Source of the DNA: Planctomycetota bacterium
Lineage (GTDB): Bacteria; Planctomycetota; UBA1135; UBA2386
NCBI GenBank assembly: GCA_965223545.1
Contig: OZ245006.1
Location: 2,432,001-2,496,000, forward strand
DNA length: 64,000 nt
Direction of reading: 5' to 3'
Shown: piece after piece, positions 1 through 64,000 of the stretch
How positions within the stretch are numbered: position 1 is the stretch's first letter
How the letters are laid out: each line of letters starts with the position of its first letter
Program-made: the position numbers and the translations under genes
The notes under the pieces: model-generated
Database searches by the model: none
What the model was told of the DNA's origin: nothing
Seen by the model: the letters and a program-made list of their open reading frames with translations, nothing else

Positions 1-303
1 CTGCACCGAGAACTCCACCAACCGAAACCCGAACCGCCCACACCCCGCCCGGATCCGCTCCACCAACATCCAATAGGTCCGCGCATTCCGTAAGCCCGGC
101 AACCCCCGACACAACCGCACCGTCAAGTGCAACGGATACCGCGCCACCAACGCCCCCCGCGCCAAGTGCGGCACCGTCTCATCACTCACCTTGGGCCGCC
201 CAGCCCCCTCCCGAGCCCCACCCCACTGCCGAAACGGAAGCTCGCCCTGCACCACCGCACGGCGCCGTCCCCCGCGCCCCGATCGAACTGCCTTGCTCGC
301 CAT
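1..303 (-). CDS. REP-associated/IS200-type Y1 (HUH) tyrosine transposase, 5' part (runs off the window edge)
   Basis: Not in the ORF track. ATG at 303 reads MASKAVRSGRGGRRRAVVQGELPFRQWGGAREGAGRPKVSDETVPHLARGALVARYPLHLTVRLCRGLPGLRNARTYWMLVERIRAGCGRFGFRLVEFSVQ. WGGxRxGAGR, VPH, PxHxTxR, GLPxLR and FRLVxFSVQ are typical of RAYT-like N-termini. The HUH motif would lie just outside the window. Confidence 0.75.
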   Translation of the reverse strand, partial: MASKAVRSGRGGRRRAVVQGELPFRQWGGAREGAGRPKVSDETVPHLARGALVARYPLHLTVRLCRGLPGLRNARTYWMLVERIRAGCGRFGFRLVEFSVQ

Positions 304-418
304 TTGAATTAGCAACCTTATGACAAAGGGAGTAAACGCGCAAGAATCCGACAAAGGAATCTGCGAAAACCGCCGGCGAATCGGACGCAACCCTGCTCCC
401 ACCACCTCCAGCTCCAGA

Positions 419-437
419 GCTGAGGGCTCGCCTCAGC
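419..437. repeat. Small hairpin GCTGAGG-N5-CCTCAGC (terminator of the PDZ gene or a REP-like/transposon-end stem)
   Basis: Perfect 7-bp inverted repeat between the PDZ gene stop and the Y1 transposase promoter region. Confidence 0.35.
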
Positions 438-453
438 ACTCCGTGAAGAAGGG

Positions 454-1398
454 CTACTTGCGCTCGGCTCGGGTCTCGAGGAGCTCTTGGATCTTGGCGA
501 GGCGTTCTTCGAGGCGGATGATCTGCTCTTCGAGGGTTGGTTCGGGCTCGTTGAGGGCGGAGGTCTTGGGGTCTGTGTAGGGGGTGATCGTGGGGGCGCC
601 CCAGGGGGCGAGGTACCTGCCCGTGGCATCGGGGTCGAAGAGGTAGCCGGTGTTGATCTTGGCGTGGTTCAGGGCCGTGTCGAAGTCGACGTTGGCTGAC
701 CAGTAGTCCTGGAGCTTCGATGAGTAGAGGTCCGCGGCCTTCCAGGGGTCGACAGACCAAGCGGTGCCGACGAGGTGCTGGTGCGACATGGCCTTGAGTT
801 CGATCTCGACCTCCTGCTCGGCGCCGCGGCGGACGAGGCGCACGGGGATGACGTCGCCTGCCTCACGATCTTCGAGCAGCTGACGTAGCCGCTCCATGGT
901 CGCGGGCGCGCCATCCAGGCTCACGAGCACGTCGTGGACTTCGACCCCCGCGGCAGCTGCGGGGCCGTCCTCTGGAACTGCCGAGACGTAGAGCGCCTCG
1001 TCCTGCTCGAGGTTCAAGTGCTGGCACAGTCCATCGCTGGGCGGAGATGCCGACACGCCGAGGTGAAGTCGAGGTCGACTGCGCGGTAGCGTGCGGATGA
1101 CGCCGTGGCCACTACCGGGCAGCGTGACCACGGCGAGCGGCCGGCCCTGAACATCTTTGATCGTGAGCCTGGAGCCGTTCCGCGTGACGCGCTCGTCCGC
1201 CAGCTCACGACCGTTGGCCGAGATCTTCACCGACTCACCCTCGACCGTGACCGTGATGTGCTCCTCACCGTCGACGACACCGAGGCTGAGCTTGCTCGGT
1301 GCCGGCTGCGCGGACTGCGCTGACACGGCGACCGCCAACAACCCCGCGACGACGCTGCCGCGCAGCCACGCCGACTCCACTCGTCTCTTGTCCATCAT
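454..1398 (-). CDS. Secreted PDZ-domain protein (no protease domain), C-terminal coiled coil
   Basis: Signal-like segment (VVAGLLAVAVSAQ), PDZ motifs LGVS..., GPAAAAGVEVHDVLVSLDG, LVRRG, and a heptad C-terminus LEEQIIRLEERLAKIQELL. Start taken at MMDKRR (1398). Confidence 0.75.
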   Translation of the reverse strand: MMDKRRVESAWLRGSVVAGLLAVAVSAQSAQPAPSKLSLGVVDGEEHITVTVEGESVKISANGRELADERVTRNGSRLTIKDVQGRPLAVVTLPGSGHGVIRTLPRSRPRLHLGVSASPPSDGLCQHLNLEQDEALYVSAVPEDGPAAAAGVEVHDVLVSLDGAPATMERLRQLLEDREAGDVIPVRLVRRGAEQEVEIELKAMSHQHLVGTAWSVDPWKAADLYSSKLQDYWSANVDFDTALNHAKINTGYLFDPDATGRYLAPWGAPTITPYTDPKTSALNEPEPTLEEQIIRLEERLAKIQELLETRAERK

Positions 1399-1442
1399 CG
1401 TCTTCTTCTCGCTCTCTTCGGTTTGGGAAAGCACACCGCCGG

Positions 1443-1964
1443 TCAGTAGCGCACCGGCTGCGTGTAGGAAGCCAAGTCGACTGGCGCGGAGACGGGCACT
1501 CCGTGCTCGTCGGGCGTCAATCGATACAACTCGGGCACGACGCGACGCTCCAGTGAGCGGCGCAGCACCAGCATCTCCACACCACCCTGCACCGGACGCG
1601 CCTGCAGTACGACCGGCGCGAGCGACTGACCATCGCTCTCCCCCACCCCCTCCGCGTTGTGAGCCGGAGCTTGGCCGACGCTGGTGCACACCCAGGCCAC
1701 GGCAAGCGCGGCAGCCACGAACCAACCCGAGAGGCCGGGCCGGCGGCTGCGCCGCTGCGTCGACGCCGGCAACTCCGCCGGGCGCACCGCGCCGACGACT
1801 TCTTCCAGTTCAGCCCGCAGCGTGGCGTCCAACCGCAGCGCGTCCCACAGCTCGTGGGGGAGCTGCGGGCGCGCTTCCCGGGCTGCCTCGAGTGCGCGCC
1901 AGTCGTCGACCGATTCGGTCCGATCGACAACTCGGTTCAACGGGATCTCGATATCGAACGTCAT
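1443..1964 (-). CDS. Putative membrane anti-sigma factor
   Basis: Start overlaps the ECF sigma stop (TGATG). Single TM segment LSGWFVAAALAVAWVC. Position is typical of an anti-sigma gene. Confidence 0.6.
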   Translation of the reverse strand: MTFDIEIPLNRVVDRTESVDDWRALEAAREARPQLPHELWDALRLDATLRAELEEVVGAVRPAELPASTQRRSRRPGLSGWFVAAALAVAWVCTSVGQAPAHNAEGVGESDGQSLAPVVLQARPVQGGVEMLVLRRSLERRVVPELYRLTPDEHGVPVSAPVDLASYTQPVRY

Positions 1965-2545
1965 CAGGTGGCCCTCCTCGGACCGGGTTTCACCGCCAAG
2001 GCCGCGCCGTGATCGCGACCGAGCACACCCCCGCGCAGCTGCCTGCGGGCCCGCGCCAACCGGGTCTCCACGGTCGTCACCGGCAGCTCGAGCGCCGCCG
2101 CGATCTCGCGCTGCGAAAGGCCGTCGACCGTCCGCAGCAACAGGGGCTCGCGCAGCTCCGTGGGCAGCGCGGCGACCGCATCCAACAGGTCGGAACGCGA
2201 CGGCCCCTTGGCCGACGAACGGGGATCGACGAGCTTCTCGTCGATCGACCCGTCGCAGCGGGGTGCGACCATGCGCCGGCGGCCAGCACTCGTCGCGGCG
2301 TGCACCGTGATGGTTCGCAGCCAACTTCCCCACGCCGCGCCGTCACGGAGCTGGCCGATGCCCGCCACGACTGCGGCAGCCACCTCTTGCACGACGTCGT
2401 CCAAGTCCGCGCCGCGCAACGAGGGCGCGTGCGCCAAGACCGTCGCCGCGACCCGCCGCTGGTTCCTCGCCCACAACGACGCCATCGCCGCGCGATCCCC
2501 GGCGCGGGCGCGCTCTACCAAGCTGATCGTGAACGGGTCGGTCAT
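1964..2545 (-). CDS. ECF RNA polymerase sigma-70 factor
   Basis: LVERARAGDRAAM, DDVVQE, WLRTI, and region 4 LREPLLLR..GLSQREIAAALELPVTTVETRLARAR. Confidence 0.92.
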   Translation of the reverse strand: MTDPFTISLVERARAGDRAAMASLWARNQRRVAATVLAHAPSLRGADLDDVVQEVAAAVVAGIGQLRDGAAWGSWLRTITVHAATSAGRRRMVAPRCDGSIDEKLVDPRSSAKGPSRSDLLDAVAALPTELREPLLLRTVDGLSQREIAAALELPVTTVETRLARARRQLRGGVLGRDHGAALAVKPGPRRAT

Positions 2546-2624
2546 CTGCGCCAAACGGCAGGACGCACGACCGCGACGGATCCGTCCGGATTTCCATTCT
2601 CGGTCGACCGCATCGGCTTAGGCT

Positions 2625-3074
2625 ATGCCGATGCACGGAGACCTCCCCGAGGTGACGGCCTACACCGACGGCGCCTGCAGTGGAAACCCCGGCCCCGGCG
2701 GCTGGGGCGTCGTGCTGCGCTGTGGGGACCACGAGAAGGAGCTCAACGGCGGCGAGCCGCGCACCACCAACAACCGCATGGAGCTGCGCGCGGCGATCGA
2801 GGCCCTGCGCGCCCTTACGCGCCGCTCAACGGTCAAGCTCCACACCGACAGCACGTACGTGCGCAACGGGATCACCTCTTGGATCCACAACTGGAAGCAG
2901 AGGGGCTGGAAGACCTCCGATCGCAAGCAGGTCAAGAATGCCGACCTCTGGCGCGAGCTGGATGAAGCGCGGGAGCAACACGACGTGGAGTGGATCTGGG
3001 TGAAGGGACACGCCGGGGACGCCGACAACGAGCGCGCGGACGCGCTCGCGCGGGCCGGCATCAAACCGCGCTGA
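2625..3074 (+). CDS. rnhA: Ribonuclease HI
   Basis: [52 protein letters not shown]. Confidence 0.97.
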
Positions 3075-3095
3075 CCGCGCCGCGCCGACACGCCG

Positions 3096-4289
3096 TCAGT
3101 CGAGCTCGCTCGAGCAGTCGATCGTGCGACAGACGATCTCCACGCCGAGCCCGAGCCCACGCGCGATGGCCTCGAGTTCGCGGCGTTCGTCCCCGGTCGC
3201 GGGGCCGTCGGCCTTGGCGATGACGCACAAGTCGCGCAGCACTTGTGCTCGTCGCGATTTCGTCGCCTCGTCCACCACCGCCTGGATGCGGCGCGGTAGA
3301 TCTTCGCGCAGGGCTTCGACGCTCAGATGACGCGTGACCTTGCCCTCGCCCAAGAACTCCTCGATCGCCTCGACCTCGGCCTCGCTCACGCCGCCGGACG
3401 CCGCGGCGACGACCATCGCACCCGCCAACAACAGGCGGCGCATGGCGATGGCCGCGTCGGTGTCCTCTTTCAGGTACCCGGGCTCCATCAGCGACATCAC
3501 CGCGTCGGTACTCCGCTCGAGCTCGTCGCGCTCCACGCCCCCATCGCGCATGATCGCCGAGTCAGCGAACAGCTTGGCGGTCTTCAATCGCAACGGGCTG
3601 AACGGGTGCGTCGAGAACCAATCGGCGCGCGGCCCCGCATCGGCGGTGGCATCGCCGAACGACTCGATGTCCTGCACCTGCGCCAACAACGCATCCATGA
3701 CGATGTGCGCCGCACCGCTGCGCAGCCCCGACGCCAGCTTGAACAGCGCACGCGCCACCGCATTGAGATCGCCACAACAGAACAGGCCGGCCCGATCCGC
3801 CGACACTTCGGCGAATCGCGACCATGCGAACAGCTGAAGCGCGAGACGTGGCGGCACCTTGCTCTTGCCGTGCAGCAAGAGGCCGACAGGGATCGAGTGG
3901 TGGTCGAACACGTGATGGCCCAGCTCGTGGCCGGTGACGAACGCCAGCTCCTCCGCGTCGAACGCCTCCAGCAGCTCCGAGCTGAACATCAGGAACACAC
4001 GCCCTGCCTCGGGACGGAAGCAGGCGGCATTGAGGTGCGGACTGGGCTGCACGTACAGCTCGACCGTCGTGCCGACCCGCAGCTTCTCGACGCAGGAATC
4101 AACGGTGCGAAACAGCTCTGGGGTCAACGCAGGAGTCAACCGCACCGCCGTCGACAACAGACGCCGACGCGTCTCCAGCTGGTCGGCGTGACGTTCGAAG
4201 TAATCCTGTGCCTGGGTCACCGCCCGCTCTTCTCCGAGCTGAGCTGCCAGAGCGACGTCGCTCGCCGCGCGTAGGTCGGGGTGTTTCAC
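3096..4289 (-). CDS. M48 family metallopeptidase with C-terminal TerB-like domain
   Basis: ELAFVTGHELGH (HExxH), EVSADRAG, STHP; C-terminal ASGGVSEAE and AKADG..GDERRELEAIARGLGL repeats. Confidence 0.82.
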   Translation of the reverse strand: MKHPDLRAASDVALAAQLGEERAVTQAQDYFERHADQLETRRRLLSTAVRLTPALTPELFRTVDSCVEKLRVGTTVELYVQPSPHLNAACFRPEAGRVFLMFSSELLEAFDAEELAFVTGHELGHHVFDHHSIPVGLLLHGKSKVPPRLALQLFAWSRFAEVSADRAGLFCCGDLNAVARALFKLASGLRSGAAHIVMDALLAQVQDIESFGDATADAGPRADWFSTHPFSPLRLKTAKLFADSAIMRDGGVERDELERSTDAVMSLMEPGYLKEDTDAAIAMRRLLLAGAMVVAAASGGVSEAEVEAIEEFLGEGKVTRHLSVEALREDLPRRIQAVVDEATKSRRAQVLRDLCVIAKADGPATGDERRELEAIARGLGLGVEIVCRTIDCSSELD

Positions 4290-4362
4290 GGCGGCCCACT
4301 GTAGGCTCCGCGTCGGTCCTCTGCAGTGCGTGGCCGCGACGATTCTCGTAACGTCGCCGCGA

Positions 4363-5373
4363 ATGAACCACCACGATGCGGCGTCGGCCGGCGCCGCCGA
4401 CTACCGCCCGCCGTGGTGGTTGCCCAGCGGACACGCGCAGACCGTGTTTGCCGCCCTGCTGCGCAGGCCCGCGACCGTGGACTGGCATCTGCAGCGGTGG
4501 GATACGCGCGATGGAGACTTCGTCCGCGTGCACGTCACCGGAGCCCCGCCGGACGCGCCGATCGCCCTGCTGGTGCACGGCCTAGAGGGCAGCGCCCGAG
4601 CCCATTACATGCGCGGCCTGGGCAGCGAGTTCAGCCGCCGCGGTGCCCGGGTCGCGGCCATGGAGCTGCGCTCATGCGGGGGCGAGCCCAACCGCACCGC
4701 GACGCTGTATCACTCGGGCGCCACCGACGACCTCGACTGTGTGATCGAGCGCCTGGTCGCGGCGCACCCGCGCGCCAAGCTGTTCGTGGTCGGTGTCTCG
4801 CTCGGTGGCAACCTGCTCGCACGCTGGCTGGCGGAGCGCGCCGCGGCGAAGCCGCCCCAGCTGCGTGCCGCCGCCCTGCTGTCGGCGCCGTTCGATCTCG
4901 CCGCTTCGGCGGCGGCAATCGACCGCCCGGCGATGTGGGCCTACCGTCGCGCGTTCCTCACGCCGCTGATCGCCAAAGTACTCGACGTCGAGCGACGGTT
5001 CCCGGGCATCGTGGACGCGGACAAGGTCCGCCGCAGTCGCACCATGGCGGCGTTCGACCAGCACGCCACCGCCGTACTGCACGGCTTTGCCAGCGCCGAG
5101 GACTACTGGCAGTGCTGCAGCTGTGGCCCGATCCTCCACCGCATTCGCACACCGACTTTGATCGTCGCTGCCGCCGACGACCCCTTCGTCCCGGTGGCGA
5201 GCTGGCCGCGCGGCCCGGTGCACACCTCCGCCTACACGACCGCGCTGTGGACTCGCCGCGGCGGCCACGTCGGATTCGTCTCGGGCCCGCCCTGGCGACC
5301 TGGATCGTGGGCGGAGCAGCGCATCGGAGCGTTCTTCGACGAGCACTGCCGGGCGACGCGTCAGCAGACCTGA
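4363..5373 (+). CDS. YheT-like alpha/beta hydrolase
   Basis: PPWWLPSGHAQT, HGLEGS, YHSG, GVSLGG nucleophile elbow, DDPFV, GGHVGF. Confidence 0.88.
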   Translation: MNHHDAASAGAADYRPPWWLPSGHAQTVFAALLRRPATVDWHLQRWDTRDGDFVRVHVTGAPPDAPIALLVHGLEGSARAHYMRGLGSEFSRRGARVAAMELRSCGGEPNRTATLYHSGATDDLDCVIERLVAAHPRAKLFVVGVSLGGNLLARWLAERAAAKPPQLRAAALLSAPFDLAASAAAIDRPAMWAYRRAFLTPLIAKVLDVERRFPGIVDADKVRRSRTMAAFDQHATAVLHGFASAEDYWQCCSCGPILHRIRTPTLIVAAADDPFVPVASWPRGPVHTSAYTTALWTRRGGHVGFVSGPPWRPGSWAEQRIGAFFDEHCRATRQQT

Positions 5374-5960
5374 CCGGCGCGCAGGATCCGGTTCATCGCC
5401 TTGAACGCGCTGTGCTCCTTGCGCCGCGCCCACTCGAACGCGACCGACTCGTGGTTGGTGAGCTGCGCGCCGGCGGTCTGCATGCGTTGCAGCGCGTACT
5501 CGCGGTACTCCTCTCCGCGACCACTCACGCACTCCCAGCACAGATGCACCGCCGAGCCGCTGCGACGCAGCTCGAGCACGGTCTGCATCACGCACACGTG
5601 CGCCTCGATCCCGGCGATGACCACATGCCGGTCGGCGGTCTCGACTCCGGGCAACAGGCCCGCCAGAGTGGTCTCGAAACGATCCTCTCCGCAGCAGCCG
5701 AACGAGGTCTTCTCCAAGTATGCACTGCGGGTCGTCAGCGCATCGAACGCGGCCCTCACCGGCGCCACCGTGGCCCCCAGCCCGCGGGGATACTGCTCGG
5801 TGAGCAGCACGGGAACGCCGAAGGCATCAGCGAGCTCGAGCAGGCGCAGCGTGCCACGTTCGACGAGCTCGCCCCGGTACACCGCCCCCATGAGCGACTC
5901 CTGCAGATCGATCACGACGACCACACTGCGGTCGACATCAGCGAGGCACGCATCACTCAT
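5361..5960 (-). CDS. Isochorismatase-family cysteine hydrolase
   Basis: [34 protein letters not shown]. Confidence 0.9.
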
Positions 5961-6040
5961 GCAGTCGATCCTACCGGCCAATAATCCAACACCCCAGTCA
6001 CAAGACTCGGGCAAAGCACTGGTGTTCGAGCGCGCCGAGG

Positions 6041-6068
6041 TCAACTCCGACGCCGATTTGGCCGATGG
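6041..6068 (+). promoter_or_regulatory. Possible sigma-28 (FliA)-type promoter for the mcp gene
   Basis: TCAAC-N15-GCCGATGG, compared with the consensus TAAA/TCAAG-N~15-GCCGATAA. Confidence 0.35.
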
Positions 6069-6121
6069 CTGACGAGAAAGCCGATCGAGCTCCATTGGCA
6101 CATCCCGGGGGAGCCAAGCCT

Positions 6122-7588
6122 ATGTCGACTGCAAATTTGGGGATCCGACACGTCCTCTTGGCGTGGACCTTCGTGGGAGCCACGCTTCCCGCGCTGGTGT
6201 TGATGATGCACTCGGTGTTGGCTCCACTGGGCCCCGCGGTCGACGAGGTCGAGAGACTGCACCGTGCCGAGCAGAAGTTCGACGAGGCGCAACGCGCCGC
6301 CGCGCGCTTGGTGCGCCGCGTCTCGGGCGCCGAGGCCAGCTTCGGCGCCGTGTCCGACGCCCTGACCGAGCTCGAGACCATGGCCAGCAACGCCGGCGCC
6401 TCGCAGCTCGCCACCGCCGCGATCGCCGACGCGCACCGCGCGGCGACCGAAGCCCGTGCCGGCTCGACGGATGCCCGGGACGCCACTCAGCAAGTCCGCG
6501 TCGCCCTGTTCGAAGCACTCGACCAGCTGGAGTCGCAGCACGTCGAGCTGCGGGATCAGATCAACAACGCGATCGGCACCGCGAACTCGCTGCGCTCGCG
6601 GTCCACGCTGGCAGCGCAGCTGCTCGCTTTGGCCGGTCTGCTGCTGTTCGGCGTGGCGTGGCTGCTGTTTCGGCGGCGGCTGTCGAGCTCGCTGCACCAG
6701 CTGGCGGCGCGCATCAGCCAGCTACAGCACGGCGAGCTGAACTCGGAGGCCGACGACATCGACGGCTATGCGGAGATCTCCGAACTGTCCGCCGCCATGA
6801 ACGAGATGGCGAAAGACATTCGGCTGGTGTTCCACGACGTCCGCGCCGTCGCCGCCGACCTCGGCGAAGGCGCCGGCGAGCTCGCCGGCAACGGCCAGTC
6901 CCTGTCGGCCAGCGCCTCGCAGCAGGCCGCGTCGCTGCAGCAGATGGGCAGCGCCATCGCGCGCCTGTCCGAGACCGTCGATTCGAGCGTCGCCAGCGCG
7001 ACCAAGGCCAACGAGTTCTCGCGCACCACCGCCGAGGCCGCCGAACGCGGCGCGATCGAGGCCAAGACCATGGCCGAGTTCATGGTAGGCATCCGCGACG
7101 CCAGCCTCGAAGTGCAGCGCATCCTGAACGTGGTCGACGACATCGCGTTCCAAACCAATCTGCTGGCACTGAACGCCGCCGTCGAAGCGGCCCGTGCCGG
7201 CGAGGCCGGCCAGGGCTTCGCCGTCGTCGCCGACGAGGTACGCAACCTGGCGCGGAAGAGTGCCGAGGCGGCGAAGGACTCCGCCGAGACCCTGAAGCGC
7301 TCGAACGCCCGTGCCAACCAGGGAGTCGACATGGCGACGCAGGTCGCGTCGGCGTTCGATTCGATCGCCAAGGGCGCCAACGACATCAACGACCTGCTGT
7401 CGAGCATCGCCCAATCGGCCGCCGACCACGCTGTCGGTGTGACCGAGTTCGAGCGCGCGATGCAGGAGCTCGATCGCATCGCGGTCGACAACGCCGGCAA
7501 GGCCGACGGCTTCGCCAGCGCGGCGCAACGCAACAACGACATGACCCGGCGTCTCACGGAGACCATCGCGCACTTCAAGCTCGACTGA
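6122..7588 (+). CDS. Methyl-accepting chemotaxis protein
   Basis: Two TM segments, HAMP ([12 protein letters not shown]), and signalling hairpin [37 protein letters not shown]. Alternative start at 6065. Confidence 0.95.
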
Positions 7589-7610
7589 GCACCGCAGCGA
7601 GTCGCCAAAC

Positions 7611-8453
7611 GTGACCACGCGGAACCGCCTCCCGCCGCTGATCTTCGACGCGTTGCGCGACATCGTCCATCGAGAGAGCGGCATCAACCTGACGGTCAAG
7701 AAGAACGCGATGCTGGCGTCGAGGCTGATGCGCCGGCAGCGCGAGCTCGGCTGCGCTTCGGCCGAGGAGTATCTCACCTACCTCGAGAGCCGCTTCGCGG
7801 ACGAGATCGATCACTTCATCGATCTGGTGACCACGAACGTCACCAGCTTCTTCCGGGGCCCGGAGCACTTTCGCGTGATCGGCGAGACCGCCGCCCGCTG
7901 GATGCGCGAAGGGCGGCAGCGGATCAGAGTCTGGTCGGCAGCCTGCGCCAGCGGAGAGGAGCCCTACTCGGTCGCGATGCTGCTGGACGCCACAGCGCGA
8001 CGCTTTCGTTGGTCCGGCACCTTTTCCGTGCACGCCACCGATCTGTGCGGCGAAGCTCTGCGACGCCTGGCCGCCGCGACCTATCCCGAGTCGGCGCTGA
8101 CCGACGTGCCCGGCGATCTACGCCGCTACCTGCACCACCGCGAAGACGGTGGGCGCAACGTCTACGAAGTCGACGCTCGGTTGCGAGCCTTCGTCTCGCA
8201 CGGCCGCCTCAACCTGGCTCGACCACCGTACGCGGTCACCGGCAAGTTCGACATCGTGCTGTGCCGCAACGTGTTGATGTACTTCGCGCCGGAGCTCGCC
8301 GGGCGCATCGTCGACGGGTGCCTGCAACAGCTGCAGAGGGACGGTCTGCTGCTTCTCGGCTTCACCGACCGGGTCGATTGCAATGCGCACGCCCTCGACC
8401 AACGTGGACCGAGCATTTACGGGCACCGGATGCCGGCGGGTACGGAAAGGTGA
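7611..8453 (+). CDS. cheR: Chemotaxis methyltransferase CheR
   Basis: TTNVTSFFR, RVWSAACASGEEPYS, FDIVLCRNVLMYF. Confidence 0.95.
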   Translation: MTTRNRLPPLIFDALRDIVHRESGINLTVKKNAMLASRLMRRQRELGCASAEEYLTYLESRFADEIDHFIDLVTTNVTSFFRGPEHFRVIGETAARWMREGRQRIRVWSAACASGEEPYSVAMLLDATARRFRWSGTFSVHATDLCGEALRRLAAATYPESALTDVPGDLRRYLHHREDGGRNVYEVDARLRAFVSHGRLNLARPPYAVTGKFDIVLCRNVLMYFAPELAGRIVDGCLQQLQRDGLLLLGFTDRVDCNAHALDQRGPSIYGHRMPAGTER

Positions 8454-8974
8454 GCCCCGCCGGATCGGGTTCGCGCGGGCCAGTCTCGATCGCCGGAGCC
8501 GATACGACGACGATCGTCGGCGTCGGCGAGTACGTGGCGCGCAGCGGCCCCACGGGCTCGCTACGCACATACGCATTGGGCTCGTGCCTCGGCGTGGCGA
8601 TCTACGACCCCGCCGCGAGAGTCGGCGGGCTCGCGCATTGTGCACTGCCGACCAATCGCACCAGGGCCACGGACGTCGCCGCCGGGATGTTCGTCGACAC
8701 CGGGATTCCCGCGCTCCTCGAAGACATGCTGGCCCTCGGCGCACTGCGCAATCGCCTTGTCGTCAAGGTCGCCGGCGGCGCCCGCAGCCTCGGTGAGACC
8801 GACTACTTCCTGGCCGGCGAACGCAATTTCACCGCGCTGCGGCAGGTGCTGTGGCGCAACGACCTGCTGATCTCGTCGTCGGACATCGGCGGCAGCAAGG
8901 CGCGCACGCTGACGCTGCACCTGGCCGACGGTCGCTGCAGCGTGCTGTCGCAAAACAAGACGAACCCGCTGTGA
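8450..8974 (+). CDS. cheD: Chemoreceptor glutamine deamidase CheD
   Basis: TYALGSCLGVAIYD, GGLAHCALP, KVAGGA, GERN, DIGG. GTG start overlaps the cheR stop. Confidence 0.92.
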   Translation: MSPAGSGSRGPVSIAGADTTTIVGVGEYVARSGPTGSLRTYALGSCLGVAIYDPAARVGGLAHCALPTNRTRATDVAAGMFVDTGIPALLEDMLALGALRNRLVVKVAGGARSLGETDYFLAGERNFTALRQVLWRNDLLISSSDIGGSKARTLTLHLADGRCSVLSQNKTNPL

Positions 8975-9029
8975 GCAGGAGATCTGGCCGAAACAACTCC
9001 TGCCAAGGCGCTTACCTCGATTCGCCCGC

Positions 9030-9058
9030 TCAAGGGATGCAGCCGCTTGCGCCGATAA
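9030..9058 (+). promoter_or_regulatory. Possible sigma-28-type promoter upstream of cheW
   Basis: TCAAG (9030-9034), N16, then a perfect GCCGATAA (9051-9058), 19 nt before the cheW ATG. Confidence 0.45.
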
Positions 9059-9077
9059 CCACGACAGTCGACCTGCC

Positions 9078-9617
9078 ATGACCGCTTCCCAGACCATCCG
9101 TGCCGACAGCTCGGCGACCCGCGAGGCATTCGCGGGCAAGTATCTGCTCTTCGGTCTACACGACGAGCGGTACGGCATCCACATCTCCAGGATCCGCGAG
9201 ATCGTCGGCAACAAAACGACGACACCGGTTCCGCGCACGCCAGACCACGTCCGGGGTATCGCGAACCTACGCGGAACGCTGCTGACCATCATGTGCCTGC
9301 GCACCTACTTCGGGCTGCCGCGACCCGAAGACACCAAGGAGACGTGCATCCTGGTGCTCGACACCGCCGATACCGCGAGCGAGGCCGTCGGTCTGCTGGT
9401 CGACCGCGTCTTCGAGGTCGTCGACATTGATCCGGATCAGATCCGACCACGCTCGGAGCTCGCCGGACACATCCGCCGCGACTTCATCAACGCACTCGCC
9501 AAAGCCGACGATCACGTGCACATCCTGCTCGACGTGGACACGCTGTTGGCGGAGTCACAGCTGGCCACCGACGCCCTCACCGAGGCACCGATCAGCGATA
9601 CGGAGCCGGACGATTGA
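9078..9617 (+). CDS. cheW: Chemotaxis coupling protein CheW
   Basis: KYLLF, IREI, TPVPRTP..VRGIANLRG, VGLLVDRV. Confidence 0.93.
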   Translation: MTASQTIRADSSATREAFAGKYLLFGLHDERYGIHISRIREIVGNKTTTPVPRTPDHVRGIANLRGTLLTIMCLRTYFGLPRPEDTKETCILVLDTADTASEAVGLLVDRVFEVVDIDPDQIRPRSELAGHIRRDFINALAKADDHVHILLDVDTLLAESQLATDALTEAPISDTEPDD

Positions 9618-10477
9618 GCGAGCAAAGGTCAACCGCCGTCGCCCCGCCGACGAGCCGGCGGTTCACCTTCTTGGTCGTCGACGACTCGCGCACAGCGCGC
9701 TCGATCATCGAGAAGAGCCTGCGCCTCGGCAGTCTGCCGGTGCGGCAGATCTTCCACTGCAGCAACGGCGCCGAGGCTCTCGACGTGCTCGCTCACCGGT
9801 GGGTGGACGTCGTGCTCACCGACCTCAACATGCCGGGCATGAACGGCGCCGACCTCGTCGAAGCAGTCGCCAGTCGCACCGGAACGGCGCCGATCCCGTT
9901 CGTGCTGATCACATCGCACGCGGACGGCGCGCGCATCGACAAGCTGCGCGCGCTCGGCGTCGCCGCATGCCTGCGCAAGCCGTTCGCGCCCGAAGAGCTC
10001 GCCACGGTCGTGCGGCAAGTCGTGCGCTCGATGGCCGACCAACGCCGGCAGCGGTTCGAGCAGGTCCTGCGGCGCGTGTTGGCCGACTTTGCCTTCACCG
10101 TCACCGAGCTCCACGAAACGGTGGAGGATCTCGTCGATTGGCAGCCCGAGATGGGAGTGCAGATGGAGATCGCCGCCGACCACCCGCTGCTCCTCGAGAT
10201 CGGCGCCAGCAGAGTGTTGGCCACGATGCTGGCGGCAAACGTCCTCGGCGTGGATGCCGACAGCGAGCTGGCCAAAGAACAGGCCTTCGACGCACTGGCC
10301 GAGCTCGCCAACGTCACTTCCAGCCACGTCCGAGACGCGATGACGACCGACGCCGCACCCAGCGACGCGCTGCCGGAGCCGCTGGCGGCAGGCGGGCCGA
10401 GCGCCAACGCCGAAGACACCATCGTCGTGCAGCTCCTGGTCGGCGAAGAGACCCTCACTGCGAGGCTCACCTGGTGA
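9614..10477 (+). CDS. CheY-like receiver domain fused to a CheX/CheC-like domain
   Basis: REC motifs VVDDS, TDLNMPGMNG, ITS, KPF; C-terminal DALAELANV (ExxN phosphatase motif). Confidence 0.8.
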   Translation: MSEQRSTAVAPPTSRRFTFLVVDDSRTARSIIEKSLRLGSLPVRQIFHCSNGAEALDVLAHRWVDVVLTDLNMPGMNGADLVEAVASRTGTAPIPFVLITSHADGARIDKLRALGVAACLRKPFAPEELATVVRQVVRSMADQRRQRFEQVLRRVLADFAFTVTELHETVEDLVDWQPEMGVQMEIAADHPLLLEIGASRVLATMLAANVLGVDADSELAKEQAFDALAELANVTSSHVRDAMTTDAAPSDALPEPLAAGGPSANAEDTIVVQLLVGEETLTARLTW

Positions 10478-11502
10478 GGCGCAAGCGGGCCATCGTCGTC
10501 GACGACTCGCGCGTCGCACGCCGGATGCTGTCGGAGCTCCTCGACGCCGACCCCGGGATCGAGGTCGTCGGCACCTGCGGCACGACCCGGGAAGCCGAGG
10601 AGCTGATCCACCGGCTGTCGCCCGACGTGCTGACCCTCGACATCGGCCTCCCCGACGAGGACGGCATCTCGTTCTTGCGCCGTCTGATGTCCGACCGCCC
10701 GATGCCGGTGGTGATCGTATCGGCACTGACCGGCACTGGCGGGCAGCTCGCCTGGCAAGCGATGCAGTGCGGCGCCGTGGAAGTCGTGCGCAAGCCCAAT
10801 CGCGAGGCCCCGTGGGAAGTCGTCGGTGCCCAACTGGTCGGCATCGTGCGCGCCGCGGCCGACATCCCCAGGACCATGCTGCGGCGGCTCGAAGGCCGCC
10901 GCCAACCGCTGCCGGAGACCGACAACGCCGACCGCCGCTTGATCGCGATCGGCGCGTCGACGGGCGGCCCCGACGCCCTGCGCGTGCTGTTGTCGCCGCT
11001 GCCGCGCACCGTTCCCGGCATCGTCGTGGTCCAGCACATGCCGGCCGAGTTCACCGCCACGCTCGCGCACGGCCTGAACCAGAGCTGCGCCCTCGAAGTC
11101 ACCGAAGCGGGCCACGGCGACCGCGTGCGACCGGGACGCGTACTGATCGCGCCGGGTGGTAGGCACATGACCGTGCGGCGCGACGGCAGCGGCTTCTGCA
11201 CCCTCTTGCACAACGATCCCCCGGTCAACGGGCACCGCCCGGCGGTCGACGTGCTGCTGCGCTCGGTAGCGGAGCAGGCCAGGTCCGACGCGGTGGGCGT
11301 GATCTTGACCGGCATGGGGTCGGACGGGGCAGAGGGGCTGAGCGCGATGTGCGCCGCGGGGGCGCGAACCATCGCTCAGAGCAAGGACAGCTGCGTCGTC
11401 TTCGGCATGCCGCGCGCCGCGCTCGAGCGCGGTGCCGCTTCGCGTGCCACTCCGCTGCACTCGATCGCCGCCGAGATGCTCGGCGCCCGGCATCCGGTAT
11501 GA
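10474..11502 (+). CDS. cheB: Chemotaxis methylesterase CheB (REC + methylesterase)
   Basis: VVDDS..LDI receiver; GASTGG, QHMP, HRPAVDVL, LTGMGSDG. GTG start at 10474. Confidence 0.95.
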   Translation: MRRKRAIVVDDSRVARRMLSELLDADPGIEVVGTCGTTREAEELIHRLSPDVLTLDIGLPDEDGISFLRRLMSDRPMPVVIVSALTGTGGQLAWQAMQCGAVEVVRKPNREAPWEVVGAQLVGIVRAAADIPRTMLRRLEGRRQPLPETDNADRRLIAIGASTGGPDALRVLLSPLPRTVPGIVVVQHMPAEFTATLAHGLNQSCALEVTEAGHGDRVRPGRVLIAPGGRHMTVRRDGSGFCTLLHNDPPVNGHRPAVDVLLRSVAEQARSDAVGVILTGMGSDGAEGLSAMCAAGARTIAQSKDSCVVFGMPRAALERGAASRATPLHSIAAEMLGARHPV

Positions 11503-11616
11503 GGGTAGGGGTCGACAACGCAGGGTCGACAAGGCGCGGCGATCGCCGCCCGCACGGAAGGTCAAGCTCGCGGCCGCCAGTCTCCGAAAGGGCCGATACG
11601 CCAGTGTCGACGGGGG

Positions 11617-13623
11617 ATGTCCGTGGTTGACCACAGCTCACAACAGCGACTGGATGCTCTGTCGGGCGGCCTCGCGGCGCTGCTCGAGGGCGCCGACAAC
11701 CGGCACGACGTGCTCGAGTTGTTCTTGGAGCTCGCCCAGGCGCTACCGGTGCCCGAAGCGGCCGCTGCCGCGTGCCGGGGCGCCGCGGCGGTCGGCAAGC
11801 TGGCCGACCACCGCAGCGGAGAGGCCGAGGAGATCCTCGAAGCGGTGCGCGTCGCGCACGAGCAGCTCTTTGCCGCCCTCGGCCTGCCGTTGGAAGCCGC
11901 CGCCGCACCCGACGTCGTCGACGAGCTGTCCGAGCGCGTCCCCCAACCGGAACAGCCGGTCGCCGCCGAGGAGCCGCAGCGAGAGCAGGCGGTCGACGGC
12001 GAAGAACCCGCGGACGACGAACCCGAGTACGGCATCGAGCAGGACGGCGAGCTGCTGGAGGAGTTTGGCCGCGAGGCCGCAGAGCACCTCGACGAAATCG
12101 ACACCCAGCTGCTGACGCTCGAGCACAACCCGCGAGACTCCGAGGCGTTGGATGCGGTGTTCCGCGCGTTCCACACCATCAAGGGGGTCGCCGGTTTCCT
12201 CGGGCTCGCGGACATCGAGACCATCGCACACACCTCCGAGTCGCTGCTCGATCAAGCCCGGCAAGGGGAGGTGAAGCTCAGTGGCGAGCCGCTGGAGTCC
12301 GTGTTCCGCGCTTGTGACCAGCTGCGGGAGTTGATCACCGGGGCGGGCGCGGAGGCCGCGCAGCCGCCGATCGCGAACAACGACGACAACAGCGACGGCG
12401 AGCAGGAGTCGAACGACGCCGCGACCCGAGCCCAACAAGACGGCGGCACCACCATCCGCGTGCCCGCCGCACGGCTGGACACGCTGGTCGACGCCGTCGG
12501 CGAGCTGTTGATCGCCGAAGCGCTGGTCTCCCGCGAGCTGACCCAGCTCGATCTCGGCAGCCGCGGCGACACCTTGAAGGAGACCATCAGCAACCTCGCC
12601 AAGATCACCTCGGAGCTGCACCAAGTCGCCATGGCCCTGCGCATGGTCTCCCTGCGGGCGCTGTTCCGGCGGCTGGCCCGACTGGGGCGCGACGTCGCGC
12701 GGCGATTGAACAAGAACATCGACCTCGTGTTCGAAGGGCACGAGAACGAGCTGGACCGCACGATCGTCGCCACGATCACCGACCCGTTGCTCCACTTACT
12801 GCGCAACGCCATCGACCACGGCATCGAGCAGGACGAGCTGCAGCGCGCGAGCGCCGGCAAGTCGGCCCGCGGCCGAGTCCGCGTCAGCGCGACCCACCGC
12901 GGCGGCTTCATCTACATCGAGATCTCCGACGACGGACGTGGCCTCGACCCGCGCGCCATCCTCGCCAAGGCCGGCGAACGGCTCGATGTCGATGTGTCGG
13001 CCAAGCTCAGCGAGGACGCTATCTGCAACCTGATCTTCGAGCCGGGGTTTTCGACCGCCGAGTCGGTCACCGAGATCTCGGGCCGCGGCGTCGGCTTGGA
13101 TGTCGTCAAGCGTGACGTCGAAGGCGTCCGCGGAGCAGTCGAGGTCACCTCCAGGCTCGGCGAGGGCACCACGTTTCGCCTGCGCCTGCCCCTCACCCTG
13201 GCCATGATCGACGGCATGGTGGTGCGCACCGCGGGGCAGCGGTTCGTGGTTCCCACACTCGGCATTCGCCGCCTGCTCGACATCAACCCGGAGCACACCG
13301 CCCACATCCTCGGTCGCAGCCGGATGCTGCGCGACCACGACGGCCTGATTCCGCTTTACCGTCTCAGCGAAGTGTTGAGCATGCCGGCCGACCCGACGCC
13401 CCGCTCGAGCGAAGCGGTCTTGGTCGTCGAGTGCGACGGCAAGCCGCACGCATTCGTCGTCGACGAGGTCATCGGCCAACAGCAAGTGGTGGTGAAGCCG
13501 CTGGGCGACATCGTCGCCGGCTCACCGGGCCTCTCCGGCGGCGCGGTGATGCCGGACGGCCAGGTCGGGCTGATCCTCGACGTCCCCGGCTTGGTGCAGG
13601 CGACGCGACAGCAGGCAGTCTGA
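11617..13623 (+). CDS. cheA: Chemotaxis histidine kinase CheA (no evident P2 domain)
   Basis: Hpt FRAFHTIKG, dimerisation VGELLI, HLLRNAIDHGIE, DDGRGLD, GFST, SGRGVGLDVV, C-terminal CheW-like domain. Confidence 0.96.
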   Translation: MSVVDHSSQQRLDALSGGLAALLEGADNRHDVLELFLELAQALPVPEAAAAACRGAAAVGKLADHRSGEAEEILEAVRVAHEQLFAALGLPLEAAAAPDVVDELSERVPQPEQPVAAEEPQREQAVDGEEPADDEPEYGIEQDGELLEEFGREAAEHLDEIDTQLLTLEHNPRDSEALDAVFRAFHTIKGVAGFLGLADIETIAHTSESLLDQARQGEVKLSGEPLESVFRACDQLRELITGAGAEAAQPPIANNDDNSDGEQESNDAATRAQQDGGTTIRVPAARLDTLVDAVGELLIAEALVSRELTQLDLGSRGDTLKETISNLAKITSELHQVAMALRMVSLRALFRRLARLGRDVARRLNKNIDLVFEGHENELDRTIVATITDPLLHLLRNAIDHGIEQDELQRASAGKSARGRVRVSATHRGGFIYIEISDDGRGLDPRAILAKAGERLDVDVSAKLSEDAICNLIFEPGFSTAESVTEISGRGVGLDVVKRDVEGVRGAVEVTSRLGEGTTFRLRLPLTLAMIDGMVVRTAGQRFVVPTLGIRRLLDINPEHTAHILGRSRMLRDHDGLIPLYRLSEVLSMPADPTPRSSEAVLVVECDGKPHAFVVDEVIGQQQVVVKPLGDIVAGSPGLSGGAVMPDGQVGLILDVPGLVQATRQQAV

Positions 13624-13774
13624 CGACCGGACCATCCGCGCCGACGGCGCGCGCACGGACCAGCAAAAAGACCGGCGCCGCCTCCTCCGCTCTCAGCGTG
13701 CCTTCGCTCGGGCTCCCGGGTAGGCTTTGCCCCCCGCAAACGGGCGCCGGGTTGTCCCGGCCCGGCGACAGACC

Positions 13775-15955
13775 ATGCGCAGTCAACTCAGCCAATACTG
13801 CGAGCAGTTCGACAAGACCGTCCGCCCCTTGCTCGAGCAGCTCGATGCGGCGCTCGCCAAGCTGCGCAGCACGCCCGCAGAGCGTCTGAGTTCCGCCGTT
13901 CGCGACGCCTTCGAGGAGACGAGAACGCTGCTCGCCGGGCTGATCGACAAGGTCGGCGACCAGCAGGCGTACGTCTTGATTTTCGGCCCACTGAAAAGCG
14001 GCAAGTCGACGCTGATGAACGCGCTCTCGGGCGCCTACGTCAGCGAAGTGTCCAGCCTGCCGGCCTATCCGTGCCTCGTCTTCGTGCGCGATGGCGCCGA
14101 ACGCGCTTACGGGTTGACGAATTACGAGGGCGCCGGCGAACGCATCACCTCGGCGGACACGCTGCGCACCAAGATCGAAGAAGCGCACGGCGATCTCGTC
14201 GATCACATCCGGCGCGCAGAACGGACCGGGGAGAGCTTCGACCCGGTCGAGCACTTCCCGGCCGCGATCCACCGGATCGACGTCGCGCTCCCCGCACCGG
14301 CGCTGCGCCGATCGGGCGCGGTCCTGGTCGACACGCCGGGGTTGTACACGCGGATGCGGTTCGGCTATGACCGCATGACGCGCGAGTTCCGCAACGCGGC
14401 GGCGTGCGCGGTGTTCGTCGTCAAGACGGACAACCTGTTCTTGGAGCAGGTCTTCACCGAGTTCCACCAGCTGCTGGAGCTGTTCAGCCGGATCTTCCTG
14501 GTGGTGAACGTCGACACGACCAAGCGCGACGTCGGCCCCGCGGGCGAGCTCGTGCCGAGCGTCGAGCAACATTCGCCGCAGCGGATCATCGAGGCGTTCG
14601 AGAACTTCGCGATGAGCGCGCCTCTCAAGCAGGCGGCGGCCGACGGGCGTTTGCGCCTGTATCCGGTCGACCTGCTGCACGCCGCCAGCGCGGTCCTCAA
14701 GGAGCCAGACTCGAAGCGCGACGCGGCAGCGGACAAGAACGACAAGCGAACGGCGAAGGAGAAGCCCGGGCGCGACCGGGTGCCGAACAGCTTCGAGGTG
14801 TTTCGCAAAGACCTCGAGACCTATCTGGCCAGCGCCGACTACTTGGTCGCTTTCCTCACCGACAGCCTCCAGCGCGCGCACGGTCTGGCCGGCGACATCC
14901 ACGCCCTGGCGACGCACGAGTCCATCGAGGGAATGCGCGCCGAAGCCGTCGAGCTGGAGGGCCGCTGCGCCGCCGGCGAAGAGGACCTCGAGACCATCGC
15001 GGCCTGCCTGTCGCGCGACTGGGACCCCGCCTTCGAAGCCGCGCACAAGGAGCTCGAGGCAGAGGTCGTGCGACGCGCGCGCGACGATGGAGGACGCGTC
15101 GCCCGCACGATGGGTGCGGCGATCGACACGTGGTCGCTGTCCAGCCACAGCCTGCACCACTTGATCGCCGGCGAATGGAGTCCACTGCTGCGCGACTTTC
15201 AGGCCGGCATCGATACCGAGGCACGCCGCTGCGCCGAGCAGAGTGTCGCCGCCAGCGACGCCGGCATGCAGCTCGAGCCGGAAGTGCGCGAGTTCTTGGC
15301 GGCGCTGGAGATCGACGTGCGGGCGCTACGCAGGGCCGCTCTCGAGCGGACGCCGCCGGCCAAGCCGAGCCCGGAGTCGCTGGTTCCCGTCGACTGCGAG
15401 CAGATCCCGATCCGTCGCGGCGTCCTCGACCTGATGACGCTGCGCTCGGAACGCAGCGTGCGCGTCAAGCTGTTCGGTCCGCGCGAGCGCCCCGACAAGA
15501 AGATCCCCGCGCGCATCAAGAAGACCCGCTTGGGCGAACCAGCGCACAACTACCTGCGCGAGACCCTCATGCGCTTTCGCAAAGAGGTGTTCCCGCGCTA
15601 CTTGCGCGAGGCCTTGACGCGCTACACCGACGATCTACGGGCGGCGACCGTCGAGGCGCTGCGAGACGCGCTGCGTGCCCGCGAGCCGCGCATCCGCACT
15701 CGGATCGAACGGTTCGGTGCCGAACGACGACAGCTACAGCAGTTGCTGGCACCGCTGGAGCAGCTCGCCCAGCGAGCCGACGACACCCGCAGCAAAGTGT
15801 ACGCGCTGTCCAAGCAGTACGAGAAGACGGTGCCCGATCTGCTGCAGCGCGACAGCGATGAGCGCAGCGGGCACTCGGTACTACCGGCAGCCGCGCCGCG
15901 GCCGCCGCGCCGCGAAGCCGGCGGTCGCCGACGGCGGCGTCACTCGGAGCGCTGA
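13775..15955 (+). CDS. Bacterial dynamin-like GTPase (paralog 1)
   Basis: G1 GPLKSGKST, G3 LVDTPG, G4-like TKRD, long helical C-terminal region. Confidence 0.8.
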   Translation: MRSQLSQYCEQFDKTVRPLLEQLDAALAKLRSTPAERLSSAVRDAFEETRTLLAGLIDKVGDQQAYVLIFGPLKSGKSTLMNALSGAYVSEVSSLPAYPCLVFVRDGAERAYGLTNYEGAGERITSADTLRTKIEEAHGDLVDHIRRAERTGESFDPVEHFPAAIHRIDVALPAPALRRSGAVLVDTPGLYTRMRFGYDRMTREFRNAAACAVFVVKTDNLFLEQVFTEFHQLLELFSRIFLVVNVDTTKRDVGPAGELVPSVEQHSPQRIIEAFENFAMSAPLKQAAADGRLRLYPVDLLHAASAVLKEPDSKRDAAADKNDKRTAKEKPGRDRVPNSFEVFRKDLETYLASADYLVAFLTDSLQRAHGLAGDIHALATHESIEGMRAEAVELEGRCAAGEEDLETIAACLSRDWDPAFEAAHKELEAEVVRRARDDGGRVARTMGAAIDTWSLSSHSLHHLIAGEWSPLLRDFQAGIDTEARRCAEQSVAASDAGMQLEPEVREFLAALEIDVRALRRAALERTPPAKPSPESLVPVDCEQIPIRRGVLDLMTLRSERSVRVKLFGPRERPDKKIPARIKKTRLGEPAHNYLRETLMRFRKEVFPRYLREALTRYTDDLRAATVEALRDALRAREPRIRTRIERFGAERRQLQQLLAPLEQLAQRADDTRSKVYALSKQYEKTVPDLLQRDSDERSGHSVLPAAAPRPPRREAGGRRRRRHSER

Positions 15956-15961
15956 ACCGAC

Positions 15962-16984
15962 TCACCGGCGGCGGCCACGCCGCACCGCGCGGCGCGGCGC
16001 CGGCGCATCGGCCGAGCCGGCAAACGGCTGCAAGTCCGTCCACAGCTGGCGCGCCGACTGATACCGCTGCTCCACGTCGGGCCGAATCGCGCGCACGACC
16101 ACGTCGTCGAGGCCGTAGCGCAGCTGCTCGACCAGCTCTCCCGCGGAGCACGAGCGGGCCACCGCTGCGGCCCCGAGCGCGTCGGCCCCCGCCGCGGCCA
16201 GCACTGCGCTCGGCAACGGCGCCGAGACCTTGCGCAGCAGCCGGCGGAGTTGAGCCGCCGAGGCGGTGCGCAGGTCGAGGTGATGCGTCGGCCGCAGCCC
16301 GGTCAACAGCTCGAACAGCAAGACGCCGAGCGCGTAGACGTCGGTGCGCCGATCGACGCCGGCTTCGCCACGGGCCGCCTGTTCCGGGCTCATGTACTCG
16401 GGCGTACCGAGCACCTGCCCGCGCTCCAACCAGACGTCGCCCTGCCGGCGCCGCGCATCGAGCGCCATCGCCACACCGAAATCGATCACCTTGGGCGCAA
16501 AGCCGGCTTCGGTGTCGACGACCAGGATGTTGGATGGTTTCAAGTCGCGGTGCACCACTCCGCGCTGGTGTGCGTGCTGCATGGCTTCGCAGACCGACAA
16601 GAACAAGTGCACGCGGGCGGCCAGCCCGAGCTGCTCGGCATCGCAGAACGAGGTGATCGGCTCACCGTCGATCAGCTCCATCGCGATGTACGGCCGGCCG
16701 TCGGGAGTGATTCCGGCTTCGTGAATCCGCGCGATTGCCGGATGCGCCATGCGTGCCAGGGCGCGGCGTTCGCCGGCGAATCGCCAGGTGAACTCGGCGC
16801 CGGTCAGCCCCATCTTGACCACTTTCAGGGCGACCCACCGCCGCAACGGCACACGCTGCAGCGCCAACCACACACTGCCCATACCGCCGACGCCGAGACA
16901 CTCGTGCACCTCGTAGGTGCCGAACGACCGGAGCGGGGGCTCGACCTCCCTTTCCTCGCCACCCACCGCTCCGCTCGTCGTCAT
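15962..16984 (-). CDS. Ser/Thr protein kinase (kinase domain only)
   Basis: [40 protein letters not shown]. Confidence 0.92.
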
Positions 16985-17230
16985 CGGTCTGTGGCCCGGA
17001 TTATGCACGAGGGCTCTCGTCCAGCACGCGCCATGCGTCGCCACCCGAGGCCGATTCTCGGGCACTGTCTCTCCGAGCCTCCGCCTCGAAGATGTTGTCG
17101 CAGCTCGACGATTCGTGACGCCGGACGCCAGTGTTGCTTTCGAGCGTCCGGGAGTTGCGGTATCGAAGTCCTGACGACGACCGGCCTTCGGAAAGGTTGT
17201 CGCCGCGCGAAGATTCTCGGCCCCGGACGC

Positions 17231-17614
17231 TCAGCGACGGGCGGGCGACAGGGGGTGCGGTTCGCTCGCGGGCTGACCGGGCTCCCGGCGCACAACGTAG
17301 TCGTGCGAACCGCCCCACACGAGCATCGACCCGGGCACCATGGCGATGACCTGCTGGCTGCCGTCGTCGAACTGCATGGTCACGGCGCAGCCGGTGGCGG
17401 CGACCACGACCGCCACTCCGTCCGCCAGGTGGCGGAAGTCCTCGCTGACCAAGCCCTCGACCCGTTGGATCCGGCCCTTCAAGACCGAGCGGCCCGGCTG
17501 GTCGTCGACGTAGCTGGCGCTGGTCGTCGAACAGGCGGCCAAGACGGCCAACAGCGCCCCCGACGCACCGCGCCGGAGACAGAGACGGGTCGACGTTCCT
17601 GCGGCTCGGGACAT
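17231..17614 (-). CDS. Hypothetical lipoprotein
   Basis: Lipobox-like LLAVLAAC followed by a short beta-rich region. Confidence 0.55.
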
Positions 17615-17761
17615 TGCCCCAACGCTACTCCCCAAAGCAAACGGCACAAACGGGGACACCCCGAACCTGGCCTCCGGCAAACCCCGACACAGTTCGGGCC
17701 GCGCCGTTGCGCCGCAAACCCGACCAGTCGATCATGTCGCGCCCTCCCCTTCGAGTCGCCG

Positions 17762-19432
17762 ATGTCGAATCCCGCCCAACCCCGGGTGATCCGCGCTCCC
17801 CGCGGCGCCAGTCTGTCCGCCAAGTCTTGGCTCACCGAAGCCCCCCTGCGCATGCTGCAGAACAACCTCGATCCCGATGTGGCCGAGGCGCCGGACGAGC
17901 TCGTCGTCTACGGTGGGATCGGTCGCGCCGCGCGCAGCTGGGAGTGCTTCGAGCGCATTCTCGACGCGCTACGCCGGCTCGAGGCCGACCAGACCCTGCT
18001 GGTCCAGTCCGGCAAACCCGTCGGCGTGTTCCAAACCCACCCCGACGCGCCCCGCGTGCTGATCGCCAACTCCAACCTGGTGCCGCACTGGGCCACCTGG
18101 GAGCACTTCGGCGAGCTCGACCGCAAAGGCTTGATGATGTTCGGCCAGATGACGGCCGGGTCGTGGATCTACATCGGCAGCCAAGGCATCGTCCAGGGCA
18201 CTTACGAGACCTTCGTCGAGATGGGCCGCCAGCACTTCGGCGGCGACCTCGCCGGCAAGTGGATCCTCACCGGCGGCCTCGGCGGAATGGGAGGTGCCCA
18301 GCCCCTGGCAGCGACCATGGCGGGCGCGTCGATGCTGGCGGTCGAGTGCCGCCCCGAACGCATCGCCATGCGTCTGCGCACGGGCTACCTCGACCGCGAG
18401 AGCCACGATCTCGACGAGGCGCTGCGACTGGTGACCGAAGCTTGCGAGCAGGGCGAGGCACTGTCGGTCGGCCTGTTGGGCAACGCCGCCGACGTGTTCG
18501 CCGAGCTCGTGCGGCGCGGCGTGCGCCCCGATGCGGTCACCGACCAAACCAGCGCGCACGACCCGGTCAACGGCTACCTACCCCAGGGGTGGACCGTGGA
18601 GCAGTGGGATCGAGAACGCGCCCAGAACCCCGACACGGTGGCGGCCGCGGCCAAGACATCGATGGCCGCGCACGTGCGCGCGATGCTCGCGTTCCACGGG
18701 CAGGGCGTGCCGACCTTCGACTACGGCAACAACATCCGCCAAGTCGCGCTGGAAGCCGGTGTGGAGAACGCCTTCGACTTCCCCGGCTTCGTGCCGGCCT
18801 ACATCCGACCGCTGTTCTGCCGCGGTATCGGTCCGTTTCGATGGGCAGCACTGTCCGGCAACCCCGAGGACATCTACCGCACCGACCAGAAGGTCAAGGA
18901 GCTGATCCCCGACGATCCGCACCTGCACCGCTGGCTCGACATGGCGCGCGAGCGCATTCACTTCCAGGGGTTGCCGTCACGCATCTGCTGGGTCGGACTC
19001 GGCCAGCGCCACCGCCTCGGCCTCGCGTTCAACGAGATGGTCGCCCGCGGCGAGCTCGAGGCACCGGTGGTGATCGGCCGCGACCACCTGGATTCGGGGT
19101 CGGTCGCGAGCCCCAACCGCGAGACCGAGGCGATGGCGGACGGCTCCGACGCGGTCAGCGACTGGCCGATCCTCAACGCGCTGCTGAACACGGCGAGTGG
19201 CGCGACTTGGGTGTCGTTCCACCACGGCGGCGGGGTCGGCATGGGCTTCTCCCAGCACGCCGGCCTGGTGATCGTCTGCGACGGCACCGAGGAGGCGGCA
19301 AAGCGCGTCGGCCGCGTGCTGTGGAACGACCCGGCCACCGGCGTGATGCGGCACGCGGACGCCGGCTACGAGATCGCCCGCGACTGCGCCCGCGAGCACG
19401 GCCTCGATCTGCCGATGCTGGGGGACGCGTGA
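17762..19432 (+). CDS. hutU: Urocanate hydratase
   Basis: [71 protein letters not shown]. True start at 17762, not 16250. Confidence 0.98.
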
Positions 19433-20970
19433 CGACCGAGACGATCCGCCCCGGCGCGATGTCACTGTCCACGCTGCGCGCCATCGCGCGCGATCGCTTG
19501 CGCGTCTGCGTGCACGCCGATGCACGCCCCGGCGTGGAGGCCAGCGCCCGCACTGTCGAGGAGATCCTCGCCAAGGGCGCGACCGTCTACGGCATCAACA
19601 CCGGCTTCGGCAAGTTGGCGCACACCTCGATCCCCACCGACAAGCTGAACGAGCTGCAGCGCAATCTGGTCCTGTCCCACAGCACGGGCGTGGGTGAGCT
19701 GCTGGACGACGACGCGGTGCGCCTGGTCCTCGCACTCAAGGTGGCATCCCTGGCGCGCGGGCATTCCGGTGTGCGCTGGAGCGTGATCGAGGCGCTGCAG
19801 CGGTTGATCGAACGCGACGTGCTGCCGTGTGTGCCGGCCAAGGGATCGGTCGGCGCGTCCGGCGACCTGGCACCGTTGGCGCACGTCGCCGCCCTGCTCC
19901 TCGGCGTCGGCGCCGCCCGCATCGACGGCAGGCAGGTCGCCGCACCCGATGCGCTGCGGCACGCCGAGCTCGAGCCGCTGCAGCTCGGGCCCAAGGAGGG
20001 TCTCGCCCTACTCAACGGCACGCAGGTCTCGACCGCACTCGCGCTGCAAGGCCTGTTTGCCGCCGAGGACGCGTGCGCCGCCGCCCTCGTTGCCGGCGCG
20101 CTGTCGGTCGAAGCAGTGATGGGCTCACACCGCGCGTTCGACAGCCGCATCCAGGAGCTGCGCGGCCAACCCGGCCAAGTCGACGTCGCCGAGGCCCTGC
20201 GCCACCTGCTCGCCGGCAGCGCCATCGTCGAAGCGCACGCCGACTGCGACCGCGTGCAGGATCCGTACAGCTTGCGCTGCCAACCGCAGGTCATGGGCGC
20301 GTGCCTCGATCACCTGCGATTCGCAGCAGGTGTCCTGCAGCGCGAGGCCAACGCAGTCACCGACAATCCGCTGGTGTTCGCGCAGGCGAATGACGTGCTC
20401 TCCGGCGGCAACTTCCACGCGCAGCCGGTGGCGATGGCCGCCGACGGGCTGGCGCTGGTTCTGGCCGAGACCGGGGCCCTGTCGGAACGCCGCATCGCCC
20501 TCTTGATGGACCAGACGCTGACCGCCGGCCTGCCACCGTTCTTGGCCGCGGGAAGTGGAGTGCACTCGGGGCTGATGATCGCCCACGTCACCGCCGCCGC
20601 GCTGGCCTCGGAGAACAAGACCCTGGCGCATCCAGCCAGCGTCGACAGCCTGCCCACGTCGGCCAACCAGGAGGACCACGTGTCGATGGCGACCTTCGCG
20701 GCGCGCCGCTTGAGCGAGATGGCGGACAACACATCCGCGATTCTCGGCATCGAGTTGATCGCTGCCGCCGAGGGCATCGAGTTCCGCCGGCCGCTGACGA
20801 CTTCGACCGCACTGGAAACCGCGATGACCGCGCTGCGGACCCGCGTGCCGCGGATCGACGCCGATCGATTCTTGGCGCCCGACCTGGCCGCCGCCGGCGC
20901 TTGGGTGCGCAGCGGCGCGCTGCGCGGCATCGCCGGCTTGTCACTGCCGAGCGACTTCGACCAGGGCTGA
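19429..20970 (+). CDS. hutH: Histidine ammonia-lyase
   Basis: [11 protein letters not shown] motif [35 protein letters not shown] start overlaps the hutU stop. Confidence 0.97.
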
Positions 20971-20978
20971 AGCTGCCA

Positions 20979-21764
20979 ATGACCGACCTGTTCGAGTTCA
21001 CGGCCGGCACCTCACCTCTGTTGATCAGCGTGCCGCACGCCGGCACCCACGTCCCGGGCGAGATCGCCGCCCAGCTGACCGACGCCGGCCGCCAGCTGGC
21101 CGACACCGACTGGTTCGTCGACCGGCTGTACGCCTTCGCCACGGAGCTCGACGCGTCGATGCTGGTCGCCACGCATTCGCGCTACGTCATCGACCTCAAC
21201 CGCCCCCCGGACGGCGCCGACCTCTACCCCGGACGGGACACGCCGGGGTTGGTGCCGGTGCACACCTTTGCCGGGGAGCCCATTTGGGCCGGCGACGCAC
21301 CCGACACCGCGGAGATCGACGAGCGACGCCGTGCGTACTGGCAGCCCTACCACGACAAGATCGCGCGCACCCTCGAGGCCCTCCGCCAAGAGCACGGCCG
21401 GGCCGTCCTCTGGGACGCGCACTCGATCGTCAGCCGCGCCCCGCGCCTGTTCGAGGGCCAGCTGCCGGACCTCAACCTCGGCACCGCCGGCGGCGCTTCG
21501 TGCGCCGCCCCGCTGCGCACCGCCCTCGCCGAACGAGCCGCGGACTCCGGCCATACCCACGTCCTCGACGGCCGCTTTCGCGGCGGCTACATCACGCGCC
21601 ACTACGGCGCGCCAGACCGGGGGATCGATGCGGTGCAGCTCGAGCTGGCGCAATCGACCTACATGGACGAGGCCGCGGTGATCTACGACGAACGGCGCGC
21701 TGGGGCGCTGGCGGAGACGCTGCGCACGCTGTTGGTCTGCGCCCGCGACGGGCAGTGCGAATAG
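20979..21764 (+). CDS. hutG: N-formylglutamate deformylase
   Basis: LISVPHAG, DTDWFVD, SRYVIDLNR, YWQPYH, WDAHSI, GRFRGGYITRHYG, QLEL. Confidence 0.93.
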   Translation: MTDLFEFTAGTSPLLISVPHAGTHVPGEIAAQLTDAGRQLADTDWFVDRLYAFATELDASMLVATHSRYVIDLNRPPDGADLYPGRDTPGLVPVHTFAGEPIWAGDAPDTAEIDERRRAYWQPYHDKIARTLEALRQEHGRAVLWDAHSIVSRAPRLFEGQLPDLNLGTAGGASCAAPLRTALAERAADSGHTHVLDGRFRGGYITRHYGAPDRGIDAVQLELAQSTYMDEAAVIYDERRAGALAETLRTLLVCARDGQCE

Positions 21765-21781
21765 GGTTGGTCAGACCACCC

Positions 21782-23275
21782 TCACCGCAGCACCCATTCG
21801 CACCGGGCGACCATCGACCAGTGCGTCGCCAGATCGGGATGGTCGCGATCGGGGACCCCCGCCAGACTCCGGCGCACGGCCGAACGCGCGAGGACGCGGT
21901 CGAGCTGCTGCGCGTCGAGCCCTTCGAGCAATAGGAACAACTCGGGTACACGGCGCAGCCGAACCTGCCCGCGGGTCGCGCCGTCTGCCACCCAGTAGCG
22001 CACCGGCAGACCCGGTCGTCCGTCGGTGAGGACGCGCAGCAGTCGCCGCTTTGCACGGTCGTGCTGCTCGCGCAATCCGGGATCGGGGCGCCGCCGCAGG
22101 TGCGCGCGCAGGGCCGGCAGCAGGATGCCGCCGGTCAACCACGCCCGCTCCTCGTAGACCCCGCGACGGCGTTCCCCCTCACCGAACCGAAACACCGCGG
22201 CACGCGCGTCGAAGCGCGAACGAACGTCCGCCGCCAGCGCGTCGGCGGCCCGCGCGACGACCGGATGCGGCTCGAACCGCAACCACGCCTCCATCTCCAG
22301 CAACGGCCAGCCGACGTCGCGTGCGCGGTCGGTGGCGGCCCCGTCGCGCTGCACGCGGGCGGGTTGTCGGGCCAGGCCGAGCGCCATCGTCCGCGCCGCC
22401 GCGACCAGCGAGTCGTCGGCCATCACACAACCGACGAGCAAGAGTCCGGACAGCCACACGTGGCCGGCCTCCGGCGGCGCCGAACGGTGGGTCGTCCCGT
22501 GCCGGTACGGCAGTCCCTGGCCACGGTGCAGATCGATATCGATCAGATGCCGCGCCGAGTCGACCGCTCGCATCAGCAAGCCGGGGTCACCGACCGCCAG
22601 CGCCATGCGCACCAGCCCCAGCACGGTGTCGAACTCCAGGTTGGTCACGACGCCGCCGGAACGCGCGTAGTCTCCCCGGCCGCGAAGACCCGGCAGAGAT
22701 TGCATCGCCTTGGCGATCTCGACCAGGTCGTGGCGCCGCTGCGCGGACCGCCGGCCGCCGGGAGGCAAGACACCCGCACCGCGCCACCACTTGGGCTCGA
22801 TCCGCGCGCGCGTCACCCGCTGCCGCAGCTGCTCCGACTCCACCGTGCAGGCCTCACCCGCCGCGAACGCCTCCCCCGCATGGTGCGTCGCGTTGGAGAA
22901 CAACCGTCGCTCGCGCCAATCCACCGTGCCGTCGCGCCAGTGCCACTCGGTGCGCTCGATCTCGACGTCGCCATCCCGGTGGACCGCGCACCGGCGCACG
23001 ACGACGTCGCCACCCTCGTCTTCCGCAGCGGGCACGCCGCCGACGCTGATCCGCGTCCGCGCACTCGCGCCGAGCAAACACACCTCCACCCACGTGCGCC
23101 CGGTGACCGGGTCGGGCCGCCGCTGCAGCGCGCGCCACTGCAAACGCGCGCCGCCATCCGCGCGCAAGCCGCGCCGCAGCGCCGCGTCGGGCAGCGGAAC
23201 ACCGAAACGGACCGGACCCTCGCCCTGCACGAGGACGGACAAGACAACCTGCGCGACCACCAGAGGGCAGACCAT
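21782..23275 (-). CDS. Hypothetical protein, possibly a secreted alpha/alpha-barrel (polysaccharide lyase-like) enzyme
   Basis: N-terminal VRFGVPLP..LQWRAL, followed by helical repeats with H/R/W residues (GHVW, RDVGWPL). Divergent from the sulfatase gene. Confidence 0.5.
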   Translation of the reverse strand: MVCPLVVAQVVLSVLVQGEGPVRFGVPLPDAALRRGLRADGGARLQWRALQRRPDPVTGRTWVEVCLLGASARTRISVGGVPAAEDEGGDVVVRRCAVHRDGDVEIERTEWHWRDGTVDWRERRLFSNATHHAGEAFAAGEACTVESEQLRQRVTRARIEPKWWRGAGVLPPGGRRSAQRRHDLVEIAKAMQSLPGLRGRGDYARSGGVVTNLEFDTVLGLVRMALAVGDPGLLMRAVDSARHLIDIDLHRGQGLPYRHGTTHRSAPPEAGHVWLSGLLLVGCVMADDSLVAAARTMALGLARQPARVQRDGAATDRARDVGWPLLEMEAWLRFEPHPVVARAADALAADVRSRFDARAAVFRFGEGERRRGVYEERAWLTGGILLPALRAHLRRRPDPGLREQHDRAKRRLLRVLTDGRPGLPVRYWVADGATRGQVRLRRVPELFLLLEGLDAQQLDRVLARSAVRRSLAGVPDRDHPDLATHWSMVARCEWVLR

Positions 23276-24635
23276 TTGGCGTTTGTGGCGTCACCTCGAC
23301 ACCCGGAGTCGAGTGCCCTGCATGCGCCCGCCGGTTACGCCCCCCCTCTCGAGGCTGGATACGATCACCGCCAATGCCCCGAGACCAGACTGCGCCACCC
23401 GTCCGCTCCGGCATCCTGCTCGCACAGCTCGCCCTCACCGCCGGCTGCGGCTCCGATCCCTCAGCGCCAAACATCGTCCTGATCGTCGCGGACGACCTCG
23501 GCTACGGCCACCTGGGCTGCTACGGGCAGACCTCGTTCGAGACCCCGCGCCTCGACCAGATGAGTCGCGAGGGTACTCGCTACACCCAGGCGTACGCCGG
23601 CAGCCCCGTCTGCGCGCCCTCGCGCAGCACGCTGATGACCGGCCTGCACACCGGCCACACGTCAGTGCGGGTCAACGGCGCCAACACCGCGCTTCTCGAT
23701 GGTGACATCACCATCGCCGAAGTCCTACGCAGCGCCGGCTACGTCACCGGGATGTTCGGCAAGTGGGGATTGGGTGACGCCGACAGCAGCGGCGCGCCCT
23801 GGCACCAAGGCTTCGACGAGTTCTACGGCCAGCTCGACCAGGTGCACGCGCACTTCCACTACCCGCTGTGGCTGTGGCGCGGCGATCAGCGAGAGTCGCT
23901 GCCAGAGAATGCCAACGGCGGCCAAGGCACGTACGCCCAAGACCGCATCGTCGACGAAGCCCTGGGGTTCATCGATCGCCATCGTGATCGACGCTTCTTC
24001 CTCTACTTACCGCTGCCGCTGCCACACATGGACCTCGCCGTTCCGGAGGACTCGGTGGCGCCGCTGCGAGGGCGGTTTGGAGCACCGCGTCGCTTCACCG
24101 ACGCGACCGGGCACTACGTCGACTGCGACGACGCAGTGACCACCGTGGCGGCGATGGTCAGCCGACTGGACCGCGATGTCGGCCGCATCCTCGATCGCCT
24201 GACCGACCATGGGGTCGATCGCCGAACGCTCGTCGTCGTCACCAGCGACAACGGCACGTATCGCATCGCGGCCGGCAACCCGCTGCGCGGCAACGGTGGC
24301 TTGCGCGGCTACAAGGGCCAGCCCTACGAGGGCGGCATCCGGGTGCCGGCCTTGGCGTGGTGGCCGGGTCGCGTCCCCGCCGGCCGCGTCGACGACCTCG
24401 TGTGGGCCAACTGGGACTTGCTCCCCACGGTGGCGGAGATCGCGTCCGCGACTCCGCCGGTCGGTCTCGACGGGCAGTCGTTCGCGGCGCGCCTCATGGG
24501 CAGCTCGACGCCCTTGCCCGACCGCGTGCTCTACTGGGGCGTGGTCGCCAACCTGCGTGGCGGGCCGACCGCGCAGGCACCGCAAGCCGTGCGCTTCGGC
24601 CAATGGAAAGCCGTGCGCTGGCGCCCGGACGGTCC

Positions 24636-26668
24636 GCCGAGTAGCCGCGGGGGGTTGCCCCCCCGCAGCTCTCACAGAACCGGACTTGTGGGTCACACAT
24701 CCGGCTCTTCAGGACGGTATCCCCCAAAGGGGCCGCCAGTCGTAGCGGCGCTCGTCCCAGAGCTTGGAAAGCGACACCAGCCGCTCAGCAAACCACTGAT
24801 TGGGATAAGCGCGTTTGATCGCTCCCGAGTTGCTCTGCCACCACGTGCCACGCCGGCCAAACGCGGTGCGTGCAGCCGACTGCCAGCTGCACCCACGGGC
24901 GACAAGGTCTCGGAAGAGGTATCGCGGTCTCTTCTTCTGCCGAATGATGATCGCCCGCAGGCGTCGTCGAATATGGCCATCGAGATTCCGCAAGGTCCGC
25001 CACGCGGCCTTCGTGATCAGCTTGAAGTAGCCGATCCAACCACGGAGGTAACGGTTCAGTCGTTCGATGCACCAGGACAGCCGACCACCCCAGGACCGCG
25101 GCGTAAGCTCACGGATTCGGGCGTCGATGCGATCCAGAGTGCGACGGGACAACTGCACCGTCAGCCAGCCCTTTCGAGTTGCGCCTACGCGAAACCCGAG
25201 GAAGTGCCGGCGATGGGCCAGGTCGACGGAACTCTTCGCTTCGTTCACTTTCAGTCGCACGCGACGTTCGATGAACCTGCGAATCGAAGCCATGACCCGG
25301 TGTCCTGAGCGCTCGCTACCGACGTAGATATTGCAGTCGTCGGCGTAGCGCACAAAACGCAACCCGCGTCGTTCCAACTCCCAGTCCAGTTCGTCCAGGA
25401 CGATGTTGGACAGCAGAGGTGATAGCGGGCCGCCCTGGGGCGTTCCTTCTTCCGTGATGACGCGGGTGCCATCTGGAAGAACCACGTTCGCTTTCAGCAT
25501 CAGGCGGATGATCCGCAGCACCCGACGGTCCTTCACCTTCTGAGCCAGCCGGTCCAGGAGGCGTTGGTGATGGACACGGTCGAAGAACTTCTCCAAATCG
25601 ATGTCCACCGTGTACCGCCGACCCTGCTTCACGTAACCCGCTGCTTCGGCGATCGCTGTGTGGGCTCCCCGCCTCGGCCGGAAGCCGTGGCTGCTGTCGT
25701 GGAACGTCGGGTCGTAGATCGGCTCCAGAATCTGGCGCACGGCCTGTTGGACCCAGCGGTCGATCACGGTTGGAATCCCGAGACCCCGCTGCCCACCACT
25801 GGGCTTCGGGATCCACACCCGACGAATATCGCCGGGCGCGTAGGTCTCCATGAGCAGAGCATCGCGGAGTTTCGGGAGCAGGTGTTTCGCATGACGCTTG
25901 ACCTCTGACACCGTCTGTCCGTCGACGCCCGGGGCGCCCTTCTTGCTTACGACATGTGCCAGTGCGCTTCGCAGGTTGCCCTGCTCCGCGACCAGCTCCA
26001 GCAGATGGCAGTAGCCGTCCGCTGGCGGCGGAGCCGATTCCGATCGATGGCTGCAATCCGTCGTAGGCACCGACGTGGACTTCGTGGCAGATTCGTCTGC
26101 CCTTCCGGCCACGCCGTCCCCTTGCGGGCTCTCGGCGAAAGCGAACTGCAGTTGCCGTGGTTTCGGCTTTCTCATCCTGTCACCCCCTTCGCTCCACCGG
26201 CATTACCCGGCTTCATCACTACTACGGGGTGATCCGACTTCTCTGCATGCCTTGGTGGGTCGTCGTTGCCTCCTCCCCACCTACCGCTCGAAGCGGACAC
26301 ACAGAGATCTCCCTGGGTAAGAACGCAGAGTTTCGCGCCGCCGCCGGTTCCAGTACTCCGAGGTCGCGACTGGATATCGGGCGTCACGTTGGATGGCACG
26401 CTGACCCAGACCTCGAGAGCCTTACGGAACTTCGCTTTCGCTCGGTGCTGCGCTGCGTCTAGGGCTTCCATCCCACACGACCTCGCGGGAACAGCACGGC
26501 ACGGTGTCCGTCCTGTTCTGGCATCCCGGATCAACACCGCGCACCGCCCTCTCGGACGGCACACGGCTCCCCTTTCTGCCTCGTGCAGCTGCCTTCGACT
26601 CATGGTTTCCTCCAGTACGGATCCATAAAGAACTTTCATCTTCAACTCTGCGCCCATGCCAGGCGCAA
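24636..26668 (-). mobile_element. Group II intron (RT/maturase without endonuclease), antisense to the host sulfatase
   Basis: 5' TTGCGCCTGGCATGGGCG; D1 closing TTCTTACCCAGGG; J2/3 GGA (26235-26233); D5 GAGCCGGATGTGTGACCCACAAGTCCGGTTC (24707-24677); D6 with bulged A at 24642; 3' end CTACTCGGC. Confidence 0.92.
24709..26175 (-). CDS. ltrA: Group II intron reverse transcriptase/maturase
   Basis: KGAPGVDG, IPKPSGGQRGLGIPTVIDR, SHGFRP, DLEKFFD, GTPQGGPLSPLLSNI, RYADD, FLGF, domain X LRGWIGYF. No HNH domain. Confidence 0.97.
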   Translation of the reverse strand: MRKPKPRQLQFAFAESPQGDGVAGRADESATKSTSVPTTDCSHRSESAPPPADGYCHLLELVAEQGNLRSALAHVVSKKGAPGVDGQTVSEVKRHAKHLLPKLRDALLMETYAPGDIRRVWIPKPSGGQRGLGIPTVIDRWVQQAVRQILEPIYDPTFHDSSHGFRPRRGAHTAIAEAAGYVKQGRRYTVDIDLEKFFDRVHHQRLLDRLAQKVKDRRVLRIIRLMLKANVVLPDGTRVITEEGTPQGGPLSPLLSNIVLDELDWELERRGLRFVRYADDCNIYVGSERSGHRVMASIRRFIERRVRLKVNEAKSSVDLAHRRHFLGFRVGATRKGWLTVQLSRRTLDRIDARIRELTPRSWGGRLSWCIERLNRYLRGWIGYFKLITKAAWRTLRNLDGHIRRRLRAIIIRQKKRPRYLFRDLVARGCSWQSAARTAFGRRGTWWQSNSGAIKRAYPNQWFAERLVSLSKLWDERRYDWRPLWGIPS

Positions 26669-26908
26669 CACCAAGCTGTTCGACCTCATCGCGGATCCGG
26701 CCGAGCGAACGAACGTCGGGCCCGAGCATCCAACGCTGGTCGCGCGCGCGCGCCGGCTGTTCGACACCTCGGTCACGCCCGGTCGGCTCCACCCCGAGCC
26801 GATGCCCACGTGGAGCTGGCCGCGCGAGCGGACCGGGTTTGCGAGCGCCTCACGGTGATTCCGCGATCCGGTGTGGGAGCGGCAAATGTATGGGTGACAA
26901 TCTACACA

Positions 26909-26967
26909 TTGACTCCCCGTATTGCACCTTTATGCTTCGCCCGAACGTCAGCCGGTGATGGCTGACG
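26909..26967 (+). promoter_or_regulatory. Sigma-70-like promoter plus 5'-leader hairpin abutting the RBS
   Basis: TTGACT (26909), N16, TATGCT (26931); CGTCAGCC-N6-GGCTGACG (26946-26967) directly before GGAGG. Confidence 0.5.
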
Positions 26968-26979
26968 GAGGATCCACCC

Positions 26980-28143
26980 ATGACAGCGAGAACCAACATC
27001 GACACTCTGCTGGTGCATGCCGGCGAGCCCGAGCCGCGGGATGCCGGCAGCATGGCCATCCACCGCTCCACGGTCTGGGCGTGTCGGGGCGGCACGTCGT
27101 ACGCGGCCATCCCATATCCACGGCTGAGCAACCTGCCCAACCAGCAGGTTCTCGGCGCGAAGCTGGCCGCGATCGAGGAAGCAGAGGCGGGCATGGTCAC
27201 CGCCAGTGGGATGGCGGCGATCACCAGCGCGCTGATCAGCGTGCTGGGCAAGGGAGGCCACGTCCTGGTGCAGGACTGCTTGTACGGTGGCACGCAGAGC
27301 TTCGTGCAGCATGACCTCGCCGTCCTCGGCATGGAGTACGACGTCATCGACGCCGGTGCGCCGGAGTCTTGGTCGGCCCTCGTGCGACCCAACACGCGCG
27401 CGGTCTACGTCGAAGCGATGACCAACCCGACGCTGCAGGTCATCGACCATCGCGCCGTGGTCGCCTTCGCCAAACAGCACGGCCTGGTGTCCATGATCGA
27501 CAACACCTTCGCCACGCCGGTGAACTATCGCCCCTGTGGTGCGGGCTACGACTTGTCGCTGCACAGCGCGACCAAGTACCTCAACGGGCACAGCGACGTC
27601 GCCGCGGGAGCGGTCATCGGCAGTGCCGAGCTCGTCGACAAGGTCCATCTCACGGTCAATCACTTCGGCGGCTCGCTCGATCCCGACGCGTGCTACCTGC
27701 TGTACCGCGGACTGCGCACGCTCGGGCTGCGAGTGCGGCGACAGAACGAGATCGCGATGCACGTGGCGGGCTTTCTCCACGAGCACCCGGCCGTCGCCCG
27801 GGTCAACCATCCGGGACTCGAAGACCACCCGCAGCACCAGTTGGCGACCGAGCTGTTCGATGGCTTCGGCGCGATGCTGTCGTTCGAGCTCGCCGGCGGC
27901 AGCGACGCTGTCGACCCGTTCCTCGATGCGGTCTCGATCCCGATGGTCAGCGCCAGCCTGGGTGGCGTCGAGAGCTTGCTGACGGTGCCCGCGCGCACTT
28001 CGCACCTCGGACAGTCTGCGGAAGAGCGCGCACGCATGGGCGTCGGTGACGGACTGATCCGGATGTCGGTGGGCATCGAAGACCCGCAGGATCTGACCGA
28101 AGACCTCGGCCGCGCGCTGGAGGCGACGGGTTCTCGGCGATGA
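26980..28143 (+). CDS. Cys/Met metabolism PLP-dependent enzyme (cystathionine gamma-synthase/lyase or methionine gamma-lyase family)
   Basis: YPRLSN, ASGMAAI, LYGGT, DNTFATP, HSATKYLNGHSD (PLP lysine), SLGGVESL, RMSVGIED. Confidence 0.93.
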   Translation: MTARTNIDTLLVHAGEPEPRDAGSMAIHRSTVWACRGGTSYAAIPYPRLSNLPNQQVLGAKLAAIEEAEAGMVTASGMAAITSALISVLGKGGHVLVQDCLYGGTQSFVQHDLAVLGMEYDVIDAGAPESWSALVRPNTRAVYVEAMTNPTLQVIDHRAVVAFAKQHGLVSMIDNTFATPVNYRPCGAGYDLSLHSATKYLNGHSDVAAGAVIGSAELVDKVHLTVNHFGGSLDPDACYLLYRGLRTLGLRVRRQNEIAMHVAGFLHEHPAVARVNHPGLEDHPQHQLATELFDGFGAMLSFELAGGSDAVDPFLDAVSIPMVSASLGGVESLLTVPARTSHLGQSAEERARMGVGDGLIRMSVGIEDPQDLTEDLGRALEATGSRR

Positions 28144-28658
28144 TCCACGCCAACCCACGGCTCTGGGCCGATCGCGAGTTCGTGTTCGACTTTCCGGCCG
28201 AGCACTACCCCAACCTGATCGCGCGACTGGCCGGCACGCCCGCACGGCTCGAGGAACTCGTGCAGGGCTTGGCCCCATCGATCCTCACAAGCCGCCGCGA
28301 CGGCAAGTGGTCGATTCAGGAGAACGCCGGGCACTTGATCGACCTCGAGCGGCTCGCCGACCAACGCCTCGACGAGTTTCTCGCCGGTGCCGACGCCCTG
28401 AGCCCAGCCGACCTCGCCAACCCCGACACCGAGAACGCGCGCTACAACACCCGGCCGCTGGCCGAGATCCTGACCGGCTTTCGCGCCGCCCGCACCGCGT
28501 GGGTGCGTCGCCTCGACGCGCTATCCTCCGAACAATTCGCACGGCGCGCGCTGCACCCGCGACTGCAGCAGCCGTTCCGGCTGGTGGACCACCTGGCCTT
28601 CTTCGCCGAACACGACGACCACCACCTGGCCCGCATCCGCAGCCTGCGCGGAGCCTGA
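28140..28658 (+). CDS. DinB/YfiT-family protein
   Basis: KWSIQENAGHL and EHDDHHL metal ligands. Confidence 0.85.
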   Translation: MIHANPRLWADREFVFDFPAEHYPNLIARLAGTPARLEELVQGLAPSILTSRRDGKWSIQENAGHLIDLERLADQRLDEFLAGADALSPADLANPDTENARYNTRPLAEILTGFRAARTAWVRRLDALSSEQFARRALHPRLQQPFRLVDHLAFFAEHDDHHLARIRSLRGA

Positions 28659-28659
28659 T

Positions 28660-29907
28660 CCGAACTGCAGCCCTTCCGTGGGCCTGGCTAGCTGAGAGAC
28701 GCTGACCGAGACGTAACCGGAGCCCTCTTCCGAGTCACAGGAAGTGACGCAGGGCCAGCTGCGCAACGGTGCCCTTTTGGTCCCCCCCGCGTTTTGTCCC
28801 GGAGGTCGCCGATGTTCGTTCCCCCGCGTTGCCCCAACTCAGCTTGCCCGCACAACCGCAGCCCGCGGCCCGGCTTCTTCGTACGCCGTGGCTACTACTA
28901 CCCCAAGTGCCGCGCCCAAGGCGTGCCGCGCTTCCGCTGCCGCCATTGCCGGCAGGGCTTCTCGCGGCAGACGTTCCGCATGGATTACCGCGACCACAAG
29001 CCCGACCGCAACGCCTGGATCGTCATGTTGCTCTGCTCTGGCCTGGGCCTGCGACAGACCGCACGCCTGGCCGGGCTCACGGCGCGCAACACCGAGATGA
29101 AGTTCCGCAAGATCGGTCGTCACGTCCGCCGCCTGAACAACAACTTACGGGGCGACCTGCCGGTCGGCTCGAGCTTGCAGTTCGACGAACTCGAGAGCTA
29201 CGAGGGCCGCCGCAACACGCGGCCCCTGACGCTGCCTGTCTTAATCGAGCGCGGGAGCCGCTTCATCCTCGCAGCGCGGTCGGCCCCGATCCGCCCCGGT
29301 GGCCCCAAACCGGCTGCGCGCCGACGAGCGATAGAGGCCGACGCGCGGCGGTTTGGCCGGCGGCCGTCGCGGTCGCGCGCGGCAACGCGCAATGCGCTGT
29401 GCCGGGGCGCGCGCGCTTGCACTCGGTTGACCACCGTGTTGCTCGAAACGGACGAGAAAACGACCTACTCAGGACTCGCGAGGGGCATTTTCGGCGCGCG
29501 GCTCGAGCACCGGCGAACACCAAGCACGCTGCCGCGCGAGACCTGGAACCCGCTGTTCGCGATCAACCATACCGAGGCAATGGCGCGCGACCTCAACGGT
29601 CGTCTGCGGCGCGAGTCCTGGCTGGTCAGCAAGAAGCGCTGCTTCCTCAACCTGCAGCTGCACATCTACATCGCGTACCGCAACTTCACGCGACCGCGCT
29701 TCAACTTCGACCGAGACACGCCGGCGATGCTGGTTGGCTGGCTGCCCCAGAAGTTGCGGCTGAACCAGGTGCTATCCTGGCGCCAGGACTGGGGCACGCG
29801 CAGCGGCCATCCGCTGGATCGAAACGCAAAACCGATCGAGAACTTCCTGAAGAGCTCTGCCTGAGTTTCTTGCGGCCGTGCCGGACCACGGAAGGGCTGC
29901 AGTTCGG
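28660..29907 (+). mobile_element. Insertion sequence with perfect 22-bp terminal inverted repeats
   Basis: CCGAACTGCAGCCCTTCCGTGG (28660-28681) and its reverse complement (29886-29907) flank a single transposase ORF. CTGATCCG occurs at 28655-28662 and 29910-29917. Confidence 0.8.
28812..29864 (+). CDS. IS1-like DDE transposase (zinc ribbon + HTH + catalytic domain in one ORF)
   Basis: CPNSAC..CRHC zinc ribbon, GLRQTARLAG HTH, QFDE / ETD / NHTE acidic triad candidates, GGAGG RBS at 28801. Confidence 0.72.
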   Translation: MFVPPRCPNSACPHNRSPRPGFFVRRGYYYPKCRAQGVPRFRCRHCRQGFSRQTFRMDYRDHKPDRNAWIVMLLCSGLGLRQTARLAGLTARNTEMKFRKIGRHVRRLNNNLRGDLPVGSSLQFDELESYEGRRNTRPLTLPVLIERGSRFILAARSAPIRPGGPKPAARRRAIEADARRFGRRPSRSRAATRNALCRGARACTRLTTVLLETDEKTTYSGLARGIFGARLEHRRTPSTLPRETWNPLFAINHTEAMARDLNGRLRRESWLVSKKRCFLNLQLHIYIAYRNFTRPRFNFDRDTPAMLVGWLPQKLRLNQVLSWRQDWGTRSGHPLDRNAKPIENFLKSSA

Positions 29908-30073
29908 GACTGATCCGCCACGCCGCATTCCTCTTGCGGCGGACAGACTTGGCCCGTCGAAAAAAACGGTTTCGCGCGGCCCCCATCCGAAAGTGCGGCC
30001 GCGCAGGGCGGAAACTGTCGTTTGACGTTGTGCCCCCAATCGCCCACCGCATCCCCGCCGGCGGCTGGCTCCC

Positions 30074-30640
30074 ATGCCCGAGTCTCCATCCAGCTCGTTC
30101 AACCACGGCCCACCTCCCGATCCCCTCCGCCTGACGCCCGAGAAGCTGGACCTCGATCGCGACCTGTTCGAGGAGCTCTACAAGCAACTCCATCACTTGG
30201 CGCAGCGGCAGATGGGTCGCCAAGCGCCGGACCACACGCTGCAGCCCACCGCGCTGGTCAACGAGTTCTGGCTGAAGATCGGCAGCCGCGAACAGCGCTT
30301 TCAGGACTCGAAACACTTCCTGCGCTACGCCGCGGTCGCGATGAATCACATTCTCGTCGATCACGCCAAGAAGCGACGCCGCAAACCCGAGCTCGCCAGC
30401 GAGTGGCAGTTCGACGAGCTGGCGCGCGCGTTCGACCACCGTGCCATCGATCTCCTCGATCTGAACGAGGCCCTCAACCGCCTCGAGGGGCGCGACTCGT
30501 TGCTGGCCGAGCTCGTCCGCCTGCGGTTCTTCACCGGGCGCACGGCAAAGGAGTCCGCCGAGACGCTGGGGATCTCCGAACGGCACGCGCGCCGGCAGTT
30601 CGAGATCGCGCGCAGCTGGCTGCGCCGGGAGCTGGGGTGA
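30074..30640 (+). CDS. Planctomycete-type ECF sigma factor (kinase-associated)
   Basis: LYKQLHHLA, HTLQPTALVNE, MNHILVDHA, LRFFTG, ARSWLRREL. Confidence 0.9.
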   Translation: MPESPSSSFNHGPPPDPLRLTPEKLDLDRDLFEELYKQLHHLAQRQMGRQAPDHTLQPTALVNEFWLKIGSREQRFQDSKHFLRYAAVAMNHILVDHAKKRRRKPELASEWQFDELARAFDHRAIDLLDLNEALNRLEGRDSLLAELVRLRFFTGRTAKESAETLGISERHARRQFEIARSWLRRELG

Positions 30641-30647
30641 TCGATCG

Positions 30648-33170
30648 ATGACCGACGCACGCTGGGAACGGGTCAAACACATCGTCGGGCAAGCTCTCGA
30701 GCTGGTCGAGTCCGAGCGCCCGCGCTTCATCGCGGAAGCGTGCGGCGCCGACGCCGAACTGCTGCGCGAAGTCCAGGAACTGGTGTCGATGGCACAGGTC
30801 GACGACAGTTTCTTGGACTCGCCAGTCGCGATCCAGCGCGACGCGGTGCCGCATCGCCTCGGCGACTTCGACCTCCTCTCCGAGATCGGCCGCGGCGGCA
30901 TGGGGGTGGTGTATCGAGCCTACCAGCGCGACCTGCAACGCACCGTTGCGCTCAAGGTGATCTCCGCGACGCCGGGGGCCGGAAGCTACGACGTCGAGCG
31001 GTTCGCGCACGAAGCCCGAGCGATCGCCAAGCTCGACCACCCGTCGATCGTCAAGGTGCTGACGACCGGATCGGTCGGCGACATTCACTACTTCGCGATG
31101 GAGCTGGTCGACGGCCACGACCTCGCCGAAGAGCTCTCCCGGCAGCGCGAGCTGACTCCGGCCACCGCCTCGCCACAGCTGCCCACCCCGGGGGCAGCCG
31201 GTCACGTCCGCGGAATCGCCGAAATCGTCCGCGACGTGGCGCGCGCCCTGCATCACGCCCACAGCCACAACGTCGTCCACCGCGACGTCAAACCGAAGAA
31301 CTTGATCCTCCGCCGCGACGGCGTCGTCCAGCTCGTGGACTTCGGCCTCGCCCGCGGGCCGCACCTCGGCAACGTCACTGCCACCGGCGAAATCGCCGGC
31401 ACCGCCTACTACATGAGCCCGGAACAGGCGCGGGTCTCCGAGGCGCGCGTCGACCACCGCACCGACGTGTACTCCACCGGCGTCGTGCTGTACGAGCTGC
31501 TCACGCACCACCGCCCGTTCGAGGGCGAAACCTCGTTCGAGGTCATCGGCAAGATCCAGCGCCACCAGCCCCGGCCGATCCGCAACCACAACCCCAGCGT
31601 GCCCCGCGATCTGGCGGTGATCTGCGCCAAGGCGATGGCGCAGCGACCGCAGGATCGATACGCCACCGCGGCCGAGCTGGCGGACGATCTCGACCGCTTC
31701 TTGAACCACGAGTCGATCCACGCGCAACCGACGCCGTGGGCGACGCGCGCCTGGCTGTGGTGTCGGCGCAACCGCGGCCGGCTGGTGACCGCGGCGGCAT
31801 TGTTGTTGGCCGTTGCCGGCGGGGTGTGGTGGGCAGGGGAGCGTGACCGACGGGCGCGCGTCGCAAATGCCGAGGAAATCGTGTCGGAACAGCTGAAACA
31901 CGACGATTGGCAGACCCTGTCCGCGGACCGTTTGCGCGCCGGTCGCTCGAGCATCGACATTCTCGGTTCTTTGTCACCAGAGTCCGCTGCGTTGCGAGAG
32001 GCGAAGTCGAGGATCGACCTCATTCGTGACCCTTGGCTGACGCAGGCAAACACGCTGCTGCGGGACGTCGGAGCCGCGGACAACCTCAACTCACCGTACC
32101 AACCAGGGATCGTCGACGCCGTGCTCCAGCTGCAGCGAACCGCGGCTCTGTTCCCAGAGGAGCTGGATCTCTCCGAGACTCTCACGGCCTTCGGGCTGCC
32201 GCGAGTCTCCGTTCGGGTTGCGACAGCGGACGGTACACCCGCCGGGGGCCGAGTTTCCGTGCGCACGCTCGATCCGATCACTGGCACCGCAAAGCCACCC
32301 CGGGTTCTCGGCACACTCCCACTCGACCGCTGTCCAATCGACGCGGGCCACCACCGCTTCGTCGTCGAGATCGATGACGAGACGACGCGCGAGTTCGATC
32401 GCGTGGTCCGGTCGGGCCGTCACTTCTACAGCATCGCCGCGCGCGTGCGGTCAGAGCCTCTGACCAACGAAGGCATGGTGCTGATCCGGGGTGGCGAGCT
32501 GGCACAGCGCGATGCCAAGTCGCGGTCCTGCCTTAACCACCGCGAGGTGCCGGTCGCCGACTTTTGGCTCGACCGTTTCGAAGTCTCCAACGCGGACTAC
32601 GCTCGGTTTCTGAGCGAGACCGGTCGCACGCCGCCCGACTACTGGCATCTGATCGACCTCGATCGCCACGGGAAGTTGCCCGTCGTCGACGTCGGCTGGA
32701 ATGATGCGGTCGCGTACGCGGAGTGGGCTGGCAAGCGGCTGCCAACCCACGCCGAGTGGATGTGGGCGGCGCGCGGCCCCGAGCCTCGGGCGACTCCCTG
32801 GGGCGGACCCGAGACCGAGTACCGCGGAGTCACTCGCAAACCGCTGCGCGAGCCGCCGGCCGACGACGACTTCTTTCGCGTCTATCTGGAGAGCGCCGAA
32901 GCAGTCGACACCCACCCCGACGCCGCCACGCCCGACGGCATCTTCCACCTGATGGGCAACGTGTCGGAGTGGACCGGCAGCACCGGGTTCGCACAGGCAG
33001 AAGACGGATCCATCTGGCCGCGCGTCGACGACATCATCGTCGTCGGCGGTTGCTGGCACATGCAAGAGGCGCGCAACGGCAAGCTGTACCAGATCGGCAT
33101 GTTCGGCGCCGAGAAGTCATTCCGCAGTCCAACCCGTGGTTTTCGCTGCGCTCGCAGCGCCACACCCTAG
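30648..33170 (+). CDS. Ser/Thr protein kinase with TM segment and C-terminal FGE-sulfatase (SUMF1-like) domain
   Basis: IGRGGMGVVY, HRDVKPKN, DFG, YMSPEQ; TM segment; FEVSNADY, RLPTHAEW, MGNVSEW, GFRCAR. Confidence 0.93.
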   Translation: MTDARWERVKHIVGQALELVESERPRFIAEACGADAELLREVQELVSMAQVDDSFLDSPVAIQRDAVPHRLGDFDLLSEIGRGGMGVVYRAYQRDLQRTVALKVISATPGAGSYDVERFAHEARAIAKLDHPSIVKVLTTGSVGDIHYFAMELVDGHDLAEELSRQRELTPATASPQLPTPGAAGHVRGIAEIVRDVARALHHAHSHNVVHRDVKPKNLILRRDGVVQLVDFGLARGPHLGNVTATGEIAGTAYYMSPEQARVSEARVDHRTDVYSTGVVLYELLTHHRPFEGETSFEVIGKIQRHQPRPIRNHNPSVPRDLAVICAKAMAQRPQDRYATAAELADDLDRFLNHESIHAQPTPWATRAWLWCRRNRGRLVTAAALLLAVAGGVWWAGERDRRARVANAEEIVSEQLKHDDWQTLSADRLRAGRSSIDILGSLSPESAALREAKSRIDLIRDPWLTQANTLLRDVGAADNLNSPYQPGIVDAVLQLQRTAALFPEELDLSETLTAFGLPRVSVRVATADGTPAGGRVSVRTLDPITGTAKPPRVLGTLPLDRCPIDAGHHRFVVEIDDETTREFDRVVRSGRHFYSIAARVRSEPLTNEGMVLIRGGELAQRDAKSRSCLNHREVPVADFWLDRFEVSNADYARFLSETGRTPPDYWHLIDLDRHGKLPVVDVGWNDAVAYAEWAGKRLPTHAEWMWAARGPEPRATPWGGPETEYRGVTRKPLREPPADDDFFRVYLESAEAVDTHPDAATPDGIFHLMGNVSEWTGSTGFAQAEDGSIWPRVDDIIVVGGCWHMQEARNGKLYQIGMFGAEKSFRSPTRGFRCARSATP

Positions 33171-33202
33171 TCCAGAGTCCCCGTCCCGAGAGAGGAGATC
33201 TC

Positions 33203-33565
33203 ATGTTCAAGCCTCGCGTGTCCGTCCGCATCCTCAAGACCTTCCTCAACGACTACGAGACCGGCACCAGCTTCGACTGGCACGACGCGATCATCGAGTG
33301 TGTCAGAGCGCTCGGAATGGACACGTACGACGACGCGCAACAACCGGAAGAGCTGAGAAAGGACATGGTGCACAATGGCACGAAGCGCATCCTGGACGTC
33401 CTGGGGTCTCCATCCATGACCGGCTGGCGTCTCACCGCGGTCAACCCGACCTGGGACAATGGGGAGAGGTGGCGCGACGACTTTGTCGGCGTGGTGTTTC
33501 GCATCGAGAAGCCAGAAGTCCAAGACGTCATCTATCTCGGAGTTGGCCAGATTGAACCATCCTGA
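33203..33565 (+). CDS. Hypothetical protein
   Basis: Strong RBS (GAGGAG), 120-aa ORF with protein-like composition, co-oriented with the kinase. Confidence 0.65.
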   Translation: MFKPRVSVRILKTFLNDYETGTSFDWHDAIIECVRALGMDTYDDAQQPEELRKDMVHNGTKRILDVLGSPSMTGWRLTAVNPTWDNGERWRDDFVGVVFRIEKPEVQDVIYLGVGQIEPS

Positions 33566-33606
33566 TCTCGCAAGCCCATCGAATCCAAGCCCCATTGGAG
33601 AAGACG

Positions 33607-34527
33607 ATGCCCGACATCATCGATCAGTGGTGCCGCTACATCGACGAGTTGCCCACCGGAACGGAAGAAGAAGTCGCCATCAAGCGACGCAGCCTGTTCT
33701 TTCACAGCATCGAAATCGAAGTCCATCCGGCGCAGACCCAGTACTCCGAGTTTCGAGCACCCGCGGAAGCTCTGCGCGTGCGACTGTCCGCACGCATGAA
33801 GCAGCGCGCCGTGGCGATCCGCTGCGGTCGCAGTCTCGGGTCGACACCGGAGGAGAAGCAACGACTCGATGCCGAGAACAACGGAGTCCGGGAGCCGGCG
33901 ACAAAGATCTCGAACTGGCTCGTCACCCTGATCAACAAACATCTCGTCGTGGGCCAGAAGCCGCCGGGAGAGGCCCTCGCCGATGCCTTCGACGCATTCG
34001 CCCTCGGCAAGCTGCGCTGGAGAAACTCCGAGTACGGCGTCCCTGATTCCAGCCAAGTCCTGCTGTTCGCCGAGATGGCGATCCTGTTTCGACAGCTCGG
34101 GCTGACGCCCGACATCTGGCGATCTTCACTGCACAGCTTCGTCCGTGGTGCCGAGGTGTTTGCCGAGATCGGCTGGGATGGCGGTCCACGCAGGGATTCC
34201 AGCTACAACGCGTGGGGCTACGCGCGACAGTTCAGCGACGCGCGATTCCGCAAACTGCGTAGTAGCTACCCGCCGGTACCGGCCAATTCCGACCGCGACC
34301 TCGAATCGCTCGAGTATCGCTACGGGGCACTGGCACTGTGGATGTTGCGCGATCAGCTTCAGGCATACCCGGGCTCGGCCAGTCGCCCCGATGGCCCCCC
34401 GCCATCCTCGTCCCCCAACACGTCAGCCACGAGCTCAGGAGATCTGACGAGCGCCGGAGAACCCCAGAATGTCGTGGCACCGCAGGCCCCGCCAAAGGGC
34501 AAGTGGCTCAAGGGTTCCCGCGCGTAA
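33607..34527 (+). CDS. Hypothetical protein
   Basis: GGAG RBS, 306-aa ORF with protein-like composition, no recognised motif. Confidence 0.65.
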   Translation: MPDIIDQWCRYIDELPTGTEEEVAIKRRSLFFHSIEIEVHPAQTQYSEFRAPAEALRVRLSARMKQRAVAIRCGRSLGSTPEEKQRLDAENNGVREPATKISNWLVTLINKHLVVGQKPPGEALADAFDAFALGKLRWRNSEYGVPDSSQVLLFAEMAILFRQLGLTPDIWRSSLHSFVRGAEVFAEIGWDGGPRRDSSYNAWGYARQFSDARFRKLRSSYPPVPANSDRDLESLEYRYGALALWMLRDQLQAYPGSASRPDGPPPSSSPNTSATSSGDLTSAGEPQNVVAPQAPPKGKWLKGSRA

Positions 34528-34539
34528 TCCGCGACCCCA

Positions 34540-36333
34540 CTACTTCGAACGCTGGTCGACCAGCTCGAGCAGCACCTGCAGCTTGACGAAGTCGACCTCT
34601 CGGATCTGGACCTGGATGGCGTAGCCCTCGGTGAACGAGTAGAGCCGGCCGCCGGCGGAGAGCTGGAGCGTCGGTCCCTTGACCTTCGGCCGCTCGCCGA
34701 TCGAACGCGACGGCAAGAACCCGCTGATGTTGAACTCGGGCAGGTGCACCTCCAAACCGAAGTTGGAGACGCGGCGGATCTTGGCGCGGTGCACCTCGCC
34801 GATGTGCGGCGCCATCAGCTGACACACCTTGAGATCGAACATCGCCTGCTCGGCCATCTCGGCGACATCGGCCTGCACCGAGCTGTGCATGGCCTGCTCG
34901 TTGAGCGCCTGCACCAACTGCTCGCTCTGCAGCTCCTCGGCCGCGGCGGCCCCCTGGCTCTCGACCGCCCACAGCCAGCGGTGCACGACGAGATCGGGGT
35001 AGCGGCGGATCGGCGAGGTGAAGTGCAGGTAGGCCTCCCGCGCCAGGCCGAAATGCCGGGCGACGTCTTCGTGGTCCCGCACCTCGTACACCGCGCGCTC
35101 GATCAGCCCCATGATGCGCTGGATCAGCGCCTCGGCGTTGGGCCGCGCCCGTGCCTGGCGGATCAACCGACCGATGTCCCGGCCGGTGAGCCGCTCCTTG
35201 TCCGGCACCCGAATGCCGTGGTCCAACAGCATCTTGGCCACTGCTTCCACCTCGTCGAGCGGCCGCTCGGGGTGCACGCGGTAGATCGTCGGCAGTCCAC
35301 GCCCGCGGAACAGGTCGCCGACGGCCTGGTTGGCGGCCAACGCGGTCTCCTCGATCAGGGTCTGCGAGAAGTAGCGCGGCGCATCGACGATGCGCACGAT
35401 CTCGTGCTGCGCGTCGAACTCGCATTTGCGCTCGACTGACTGCATACGCAGCGAACCGCGCGCATCCCGGATCTGCTGCTGCCGCTGCGTCCACTTGCGA
35501 AAGGCCTGCAGCGCCGGCGCCAAGTGCCGGATGGCACGGGTCTCGGCCGAGTCCACCCCGTCCAGCAGCTCTTGCACCACGCGATACGTGTTGCGCTGCA
35601 CGCTGCGGATCACGCTCTTGTGCACCCGCGCGGCGACGCGTTCGCCCTGCGGCGTGAACTCCATCACCACCGAGTAGGCCAGCCGATCACGATCCGGCAC
35701 CAGCGAGCACAGGTGGTTGGACAACGACTCCGGCAGCATCGGCACGACTTGGTCGGCGAGGTAGACGCTGGTGCCACGCGCCAACGCCTCCCGATCGAGC
35801 GCGGTGCCCGGGCGGACGTAGTGCGCGACATCGGCGATGTGCACCCCCACTTCGACGTTGCCGTTGTCGAGGGCGGCGATCCCGATCGCGTCGTCGTAAT
35901 CCTTCGCGTCGTCGCCATCGATCGTGAAAATGGTCTCTCCCCGCAAGTCGACCCGACCGGCGTAGTCGGCCGGATCCGGGTCGCGCGGCAGCCGTTCGAC
36001 CTCTCGTTCGACGTCGTCGGGGAACACCGTGCGCACCCGAAACGAGGCCAGCAGCTGCATCTCGTCCGACTCGAGGTCGCGGTAGACCTCGGGCCCGTGC
36101 GCCATCGGCCCGAACGCGGGCGGCCGCGACACGATCTGCGCGCGGACGGTGTCCCCGCCACTCTCGTCGACGTCGTCCCCGCCGGGCGCGCCGCCGTCCG
36201 CGCGCTCCAGGGTCCAGCCGCGCTCTGGCGCTGCGTCCGCCGGCGGTGGCGCTTCGCCCCGCGCGCTCTGCAGATCTTGAAAGCTGCCGAACGACCGGTT
36301 CGGCTCGTCGTTCTTTCGCTTGCGTTTCGCCAA
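34540..36333 (-). CDS. rnr: RNase II/RNase R family exoribonuclease (RNB + S1; N-terminal CSDs reduced)
   Basis: FTIDGDDAKDYDDA, VHIADVAHYV, RGTSVY, HFGLA, HFTSPIRRYPDLVVHR, C-terminal S1 domain. Confidence 0.85.
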   Translation of the reverse strand: MAKRKRKNDEPNRSFGSFQDLQSARGEAPPPADAAPERGWTLERADGGAPGGDDVDESGGDTVRAQIVSRPPAFGPMAHGPEVYRDLESDEMQLLASFRVRTVFPDDVEREVERLPRDPDPADYAGRVDLRGETIFTIDGDDAKDYDDAIGIAALDNGNVEVGVHIADVAHYVRPGTALDREALARGTSVYLADQVVPMLPESLSNHLCSLVPDRDRLAYSVVMEFTPQGERVAARVHKSVIRSVQRNTYRVVQELLDGVDSAETRAIRHLAPALQAFRKWTQRQQQIRDARGSLRMQSVERKCEFDAQHEIVRIVDAPRYFSQTLIEETALAANQAVGDLFRGRGLPTIYRVHPERPLDEVEAVAKMLLDHGIRVPDKERLTGRDIGRLIRQARARPNAEALIQRIMGLIERAVYEVRDHEDVARHFGLAREAYLHFTSPIRRYPDLVVHRWLWAVESQGAAAAEELQSEQLVQALNEQAMHSSVQADVAEMAEQAMFDLKVCQLMAPHIGEVHRAKIRRVSNFGLEVHLPEFNISGFLPSRSIGERPKVKGPTLQLSAGGRLYSFTEGYAIQVQIREVDFVKLQVLLELVDQRSK

Positions 36334-36409
36334 GTCGGCAAGCGTAGCGCTTCACCGGCGCTCGCGCTCAGGGGTCGACCGCGGTCTGGCCCAACGGTAA
36401 AGACATGCC

Positions 36410-38470
36410 GTGACACAGCCTCGTCCGCTGCCGGTGCGCAAGGCCTCACCACCGCCGCCCATCGATCTCAACCCGCGCACCGATCCGCCTCTGGACTTCC
36501 CGGACGCCGACTTCGGAGCCCTGGGCGCCGCCGACTACGACCGCCTCGGTCTACTGTGCGGGGTCGAGGTCCACCAACAGCTGGCGACCACCTCCAAGCT
36601 GTTCTGCCGCTGCCCCAGCGGCGTGGTCGGGCGCAGCGTCGACGCCGAGGTGTTGCGCCACATGCGCCCTACGCTGTCGGAGATGGGTGAGTACGACGGC
36701 ACCGCGCTGATGGAGTTCAAGACGCGCAAGCAGATCATCTATCTGCTCGACCGGCGGACGGTCTGCACCTACGAGATGGACGACACCCCGCCGTTCCCGA
36801 TCGACGAACAGGCGGTGCGGTTCGCCATCGAGATCGCGCGGCTGTTCGGCCTGGACCTGGTCTCCGAGCTGCACGTGATGCGCAAGCAGTATCTCGACGG
36901 CTCGATTCCCACCGGCTTCCAGCGAACCGGCATGGTCGGGCTATCCGGGGCGATCCCGTTCCGCGACAGCGAGCTTGCGGGCGACCGGGTGCTGCGCATC
37001 CGCCAGCTCAGTCTGGAGGAGGACTCCTGCCGCGAGGTCAGCGACATCGGCCACAGAATCACGTTTCGCACCGATCGACTCGGCATGCCACTGATCGAGA
37101 CCGTCACCGAGCCGGACCTGCTCACGCCGATGGACGCCGCCCGCGGCATCCGCTTGCTCGCCTCGGTCGCGCGCGCGAGCGGCCGCGTGCGCCGGGGTGC
37201 CGGGGCCGCCCGCCAAGACGTCAACGTCTCCATCGCCGGCAGCCGGCGCATCGAGATCAAGGGCGTGCCGAGCATCCGTCTGGTGCCGCGGCTCGTGCAC
37301 AACGAGGCCTATCGCCACCTGAACTTGTTGCGGCTGCGGGCCGCCCTGCACGACCGGGGCATCGGGCCGGACGCGTTCGCGATTCCGGACGGCGGCTGGC
37401 CCTGGGAGCAGAGCGACATGGTGGCCGAGGTGCGCGCACAGCTGCGCGGCTGCCGTCATCCCGCCGTGAGAGCGGCGATCGACCGCGGCGAGCGCGTGTG
37501 CGCGGTGCGCGTGCCGGGGTTCGAGGGGTTGATCACGCATCCAACCCAGCCGGGGCAGACCTTCGAGCAGGAGCTGGCGGAGCGCGTGCGCGTGATCGCC
37601 TGTCCGACCCACCATCCGTTCTTGGCGACCTCGGACGCCGACACGGTGCTCGGCAGCCTGGCGTGGCGCGAGCTGCGCCAGGCCTGCGGCGCCGGCGAGG
37701 GCGATGCGGTCGTGCTGGTGTGGGGGGAGCTCGCGGACGCAGCGACCGCCGCGCGCGAAGTCTTGATCCGCGCCGCGGACGCCACCGTCGGCGTGCCTTC
37801 GGAGACCCGGCAAGCCCACGCCGACGGCGGCACCGGCTTCGAGCGCATCCTGCCCGGCCCGCAGCGCATGTATCCCGACACCGACACCCCGCCGCTGCCG
37901 ATCCCGGACTCGTGGGTCGCCGCGGCCGACGCAAGCCTGGGCGAAGCACCGTGGCGACGCGAAGCGCGCTATCGCGACCTGGGCCTGGGGCCCGCGCTGG
38001 CGACTGCGGCGGCGCACGCGACGTGGGCCCCGCTGCTGGACGCCATCGCGCCTTCGGCCGACGCGATCACCACGCGGCGGCTCGCATTCGCGCTGATGAA
38101 ACGCCTGCCGCCGTGGCACCGCAGCAGGCGCGATGCGACGCAACCGACTGCGGCGCGGCTCACGCCGCTGGTCGCAGCGCTCCGCGATGGGAGCCTGTTG
38201 CCGTCGGCGTTGGAAGCGGTGCTCGACCGCGTCCTGCGCGAAGAGCAACGGCCGGTCGGCGAGATCCTCGCCGAGCACCGCCCCGGCCCGCTGCCGGCCG
38301 AGGCCGAGCTGATCCGCGCGCTGCCGGCCGAAGCCAGTCGGCGCGGTGATCCCGGCGCTCCCCTGCGGTGCGCCATGGGCCGACTGCAGCGCGGTCGCCG
38401 CCGCGGCATCATCGATCCGCTGGCGTTGCGCGCGGCGCTGATGCGGTTGACACGGGAGGCGCGCCGATGA
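36410..38470 (+). CDS. gatE: Glu-tRNA(Gln) amidotransferase subunit E (archaeal type)
   Basis: GVEVHQQL, KLFCRCP, RPTLSEMGEYD, MRKQYLDGSIPTGFQRT, LEEDSCR, DRLGMPLIE, RQDVNVSI, GAD-like insertion (VPGFEGL..QPGQTF..ELAE), LPGPQRMYPDTD. Confidence 0.9.
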   Translation: MTQPRPLPVRKASPPPPIDLNPRTDPPLDFPDADFGALGAADYDRLGLLCGVEVHQQLATTSKLFCRCPSGVVGRSVDAEVLRHMRPTLSEMGEYDGTALMEFKTRKQIIYLLDRRTVCTYEMDDTPPFPIDEQAVRFAIEIARLFGLDLVSELHVMRKQYLDGSIPTGFQRTGMVGLSGAIPFRDSELAGDRVLRIRQLSLEEDSCREVSDIGHRITFRTDRLGMPLIETVTEPDLLTPMDAARGIRLLASVARASGRVRRGAGAARQDVNVSIAGSRRIEIKGVPSIRLVPRLVHNEAYRHLNLLRLRAALHDRGIGPDAFAIPDGGWPWEQSDMVAEVRAQLRGCRHPAVRAAIDRGERVCAVRVPGFEGLITHPTQPGQTFEQELAERVRVIACPTHHPFLATSDADTVLGSLAWRELRQACGAGEGDAVVLVWGELADAATAAREVLIRAADATVGVPSETRQAHADGGTGFERILPGPQRMYPDTDTPPLPIPDSWVAAADASLGEAPWRREARYRDLGLGPALATAAAHATWAPLLDAIAPSADAITTRRLAFALMKRLPPWHRSRRDATQPTAARLTPLVAALRDGSLLPSALEAVLDRVLREEQRPVGEILAEHRPGPLPAEAELIRALPAEASRRGDPGAPLRCAMGRLQRGRRRGIIDPLALRAALMRLTREARR

Positions 38471-39858
38471 GTGCCGCGGATCCGCTGAAGGGCTACCGCC
38501 CACCGATGCGTGACCTGATGCAGCGCTTCGACGTCGGAGTCTGGTCCGAAGTCACCGTCCGCACCAGCCGCGGAACCTTCGAAGGCCTGGTCTTGCCGCG
38601 CTCGGAGACCGCCGACGCCGACCATCTCGTCCTCAAGCTCGTCAGTGGCTACAACATCGGCCTGCGCCACGACGTCATCGAGGACATGGTCGCGACCGGC
38701 TACCGCGAGGCGCTCTACAAGATCCCCGAGGAGGAGTTTCCGGTCGACCCCAGCAAGCCGAAGGTGATGCTGCTCGGCACCGGGGGCACGATCGCGTCCC
38801 GCCTCGACTACCGCACCGGCGCGGTGATCCCGGCGTTCAGCCCGGGCGAGCTCTACGGCTCGGTGCCCGAGCTCGCCGAGGTCTGCAACCTGGAGACCGA
38901 GAAGCTGTTCGGCGAGTTCTCGGAGAACATCGGTCCCCGACACTACCTGGCGCTCGCGGAGCGCATCGGCAGCGCGATCGCGGACGGCTACGACGGCGTC
39001 GTCGTCGGCCACGGCACGGACACCATGCACCACACCGCGGCCGCCCTGAGCTTCATGGTGCAGCGACCGCCGGTGCCGATCGTCATGGTCGGCAGCCAGC
39101 GCTCCTCGGACCGGCCGTCGTCGGACGCCGCGCGCAACCTCATCGCGGCGGCGCATGCCGCCGCGCACGGCGAGATCGCCGAGGTCATGGTCTGCATGTT
39201 CGGCCCGACCTCGGACCGTTACAACCTGCTCCACCGCGGCACGCGCGTGCGCAAGATGCACAGCTCGTACCGCAGCACGTTCCGCACGCTCGGCGACGTG
39301 CCGCTGGCGCGCATCGAGGACGGTGCGCTGATCCGCATCCACGACTCGGTGCGCACGCGCCGCGACGACCGTGAAGTGATCGTGCAAGCCCGCTTCGACG
39401 AACGCGTCACGCTGCAGTACTACTATCCCAACATGCAGGCCGACGTGATCGACGCACTCGTCGACCGCGGCTATCGAGGCATCGTGTTCGCCGGCACCGG
39501 CCTCGGCCACGTCAACCGCCTGGTCTACCCAGCACTCGAGCGCGCCCGCGACGCCGGCGTGCAGGTCTACATGACGCTGCAGACGCTGTGGGGGTTCGTG
39601 CAGATGCACGTCTACGAGACCGGCCGCGAGATCTTGGAGCTCGGCGTCGTCCCCTTGGCGAACATGCTGCCCGAGGTGGCGTACGTGAAGCTCGGCTGGG
39701 CGCTGGGCCTGCACCCCGACGATCCGAAGGCCGTGCGGGCGCTGATGGAGACGCCGATCGCCGGCGAGATGACCGCGCGCGAGCCGCACGACGGCTACTT
39801 GGTCTTCCAAGGCGGGACCCCGGAGATCCGCGCGCTGTTGGGCGAGATCTGGTCCTAG
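38467..39858 (+). CDS. gatD: Glu-tRNA(Gln) amidotransferase subunit D (asparaginase-like glutaminase)
   Basis: GatD-specific N-terminal domain (FEGLVLPR..HLVLKLVSGYNIG), TGGTIASRLDYRTGAV, HGTDT, GSQRSSDRPSSDA, RKMHSSYRSTF, GTGLGH, MLPEVAYVKL. ATGA overlap with gatE. Confidence 0.93.
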   Translation: MSAADPLKGYRPPMRDLMQRFDVGVWSEVTVRTSRGTFEGLVLPRSETADADHLVLKLVSGYNIGLRHDVIEDMVATGYREALYKIPEEEFPVDPSKPKVMLLGTGGTIASRLDYRTGAVIPAFSPGELYGSVPELAEVCNLETEKLFGEFSENIGPRHYLALAERIGSAIADGYDGVVVGHGTDTMHHTAAALSFMVQRPPVPIVMVGSQRSSDRPSSDAARNLIAAAHAAAHGEIAEVMVCMFGPTSDRYNLLHRGTRVRKMHSSYRSTFRTLGDVPLARIEDGALIRIHDSVRTRRDDREVIVQARFDERVTLQYYYPNMQADVIDALVDRGYRGIVFAGTGLGHVNRLVYPALERARDAGVQVYMTLQTLWGFVQMHVYETGREILELGVVPLANMLPEVAYVKLGWALGLHPDDPKAVRALMETPIAGEMTAREPHDGYLVFQGGTPEIRALLGEIWS

Positions 39859-39862
39859 AAAA

Positions 39863-39910
39863 ATCGACGGTTGTCGATATACAGCCTTGCCAATATCGAC
39901 AACCGTCGAT
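39863..39910. promoter_or_regulatory. Double palindromic operator, probably bound by the BlaI-like repressor
   Basis: ATCGACGGTTGTCGATAT (39863-39880) and its exact reverse complement ATATCGACAACCGTCGAT (39893-39910). Each box contains ATCGAC-N4-GTCGAT. The second ends 13 nt before the blaI-like ATG. Confidence 0.75.
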
Positions 39911-39923
39911 ATTCCAGGATGGG

Positions 39924-40334
39924 ATGAGCACCCCCCGCCTGCCGGACGCCGAGCTCGAAGTCCTGGCCTGCTTGTGGCAGCAGAACGAGGCCACCGCGCG
40001 GCAGGTGCGCGAAGCGATTGCCGACTACCGCCCGCTCGCGCACGCATCCGTCGTCACCCTGCTCGGCCGGTTGGAAGCCAAGGGGCTGGTCTCCCGGCGC
40101 AAGGCCGACGTCGGCAAGGCGTTCGTCTACACGCCGACTCTGCCAGCCTCGCGGACGTTCCGCACGGTCCTCGGCGACGTGCTGCAGCGCATCTTTCGCG
40201 GCGACGGCGTCGCCATGGTGGCATCGCTGTTCGAGACCAAGCCCCCGACGCAGGACGAGCTGGTCGAGCTGCAGGCCCTGCTCGACAAGCTGAAGAAGCG
40301 GAGCAAGGCATCCACCAAGCGCAAGAAGAGCTGA
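39924..40334 (+). CDS. BlaI/MecI/CopY family transcriptional repressor
   Basis: AELEVLACLW, TLLGRLEAKGLV, GKAFVY. Confidence 0.92.
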   Translation: MSTPRLPDAELEVLACLWQQNEATARQVREAIADYRPLAHASVVTLLGRLEAKGLVSRRKADVGKAFVYTPTLPASRTFRTVLGDVLQRIFRGDGVAMVASLFETKPPTQDELVELQALLDKLKKRSKASTKRKKS

Positions 40335-40343
40335 GGACACGTC

Positions 40344-43300
40344 ATGCACACTTGGACCGACACGCTCAACGAGATTGCCCCCCGGTGGACCGAGACGGTG
40401 TGGCACGCCGGCTGGCAGGCCGCCTGCGTCGCGGCGGCGATCCTGATCCTGGTGCGCTGCTGCCCGCGCATGCCCTCGAGCTGGCGTTACGCGCTGCTGC
40501 TGTTGGCGCTGGCGAAGTTCGCCGTACCGCCGACACTGGCACTGCCGACCGGCGTGTTCAGCGCGGTCGGTTCGAGACTCGGCCACCCCGCCGCGCACGG
40601 CACGCCGGCCGAGGACCGTCCGCCGAGCGTCACCGCTCTTGTCGCCGCCGAGCGCGCCGCCGAGAGCGTGCGCCGCGCATCCACCGACACGGCCGCGCGC
40701 CCGCCAACCGCCGGCGCACCGGAAGCGGCTTCCGCGCCACGCTTGAGCTCGGCCGCGTGCCTGATGCTGATCCACTGGGCCGGCAGCGGCCTGCTGTTGG
40801 CATGGCTACTGTGCCAAGCGCGCGCCCTGCACCGGCTCACCGCGAAGGCAACGCCCGTCACCGGCGGCCCGATCGCCGCGGCGCTGCGCCGAGTGTGCGA
40901 AACCATGCAGCTGGCCAAGCCACCGCGGCTGTTGCTCAGCGACCGGCCGGTCGGCCCCGCCGCGTGTGGAGTGCTGCGCCGCTCGATCCTGATGCCGCCC
41001 AGCGCGCTGCTGCTGTCGCGCATCGAGCTGGAGACCGTGTTGGCCCACGAGGTCGCCCACCATCGCCGCGGCGACCTGCTCGCTCAGCGCCTGCAGCAGC
41101 TTGTACTGGGCACGTGGTGGTTCCACCCGCTGCTGTGGCCACTCGCCCGGGCGATCCGCAGCGCGCAGGAGGACTGCTGCGACGACGCCGTGCTGGCGCG
41201 CGGCATCACGACCAACCAGCGCTACTGCCACACGCTGCTGCGCGCGGCGGCGCTGCTGGCCGCTTCGCGCAGTGTTCCCGCGGCGGCGCACATCCTGCGC
41301 CACCGCTTGGGCACACGGCTGCGGCGCATCATGAGCCAGGGACGGCGGCCGCTCGACGCCCGGTCCTTTTCGTGGCAACGGCGCGCGGCCATCTGTGCTT
41401 GGGCGGTCGCCGCGAGCCTGGCGCTCCCCGGCCTCTCGACCCACGACCGCCAAGATCCTCGCCCACACCAGACGCGCACCGTGCGAGGCCGCGTCATCGA
41501 CGAGACCGGCGGCGGAGTCGGCGACGCCACCCTGTTCCTCGCCATCGCCGGCCGCACTCATGACATCACTGAATGGCGCGCGATCGGCTCGACCGACTCC
41601 GACGGGCGCTTCTCCGCCGCAGTCGGCGCGACCGACTTCGACGCCATGCGGCGGCGCTACCGCGTGCTGGTTGCCATCGCCAAGAGCCACGGGCCCGGCT
41701 GGGTGCAGGTCGAGGACGAGCTCGACCGCGCACTGCAGATCCGCTTGCCGGCGCCGACCTCCGCCGAGGGGGTCGTGCTCGACCTGGAGGGCCAGCCGGT
41801 CGCCGGCGCACACATCACCCCCTTGCTTTGCTACGCACCCAAGAGCGGAACGCTGAGCGAGTGGCTTGCCGCGGTGGACGCCGTATCCCCCGCCGCGGCG
41901 ATGGACTACATGGGCAAGCCGGTGAACCTCAACCAACCCGGTCACTGGCCGGCGGCGGTGACCGACGCGCAGGGCCGCTTCATCCTGCGTGGTCTGGGCC
42001 GCGACCAGCTGATACACGCGACGATCGCCGGCGACGGCATTGCCACCGATGAGATCGGGTTCGTGACCCGCGACGTCGAGGCATTCGAGAGCCACCACTA
42101 CGGCGGTGTTCTCCTGCGCGGCGGCTACCTCGAGCCGCGGTCGTACTACGGTCGCCGCATCACTCACATCGCGACGGCCGAGCGACCCGTCACCGGGGTC
42201 GTCCGGGACGCGAACACGGGCGCGCCGATCGCAGGCCTCACACTCGAAGCGGCGTTCGGCGTCAACGCCACCGGCCGCGGTGCACGCCACGTCCGCGCGG
42301 TGACGGATGCCGATGGACGCTACGAGCTGCGTGGCCTGCGCAAGGCCGACGACGGCCGCGTCTGCGTGCGGGAGTCGCTCGCGCTCGGCTACGCCGGCAC
42401 CGACCGCGCCCTGCCGAACCCACCGGGCCTCGACCCATTGATCCAGGACTTCGAGGTGCACCCGGCGGTCCGGCTGCGCGTCCGCATCATCGAGCAGGGC
42501 ACCGGCACGCCTACCGAGGCGGACGTCGTCTACTCCCCAGCCCGGGACAACCCCAACCTCCGCACTCGCGGCATTCGAAGTGTTCACACGAACCCCTCGG
42601 CCCTGCATGAGCTGCTGGCTCTACCGGGTGAGGGCGCCGTCGCCGTCTTCGCCGGGCCGGAGTATCTGACCCTCGCGGAGCGCGAGGGCGCGAGCATCGA
42701 CGAAGGCGCTTCCATCGTGCGCTTCCGTGACTACGCCACGCACGCCTACGCGGTGATCGAACCTACCGTGGGCACCTCAGAGCTCGAGCTCACATTCGAG
42801 CTCGTGCGTGGCCGGGACTACTCTCTCCAACTCTTCGACGAAAACGGGGCGGCTACCGCAGCGACGCAGCTGTTCAGCGCGCGGCACTTCGGAGGCTGGA
42901 GCCCGGCACCCCAGGAGGGCACGGCGACTCTGGCCGGGTTCAATCCACGCCGCCCGCGTACCGTGTACGCCATCGACGAAGCGCGCAATCTCGCCGGCCA
43001 CCTGACGGTCGACGACGCCAGCGCGCCGCTCCGTCTATCACTGGGCCCCGCCGGCACGATCACCGGAGTTCTGCAGGACGAGGACGGTCTGCCGCGCGGC
43101 GGGGCCTCGCTGCGCGTGACCTTCGTGCCACACGGCCGCACAGAACACCACAACACCCACGACGCATACCCACGCACCGGCGCTGACGGCTCGTTCCGCA
43201 TCGCGCCCGTGATTCCTGGCGCAGCCTATCGCATCGAAGTGCAGGTCGGTGAGGCAGACAGTGAGTACACCATGGTGCGCCGGGAGATCGTCGTCGATAC

Positions 43301-43349
43301 CGGAGAGCAACTCGACCTCGGCACGGTGCGGGCGGAGCAGTCGCCGTGA
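40344..43349 (+). CDS. BlaR1/M56 family metallopeptidase with repeated carboxypeptidase-regulatory-like beta-sandwich domains
   Basis: TM segments, LAHEVAHHRRGD, WWFHPL, EDCCD; repeated GRVxD..G..TD..GRF motifs. Confidence 0.9.
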   Translation: MHTWTDTLNEIAPRWTETVWHAGWQAACVAAAILILVRCCPRMPSSWRYALLLLALAKFAVPPTLALPTGVFSAVGSRLGHPAAHGTPAEDRPPSVTALVAAERAAESVRRASTDTAARPPTAGAPEAASAPRLSSAACLMLIHWAGSGLLLAWLLCQARALHRLTAKATPVTGGPIAAALRRVCETMQLAKPPRLLLSDRPVGPAACGVLRRSILMPPSALLLSRIELETVLAHEVAHHRRGDLLAQRLQQLVLGTWWFHPLLWPLARAIRSAQEDCCDDAVLARGITTNQRYCHTLLRAAALLAASRSVPAAAHILRHRLGTRLRRIMSQGRRPLDARSFSWQRRAAICAWAVAASLALPGLSTHDRQDPRPHQTRTVRGRVIDETGGGVGDATLFLAIAGRTHDITEWRAIGSTDSDGRFSAAVGATDFDAMRRRYRVLVAIAKSHGPGWVQVEDELDRALQIRLPAPTSAEGVVLDLEGQPVAGAHITPLLCYAPKSGTLSEWLAAVDAVSPAAAMDYMGKPVNLNQPGHWPAAVTDAQGRFILRGLGRDQLIHATIAGDGIATDEIGFVTRDVEAFESHHYGGVLLRGGYLEPRSYYGRRITHIATAERPVTGVVRDANTGAPIAGLTLEAAFGVNATGRGARHVRAVTDADGRYELRGLRKADDGRVCVRESLALGYAGTDRALPNPPGLDPLIQDFEVHPAVRLRVRIIEQGTGTPTEADVVYSPARDNPNLRTRGIRSVHTNPSALHELLALPGEGAVAVFAGPEYLTLAEREGASIDEGASIVRFRDYATHAYAVIEPTVGTSELELTFELVRGRDYSLQLFDENGAATAATQLFSARHFGGWSPAPQEGTATLAGFNPRRPRTVYAIDEARNLAGHLTVDDASAPLRLSLGPAGTITGVLQDEDGLPRGGASLRVTFVPHGRTEHHNTHDAYPRTGADGSFRIAPVIPGAAYRIEVQVGEADSEYTMVRREIVVDTGEQLDLGTVRAEQSP

Positions 43350-44683
43350 GCGCGCGCCGCTCGCCTTGGCGCCCCTACACCCCGAGCGCCGAGACTCCGT
43401 GGAACCTACGCCGCGTGGTGCACCTGCACCGCCGCGCCGCGTTCGGCGCGACCTGGCCGGAGCTGCAACGCGATCTGCGCGCCGGTCCACACGCCGCCGT
43501 CGGCCGTCTGCTGGCAGGGCCCGCCGACACCGACACCGACGCCATGGCCGACCAGCTGGCACGCGCGGCGGCGCAGAACCACGACGCGCTGCGGCTGCAG
43601 GCCAGCTGGGTGTTCCGCATGCTGCTCGGCAGCGACCCACTCGGCGAACGGCTGACGCTGATGTGGCACAACCACTTCGCCACCAGCCACCTCAAGGTCG
43701 GTCTGGCGGCGATGCAGCGCCAGAACGCGCTGCTGCGCGCGCACGCCCGCGCACCGTTCGGCCAATTGCTGCGGGCCGTCATGCGCGATTCCGCGCTCCT
43801 GATCTGGCTCGACGCTCCCCAGAACCGAGCCCGGCACCCCAACGAGAACCTGGCGCGGGAGCTGATGGAGCTGTTCACGCTCGGCGTCGGCCACTACACG
43901 GAGACCGACGTCAAGGAGGCGGCGCGCGCCCTCACCGGCTGGACGGTGATCGATGGAGGCTTCGCGCACCGACCGGACCGGCACGACGACGGCGAAAAGA
44001 CGATCCTCGGCGAGCGTGCGGCGTACGACGGCGACGCGCTCCTCACGCTCCTTCTCGACCAACCAGCGACCGCGCAACGGTTGGCGTGGCGACTGTGCGA
44101 CCAGTTTCTGGGGGAAGGCGTCGCGGAAATGGACGCCATTGGTGCGCTCGCCGACCAGCTGGCTGCCGATGATCTCCACATCGGCAATGCGGTCGCGACG
44201 GTGCTGCACTCGGAACGGTTCTTCTCGCGGGCCAACCTGGGCAGCCGCGTCTCCGATCCGGCGGCGCACGTCGTCGCCGCCCTGCGCGCGCTCGAGGCGC
44301 ACACCCCACCGCCACGCACGATCCTCGTCGCCGAGTGGGTTGCGCGGCTCGGGCAGCAGCTGTTCGCGCCCCCCAATGTCGGAGGCTGGCCAGGAGGCCG
44401 ATCCTGGCTGTCCAGTCGCACGCTGATTGCGCGGTGCAACTTCGCCCACGCACTGGTCACCGGCACCGTCACGGGACGCCCCCGCCAACCAGACCTCGAG
44501 ACCTTGGCACAGCGGCACGCGAACGAAGATCTCTCCGCGACTACCGCCTGGTTGAGCCAGCTGCTGCTGGGCGAGATGCCACCCGATCCGGTGCACGAGC
44601 GTCTCCATCTCTTGGCGCAACGAGACGGTGCCACCGCAGCGGCCGCGGCACTCTTGATGCTGCCCGCCTACCAGCTCGCTTGA
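43346..44683 (+). CDS. DUF1800 family protein
   Basis: HLHRRAAFG, LMWHNHFATS, PNENLARELMELFTLG, YTETDVKEAARALTGW, PPNVGGW. Confidence 0.92.
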   Translation: MSARRSPWRPYTPSAETPWNLRRVVHLHRRAAFGATWPELQRDLRAGPHAAVGRLLAGPADTDTDAMADQLARAAAQNHDALRLQASWVFRMLLGSDPLGERLTLMWHNHFATSHLKVGLAAMQRQNALLRAHARAPFGQLLRAVMRDSALLIWLDAPQNRARHPNENLARELMELFTLGVGHYTETDVKEAARALTGWTVIDGGFAHRPDRHDDGEKTILGERAAYDGDALLTLLLDQPATAQRLAWRLCDQFLGEGVAEMDAIGALADQLAADDLHIGNAVATVLHSERFFSRANLGSRVSDPAAHVVAALRALEAHTPPPRTILVAEWVARLGQQLFAPPNVGGWPGGRSWLSSRTLIARCNFAHALVTGTVTGRPRQPDLETLAQRHANEDLSATTAWLSQLLLGEMPPDPVHERLHLLAQRDGATAAAAALLMLPAYQLA

Positions 44684-44716
44684 ATCCGTCGACTACCATT
44701 CCACCCGAACTACATC

Positions 44717-45910
44717 ATGTCCTTCGACCGACGCAGGTTTCTCGCCGGTAGTGTTGCGTGTGCCGGATCGGCCGCGGCGCTGCGGGCCACGCGCGGGTGG
44801 CTGCCCACGCCAACCGATGCCGGCGACCGAGTCCTCGTCGTCGTCCAGCTCGGCGGCGGCAACGACGGCATCAACACCGTGGTGCCATTTGCCGACGACG
44901 GCTACGGCCGCAACCGCGACGCGCTGCGGCTGCCGCGCAAGGAGCTCCTGCACCTCGACGACCACGTCGGCCTGCATCCCGCGCTGCAGCCGCTGATGCG
45001 GCCGCTCGAGGACGGGCGGCTCTGCATCGTGCAGGGAGTCGGGTATGCACGACCCGATCGCTCCCACTTTCGCAGCATGGCGATCTGGCACTCCGGTCGG
45101 CGTGACCCGAGCGCGCACGATGGCCTCGGATGGCTGGGGCGCGCCCTCGACCGCGCACCACGGCGCCCCACCGGCGACCCGGCCGCGCTGTTCATCGGCA
45201 CTGGCGCACCTCCGGTCGCCGTGCGCGGTGCCCGCGCCGCGGCGGCCTCGCTCGAGTCGCTGGACGACTTCGCCCTGACCACCGGTGCGGACCCGCGCGC
45301 GGCTCTCGCCGCTCTCCGAGCGGACACCGACCTGATCGGCTTCGTGCAGCGCAGCTTGATCGACGCCTGCCAGACCGCGGATCGCATCGCCGCCCTGCGC
45401 GCGCACATGCGCAACGGCGCCCGCTATCCGCGCAGCGGCCTCGGCCAGCGGCTGGGCCAGATCGCCCAGCTGCTCGAATGCGGCCATGGCGCCCGGGTCT
45501 ACTACACCGAGCAGACGGGCTACGACATGCATGCGGGCCAGCTGCCGCGGCACAGCGCACTGCTCAGCGAGCTCGCCGAGGCACTGACCGCGTTCATCGA
45601 CGACCTCGCCGCCGCCGGCCTCGACCAGCGCGTCCTGGTCTTGGTCTTCAGCGAGTTCGGCCGCACGCTCCGGGAGAACGCTTCGACCGGAACGGACCAC
45701 GGCACCGCCGGGCCGGTGTTGGTCTTGGCACCACGCGTCGCCACTCCGCTGTTCGGCCGCGCACCCGACCTCATCGACCTCGAGGACGGCGAGCCGAAGG
45801 CGTCGATCGACTTCCGCCGGATCTACGCGAGCGTGCTCGGCGACTGGCTCGGGATCGAGCCCGGCACCGTCGTCGGCCCCGCGTTCGCCCCCCTGCCGCT
45901 GCTCGGCTGA
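44717..45910 (+). CDS. DUF1501 family protein (Tat signal)
   Basis: DRRRFL Tat motif, QLGGGNDGINTVVP, RSHFRS, YDMHAGQ, SEFGRT..EN..GTDHG. Confidence 0.92.
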   Translation: MSFDRRRFLAGSVACAGSAAALRATRGWLPTPTDAGDRVLVVVQLGGGNDGINTVVPFADDGYGRNRDALRLPRKELLHLDDHVGLHPALQPLMRPLEDGRLCIVQGVGYARPDRSHFRSMAIWHSGRRDPSAHDGLGWLGRALDRAPRRPTGDPAALFIGTGAPPVAVRGARAAAASLESLDDFALTTGADPRAALAALRADTDLIGFVQRSLIDACQTADRIAALRAHMRNGARYPRSGLGQRLGQIAQLLECGHGARVYYTEQTGYDMHAGQLPRHSALLSELAEALTAFIDDLAAAGLDQRVLVLVFSEFGRTLRENASTGTDHGTAGPVLVLAPRVATPLFGRAPDLIDLEDGEPKASIDFRRIYASVLGDWLGIEPGTVVGPAFAPLPLLG

Positions 45911-45927
45911 GCAACGACCGGGCTGTC

Positions 45928-47295
45928 TCAGGCGCAAAGTCGGCGCAGCGCTTCGACCATCACCTCGGTCGCCACGGCGACGTGCCGAGCGTCTGCGTAT
46001 TCCTCTTTGCTGTGGCTGATTCCACCACGGCACGGCACGAAGAGCATCGACACGGGAATCTTGGCGCCGGTGGACTTTTCTGCCATTCCAACCATCACCG
46101 CATCGTGACCGGCGCCGCTGGGCAAGGGCATGTGCTTGGCACCGATCCGGTCGGCACTCTCGGTCAACTCGAGCGTCAGCTTCTTGTCGAGCATGGCGAG
46201 CCCCGGCGAAGCATCGGTCTGCTCGATGAACGCCTTGACGTTGAACTCACGCGTCGTCGACCAAATCACGCGATGAACCTCGGCGGCGTACGTATCGAGA
46301 AACTCGTCGTCGTGGCTCATCAGGTCCAGGGTGAAGTAGCCCATCCCGCTGACCTTGGTCACGGAGTTGCCGTGAACCGTGGGATAGCGTCGATCGATCT
46401 CCGGGTCGGCATTGACGATGCCCACCGTTTGCGTGAACACCCGCCCATCAGAGAGGTGTTTGCGGGCGAGCTCGTCGAGCCGCACTTGCACGTACGCCAT
46501 CGCCAGGTTGGCATCCCCCCGGAATCTGGCGCCCATCGGGGTAGCGCCGGAGTGGTCGAAACGGCCCTCCAGAACCACGAGAAAACGTCGGTCGCCCGCG
46601 ATGCTGGTCACGATGCCGACGTCGGCGCGTTCGCGTTCCAGCGTGACTCCCTGCTCGATATGAAGCTCGATGTACCCGGTGATGTTGTCGATGTACTCCG
46701 CATCGAGACTCGTCCGGCCCTCGTCGATGTACGACGGGTCGAAGCCCTGCGAGCGGATCGCGTCGCGAAGCGACGTGTCGCCGTAGATGTTGTGAAGGAT
46801 CTGTGGTGACGACAGACCGAAGGCTGCGGCGCTGCCCTTGTAGACGGCGTTGTACGTGTACTCCTCGCCGCGCCACGCCACGACGTCGACGCCACACGAG
46901 CCCGTGCCCCCCGTTTCGGTGAGAACGCGCGCCGTCTCGAGGCCGGCGATCACTCCGGCCGCGCCGTCGAAGTTGCCGCCGTGCGGCACGGAGTCGAGGT
47001 GCGAGCCGATCATGAACCGCTGCTTCGCCCCCTCGGGCGTAGACAGGATCAGGTTGCCGACACCGTCGTAGTGCCCGATGAGCCCGTGCGCCTCACCAGC
47101 GGCGCGCACGTACGCCATCGCCGCCGACTCCTCGTCGCTGTACGCCAGGCGCGTGATCGAGCCGTCGGCCTCGATCCCGATCGTGCCGAGCTTGGCGAAG
47201 TGCTGCTCGATCCAGCGTTGCAGCTCGTCGTTGGCTCCATCGCCCTTGGTCGGCGACGGAACTGGTGCAGAACCATGCTTCGGATGCGGACTCAT
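45928..47295 (-). CDS. M20 family Zn-dependent amidohydrolase (N-carbamoyl-amino-acid/allantoate amidohydrolase-like)
   Basis: GSHLDSVPHGGNFDG, GEE, ELHIEQG, DHSGATPM, SGAGHDA, GISHSKEE. Confidence 0.9.
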   Translation of the reverse strand: MSPHPKHGSAPVPSPTKGDGANDELQRWIEQHFAKLGTIGIEADGSITRLAYSDEESAAMAYVRAAGEAHGLIGHYDGVGNLILSTPEGAKQRFMIGSHLDSVPHGGNFDGAAGVIAGLETARVLTETGGTGSCGVDVVAWRGEEYTYNAVYKGSAAAFGLSSPQILHNIYGDTSLRDAIRSQGFDPSYIDEGRTSLDAEYIDNITGYIELHIEQGVTLERERADVGIVTSIAGDRRFLVVLEGRFDHSGATPMGARFRGDANLAMAYVQVRLDELARKHLSDGRVFTQTVGIVNADPEIDRRYPTVHGNSVTKVSGMGYFTLDLMSHDDEFLDTYAAEVHRVIWSTTREFNVKAFIEQTDASPGLAMLDKKLTLELTESADRIGAKHMPLPSGAGHDAVMVGMAEKSTGAKIPVSMLFVPCRGGISHSKEEYADARHVAVATEVMVEALRRLCA

Positions 47296-47345
47296 GCAGT
47301 GACCAAACTGGCCCGGCCGGGCAACCGTTTCCAATCACGAACCGA

Positions 47346-47606
47346 TCAAGTCGCGGCGGCATCGCGCAACGCGCGCACTCGCTCGACGACGTCGTCCGGG
47401 TCCGGCCACCCACCGCCCAGGAACCGCTGCATCAGGCCCTTGCCACGCTGGGCGACAACTTGGCCGTCGACCACGACATCGAACTGGCCGAGCGACCCGG
47501 GCTCGGTCTCGACTTCGACTCCCAGGCGGTCGCGCAGGTGCGCGGCGAGACTCGCCGCGCGGGGTCCATAGCCTCAAGCGGTGCAGTGCAGGATCTTGAT
47601 GTCCAT
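47346..47606 (-). CDS. SelW/SelT/SelH (Rdx family) selenoprotein, CxxU motif, 86 aa
   Basis: Not in the ORF track. MDIKILHCTA-(UGA 47576-47574)-GYGPRAASLAAHLRDRLGVEVETEPGSLGQFDVVVDGQVV...GGWPDPDDVV, with the Rdx motifs CxxU-GY, GxFDV and WP. Confidence 0.88.
47540..47560 (-). promoter_or_regulatory. Bacterial SECIS-like hairpin
   Basis: GCGCGGCGA-GUC-UCGCCGCGC stem-loop starting 13 nt after the in-frame UGA, with G in the apical loop. Confidence 0.75.
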
Positions 47607-47679
47607 CGCCGCATGAAACGCGATCTTCCGCGCGAAGACAAGCCGCGCAGAACAGACCCGAGCCAGGCTAGGCCGAGCC

Positions 47680-48753
47680 CTAGCGCCCGAGCAAGTGGCA
47701 GGCCGAAGTCTTGATCACCGTGTAGACCGCGGCGCCGGGGGCGAGGCCGAGCTCGGTGACCGCCGACGGCGTCAGCCGCGCGAGCAGCTCCGCCGGACCG
47801 ACGCCGACGCGCACCAGCCGCTCGTGGCCGACGGGATCGATGGCCCGCACCACGCCGCGCAACACGTTGCGTGCCGAGATCGCGGCCGGCCGCTCCAAGC
47901 TCAAGATCACCTCGTCCGCATAGATGCCGAGGTCGAGCGCGGTACCGATCGGGACGTCGCACCAGGGCACCGCGAGGTCTTGCTCGCCGATCCCCACCAA
48001 GCTGACGCCCCCCGAGGGCTCGTGACCTCGCACGTCGAGTCGCAGCAGGTTGTCGACACCGACCAGATTGGCCACGCCGATGGCGGCCGGGCGCGACAGC
48101 ACTTCGAGCGGGCGTCCATTGGCGACGACGCGGCCCTCGTCCAACACGACGCAGTCGTCGGCCAACGCCAACAACTCGTCTGCCTTGTGGGTGACGAACA
48201 GCATCGGTGTGCGCAGCTGTCGCTTGACCTCGCGCAGCAACGCCAGCACGTCGCGGCCGAGCTCGGCGTCGAGGGACGCGGTCGGCTCGTCCAACAGCAA
48301 GAGGTCGGGGGCCGCCAGCAGTGCCCTGCCGAGAGCGACGCGCTGCGCCTCGCCGGTCGAGAGCGTCCTCGGAGCGCGGTCCAAGAGTGGCACCAGCCGC
48401 AACACCTCACAGACACGCCGGCCGGTGTCGGACTCCAACGCCCCGCGCGCCACCGGAGCAAAGGTCAGGTTGCGGCGCGTCGAGCGGTGCGGAAACAACA
48501 GCGCCCGCTGCGGCACCAACGCGGTGCGCCGCTTCTCCGGCGGCAGCCAGACCGAGCCGGGCCGCGCGGCCAACAGTCGTTCGCCGAGCTGGATGCGCGC
48601 GCGTCGCGGCGACAGCAAGCCGGCAACCGCGCGCAGCAGCGTGGTCTTGCCCGAGCCCGAGCGGCCGAATACCCCCAACACCGGTCCGGCGGAACGCACG
48701 GCGACGTCGAGGGTGAACGAGGCGTAACTGTGCTGGATGACGAGGTCGAGCAT
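47680..48753 (-). CDS. modC: Molybdate ABC transporter ATP-binding protein
   Basis: GRSGSGKT, LSTGEAQR, LLLDEP, FVTH, ISARNVLRG/TOBE domains. Confidence 0.9.
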   Translation of the reverse strand: MLDLVIQHSYASFTLDVAVRSAGPVLGVFGRSGSGKTTLLRAVAGLLSPRRARIQLGERLLAARPGSVWLPPEKRRTALVPQRALLFPHRSTRRNLTFAPVARGALESDTGRRVCEVLRLVPLLDRAPRTLSTGEAQRVALGRALLAAPDLLLLDEPTASLDAELGRDVLALLREVKRQLRTPMLFVTHKADELLALADDCVVLDEGRVVANGRPLEVLSRPAAIGVANLVGVDNLLRLDVRGHEPSGGVSLVGIGEQDLAVPWCDVPIGTALDLGIYADEVILSLERPAAISARNVLRGVVRAIDPVGHERLVRVGVGPAELLARLTPSAVTELGLAPGAAVYTVIKTSACHLLGR

Positions 48754-49433
48754 CAGATCACCCCCGACCGGGCGCGTCGATTCCACCACGTGGCGACCAA
48801 CAGCGCAGCCAACGCCAACGCGACGCTTGCGGCCACCAAGCGCAGCACCGCAGCATCGCCCCGCGGCGTGTTCTGCAGAACATAGACCGCGACCGGAATC
48901 GTCCGCGTCTCGCCGGGAATGTCACCGGCCAACACGATCGTCGCCCCGAACTCACCGAGCGCCCGGGCAAAGCACAGCACCCCACCGGCGGCGACACCGG
49001 GCCACGCCAGGGGCAACGTGACGGTGGCGAAGGTCGACCAACGCCCCCGCCCCAGCGACCGCGACACGTGCTCGAGCTCGGGGTCGACGCCGAGAATCGC
49101 CAGACGAGTGCTCTCGACGAACAGCGGAAAGCCGACTACGGCCGCCGCGATCACGCAGGCCGAAGTCGTGAACGAGAGGTGGCCGCCGGTGAGGGCGTGC
49201 CACGCCGCGCCCAACGCGCTGCCACGACCGAGGGTGTGCAGCAGCACGTAGCCGGTCACGACCGGAGGCAACACCAACGGCAACAGCACCACGCCGTGCA
49301 CGACGCCGCGCCAACGCGACTGCCAGCGCGCGAGCAGCCATGCCACGCCGACCGCCGGCACCAGCGACAGCAGGACGCAGGCGACGGCAACGCGGACGGA
49401 GAGCAACAGGATGGAGAGCTCGGCTTCGCTCAT
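48753..49433 (-). CDS. modB: Molybdate ABC transporter permease
   Basis: LPLVLPPVVTGY, FARALGEFGATI..GDIPGETRTIP. Confidence 0.93.
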   Translation of the reverse strand: MSEAELSILLLSVRVAVACVLLSLVPAVGVAWLLARWQSRWRGVVHGVVLLPLVLPPVVTGYVLLHTLGRGSALGAAWHALTGGHLSFTTSACVIAAAVVGFPLFVESTRLAILGVDPELEHVSRSLGRGRWSTFATVTLPLAWPGVAAGGVLCFARALGEFGATIVLAGDIPGETRTIPVAVYVLQNTPRGDAAVLRLVAASVALALAALLVATWWNRRARSGVI

Positions 49434-49473
49434 CGTTGCGGCAACGGGGGGGCGGTCAGGGTAGAGGATCGCG

Positions 49474-50205
49474 CTACGGCAGGGCGAAGCCGAACTCGGC
49501 GAGCACTTCGCGCGCCGGCGGCCCCGTCAGGGCATCAACCACGGCGGCCGCGGCGGGCGCGGAGCCAGCGAGCGGGACCGCCCACAGCGCGACGTCCGCC
49601 GTGTCCGGCATCACCAGCTCGAACAACTCCGCGACGCCGCCACTCCGCAGCTCACTGCGATAGACGAAGCCGGCATCGACGTGCGCGTCGCGCACCGCCA
49701 CCGCCACGGCCCGCACGTCGCGCAGCCCCACCATCCGCGGCGCCAACCGCTGCAGCTGGCCCGCCGCCCCCAGCGCGGCCCGCGCGTAGTCCCCGACCGG
49801 CACGCCTTCGTCGCCGACGCCGACCAGCGCGCCCTTGCCGAGGGCATCGGCCAACGCCGCCGGCCCGGAGATCCCGGCATCCGCGAGCGGCGAACGGGGT
49901 CGTGCGATGCACACCACCGTGTTGCGGGCGATCCGCGCAGGCTCGCCGCCGAGGCAGTCGGCGGCGCGCAGCCACTCGAGCCACGCGCGGTCGGCGGAGA
50001 CGAACACGTCCGCCGGCGCACCGGCGCGAATTTGCCGCGCCAACACACTGGAAGGCCCACCGCTGAGACGCAGCGGGGTGCCGGTGCGCTCCGCCCAAGC
50101 CGCGACGGCATCGTGCACACTCGCGGCGGCAAATACGCGCACTCCATCGGGCGCCGGCCTACAGCCGGCAGACGCGAGGAGCAGACAGAGCGCGGCGGCA
50201 CGCAT
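49474..50205 (-). CDS. modA: Molybdate ABC transporter substrate-binding lipoprotein
   Basis: LASAGC lipobox, VFAAAS, SSVLARQIRAGAPADVFVSA, VPVGDYA, DAGFVY. Alternative GTG start at 50316 overlaps the upstream stop. Confidence 0.9.
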   Translation of the reverse strand: MRAAALCLLLASAGCRPAPDGVRVFAAASVHDAVAAWAERTGTPLRLSGGPSSVLARQIRAGAPADVFVSADRAWLEWLRAADCLGGEPARIARNTVVCIARPRSPLADAGISGPAALADALGKGALVGVGDEGVPVGDYARAALGAAGQLQRLAPRMVGLRDVRAVAVAVRDAHVDAGFVYRSELRSGGVAELFELVMPDTADVALWAVPLAGSAPAAAAVVDALTGPPAREVLAEFGFALP

Positions 50206-50312
50206 GGCTTGGCTGGCGACGGCCGCGCCATCGCCCCAGAAGCTGGGTCGATGGCGCGGCACCGATCGTCGCGGCATTCGGCCAGCAGCGCCAGCCGAAC
50301 CCGTCACGGGCT

Positions 50313-52196
50313 TCACTCACCGAAGATCAGGTCGCCGGCGGCCTTGCCAACGCACACTGCAGTGGTCACCTGACCGACGACGGGGATCAGCTTGCGACCG
50401 GCGGTCTTGCCGATCGTGCGCATGATCGCGCGCTTCGTGCCGAAGCTGCCGGTCTTCTTGTCGGCTCCGAGGCCACCGGCAGCGCAAGCCACCGAGGTGG
50501 TGACGAACTTCTTCGTCGCCTTCCAGGCCCGCTTGTACCACGGCTTCTTCTTCGGCTTCTCTGGGTCCTGCACGAGCGGAGGATCGATCGCGAAGGTGGT
50601 TCGCCGGATCGACGTTTGACCACCGAACAGCTCGACACTACCCGTGCTCAGCTGCTTGCCGCCCAGGTCCTGCACCGAACCAATCGCGGCAACCCGCAGC
50701 TCGAAGTTCTGCCCCAGCCCGTTGACCGCGGGGTAGCGCTCCTCGTAGTGGAAGTCCACGGCCGAGCCGTTGACGGTTTGCACCATGGAGAACACACCCT
50801 GCGCGCCCGGCTGCAGCGACAGGTAGGGGAAGGTGCCCACGGTGTGGTCGTAGCGCGTGGTCGTTCCGCTGCGCACCATTCCGCCGTCACCGATCTCGAA
50901 CTGCGAGTCCTCGACGATCTGTTCGATCTCCCCCGTGGCAGTCTGAGATCCGCCGGGGATCGGGAGGAGTGCGGGGAAGCTGCGCTGCAGCGTCGACGTC
51001 AAGCTGTAGCGTCCATCGCCGGTCTGCGTCGAGATCGTGGTGATGCTCGCCGCCTTGCGGCCCGCACCACCCCAGTCAGAACCAGAGCGGCTCTCGGTCG
51101 AACGGATCTGCGCTGGCCCGATGAACTCGGCTCTTCCGCTCCCAGCGACGTTGGCCGAGTAGGAGATTCCGGCGTGGGTCCAGTCGAACGAAGTGCTGAA
51201 GGCATGGGTCGACGCCAGCCCGTGGCGACCGTTGGTGTTGATGCTCATGTTGACGTCCAGCCCATACTGACCGCCAACGCTGCTGATCGCCCCTTGCGTG
51301 ACGAAGTCCTCTGCCGTCGCGCCCGCTGTCGTCGTGCGGGTGAACGTGGTCGTCAGCGCGCCCCTGAGGGTGATCGGCGCCCCGTTGATGACCACGCCGA
51401 ACGAGTGGTCGACGACGATCGTCGCCACGTCGCCGCTGACAAGGTAGCTGGTCACCTTCGGCGAGGTCGACTCCACGTCCAGCCACTGCTGGCCATCGAA
51501 CGGCGTGTTCAGCCCGGCGAAGATCTCGTTCACGATCGAGTCCTGGAAGAGGACGAGCTCGGAGTCGGACGGGATCGGCACGAGATTGGCAGCACCGGGG
51601 GTCGGCCCGTTGGAGGTCGCCCCACCCGAGATCGCCCACGCACTCTGCGCAGACCCGGCCGCGTAGTCAGCCCGACGGCCGATCGAGTCTCCCTCCTGAA
51701 ACGGGGCTCCGCCCGCATAGGAGAGATCGACGAACGGCTGGCCGGGTGCCGAACCGCTGCCCCAGTAGATCTGGTCGAGAGTGGCACCGTTGGCGGCGTG
51801 CAACCGCACGCCGCCGCTGGCGACACCGAGGTGATCGCCGAAAGCGTGGCCCGTCGTGACGGCGTACGGGCCGAGCGAAGGGTCGCGGTTCTCGAGCTCC
51901 AACTCCCGGGGCCCGAACAAGACCAAGAGGATCTCCCCATCCTCGAGGTTGTAGCCCGGCAGTCGGAAGAGCCGTGCTCCGTTGGCATCGCGTAGCTCCA
52001 TGTTGCGGGTATCGACCACGCCGCTGGCCGTCAACTCGACGTACTGCCAGACGTTCTCCGAACCAGCTGTGCCCGACGGGTCGAACATCACCTCGTTGAG
52101 GTGCAGTTGGGACGTGGGCTGGGGGGAAGCGCTGCCCTGTGCGAGCAGTGGAGCACTGAGGGCGGCGAGAAGAGCAGTGTTGTGAAGGGTGTTCAT
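50313..52196 (-). CDS. Secreted lamin-tail-domain protein with beta-rich core and cationic C-terminal tail (paralog B)
   Basis: Signal peptide ending LLAQ, LTD motif LNEVMFDP..QYVEL..TPGAAN, tail FAIDPP..KPWYKRAWKATKK..IPVVGQV. Confidence 0.75.
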   Translation of the reverse strand: MNTLHNTALLAALSAPLLAQGSASPQPTSQLHLNEVMFDPSGTAGSENVWQYVELTASGVVDTRNMELRDANGARLFRLPGYNLEDGEILLVLFGPRELELENRDPSLGPYAVTTGHAFGDHLGVASGGVRLHAANGATLDQIYWGSGSAPGQPFVDLSYAGGAPFQEGDSIGRRADYAAGSAQSAWAISGGATSNGPTPGAANLVPIPSDSELVLFQDSIVNEIFAGLNTPFDGQQWLDVESTSPKVTSYLVSGDVATIVVDHSFGVVINGAPITLRGALTTTFTRTTTAGATAEDFVTQGAISSVGGQYGLDVNMSINTNGRHGLASTHAFSTSFDWTHAGISYSANVAGSGRAEFIGPAQIRSTESRSGSDWGGAGRKAASITTISTQTGDGRYSLTSTLQRSFPALLPIPGGSQTATGEIEQIVEDSQFEIGDGGMVRSGTTTRYDHTVGTFPYLSLQPGAQGVFSMVQTVNGSAVDFHYEERYPAVNGLGQNFELRVAAIGSVQDLGGKQLSTGSVELFGGQTSIRRTTFAIDPPLVQDPEKPKKKPWYKRAWKATKKFVTTSVACAAGGLGADKKTGSFGTKRAIMRTIGKTAGRKLIPVVGQVTTAVCVGKAAGDLIFGE

Positions 52197-52262
52197 CGTT
52201 CTCTTTGCAGTTGAGGTTGTTGGAAAGGGGATTGGGTTGGGGAAGGTCCGGTTGGCTCTTGC

Positions 52263-54149
52263 TCACTCTCCGACGATTGCGTCACCGGCGGCCTGCAAGA
52301 CACACAGCGCGGTGGTGACCTGGCCGACGACGGGGATCAGCTTGGTACCGAGCTTCTTGCCGGCGACCTTGACGATGGCAGCGCCACCGCGCTTGGTGCC
52401 GGCCGCAGCCTGTCCGGCGACGCCACCGCCGACGCACAGCAACGCGGTGCCAGCAAACTTCTTGGTGCCCTTCCAAGCGCGCTTCCACCACGAGGGCTTC
52501 TCCTCGGGCTTCTCTGGGTCCTGCGCCACCGGCGGGTCGATGGCGAAGGTCGACTGCCGCACCAGAGTGCTTCCAGCACGCAGTTCCGCCGATCCCAGCG
52601 TCAGCTCTTTGCCGTTCTGCTCGATGATCGAGCCGCGCACCTCGGCGGTGAGAACAAAGCTCTCGCCGACCCCGTTCAGGGCGGGATAGCTCTGCATGTA
52701 GACGAAGTCGACGCCGTTGCCGACGACCGTCTGCGTCATCGACAAGGTGCCGGTGGCGCCCGGCTGCAGAGTCAGGAAGACGAAGCTGCCGACGGTGTGG
52801 TCGTAGCGCGTGATGCTGCCCGACTCGAGCATGCCGCCATCGCCGAGCACGTAGGTCTGCTCCTGCACGATCTGCTCGAGCTCACCGCTCGGGGTCTGCG
52901 AGCCACCGGGCATCGGCGGCAGGCCCGGATAGCTGCGCTGTAGAGTCGAGCTCTGCCGATAGTTGCCGTCGCCCAAGCGAATCGACAGGATCGAGCTGGT
53001 CGCCGTCTTGGTGCCAGCCCCGCCCCAATCGCTGCCGGAGCGCTGCTCGGTCGTGCTGGTCTGCACGTCATCGAGATGGGTCACCGTGGCCGTGCCGGCG
53101 ACGTTGGCGGTGTAGTCGACGCCGTTTTGCGTCCAGGTGAAGGTCGTCTGCTGGCTGTCGGTGGCCTGCCGGCCATGGCGTCCCGCGGTCGTGCAATGGG
53201 CATCGATCGCCAGGCCGTACTGGCCTGCGCCATCGCCCAGGCTGCCGGTGACCACGAAGTCCTCGCCGGTCGCGCCCGGCGTCGTCGTCCGGGTGAAGGT
53301 CGTCGAGACCGAGCCGGACATCGTCACTGGCGCTCCGTTGATCACCAGGTCGAACGAGTGCAGCGCGACCAACTTGGCCACGTCACCGACGGCGCTGTAG
53401 CTGACGACGGTCGGACGCGTCATGACGACGTCGAGCCAGTGCTGGTTCTCGAAGTTGGCCGCGAGGCTGGTGAACACCTCGTTCAGCAGTGAGTCCTGGT
53501 AGAGCACCAGATCCTCCTCGAACGGCAGCGCGACGACGTTCGGCAGACCCAAGCTCGGCCCATTTGCGGTCAAACCGCCGGAGATCGCCCAGCTGCTGCC
53601 GGCCGAACCGGGCGCGTAGTCGGCACGGCGGCCGATCGAGTCGCCCTCCGCGAACGGCGCGCCACCGGCGTAGCTGAGGTCGACGAACGGCTGGCCGACG
53701 GCGCCGTTCGAGCCCCAGTAGACTTGGTCGAGCATCGCGCCGCTGCCGTCCCGCAGCCGGACGCCGCCCTCTTCGACGCCGAGGTACGCGCCGAACCCAC
53801 TCCCCGCGGTCACTGCGTAGGGACCGTCTTCGGGATCGGAGTTCTCCAGCGTGCGCTCCTTTTCACCGAGCAGCACCACCATGAACTCGCCCGGCTGCAG
53901 GGTGTGCGTCGGCAACCGCACGAGCCGCCGACCGCGATGATCTTCGAGTGTCATGCCCGATGTGCTCACCGTGCGGGAGGCGACCAGCTCGACGTACTGC
54001 CAGACGTTGTCCGAGCCTGCGCGACCGGTCGGGTCGAACATCACTTCGTTGAGGTGAAGGTCGGCGACCGGCGTCGGCGACTTGGGGCCCTGCGCGAACA
54101 CTGGCGCGGACAGGGCAAGAGCGAGAGCGGTGATTGGTGTGGTCTTCAT
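52263..54149 (-). CDS. Secreted lamin-tail-domain protein with beta-rich core and cationic C-terminal tail (paralog A)
   Basis: MKTTPITALALALSAPVFAQ signal peptide; collinear with 50313-52196 over the full length. Confidence 0.75.
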   Translation of the reverse strand: MKTTPITALALALSAPVFAQGPKSPTPVADLHLNEVMFDPTGRAGSDNVWQYVELVASRTVSTSGMTLEDHRGRRLVRLPTHTLQPGEFMVVLLGEKERTLENSDPEDGPYAVTAGSGFGAYLGVEEGGVRLRDGSGAMLDQVYWGSNGAVGQPFVDLSYAGGAPFAEGDSIGRRADYAPGSAGSSWAISGGLTANGPSLGLPNVVALPFEEDLVLYQDSLLNEVFTSLAANFENQHWLDVVMTRPTVVSYSAVGDVAKLVALHSFDLVINGAPVTMSGSVSTTFTRTTTPGATGEDFVVTGSLGDGAGQYGLAIDAHCTTAGRHGRQATDSQQTTFTWTQNGVDYTANVAGTATVTHLDDVQTSTTEQRSGSDWGGAGTKTATSSILSIRLGDGNYRQSSTLQRSYPGLPPMPGGSQTPSGELEQIVQEQTYVLGDGGMLESGSITRYDHTVGSFVFLTLQPGATGTLSMTQTVVGNGVDFVYMQSYPALNGVGESFVLTAEVRGSIIEQNGKELTLGSAELRAGSTLVRQSTFAIDPPVAQDPEKPEEKPSWWKRAWKGTKKFAGTALLCVGGGVAGQAAAGTKRGGAAIVKVAGKKLGTKLIPVVGQVTTALCVLQAAGDAIVGE

Positions 54150-54477
54150 CGGTACGGACCCGGGGCCTGGCCCCGAAACAGGGTTGTCGTGATTGCTGGC
54201 GACGCGCTCCAAGCACCGCCAGCGAGAGTTCTTCCGGTCGCGCGGCGCACGCTGCGCCGGCAACTCCGATCACTGGTGCATGGCGACGCACCGCGGCGCG
54301 ACCGGTCGTGCGCACCAAAAAAATCGATCGCGCGGCGACACCGGGCCTCGGCCGAGCGCGGCGCGCGCATTTTGTCGATCGGAACCGTCCGGGTCGCGCT
54401 CGATGCAGCGCCAGTTGCTGGCATGCGAGCGTGGGAGTCCGCGCTCAGACCATCAACCAACCAACAGTGAGATCATC

Positions 54478-54795
54478 ATGCGTCGCTTGCTTCCCTTCCT
54501 GATCTGCGCCCTGGGATTCGCGCAGCTGTCGTCCGCTCAGTCGGTCACCACCAACTTGATCCCGACACCGCCCGGAGACCACAACGTCGTGTCCGGTTCC
54601 ATCGTCAACGTCAAGAACAACACCGAGGGCGATGTCACGATCAGCATTCCCTACGAGCCGGACATGACACTGGCGCCGGGCGAGTCGCACTCGTTCTCGG
54701 TGACGCCGAGCCCCGGCGGCTCGAGCCACGTGGACGGACCGGACGGAAAATGGCGGTTCACCGCCACGTCCAAGGCAGGCGCGCAGAAGCGCTAG
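54478..54795 (+). CDS. Small secreted beta-rich hypothetical protein
   Basis: Signal peptide MRRLLPFLICALGFAQLSSAQ, CA-rich leader, divergent from the LTD pair. Confidence 0.7.
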   Translation: MRRLLPFLICALGFAQLSSAQSVTTNLIPTPPGDHNVVSGSIVNVKNNTEGDVTISIPYEPDMTLAPGESHSFSVTPSPGGSSHVDGPDGKWRFTATSKAGAQKR

Positions 54796-54840
54796 AGACA
54801 GACGCCGGTCCTCGAGCAGGGTCAGTCCACGGGCTCGGAG

Positions 54841-55143
54841 CTACCTGTCCGCGGAGAGACCCTGCACGAGGCCGAGATGCGTGACCGGCTCCTCCTCGGG
54901 GCCGGGCTCGACGGCGAGTAGGCTGCCGTCGGGAAACAGGTCGCGGGCCAGGAGCAGTGGCGCGGCGCGAGAGACGTGGACAGGAGGCTCGCCATCCGCC
55001 GCCGTGTCGGGCGGCACCGCCTTGATCGCCACCTTGCGCCCGAGGTCTGGGTCGTGGGCCAGGTAGACGACACCACCCCCTCCACGGCCGAGCTCACGCT
55101 CGACCGCGTAGTTTCCGTTTCCGCCTGGCAGTGCTTCTGACAT
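54841..55143 (-). pseudogene. Internally deleted Ser/Thr kinase remnant
   Basis: Kinase subdomains I-II (LGRGGGGVVY..DPDLGRKVAIK) joined directly to a C-terminal-like tail; no HRD or DFG. Confidence 0.6.
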
Positions 55144-55230
55144 GGGCGGTTTCCGACGCTGGGCCCGGCGACAGCATGCGGCACCGACGGCAACGGCGCC
55201 ATGCCCGAACCGGCCGACGCCAGCAACGTC

Positions 55231-57303
55231 TCAGGCGCGAATGATCGGGGTGTCCTGGGCCGGAGCCACCGCACGATCCAACAACGCCACGTCGACGCGC
55301 GCATAGTGCTCGGCGAGCGCAGTGAGAGCCCGTGCCGCCGCATCGAGGCGCAGTCGTAGCTCGCGCAGCGGAAGATGCACTCCCATCAGTCGACGCGTCT
55401 CCTCGCGCAGGGCAACGGCACGCGCTTCCAGCTCGACTTCGCGCATGCGCGCGGCTTCGATCAGCTCGCCCAAAACCACTCCGCGGTAGGCCCGCATGAA
55501 CTCGTCCCGCAGCCGCAGACGCGTTTGGCCTGCGAATTCATCCAGATAGTCGGCCATCTGCTGCCGGAGAGCCATGCGCGCGGATTCGCCCAGCCGGCGC
55601 TGCTTGGTCGCCGCGTCCACGACGCGCGTCGGCGCATGCCGCGGACCGAACAGGGAATCGCGCACCGCCACTCCCCGCCGCAGCCGGGCTGCATCGCCGA
55701 CCGTGCGGCGCACATCGATCATCTCCGGTCGCAGCGGAGTCGGTGGCACGACGACAAGGGCAGCGCGATCGGTCCGCGCGTGGGCTGTGCGGCCAATCCC
55801 GTCGAGATCGATCTGCACGGCATCGAGGGCGGCGGCCACGGGCTCCGGTACCGACAACCCCGCCGCGCCCCGGACGACGCGTTCGCTGAGCTCACTGCTC
55901 ACCGCGCGCGTGAGCTCCTCTTGATACGTGACGAGCAACGGCATCAGCTCGCCCTTGACGAGCTCGTTGAAGCTCGAATCGCGGCGGAACCAATTGTCGA
56001 TCGCGTTCGAAGCGGCGCGGCGCACGCGAGCCTCGGCGTCGTCGGCGAGCTGATCGACCTGTGGAGCGAGCGCTTCGCGCAGCGTCCGGAAAGCCCGCCG
56101 CCATTCGTGCCGGTCGATTCGACGCAACGCCTCGTTGCGCGCCGCACAAGTTTCACGCGCCGCTTCCAGCTGTGCGATGCGGCGCCCGACCGCAGCCACC
56201 TCCGGTCGGTCGCACACGCTGGAGGCCGCTCCGATCAAACGCTGCGCCCGGCGCAGGCTGTCGCCCAAGAACGCGACAACCGAGGCGGTGCTCCCCAGGT
56301 ACTCGCGCAGCTCGCCGAAGAACGCCTCGAACCGGCGATCGTTGGCCGCATCCGTGGCCAGCCGGCCGCGGCGCCGTTTGATCCGCGTGCTGGCCGCGCG
56401 GAGCAAGTCGACGGCGTGGATCTGCAGCCGGCCGTCCGCCAGCGCGCGCTTGAGCGTCGCGCTCATCGCCAGCCCCTCGAACGCCTCGACGATGCGCTCG
56501 GGATCGCGCTGCTCGAGGCTCGGCCGCAGGTCACCGTCCGGGCCCAGGTCTTGCTTGGTGGCATCCAGATTGACCAACAGGAAGATGCGGCTGAACTGTG
56601 CCAGCAGGCGGTGGAAATCGGCGAAGACCTGCTCCAAGAACAACGTGTCGCTGCGCACGACGAACACCGCGCAGGCCGCGGCGTCACGGAAATCGCGCGT
56701 CATACGGTCGTAGCCGAACCGCATCCGGGTGTACAGGCCCGGCGTGTCGACCAGCATCGCCCGGGTGCGCGCCAGCTCGCCGGCTGGAATCCGCACATCG
56801 ATGCGCCGGATCGTGCCGCGACCGTCGCGTTCGGGGTCGAACGGTCTGCCCTCCGCTTCCGCCGTCGCAATGCGGTCGGCGAGGTCGCGGTGTGCGCCGC
56901 GCATCCTCTGGTCCAACTCGGCGACGTCGCGCAGCGTTTCGCTGCGGCCGTCGTAGTCGGTCAACACAAACTCGGCGCGTGGCGCATGCGAGACGAACAC
57001 CATGCACGGATACGCTGGCAGGCTGCCGACCTCGCTGACGTACTCGCCGGCAATGGCGTTCATCAACGTCGATTTGCCACTCTTGAGCGGCCCGAAGATC
57101 GCGACGTAGGTCTGCTGGCCAACGACCTTGTCGGCGAGGGTGACGAAGGAATCGCGCACCTCCTCCAGCCGGGCTCGCATCTTCGCACCGGCCGCGGAGG
57201 GTACCGTCTCGCCAATCGCTTCCGCCGCCCGTGTCAACGGCGCGGACAGCGGCCGCAGAGTACCGGCATATTCGTGGCAGAACCTGGCGAGGAGCGAGTG
57301 CAT
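55231..57303 (-). CDS. Bacterial dynamin-like GTPase (paralog 2)
   Basis: GPLKSGKST, LVDTPGLYTRMRFGYDRMTR, TKQD; collinear with 13775-15955. Confidence 0.8.
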   Translation of the reverse strand: MHSLLARFCHEYAGTLRPLSAPLTRAAEAIGETVPSAAGAKMRARLEEVRDSFVTLADKVVGQQTYVAIFGPLKSGKSTLMNAIAGEYVSEVGSLPAYPCMVFVSHAPRAEFVLTDYDGRSETLRDVAELDQRMRGAHRDLADRIATAEAEGRPFDPERDGRGTIRRIDVRIPAGELARTRAMLVDTPGLYTRMRFGYDRMTRDFRDAAACAVFVVRSDTLFLEQVFADFHRLLAQFSRIFLLVNLDATKQDLGPDGDLRPSLEQRDPERIVEAFEGLAMSATLKRALADGRLQIHAVDLLRAASTRIKRRRGRLATDAANDRRFEAFFGELREYLGSTASVVAFLGDSLRRAQRLIGAASSVCDRPEVAAVGRRIAQLEAARETCAARNEALRRIDRHEWRRAFRTLREALAPQVDQLADDAEARVRRAASNAIDNWFRRDSSFNELVKGELMPLLVTYQEELTRAVSSELSERVVRGAAGLSVPEPVAAALDAVQIDLDGIGRTAHARTDRAALVVVPPTPLRPEMIDVRRTVGDAARLRRGVAVRDSLFGPRHAPTRVVDAATKQRRLGESARMALRQQMADYLDEFAGQTRLRLRDEFMRAYRGVVLGELIEAARMREVELEARAVALREETRRLMGVHLPLRELRLRLDAAARALTALAEHYARVDVALLDRAVAPAQDTPIIRA

Positions 57304-57386
57304 CGGGGGCGAGGCGACGAGATTATAGGTCGCCGTCGGCCGCGCGCCGGGCAGCGCTCGGCACCCCTACCTCCACCGAGTCCGCC

Positions 57387-58790
57387 ATGTCGAGCCACGA
57401 CGAGTCCACCTTGCACACGCTGTTCGCACGGCGCGCCCTGCTGCCCACCGGCTGGGCGCGCGATGTCTCCGTTGGCATCGACGCCTTCGGCAACATCGCA
57501 CGGGTGGATTCAGCCGCTCCCGACGCGGGCGCGGAACGTGTGCGCGGCGCGCTGATCCCGGGGATTCCCGACCTGCACTGCCACGCGTTCCAACGCGCCA
57601 TGGCCGGCCGCGCCGAGCGGCGCGGACCGGCTGGCTGCGCCGATTCGTTCTGGACGTGGCGGCAATCGATGTACGAGCTGGCCGCGGAGCTGCGGCCCGA
57701 GAGCTGCGGCGCCATCGCCGCGCAGCTGTACGTCGAGCTCCTGTGTGCCGGGTTCACGAGCGTGTGTGAGTTTCACTACTTGCACCACCAACCCGACGGC
57801 CGCCCGTATCGCGATGTCGGCGAGATGTCGCTGCGCGTGGTCGACGCGGCGCAGCGCGCCGGCATACGGCTGACGCACTTGCCTGTGCTCTACGCCCGCG
57901 GCGGCTTCGACGACCGACCGCTGGCCGAGGCGCAGAAACGTTTTCGCACCGACCCCGATCAACTTGGCTCGATCCGCGCGGCAGTCGACCAGCACGCCGA
58001 GGAGGATCCGACGGTGCGCACCGGCCTCGCGTTGCATTCGTTGCGTGCGGTGGATCCGGCAATGCTGCGCGCGGCGGTCGCCACCACGACCGCCGCCGAC
58101 CGCCGGACGCCGATTCACATCCACGTCGCCGAGCAGCCTGCCGAAGTCGACGACTGCCTCGCCGCGACCGGCTTGCGCCCCGTGCAGTGGCTCCTGGAGC
58201 ACGCTCCGGTCGACCAGCACTGGTGCTTGGTCCACGCCACGCACGTCGACAAGGGAGAAGTCGCGGCGATGGCCCGCAGCGGAGCGACGGCCGGCCTGTG
58301 CCCGACGACGGAGGCCAATCTGGGCGACGGCGTCTTTCCGCTCGGGGCATGGCTCGGCGCGGACGGCGCCTTCGGGATCGGCAGCGACAGCAACGTCAGC
58401 CGCAGCGCGGCCGAGGAGCTGCGTTGGCTCGAGTACGGGCAGCGTCTGCACGAGGGGACCCGCAACCACGCCGCCCGCGCGCCGAACGCCTCCGTCGGCG
58501 CCGCTCTGGTGCGCGGCGCCCTGGCCGGCGGAGCCGCCGCCTCGGGCCAGCCGATCGGAGCCATTGCCCCCGGCCTCGCGGCCGACCTCGTCGTGCTGGA
58601 CGAGCATCACCTCGACGCTCTGGCTGCGGTCGACGACCCCGGCGATGCGTTGCTCGACGCCTGGGTGTTCGCCGCCGGGGACGCCATGGTGCGAGATGTC
58701 ATGGTCCAGGGACGGTGGGTGGTGACCGCGCGGCGGCATCGCGCCGGAGAAGAGATCGAACGCGACTACCGAGCGGTGCTGCGCTCGTGA
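57387..58790 (+). CDS. hutF: Formimidoylglutamate deiminase
   Basis: HCHAFQRAMAG, SFWTWR, EFHYLHH, HSLRAV, HIHVAEQ, CPTTEANLGDG, GSDS, LEYGQRL. Confidence 0.95.
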   Translation: MSSHDESTLHTLFARRALLPTGWARDVSVGIDAFGNIARVDSAAPDAGAERVRGALIPGIPDLHCHAFQRAMAGRAERRGPAGCADSFWTWRQSMYELAAELRPESCGAIAAQLYVELLCAGFTSVCEFHYLHHQPDGRPYRDVGEMSLRVVDAAQRAGIRLTHLPVLYARGGFDDRPLAEAQKRFRTDPDQLGSIRAAVDQHAEEDPTVRTGLALHSLRAVDPAMLRAAVATTTAADRRTPIHIHVAEQPAEVDDCLAATGLRPVQWLLEHAPVDQHWCLVHATHVDKGEVAAMARSGATAGLCPTTEANLGDGVFPLGAWLGADGAFGIGSDSNVSRSAAEELRWLEYGQRLHEGTRNHAARAPNASVGAALVRGALAGGAAASGQPIGAIAPGLAADLVVLDEHHLDALAAVDDPGDALLDAWVFAAGDAMVRDVMVQGRWVVTARRHRAGEEIERDYRAVLRS

Positions 58791-59635
58791 CGCTGCGCGG
58801 CAAGCGACATCCGGTCCGCCGGTTGGTCAGCCTGACGCTCGCCACCGCCTCGCGCTCGGTCGATGCCACCCCGGTTGGCCGCTGGTGGCGCCGCCGGCTC
58901 GTGGCCGATCCACAGATTCACGAGGTCGACGTCACGATCCGCCGCGGCGGCTCGATCGAAGGCCTGCGGATCGCGTTCTTCTCCGACCTGCATGCCGGCC
59001 ATTTCCTCACGGGTGCCGAGATCCTCTCGATCGCGGAGCGCGTGGCCGCCTTGCAACCCGACCTCGTCTGCCTGGGCGGCGACCTGATCAACACGCGGAT
59101 CGGAGAGCTCGCGCATTGCACACCGCTTTGGGACGTGATCGCACCACCGCTGGGCGTCTACGCGGTACCCGGCAACCACGACCACTTCGGCCGGCGCTTC
59201 GGCCCGCGTTGGCGAGCCGCGCTGCGCGGATACGGCGTCCCAGTGCTGACCAACCGCGGCGTGCGCTTGCAATACCGCGGCGCGACGTTCTGGCTGTGCG
59301 GCATCGACGACATGACCGAAGGCGAGCCCGACCTCGACGCCGCCCTGGTGGGGCGCGGCGACGACGAGCCGACGATCCTGCTTTCGCACCACCCCGACGC
59401 CGTCGTCGATGCCGCCGAGCACGGCGTCGACCTTCAGCTGTCCGGACACACGCACGGCGGCCAGCTGCGCCTGTTCGGCTGGGCCCCGCTGAACCACTCG
59501 GAGCACGGCTTTCTCGCCGGGCTGTACCGGCACGGAATCAGCCAGCTCTACGTTGGCCGGGGTCTCGGAGTCACGGTCGTGCCGCTGCGCATCGGCGCCC
59601 GCCCGGAAGTCCCCATCCTGCGGCTGCGTGGCTGA
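58787..59635 (+). CDS. Calcineurin-like metallophosphoesterase (YkuE-like)
   Basis: SDLH, GGD, GNHDH, LSHHPD, SGHTHGGQ. GTG start overlaps the hutF stop. Confidence 0.92.
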   Translation: MTLRGKRHPVRRLVSLTLATASRSVDATPVGRWWRRRLVADPQIHEVDVTIRRGGSIEGLRIAFFSDLHAGHFLTGAEILSIAERVAALQPDLVCLGGDLINTRIGELAHCTPLWDVIAPPLGVYAVPGNHDHFGRRFGPRWRAALRGYGVPVLTNRGVRLQYRGATFWLCGIDDMTEGEPDLDAALVGRGDDEPTILLSHHPDAVVDAAEHGVDLQLSGHTHGGQLRLFGWAPLNHSEHGFLAGLYRHGISQLYVGRGLGVTVVPLRIGARPEVPILRLRG

Positions 59636-59653
59636 GTGCGTCGGGTTGCCGCT

Positions 59654-60238
59654 CTACCAGCACCACGACGGCCCCCAATGCCAGCCGATGAAGAGGGGAC
59701 CCGGCCACCAGTGTCGGTAGCGTCGCCGCAGCAACTGGAAGCCGGTGTGCTGCTCATAGCCCCAATCGTCGGGACCGAGCAGGTTCCAGCGCACGCGAAA
59801 GCCGCGCACGTGGCGCAAGGCGTCGTGCTCCGGCAACTGGAACTCGAGGTCGAAGCGGCGCACCGCACCCGCGGGCGTCTCCCACGTTCCGCCCTCGCCG
59901 TCGGCCTCGAGCACCTCCCAGGTGCGCTCGCCGAGATCGACGTCCTCGACTCGAGTGCCGGCGGGGTCCAGCTGCAGCGGAACATCGAGCGCGTTCTCGA
60001 CCTCGAAGCCGACGTGCAGTGACGCAATCGGCGGCTCCTCGTCGCGGAACATGGTGATGCCATCCGACCAGACCCGCACCTCGCCCCAGCGAACGCCTTC
60101 GTGGCCGAGTTCGTACTCCGCCGCCGGACGACCATCGGGCGACTGCGCGTGCGCGCGCTCGGTCGGTTCGAAGTCACGGTGAGTCACCGCGCACGCCGAC
60201 AACGACATCGCCAGCGCGCACCAGAACAAGGACCGCAT
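59654..60238 (-). CDS. Hypothetical lipoprotein
   Basis: LSAC lipobox, Ig-like beta pattern, Trp-rich C-terminus. Confidence 0.6.
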   Translation of the reverse strand: MRSLFWCALAMSLSACAVTHRDFEPTERAHAQSPDGRPAAEYELGHEGVRWGEVRVWSDGITMFRDEEPPIASLHVGFEVENALDVPLQLDPAGTRVEDVDLGERTWEVLEADGEGGTWETPAGAVRRFDLEFQLPEHDALRHVRGFRVRWNLLGPDDWGYEQHTGFQLLRRRYRHWWPGPLFIGWHWGPSWCW

Positions 60239-60344
60239 CGGCGCCACTGGACGCAGAGTTTGCGCACCTGTCAAGTAGCCCGGACAGGCGCGGGGTGGCG
60301 CGAGATTCCATTGACGGTGCGAAGATCGGGGCCCGCACGGCACA

Positions 60345-62000
60345 ATGCTCAGCATGCGTGATTCTGCCCTGCTGCTGTTCTGCACACTCCCGGTCTTGTC
60401 GTGCAGCATGCCACCAGCCACTGCCGACAGCGACCCCGTCGCCGTGGCCGAGTCCCCGATCACCGCCGACCGCCTCGCCGCGGAGATTCGCTGGCTGTCG
60501 AGCGACCTGTTCGAGGGCCGTGGGGTCGGCACCCGGGGGGACGCGCTCACCCGCGCCTATCTGCGCAGCCAGTTCGAACAGATCGGACTCGAACCGGGCA
60601 ACGGCGACCGCTACGAGCAACCGGTGCCGATCATCGGCATCACGCCGCGCGTCACCCAACCGTTGAGCGCACGCGGCGCCGGCGGCGAGCTCACGTTCAG
60701 CGCACCCGACGACTACACCGCGGCGGCCGGCACCCCCGATGCGACGACGCAGTGGCGCGACGCCGAGCTGGTGTTCGTCGGCTACGGCATCGACGCACCG
60801 GAGCAGCAATGGGACGACTTCGGCGACTACGATCTCACCGGCAAGGTCGCGCTGGTGATGAACAACGACCCGTCCGGCGACCCGGAGCTGTTCGCCGGCG
60901 ACACGCGGCTCTACTACGGCCGTTGGTCCTACAAGTTCGAAGAGGCGGCGCGCCGCGGCGCGGTCGGCGCGATCGTCATCCACACCAACACCTCGGCCGG
61001 CTACCCGTTTCAGGTGATCCAAGCAACGCACGGCAAAGAGGCGTTTTGGCTGCCGTTCGAGGCCGGCATGCCGACCCTGCAGCTGCGCAGCTGGTGCAGC
61101 GAAGACGCAGCACGCAAGTTGGCCGCATTGGGTGGACACGACCTCGACGCGCTGCGCGCCAGCGCCGAGCAGCGCGCGTTCACCCCGGTGCCGCTCGGCG
61201 TCACCGTGGCGATGGCCACCGAGAACACCGTGCAAGAGGTGCCCTCGGCCAACGTCCTCGCCGTCCTTCCCGGGAGCGATCCGGCACTGCGCGACCAGTA
61301 CGTCGTGGTCACCGCTCACTTCGACCACCTCGGCATCGGCGCGGAGAAGAAGAACGACTCGATCTACAACGGCGCCTTGGACAATGCCTCCGGCACCGCC
61401 GCGATGCTGGCGATCGCGCGGGCGTGCGCCGCCTTGCGCCCCGCGCCGCGGCGCAGCCTGATGTTCGCGGCGGTGACTGCCGAGGAGTCCGGTCTGCTCG
61501 GCTCCCGGCACTTCTCGCGCTCCCCCACCGTGCCGGCGGCGCAGATCGTCGCCAACTTCAACATCGACGGCATCAACATCTGGGGCCCGACCCACGACAT
61601 CGGCATGATCGGCCACGGCAAGAACTCCCTCACCGCGCTGGCGGACGAGGTCGCCCAACGGCGCGGCCGCACACTGAAGCCCGACAGCCAGCCCGAGCTC
61701 GGTCTGTTCTACCGCTCCGACCACTTCTCGTTCGCTCGGATCGGCGTCCCCGCGGCGTTCTTCAAGGCCGGGAGTGACTTCCTCGAGAACAAGTCCGGCC
61801 GCGTGCGCGTCAAGACCATGTACACCACCGTGCACTACCACCAGCCGTCGGACGAGTACGACGACCGCTGGATCCTGGACGGGGCGGTGGAGGATGCCGA
61901 GCTGATCCTCGAGTGCTTGCTGCAAACCGCCAACGCCGATGCCCAGCCGCGCTGGACGCCCGGGGACGAGTTCGAGAAGCACTGGCAGCCGGCGCAGTAG
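60345..62000 (+). CDS. M28 family aminopeptidase with PA domain
   Basis: FEGRG, FVGYGI, AHFDHLG, GALDNASG, AEESGLLGS, RSDH, YHQPSD. Confidence 0.93.
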   Translation: MLSMRDSALLLFCTLPVLSCSMPPATADSDPVAVAESPITADRLAAEIRWLSSDLFEGRGVGTRGDALTRAYLRSQFEQIGLEPGNGDRYEQPVPIIGITPRVTQPLSARGAGGELTFSAPDDYTAAAGTPDATTQWRDAELVFVGYGIDAPEQQWDDFGDYDLTGKVALVMNNDPSGDPELFAGDTRLYYGRWSYKFEEAARRGAVGAIVIHTNTSAGYPFQVIQATHGKEAFWLPFEAGMPTLQLRSWCSEDAARKLAALGGHDLDALRASAEQRAFTPVPLGVTVAMATENTVQEVPSANVLAVLPGSDPALRDQYVVVTAHFDHLGIGAEKKNDSIYNGALDNASGTAAMLAIARACAALRPAPRRSLMFAAVTAEESGLLGSRHFSRSPTVPAAQIVANFNIDGINIWGPTHDIGMIGHGKNSLTALADEVAQRRGRTLKPDSQPELGLFYRSDHFSFARIGVPAAFFKAGSDFLENKSGRVRVKTMYTTVHYHQPSDEYDDRWILDGAVEDAELILECLLQTANADAQPRWTPGDEFEKHWQPAQ

Positions 62001-62028
62001 CGCTCGCGGGCGCTACGATCGGCTTGGA

Positions 62029-63600
62029 ATGCCCGACCGATCCACCACCCGAACCCTCTGCGTGCTCGCCAGTCTCGGCCTCGGCGCCGCGCTCACCGCC
62101 CAGCCAGCGCCGCGCACCGTGCCCGAGGAGAGCGAGCACGGGCGCACTTCGACGCACGACGAGGTGTCTGCCTTCGTCGACGCCGTGCTGGAGATGCCGG
62201 GCGCGGGCCGCCTGCGGGCTGGCACGCTCGGCGTGACCAACGAAGGCCGCGAGATCCTCACCGTGACCGCCGCCGTCCCGGTCCTGGCCGAAACGCGTGC
62301 CGACGCAGCCGGCGACCGGCTGCGAATCTTGATCAACGCCAACATCCACGGTGGCGAGGTGGAGGGCAAAGAGGCCTGCTTGATGCTGCTGCGGGAGATC
62401 GCCACCGGAGCTCACGATGCACTGCTGCGAGACGCGGTACTGCTGTTCGTGCCGGACTTCAACGCCGACGGCAACGACGCGCTGGCGGCCAACCAACGGC
62501 GCGGACAGAACGGGCCGCGGCAGATCGGCCGCCGCGCCAACGCGCAGGGGCTCGATCTCAACCGCGACTTCGTCAAGGCCGAGTCGCCCGAAGTGCGCGG
62601 CCTGCTCGGTGCGATCAAGGCCTTCGACCCGCACCTGTTCATCGATCTGCACACCACCAATGGTTCGCACCACGGCTACCACCTGACCTATGCGCCATCG
62701 CTGTCCGCCAACGTCGACGCCGAGCTCGATGGCTTCGCACGCCAAGACTTCCTGCCAGCGGTCACCGAGGCATTGCAAGAGCAAGACGGCTTCCGGGCGT
62801 TTCACTACGGCAACTTCGGTCGCGGTGAGACCAAGAGCTGGTCGACCTACGACCATCGACCGCGCTTCGGCACCAACTACTACGGCTTGCGCAACCGACT
62901 CGCGTTGTTGTCGGAGGCCTACGCCTACCTGGATTTCGCGACGCGCATCGCGGTGACGCGGGCCTTCGTGCTGCGCGCGGTCGGCGTCGCCGTCGAGACC
63001 GCCGACCGCATCCGCTCGTTGTGCGCGGCAGCCGACCGGCGACTGCTCGACGGAGACGAGATCGCGTTCGGCTTCGACACCGTACTCGGCGCGCCCCGCG
63101 ACGCCGAGGTCTTGGTCGGCAGCGTCGAGCGCGTTACCGGCGACGACGGCAGCCTGCGCTTGGTCGCCCATGACACCGTCACCGCCGAGCGGATGGCGGT
63201 CCGCGATCACTTCGTCGCTCGCCAGCACCGCCCCCTGCCGGAGGGCTGGCTGCTGGTCGCGCCGACCGCTGCGGCGCGCATGGCCCTCGAGCTGCACGGC
63301 CTCGACTTCGAGGAATTGGCCGACGCCCGCACCCTGGAGTGCGAGGTGTTCGTCACCGAGGAGCTGGTGCGCGCCCGCCGCGCGTTCCAGGGACACCACG
63401 AGCTGAGCGTGCGCGGCACTTGGGTCCGGCGCACTCAGGACTGCCCGGAGGGGAGCCTCTGGGTCCCGGCGCGCCAGCGCCTCGGCCGACTCGCCGCCCA
63501 GCTGCTCGAGCCCGAATCCGAGGACGGCCTGCTGACCTGGGGCGCACTCGACACGGGCGACGAAGCTCCTGCGCTACCGCTGCGAGTCCGCTCGCGGTAG
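62029..63600 (+). CDS. M14 family zinc carboxypeptidase
   Basis: Signal peptide, NIHGGEVEGKE, DLNRDF, DLHTTNG, LEPES. Confidence 0.9.
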   Translation: MPDRSTTRTLCVLASLGLGAALTAQPAPRTVPEESEHGRTSTHDEVSAFVDAVLEMPGAGRLRAGTLGVTNEGREILTVTAAVPVLAETRADAAGDRLRILINANIHGGEVEGKEACLMLLREIATGAHDALLRDAVLLFVPDFNADGNDALAANQRRGQNGPRQIGRRANAQGLDLNRDFVKAESPEVRGLLGAIKAFDPHLFIDLHTTNGSHHGYHLTYAPSLSANVDAELDGFARQDFLPAVTEALQEQDGFRAFHYGNFGRGETKSWSTYDHRPRFGTNYYGLRNRLALLSEAYAYLDFATRIAVTRAFVLRAVGVAVETADRIRSLCAAADRRLLDGDEIAFGFDTVLGAPRDAEVLVGSVERVTGDDGSLRLVAHDTVTAERMAVRDHFVARQHRPLPEGWLLVAPTAAARMALELHGLDFEELADARTLECEVFVTEELVRARRAFQGHHELSVRGTWVRRTQDCPEGSLWVPARQRLGRLAAQLLEPESEDGLLTWGALDTGDEAPALPLRVRSR

Positions 63601-63639
63601 CCGCCCGACTCCGGCGCGGGACTTGCGGGTCGGGCCAGC

Positions 63640-63966
63640 ATGCGCACACCCGTGTCCACTCTCCTGTCGCTCGCTCTGGGCGCGCTCACCGCCACCGCGG
63701 TGCTGACGCCGACTGCCACTCAACGGACCTCTGCGGCCTCGACGCCGGCTGCGAGCCGCGCGGAGGCGTGCGTGTTCGTCACCAGGCCGGCGCGTCTACC
63801 GTCCTGGAAGGCCGGCGAGTTGTATCGCCAGGACGACATGCTCAGCCAGGTCTACCAGGAGCTCGATGCCCTCGGCTACGACATCGATCACATCCAAACG
63901 ATGACGACCCAGCTGCGCGAGGAACTCTATCCCGAGCACCGCGTGGTCTTCTTCTGCCGGCGGTGA
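63640..63966 (+). CDS. Small exported hypothetical protein
   Basis: Hydrophobic N-terminus LLSLALGALTATAVL; 108-aa ORF. Confidence 0.55.
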   Translation: MRTPVSTLLSLALGALTATAVLTPTATQRTSAASTPAASRAEACVFVTRPARLPSWKAGELYRQDDMLSQVYQELDALGYDIDHIQTMTTQLREELYPEHRVVFFCRR

Positions 63967-64000
63967 CCCCGTCGGTGGTGGCCTACGAGACCAAGTCCTC

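Follow-up and report, generated by a model that had tools for sequence, protein, structure and literature searches.

A gatE-gatD pair in a Planctomycetota genome is part of a GatDE amidotransferase branch widespread in bacteria

Results

The gatE-gatD locus

Two reading frames in the window (the whole stretch of 64,000 nucleotides analysed here), both intact and free of internal stops, encode the subunits of a GatDE-type tRNA-dependent amidotransferase (Table 1). An earlier note, made from the letters of this DNA, had described two frames joined by an ATGA overlap, and this layout is confirmed; the translational coupling it proposed would fit such an arrangement. Its description of the neighbours as bacterial also held, with profile searches identifying a BlaI-type repressor, an M56 protein and an ECF sigma factor with a kinase, while the gene it had likened to RNase R is an RNB-domain ribonuclease. 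A scan for sigma-70 promoters at the locus gave no match, no third partner gene is conserved across 87 loci, no gatDE was found in viral contigs, and a plasmid search returned one partial haloarchaeal match only.

Table 1. Coordinates of the gene pair, its parts and the adjacent ribonuclease gene, as positions in the window.
Feature	Position	Strand	Remarks
RNB-domain ribonuclease	34540-36333	minus	Neighbour; score below RNase R cut-off
gatE	36410-38470	+	686 aa, GTG start; bacterial-branch subunit, tRNA-dependent kinase/transamidase
GatE Mg-ligand residues H55 (36572), E203 (37016), E230 (37097)	36572-37099	+	From alignment
Altered GatE loops RGAGAARQD and KGVP	37193-37270	+	Archaeal counterparts RGxGTIRQD and KGxQ (Gln240 of 2D6F_C)
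GatE-specific AspRS-like (GAD) insertion domain	37340-37789	+	Alignment, fold search, Pfam on insert
GatE helical tail	38270-38467	+	xMG core retained, archaeal GxxAxG motif absent
ATGA overlap	38467-38470	+	gatE stop and gatD start; putative translational coupling
gatD	38467-39858	+	463 aa, ATG start

The host-like codon style remarked upon in the note is borne out by GC3 (0.89 in gatE and 0.94 in gatD, against 0.91-0.94 in housekeeping genes) and by tetranucleotide composition, its distance ranking at the 27th percentile among 404 windows; the GC level is flat along the region, and codon adaptation of gatE (0.64) lies slightly under that of housekeeping genes (0.72-0.79). Contig continuity, which the note had marked for checking, is attested by short-read contigs spanning both borders (35269-38832 and 38810-44000) without differences, and no sign of a chimera was seen. 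These contigs probably derive from the source sample, and thus offer an independent assembly rather than an independent organism. In 43 close pairs, dN/dS ranged over 0.01-0.25 in the cradle and, where dS was estimable, over 0.06-0.75 in the helical domain and tail; gatDE of the bacterial branch is under purifying selection.

Identity of the two subunits

Profile comparisons of GatE against GatB and of GatD against AnsA, as the note had suggested, favour its assignments. The gatE frame scores 363.8 bits with TIGR00134 (gatE, cut-off 319.55), while the best GatB model reaches 119.3 bits against a cut-off of 338; with NF003107 it scores 421.2 bits, falling short of the cut-off of 456 because its tail is divergent. 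The closest solved structures are 2D6F_C (E 7e-84) and 1ZQ1_C (E 1e-79), with GatB at 1e-21 or weaker, and a fold search with the predicted structure (pLDDT 88.2) likewise ranks 1ZQ1 and 2D6F first. H55, E203 and E230 correspond to His15, Glu157 and Glu184 of Methanothermobacter thermautotrophicus GatE, to which Mg-ligand roles have been assigned (PMC2330236), and are invariant in 82/82 bacterial sequences. The GAD insertion, absent from GatB and listed by the note among the GatE motifs, is present: it gives no Pfam match with the whole protein, but scores 23.9 bits against PF02938 (cut-off 23.4) when searched alone, aligns to 2D6F and 1ZQ1, and draws AspRS matches in the fold search. A YqeY-like tail gives no Pfam match here, but a helical tail is modelled at high confidence with its MG core aligned, and many members of the bacterial branch carry the PF02637 tail domain. 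Mean identity among bacterial GatEs is 0.23 in the tail versus 0.69 in the cradle (0.33 versus 0.52 in archaeal-like sequences). An assignment of the pair to GatCAB, with a GatB cradle lacking the insert and an amidase partner, was rejected given the low GatB scores and the insert; the genome's own gatCAB lies elsewhere.

The gatD frame scores 488.1 bits with TIGR02153 (gatD, cut-off 324) and 478.8 bits with NF003217 (cut-off 310), against 359.8 bits for the type I asparaginase model. As the note had read from the translation, a GatD_N domain (residues 27-70) accompanies intact TGGT, HGTDT and RKMH motifs. Catalytic T108, T184, D185 and K263 are invariant in 68/68 bacterial sequences, the first three being equivalent to Thr101, Thr177 and Asp178 of 2D6F_A. 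A type I L-asparaginase (AnsA), stand-alone at about 330 aa and without GatD_N, was rejected on the length of 463 aa, the GatD_N domain and the higher GatD scores. This gatD is the sole PF00710 gene of the genome.

A bacterial branch and its origin

The pair is one member of a large branch, gatE followed by gatD, found in many bacterial phyla, with Paraliomyxa miuraensis (WP_266221403.1) as a cultured carrier. The rarity in bacteria implied by the note was mistaken, since NCBI and JGI annotations already call members of this branch GatE; our literature searches found no description of it, and atlas look-ups returned only GatE clusters of mixed taxa. Distribution is patchy and transfer-like. 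The order gatE-gatD occurs in 68/80 bacterial loci, while all 42 ordered archaeal-like loci (42/42) have gatD-gatE.

In the best of the trees, which the note had proposed building, the branch nests among Asgard GatEs beside a Heimdallarchaeota-labelled cluster (TET29438.1; 97/91). An earlier placement as sister to all archaeal GatE arose because our first archaeal sample was drawn by the RMYPETD motif, which leaves out Asgard sequences; with these included the best tree nests the branch inside, although the sister arrangement is not rejected (p-AU 0.21). The archaeal origin and old age that the note proposed for the pair are supported, and so is its host-like composition. The ancestral gatDE may have come from a Heimdallarchaeia-like Asgard archaeon, its gene order being swapped in an ancestral bacterial copy that would then have been transferred between bacterial phyla.

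Two archaeal specificity marks are largely missing from the branch. The KGxQ loop occurs in 3/82 bacterial sequences versus 56/59 archaeal GatEs, and the tail motif GxxAxG, absent from the present GatE, in 2/82 versus 29/59; the latter has been implicated in the rejection of Asp-tRNA(Asn) by GatDE (PMC2811023). Since the nearest Asgard-type sequences mostly retain KGxQ, and several GxxAxG, loss of both marks in the bacterial branch is likely derived. The insertion domain, predicted to block binding of ND-AspRS (PMC2943598), is retained in bacterial GatE.

Host context and gene patterns

The genome check advised by the note found GlnRS (TIGR00440, 708 bits), AsnRS, gatCAB (C1:7.14 Mb) and a GluRS whose discriminating Arg358 position is occupied by Arg. 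Among carriers of GatE, a GlnRS-type domain is present in 53/61 and an Arg358-type GluRS in 40/43 genomes aligned, so the supply of Glu-tRNA(Gln) should be small; a second GluRS that lacks Arg358 occurs in five carriers and could feed it. With these enzymes here, as in most carriers, the case for the note's archaeal route to Gln-tRNA(Gln) as a need of this bacterium is weak. Absence of glutamine synthetase as a reason for GatDE was ruled out, the enzyme being present.

The tRNA-Gln(UUG) of this genome has the archaeal A1-U72 pair and its CUG tRNA-Gln does not. Co-evolution of GatDE with such tRNAs, suggested by 61 relatives (3/7 carriers versus 1/47 non-carriers with A1-U72), failed in 301 genomes, where U72 occurs in 3/13 carriers versus 24/288 non-carriers (p 0.10), 18 of those 24 belonging to one family with 0/45 carriers. 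In 55 further carrier genomes tRNA-Gln is almost always A72, one U72 being seen by eye.

GatB is present in 27/61 carriers. Among 200 Gemmatimonadota it occurs in 5/14 GatE carriers versus 150/185 non-carriers (p 5e-4, kin not being independent); in the class of the source genome there is no depletion (9/13 carriers versus cross-hits in 37/54 non-carriers). Gene absences throughout are inflated by missing genes in incomplete genomes. E. coli-type AsnB was found in 7/20 genomes with neither enzyme, 1/15 GatE-only and 1/23 GatB-only genomes, the contrast between GatE-only and neither (p 0.10) not being significant alone, while 32/37 GatE-only genomes have some AsnB-like gene. AsnA occurs in 0/15 GatE-only genomes and in 1/5 further ones; in the present genome it was not found, nor was an E. 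coli-type AsnB among three PF00733 matches. The His/Gly residues of AspRS, which we take to mark the non-discriminating type, proved uninformative as a gauge of Asp-tRNA(Asn) supply: His is not enriched in GatE-only genomes (7/32 versus 9/22) and occurs also in 12/13 genomes with neither enzyme, and a literature search gave no account of what these residues do.

Discussion

The pair shares with archaeal GatDE (2D6F of M. thermautotrophicus, 1ZQ1 of Pyrococcus abyssi) its subunits, fold, GAD insert, GatD_N, Mg ligands and catalytic Thr/Asp/Lys. It differs in gene order, in the lost KGxQ and GxxAxG marks, in carriers whose tRNA-Gln is mostly U1-A72, and in a bacterial host with GlnRS, AsnRS, GatCAB and a discriminating-type GluRS, whereas the host of a canonical Glu-specific GatDE has no GlnRS and a non-discriminating GluRS. 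Asgard GatEs (the TET29438.1 cluster, Thor- and Odinarchaeota, Lokiarchaeum ossiferum) are nearest in the tree and have RMYPDTD in common with the branch but, unlike it, mostly keep KGxQ and GxGTIRQD and in several cases GxxAxG. Chemistry and genomic setting resemble those of the dual Glu/Asp GatCAB of bacteria such as Bdellovibrio, itself with GlnRS and AsnRS; GatCAB is partly exclusive with GatE in Gemmatimonadota, and basic residues ahead of the MG core loosely recall the Lys-rich region of GatB. In contrast to GatCAB, an asparaginase-type GatD replaces the amidase GatA/GatC, the GAD insert is present, KxGKxK is absent and GatB models stay at or below 119.3 bits.

With moderate confidence, we propose that GatE and GatD of this widespread branch form a likely GatCAB-like amidotransferase acting on bacterial U1-A72 tRNAs, its substrates probably including Asp-tRNA(Asn) besides Glu-tRNA(Gln). 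By analogy with the family mechanism, GatD would release ammonia from Gln or Asn, the ammonia would pass through a tunnel to GatE, and GatE would phosphorylate and then amidate the acidic residue on the tRNA. Gene patterns suggest that GatDE may supply tRNA-dependent asparagine in genomes without GatCAB and, in the present genome, would be redundant with GatCAB as a second route or mischarge-rescue enzyme; synthesis of Asn by GatCAB in cells with GlnRS and AsnRS provides a precedent (PMC4206432). More tentatively, a single entry of Asgard GatDE may have shed its archaeal tRNA(Gln) marks and become an Asn-forming or dual amidotransferase that replaces GatCAB across >10 phyla.

It is rather unlikely that the enzyme remains Glu-tRNA(Gln)-specific as in archaea, merely retuned to U1-A72, and provides alongside GlnRS a second or rescue pathway that would draw Glu-tRNA(Gln) from a leaky GluRS, a second GluRS or a GlnRS short of glutamine, possibly with Asn as donor. 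Such specificity is the default of the family, and the retained insertion domain, the second GluRS of five carriers and the A1-U72 pair of tRNA-Gln(UUG), as read by archaeal GatDE, agree with it; against this stand GlnRS and Arg358-type GluRS in most carriers, the failure of A1-U72 to track GatE, the glutamine synthetase of this genome and the lost GxxAxG mark, and as of 2014 no bacterium was known with both Gln routes (PMC4206432).

The note's alternative of a repurposed amidotransferase fits better than its archaeal Gln route if taken as changed tRNA specificity. Repurposing away from ordinary translation, whether for amidation of glutamyl or aspartyl on a different carrier or for use mainly as a regulated asparaginase or glutaminase, we consider improbable. 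In its favour, the tail is conserved far less than the cradle, in most carriers GatDE is redundant, the present genome has no PF00710 gene besides gatD and the spread is patchy, but helical and tail domains are full length and under selection, and none of the 87 loci points through a conserved third gene to another pathway. Least probable by far, and already largely refuted, is that the genes are a recent passenger or a decaying relic, or that the assembly is chimeric; gatE is carried by only 13/301 genomes of the class and its codon adaptation is a little low, yet the pair lies within an 8.07 Mb contig with bridged borders and host-like composition, has no stops, and its branch has invariant catalytic sites under purifying selection.

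Reviews up to 2022 call GatDE exclusively archaeal, and their reasoning on LUCA and on the Gln code builds on that distribution (PMC8762117, PMC9499178, PMC2811023). A large bacterial branch under selection and akin to Asgard GatE breaks this archaeal-signature status, and bears both on what makes GatDE specific for Glu and A1-U72 and on why archaea need two amidotransferases and bacteria one. The motif lost in the branch is exactly that proposed to exclude Asp-tRNA(Asn). If a single Asgard entry did give rise to a replacement for GatCAB, bacteria would have a third way of making amide aminoacyl-tRNA, and an enzyme regarded as an archaeal 'signature' would offer a natural case of switched specificity.

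Identity and integrity of the gene pair

The two open reading frames and the ATGA overlap claimed by an earlier note are present as described, and its assignments held in profile searches: ORF1 (gatE, 686 aa) exceeded the TIGR00134 gatE cut-off (363.8 versus 319.55), with GatB models at 119 or below, and ORF2 (gatD, 463 aa) passed both GatD models and scored lower on type I asparaginase. The closest solved structures are GatE and GatD of M. thermautotrophicus (2D6F) and P. abyssi (1ZQ1), and a fold search with an AlphaFold model of GatE (pLDDT 88.2; alignment of 88 sequences) ranked the GatE chains of these structures first. H55, E203 and E230 align with M. thermautotrophicus GatE His15, Glu157 and Glu184, described in PMC2330236 as Mg ligands; they are unchanged across 82/82 bacterial sequences, as are the GatD catalytic motifs in 68/68. 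The GAD insert, scanned in isolation, barely passed its Pfam cut-off, and a Pfam scan of the GatE tail gave no match. dN/dS is far below 1 for all GatE domains. The GatDE pair is real, intact, old and under selection.

An assembly artefact or chimera was ruled out by the large contig (8.07 Mb, in a genome 91% complete), flat GC across the locus, host-like composition and bridged borders. GC3 and tetranucleotide use match the host, in keeping with the codon style noted earlier, with gatE slightly less adapted; contig continuity was borne out by short-read contigs, from reads that are likely those of the source sample, spanning both borders with zero differences. The paired palindrome downstream of gatD (39863-39912) is likely the operator of the BlaI-type repressor.

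Coordinates and strands of features around the gatE-gatD pair and of the host tRNA-Gln(UUG)
Feature	Position	Strand	Remark
Chemotaxis cluster (MCP, CheB, CheA-like)	6065-13623		
Dynamin-family GTPase genes (two)	13727-15955, 55231-57303		
Histidine utilisation genes	16250-20970		
Group II intron reverse transcriptase/maturase (RVT_1, GIIM)	24709-26175	-	Local drop in GC; gatE is 10 kb away
310-aa ORF	33595-34527	+	No Pfam/NCBIfam match; lower-GC stretch, between ECF-kinase pair and ribonuclease gene
Imperfect 16-base palindrome, two inverted copies	39863-39878, 39893-39912		Between gatD stop and blaI-type start
tRNA-Gln(UUG), A1-U72	G000:C1:7922033-7922104 (host contig, outside the window); numbered loci L189-L218		CCA not encoded

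Distribution and origin of the bacterial branch

A scan of 24 of the 64 parts of a genome collection yielded 596 pattern matches and, from these, 476 related stretches. The best 80 of the 476 are all titled as bacteria, among them Gemmatimonadota, Acidobacteriota, Myxococcota, Ignavibacteria/Bacteroidota, Krumholzibacteriota, Aminicenantes and Planctomycetota. In 68 of these 80 loci gatE is followed by gatD on the same strand, ten stop at a contig end, and in two gatD is absent within ~5 kb; archaeal-like metagenome loci, in contrast, run gatD-gatE in all 42 ordered cases. No third gene common to the bacterial gatE-gatD loci was found. Two Myxococcota loci that form an early-branching subgroup, L078 and L093, carry gatE without gatD within ~5 kb downstream, and a haloarchaeal megaplasmid (Natrinema CP031304.1, L339) shows a partial gatE-like match with no listed gene. 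Only 13 of 301 genomes of the host's class encode GatE, and their proteins are scattered over several subclades beside other phyla, a pattern suggestive of bacteria having exchanged the gene more than once.

Bacterial GatE sequences form one group (79/79 in one tree; support 100/99 in a later one). Its placement beside all archaea in early trees was an effect of the motif used to sample archaeal GatE, RMYPETD, which excludes Asgard sequences. Intermediates were added by profile search of 50% clusters, and the added clusters were labelled Heimdall-, Thor- and Odinarchaeota and Lokiarchaeum ossiferum. In the final IQ-TREE analysis (50 rows, alignment of the cradle, with four GatB sequences from bacteria as the root), the bacterial branch nests among Asgard-type GatEs (n=8, four without a name), sister to a cluster whose Heimdallarchaeota label derives from one metagenome record (97/91); the whole Asgard-plus-bacteria group has support of 95/79. 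A tree holding all archaea together was not rejected (p-AU 0.21). An Asgard donor is our best estimate from these phylogenies, and not proven.

Host translation machinery and tRNA identity

The archaeal route to Gln-tRNA(Gln) suggested earlier for this bacterium is a weak proposal, as its main route need not be GatDE: the host already encodes GatCAB, GlnRS (glnS adjoins gltX) and a GluRS with an arginine aligned to T. thermophilus Arg358, a residue tied to discrimination (PMC2978374). It also encodes aspS, asnS, a GluQ gene and glutamine synthetase; AsnA was not found in the genome, and none of its three PF00733 genes passes the E. coli-type AsnB model (at most 247 bits versus 499).

Among 61 distinct carriers (one duplicate removed), 53 encode the GlnRS-type domain PF03950, which also matches archaeal GluRS and was confirmed as GlnRS for the host only; AsnRS occurs in 53 and GatB in 27 of these incomplete genomes. 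Arg358 is present in 42/50 aligned GluRS copies and 40/43 carrier genomes, and five second copies lack it. These, with Tyr, His or Glu instead, stand beside an Arg-type copy (L376, L379, L381, L445, L447) and could possibly be tRNA(Gln)-charging GluRS2. In one of these carriers, G309, the Tyr-type copy is ~3 kb away from the GlnRS-domain gene.

The first pair of host tRNA-Gln(UUG) is A1-U72, which archaeal GatDE reads (PMC2330236), and that of tRNA-Gln(CUG) and tRNA-Asn is U1-A72, the pair read by bacterial GatCAB. A link between GatE and A1-U72 did not hold: in the class, U72 occurs in 3/13 carriers versus 24/288 non-carriers (chance matches excluded; 14 true hits checked by folding, three more checked separately, the remainder judged from matched letters). 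A1-U72 is not confined to archaeal tRNA-Gln, since 27/301 class genomes have a U72 tRNA-Gln(UUG), 18 of them in one family without GatE. By eye, U72 appeared in one of 55 further carriers. GatDE of the branch, if it acts on tRNA, must take U1-A72.

Proposed function

The KGxQ motif, whose glutamine presumably touches the tRNA acceptor stem, is found in 3/82 bacterial versus 56/59 archaeal-like GatEs. It is mostly kept by the Asgard-type neighbours, so the specificity marks were likely lost after transfer. The archaeal loop GxGTIRQD reads GxGA[AGT]RQD in the bacterial branch, and at least two K/R precede the tail MG core in 131/182 bacterial versus 25/58 archaeal-like sequences. The tail GxxAxG is retained in 2/82 versus 29/59; PMC2811023 links it to rejection of Asp-tRNA(Asn) and puts a conserved loop of GatE next to the tRNA's first base pair.

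By family chemistry (PMC2330236), a glutaminase would feed ammonia through a tunnel to a tRNA-dependent kinase and amidation site. Our preferred reading, to which we give roughly even chances, is that the branch enzyme is GatCAB-like and serves bacterial tRNAs, Asp-tRNA(Asn) included, a substrate likewise taken by Bdellovibrio GatCAB (PMC4206432). In Gemmatimonadota (n=201; centre genome and one ambiguous genome excluded; calls by match score, two-match genomes counted as both), GatB occurs in 5/14 GatE carriers versus 150/185 non-carriers (p 5e-4; non-carriers 147/182 once three unpublished genomes are dropped); all these gene-pattern counts come from incomplete genomes. E. coli-type AsnB was found in 7/20 sampled genomes with neither enzyme (of 35), 1/15 GatE-only and 1/23 sampled GatB-only genomes (of 150), and AsnA in 0/15 GatE-only genomes and 1/5 of a further set.

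Against the asparagine reading, the AsnB contrast between GatE-only and neither-enzyme genomes has p 0.10, AsnB-like genes occur in 32/37 GatE-only genomes, the AspRS mark was uninformative, and GatB depletion was not found among carriers of the host's class. The main structural objection is the retained insertion domain, which PMC2943598 predicts to exclude ND-AspRS. That domain would suit a Glu-specific second route, which we hold to be a less probable reading beside the scarcity of GxxAxG and a host already equipped for Gln-tRNA. Action on another substrate seems improbable.

Databases and literature

Many branch proteins, including that of cultured Paraliomyxa miuraensis, are already annotated as GatE by NCBI and JGI. 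Our literature search found no paper on bacterial GatDE, although an earlier remark may exist in print, including in subscription papers outside the search, and the available part of PMC13433404 does not mention GatDE. The bacterial GatDE branch, though already annotated in databases, is at odds with reviews which describe GatDE as restricted to archaea (PMC8762117, PMC9499178, PMC2811023).
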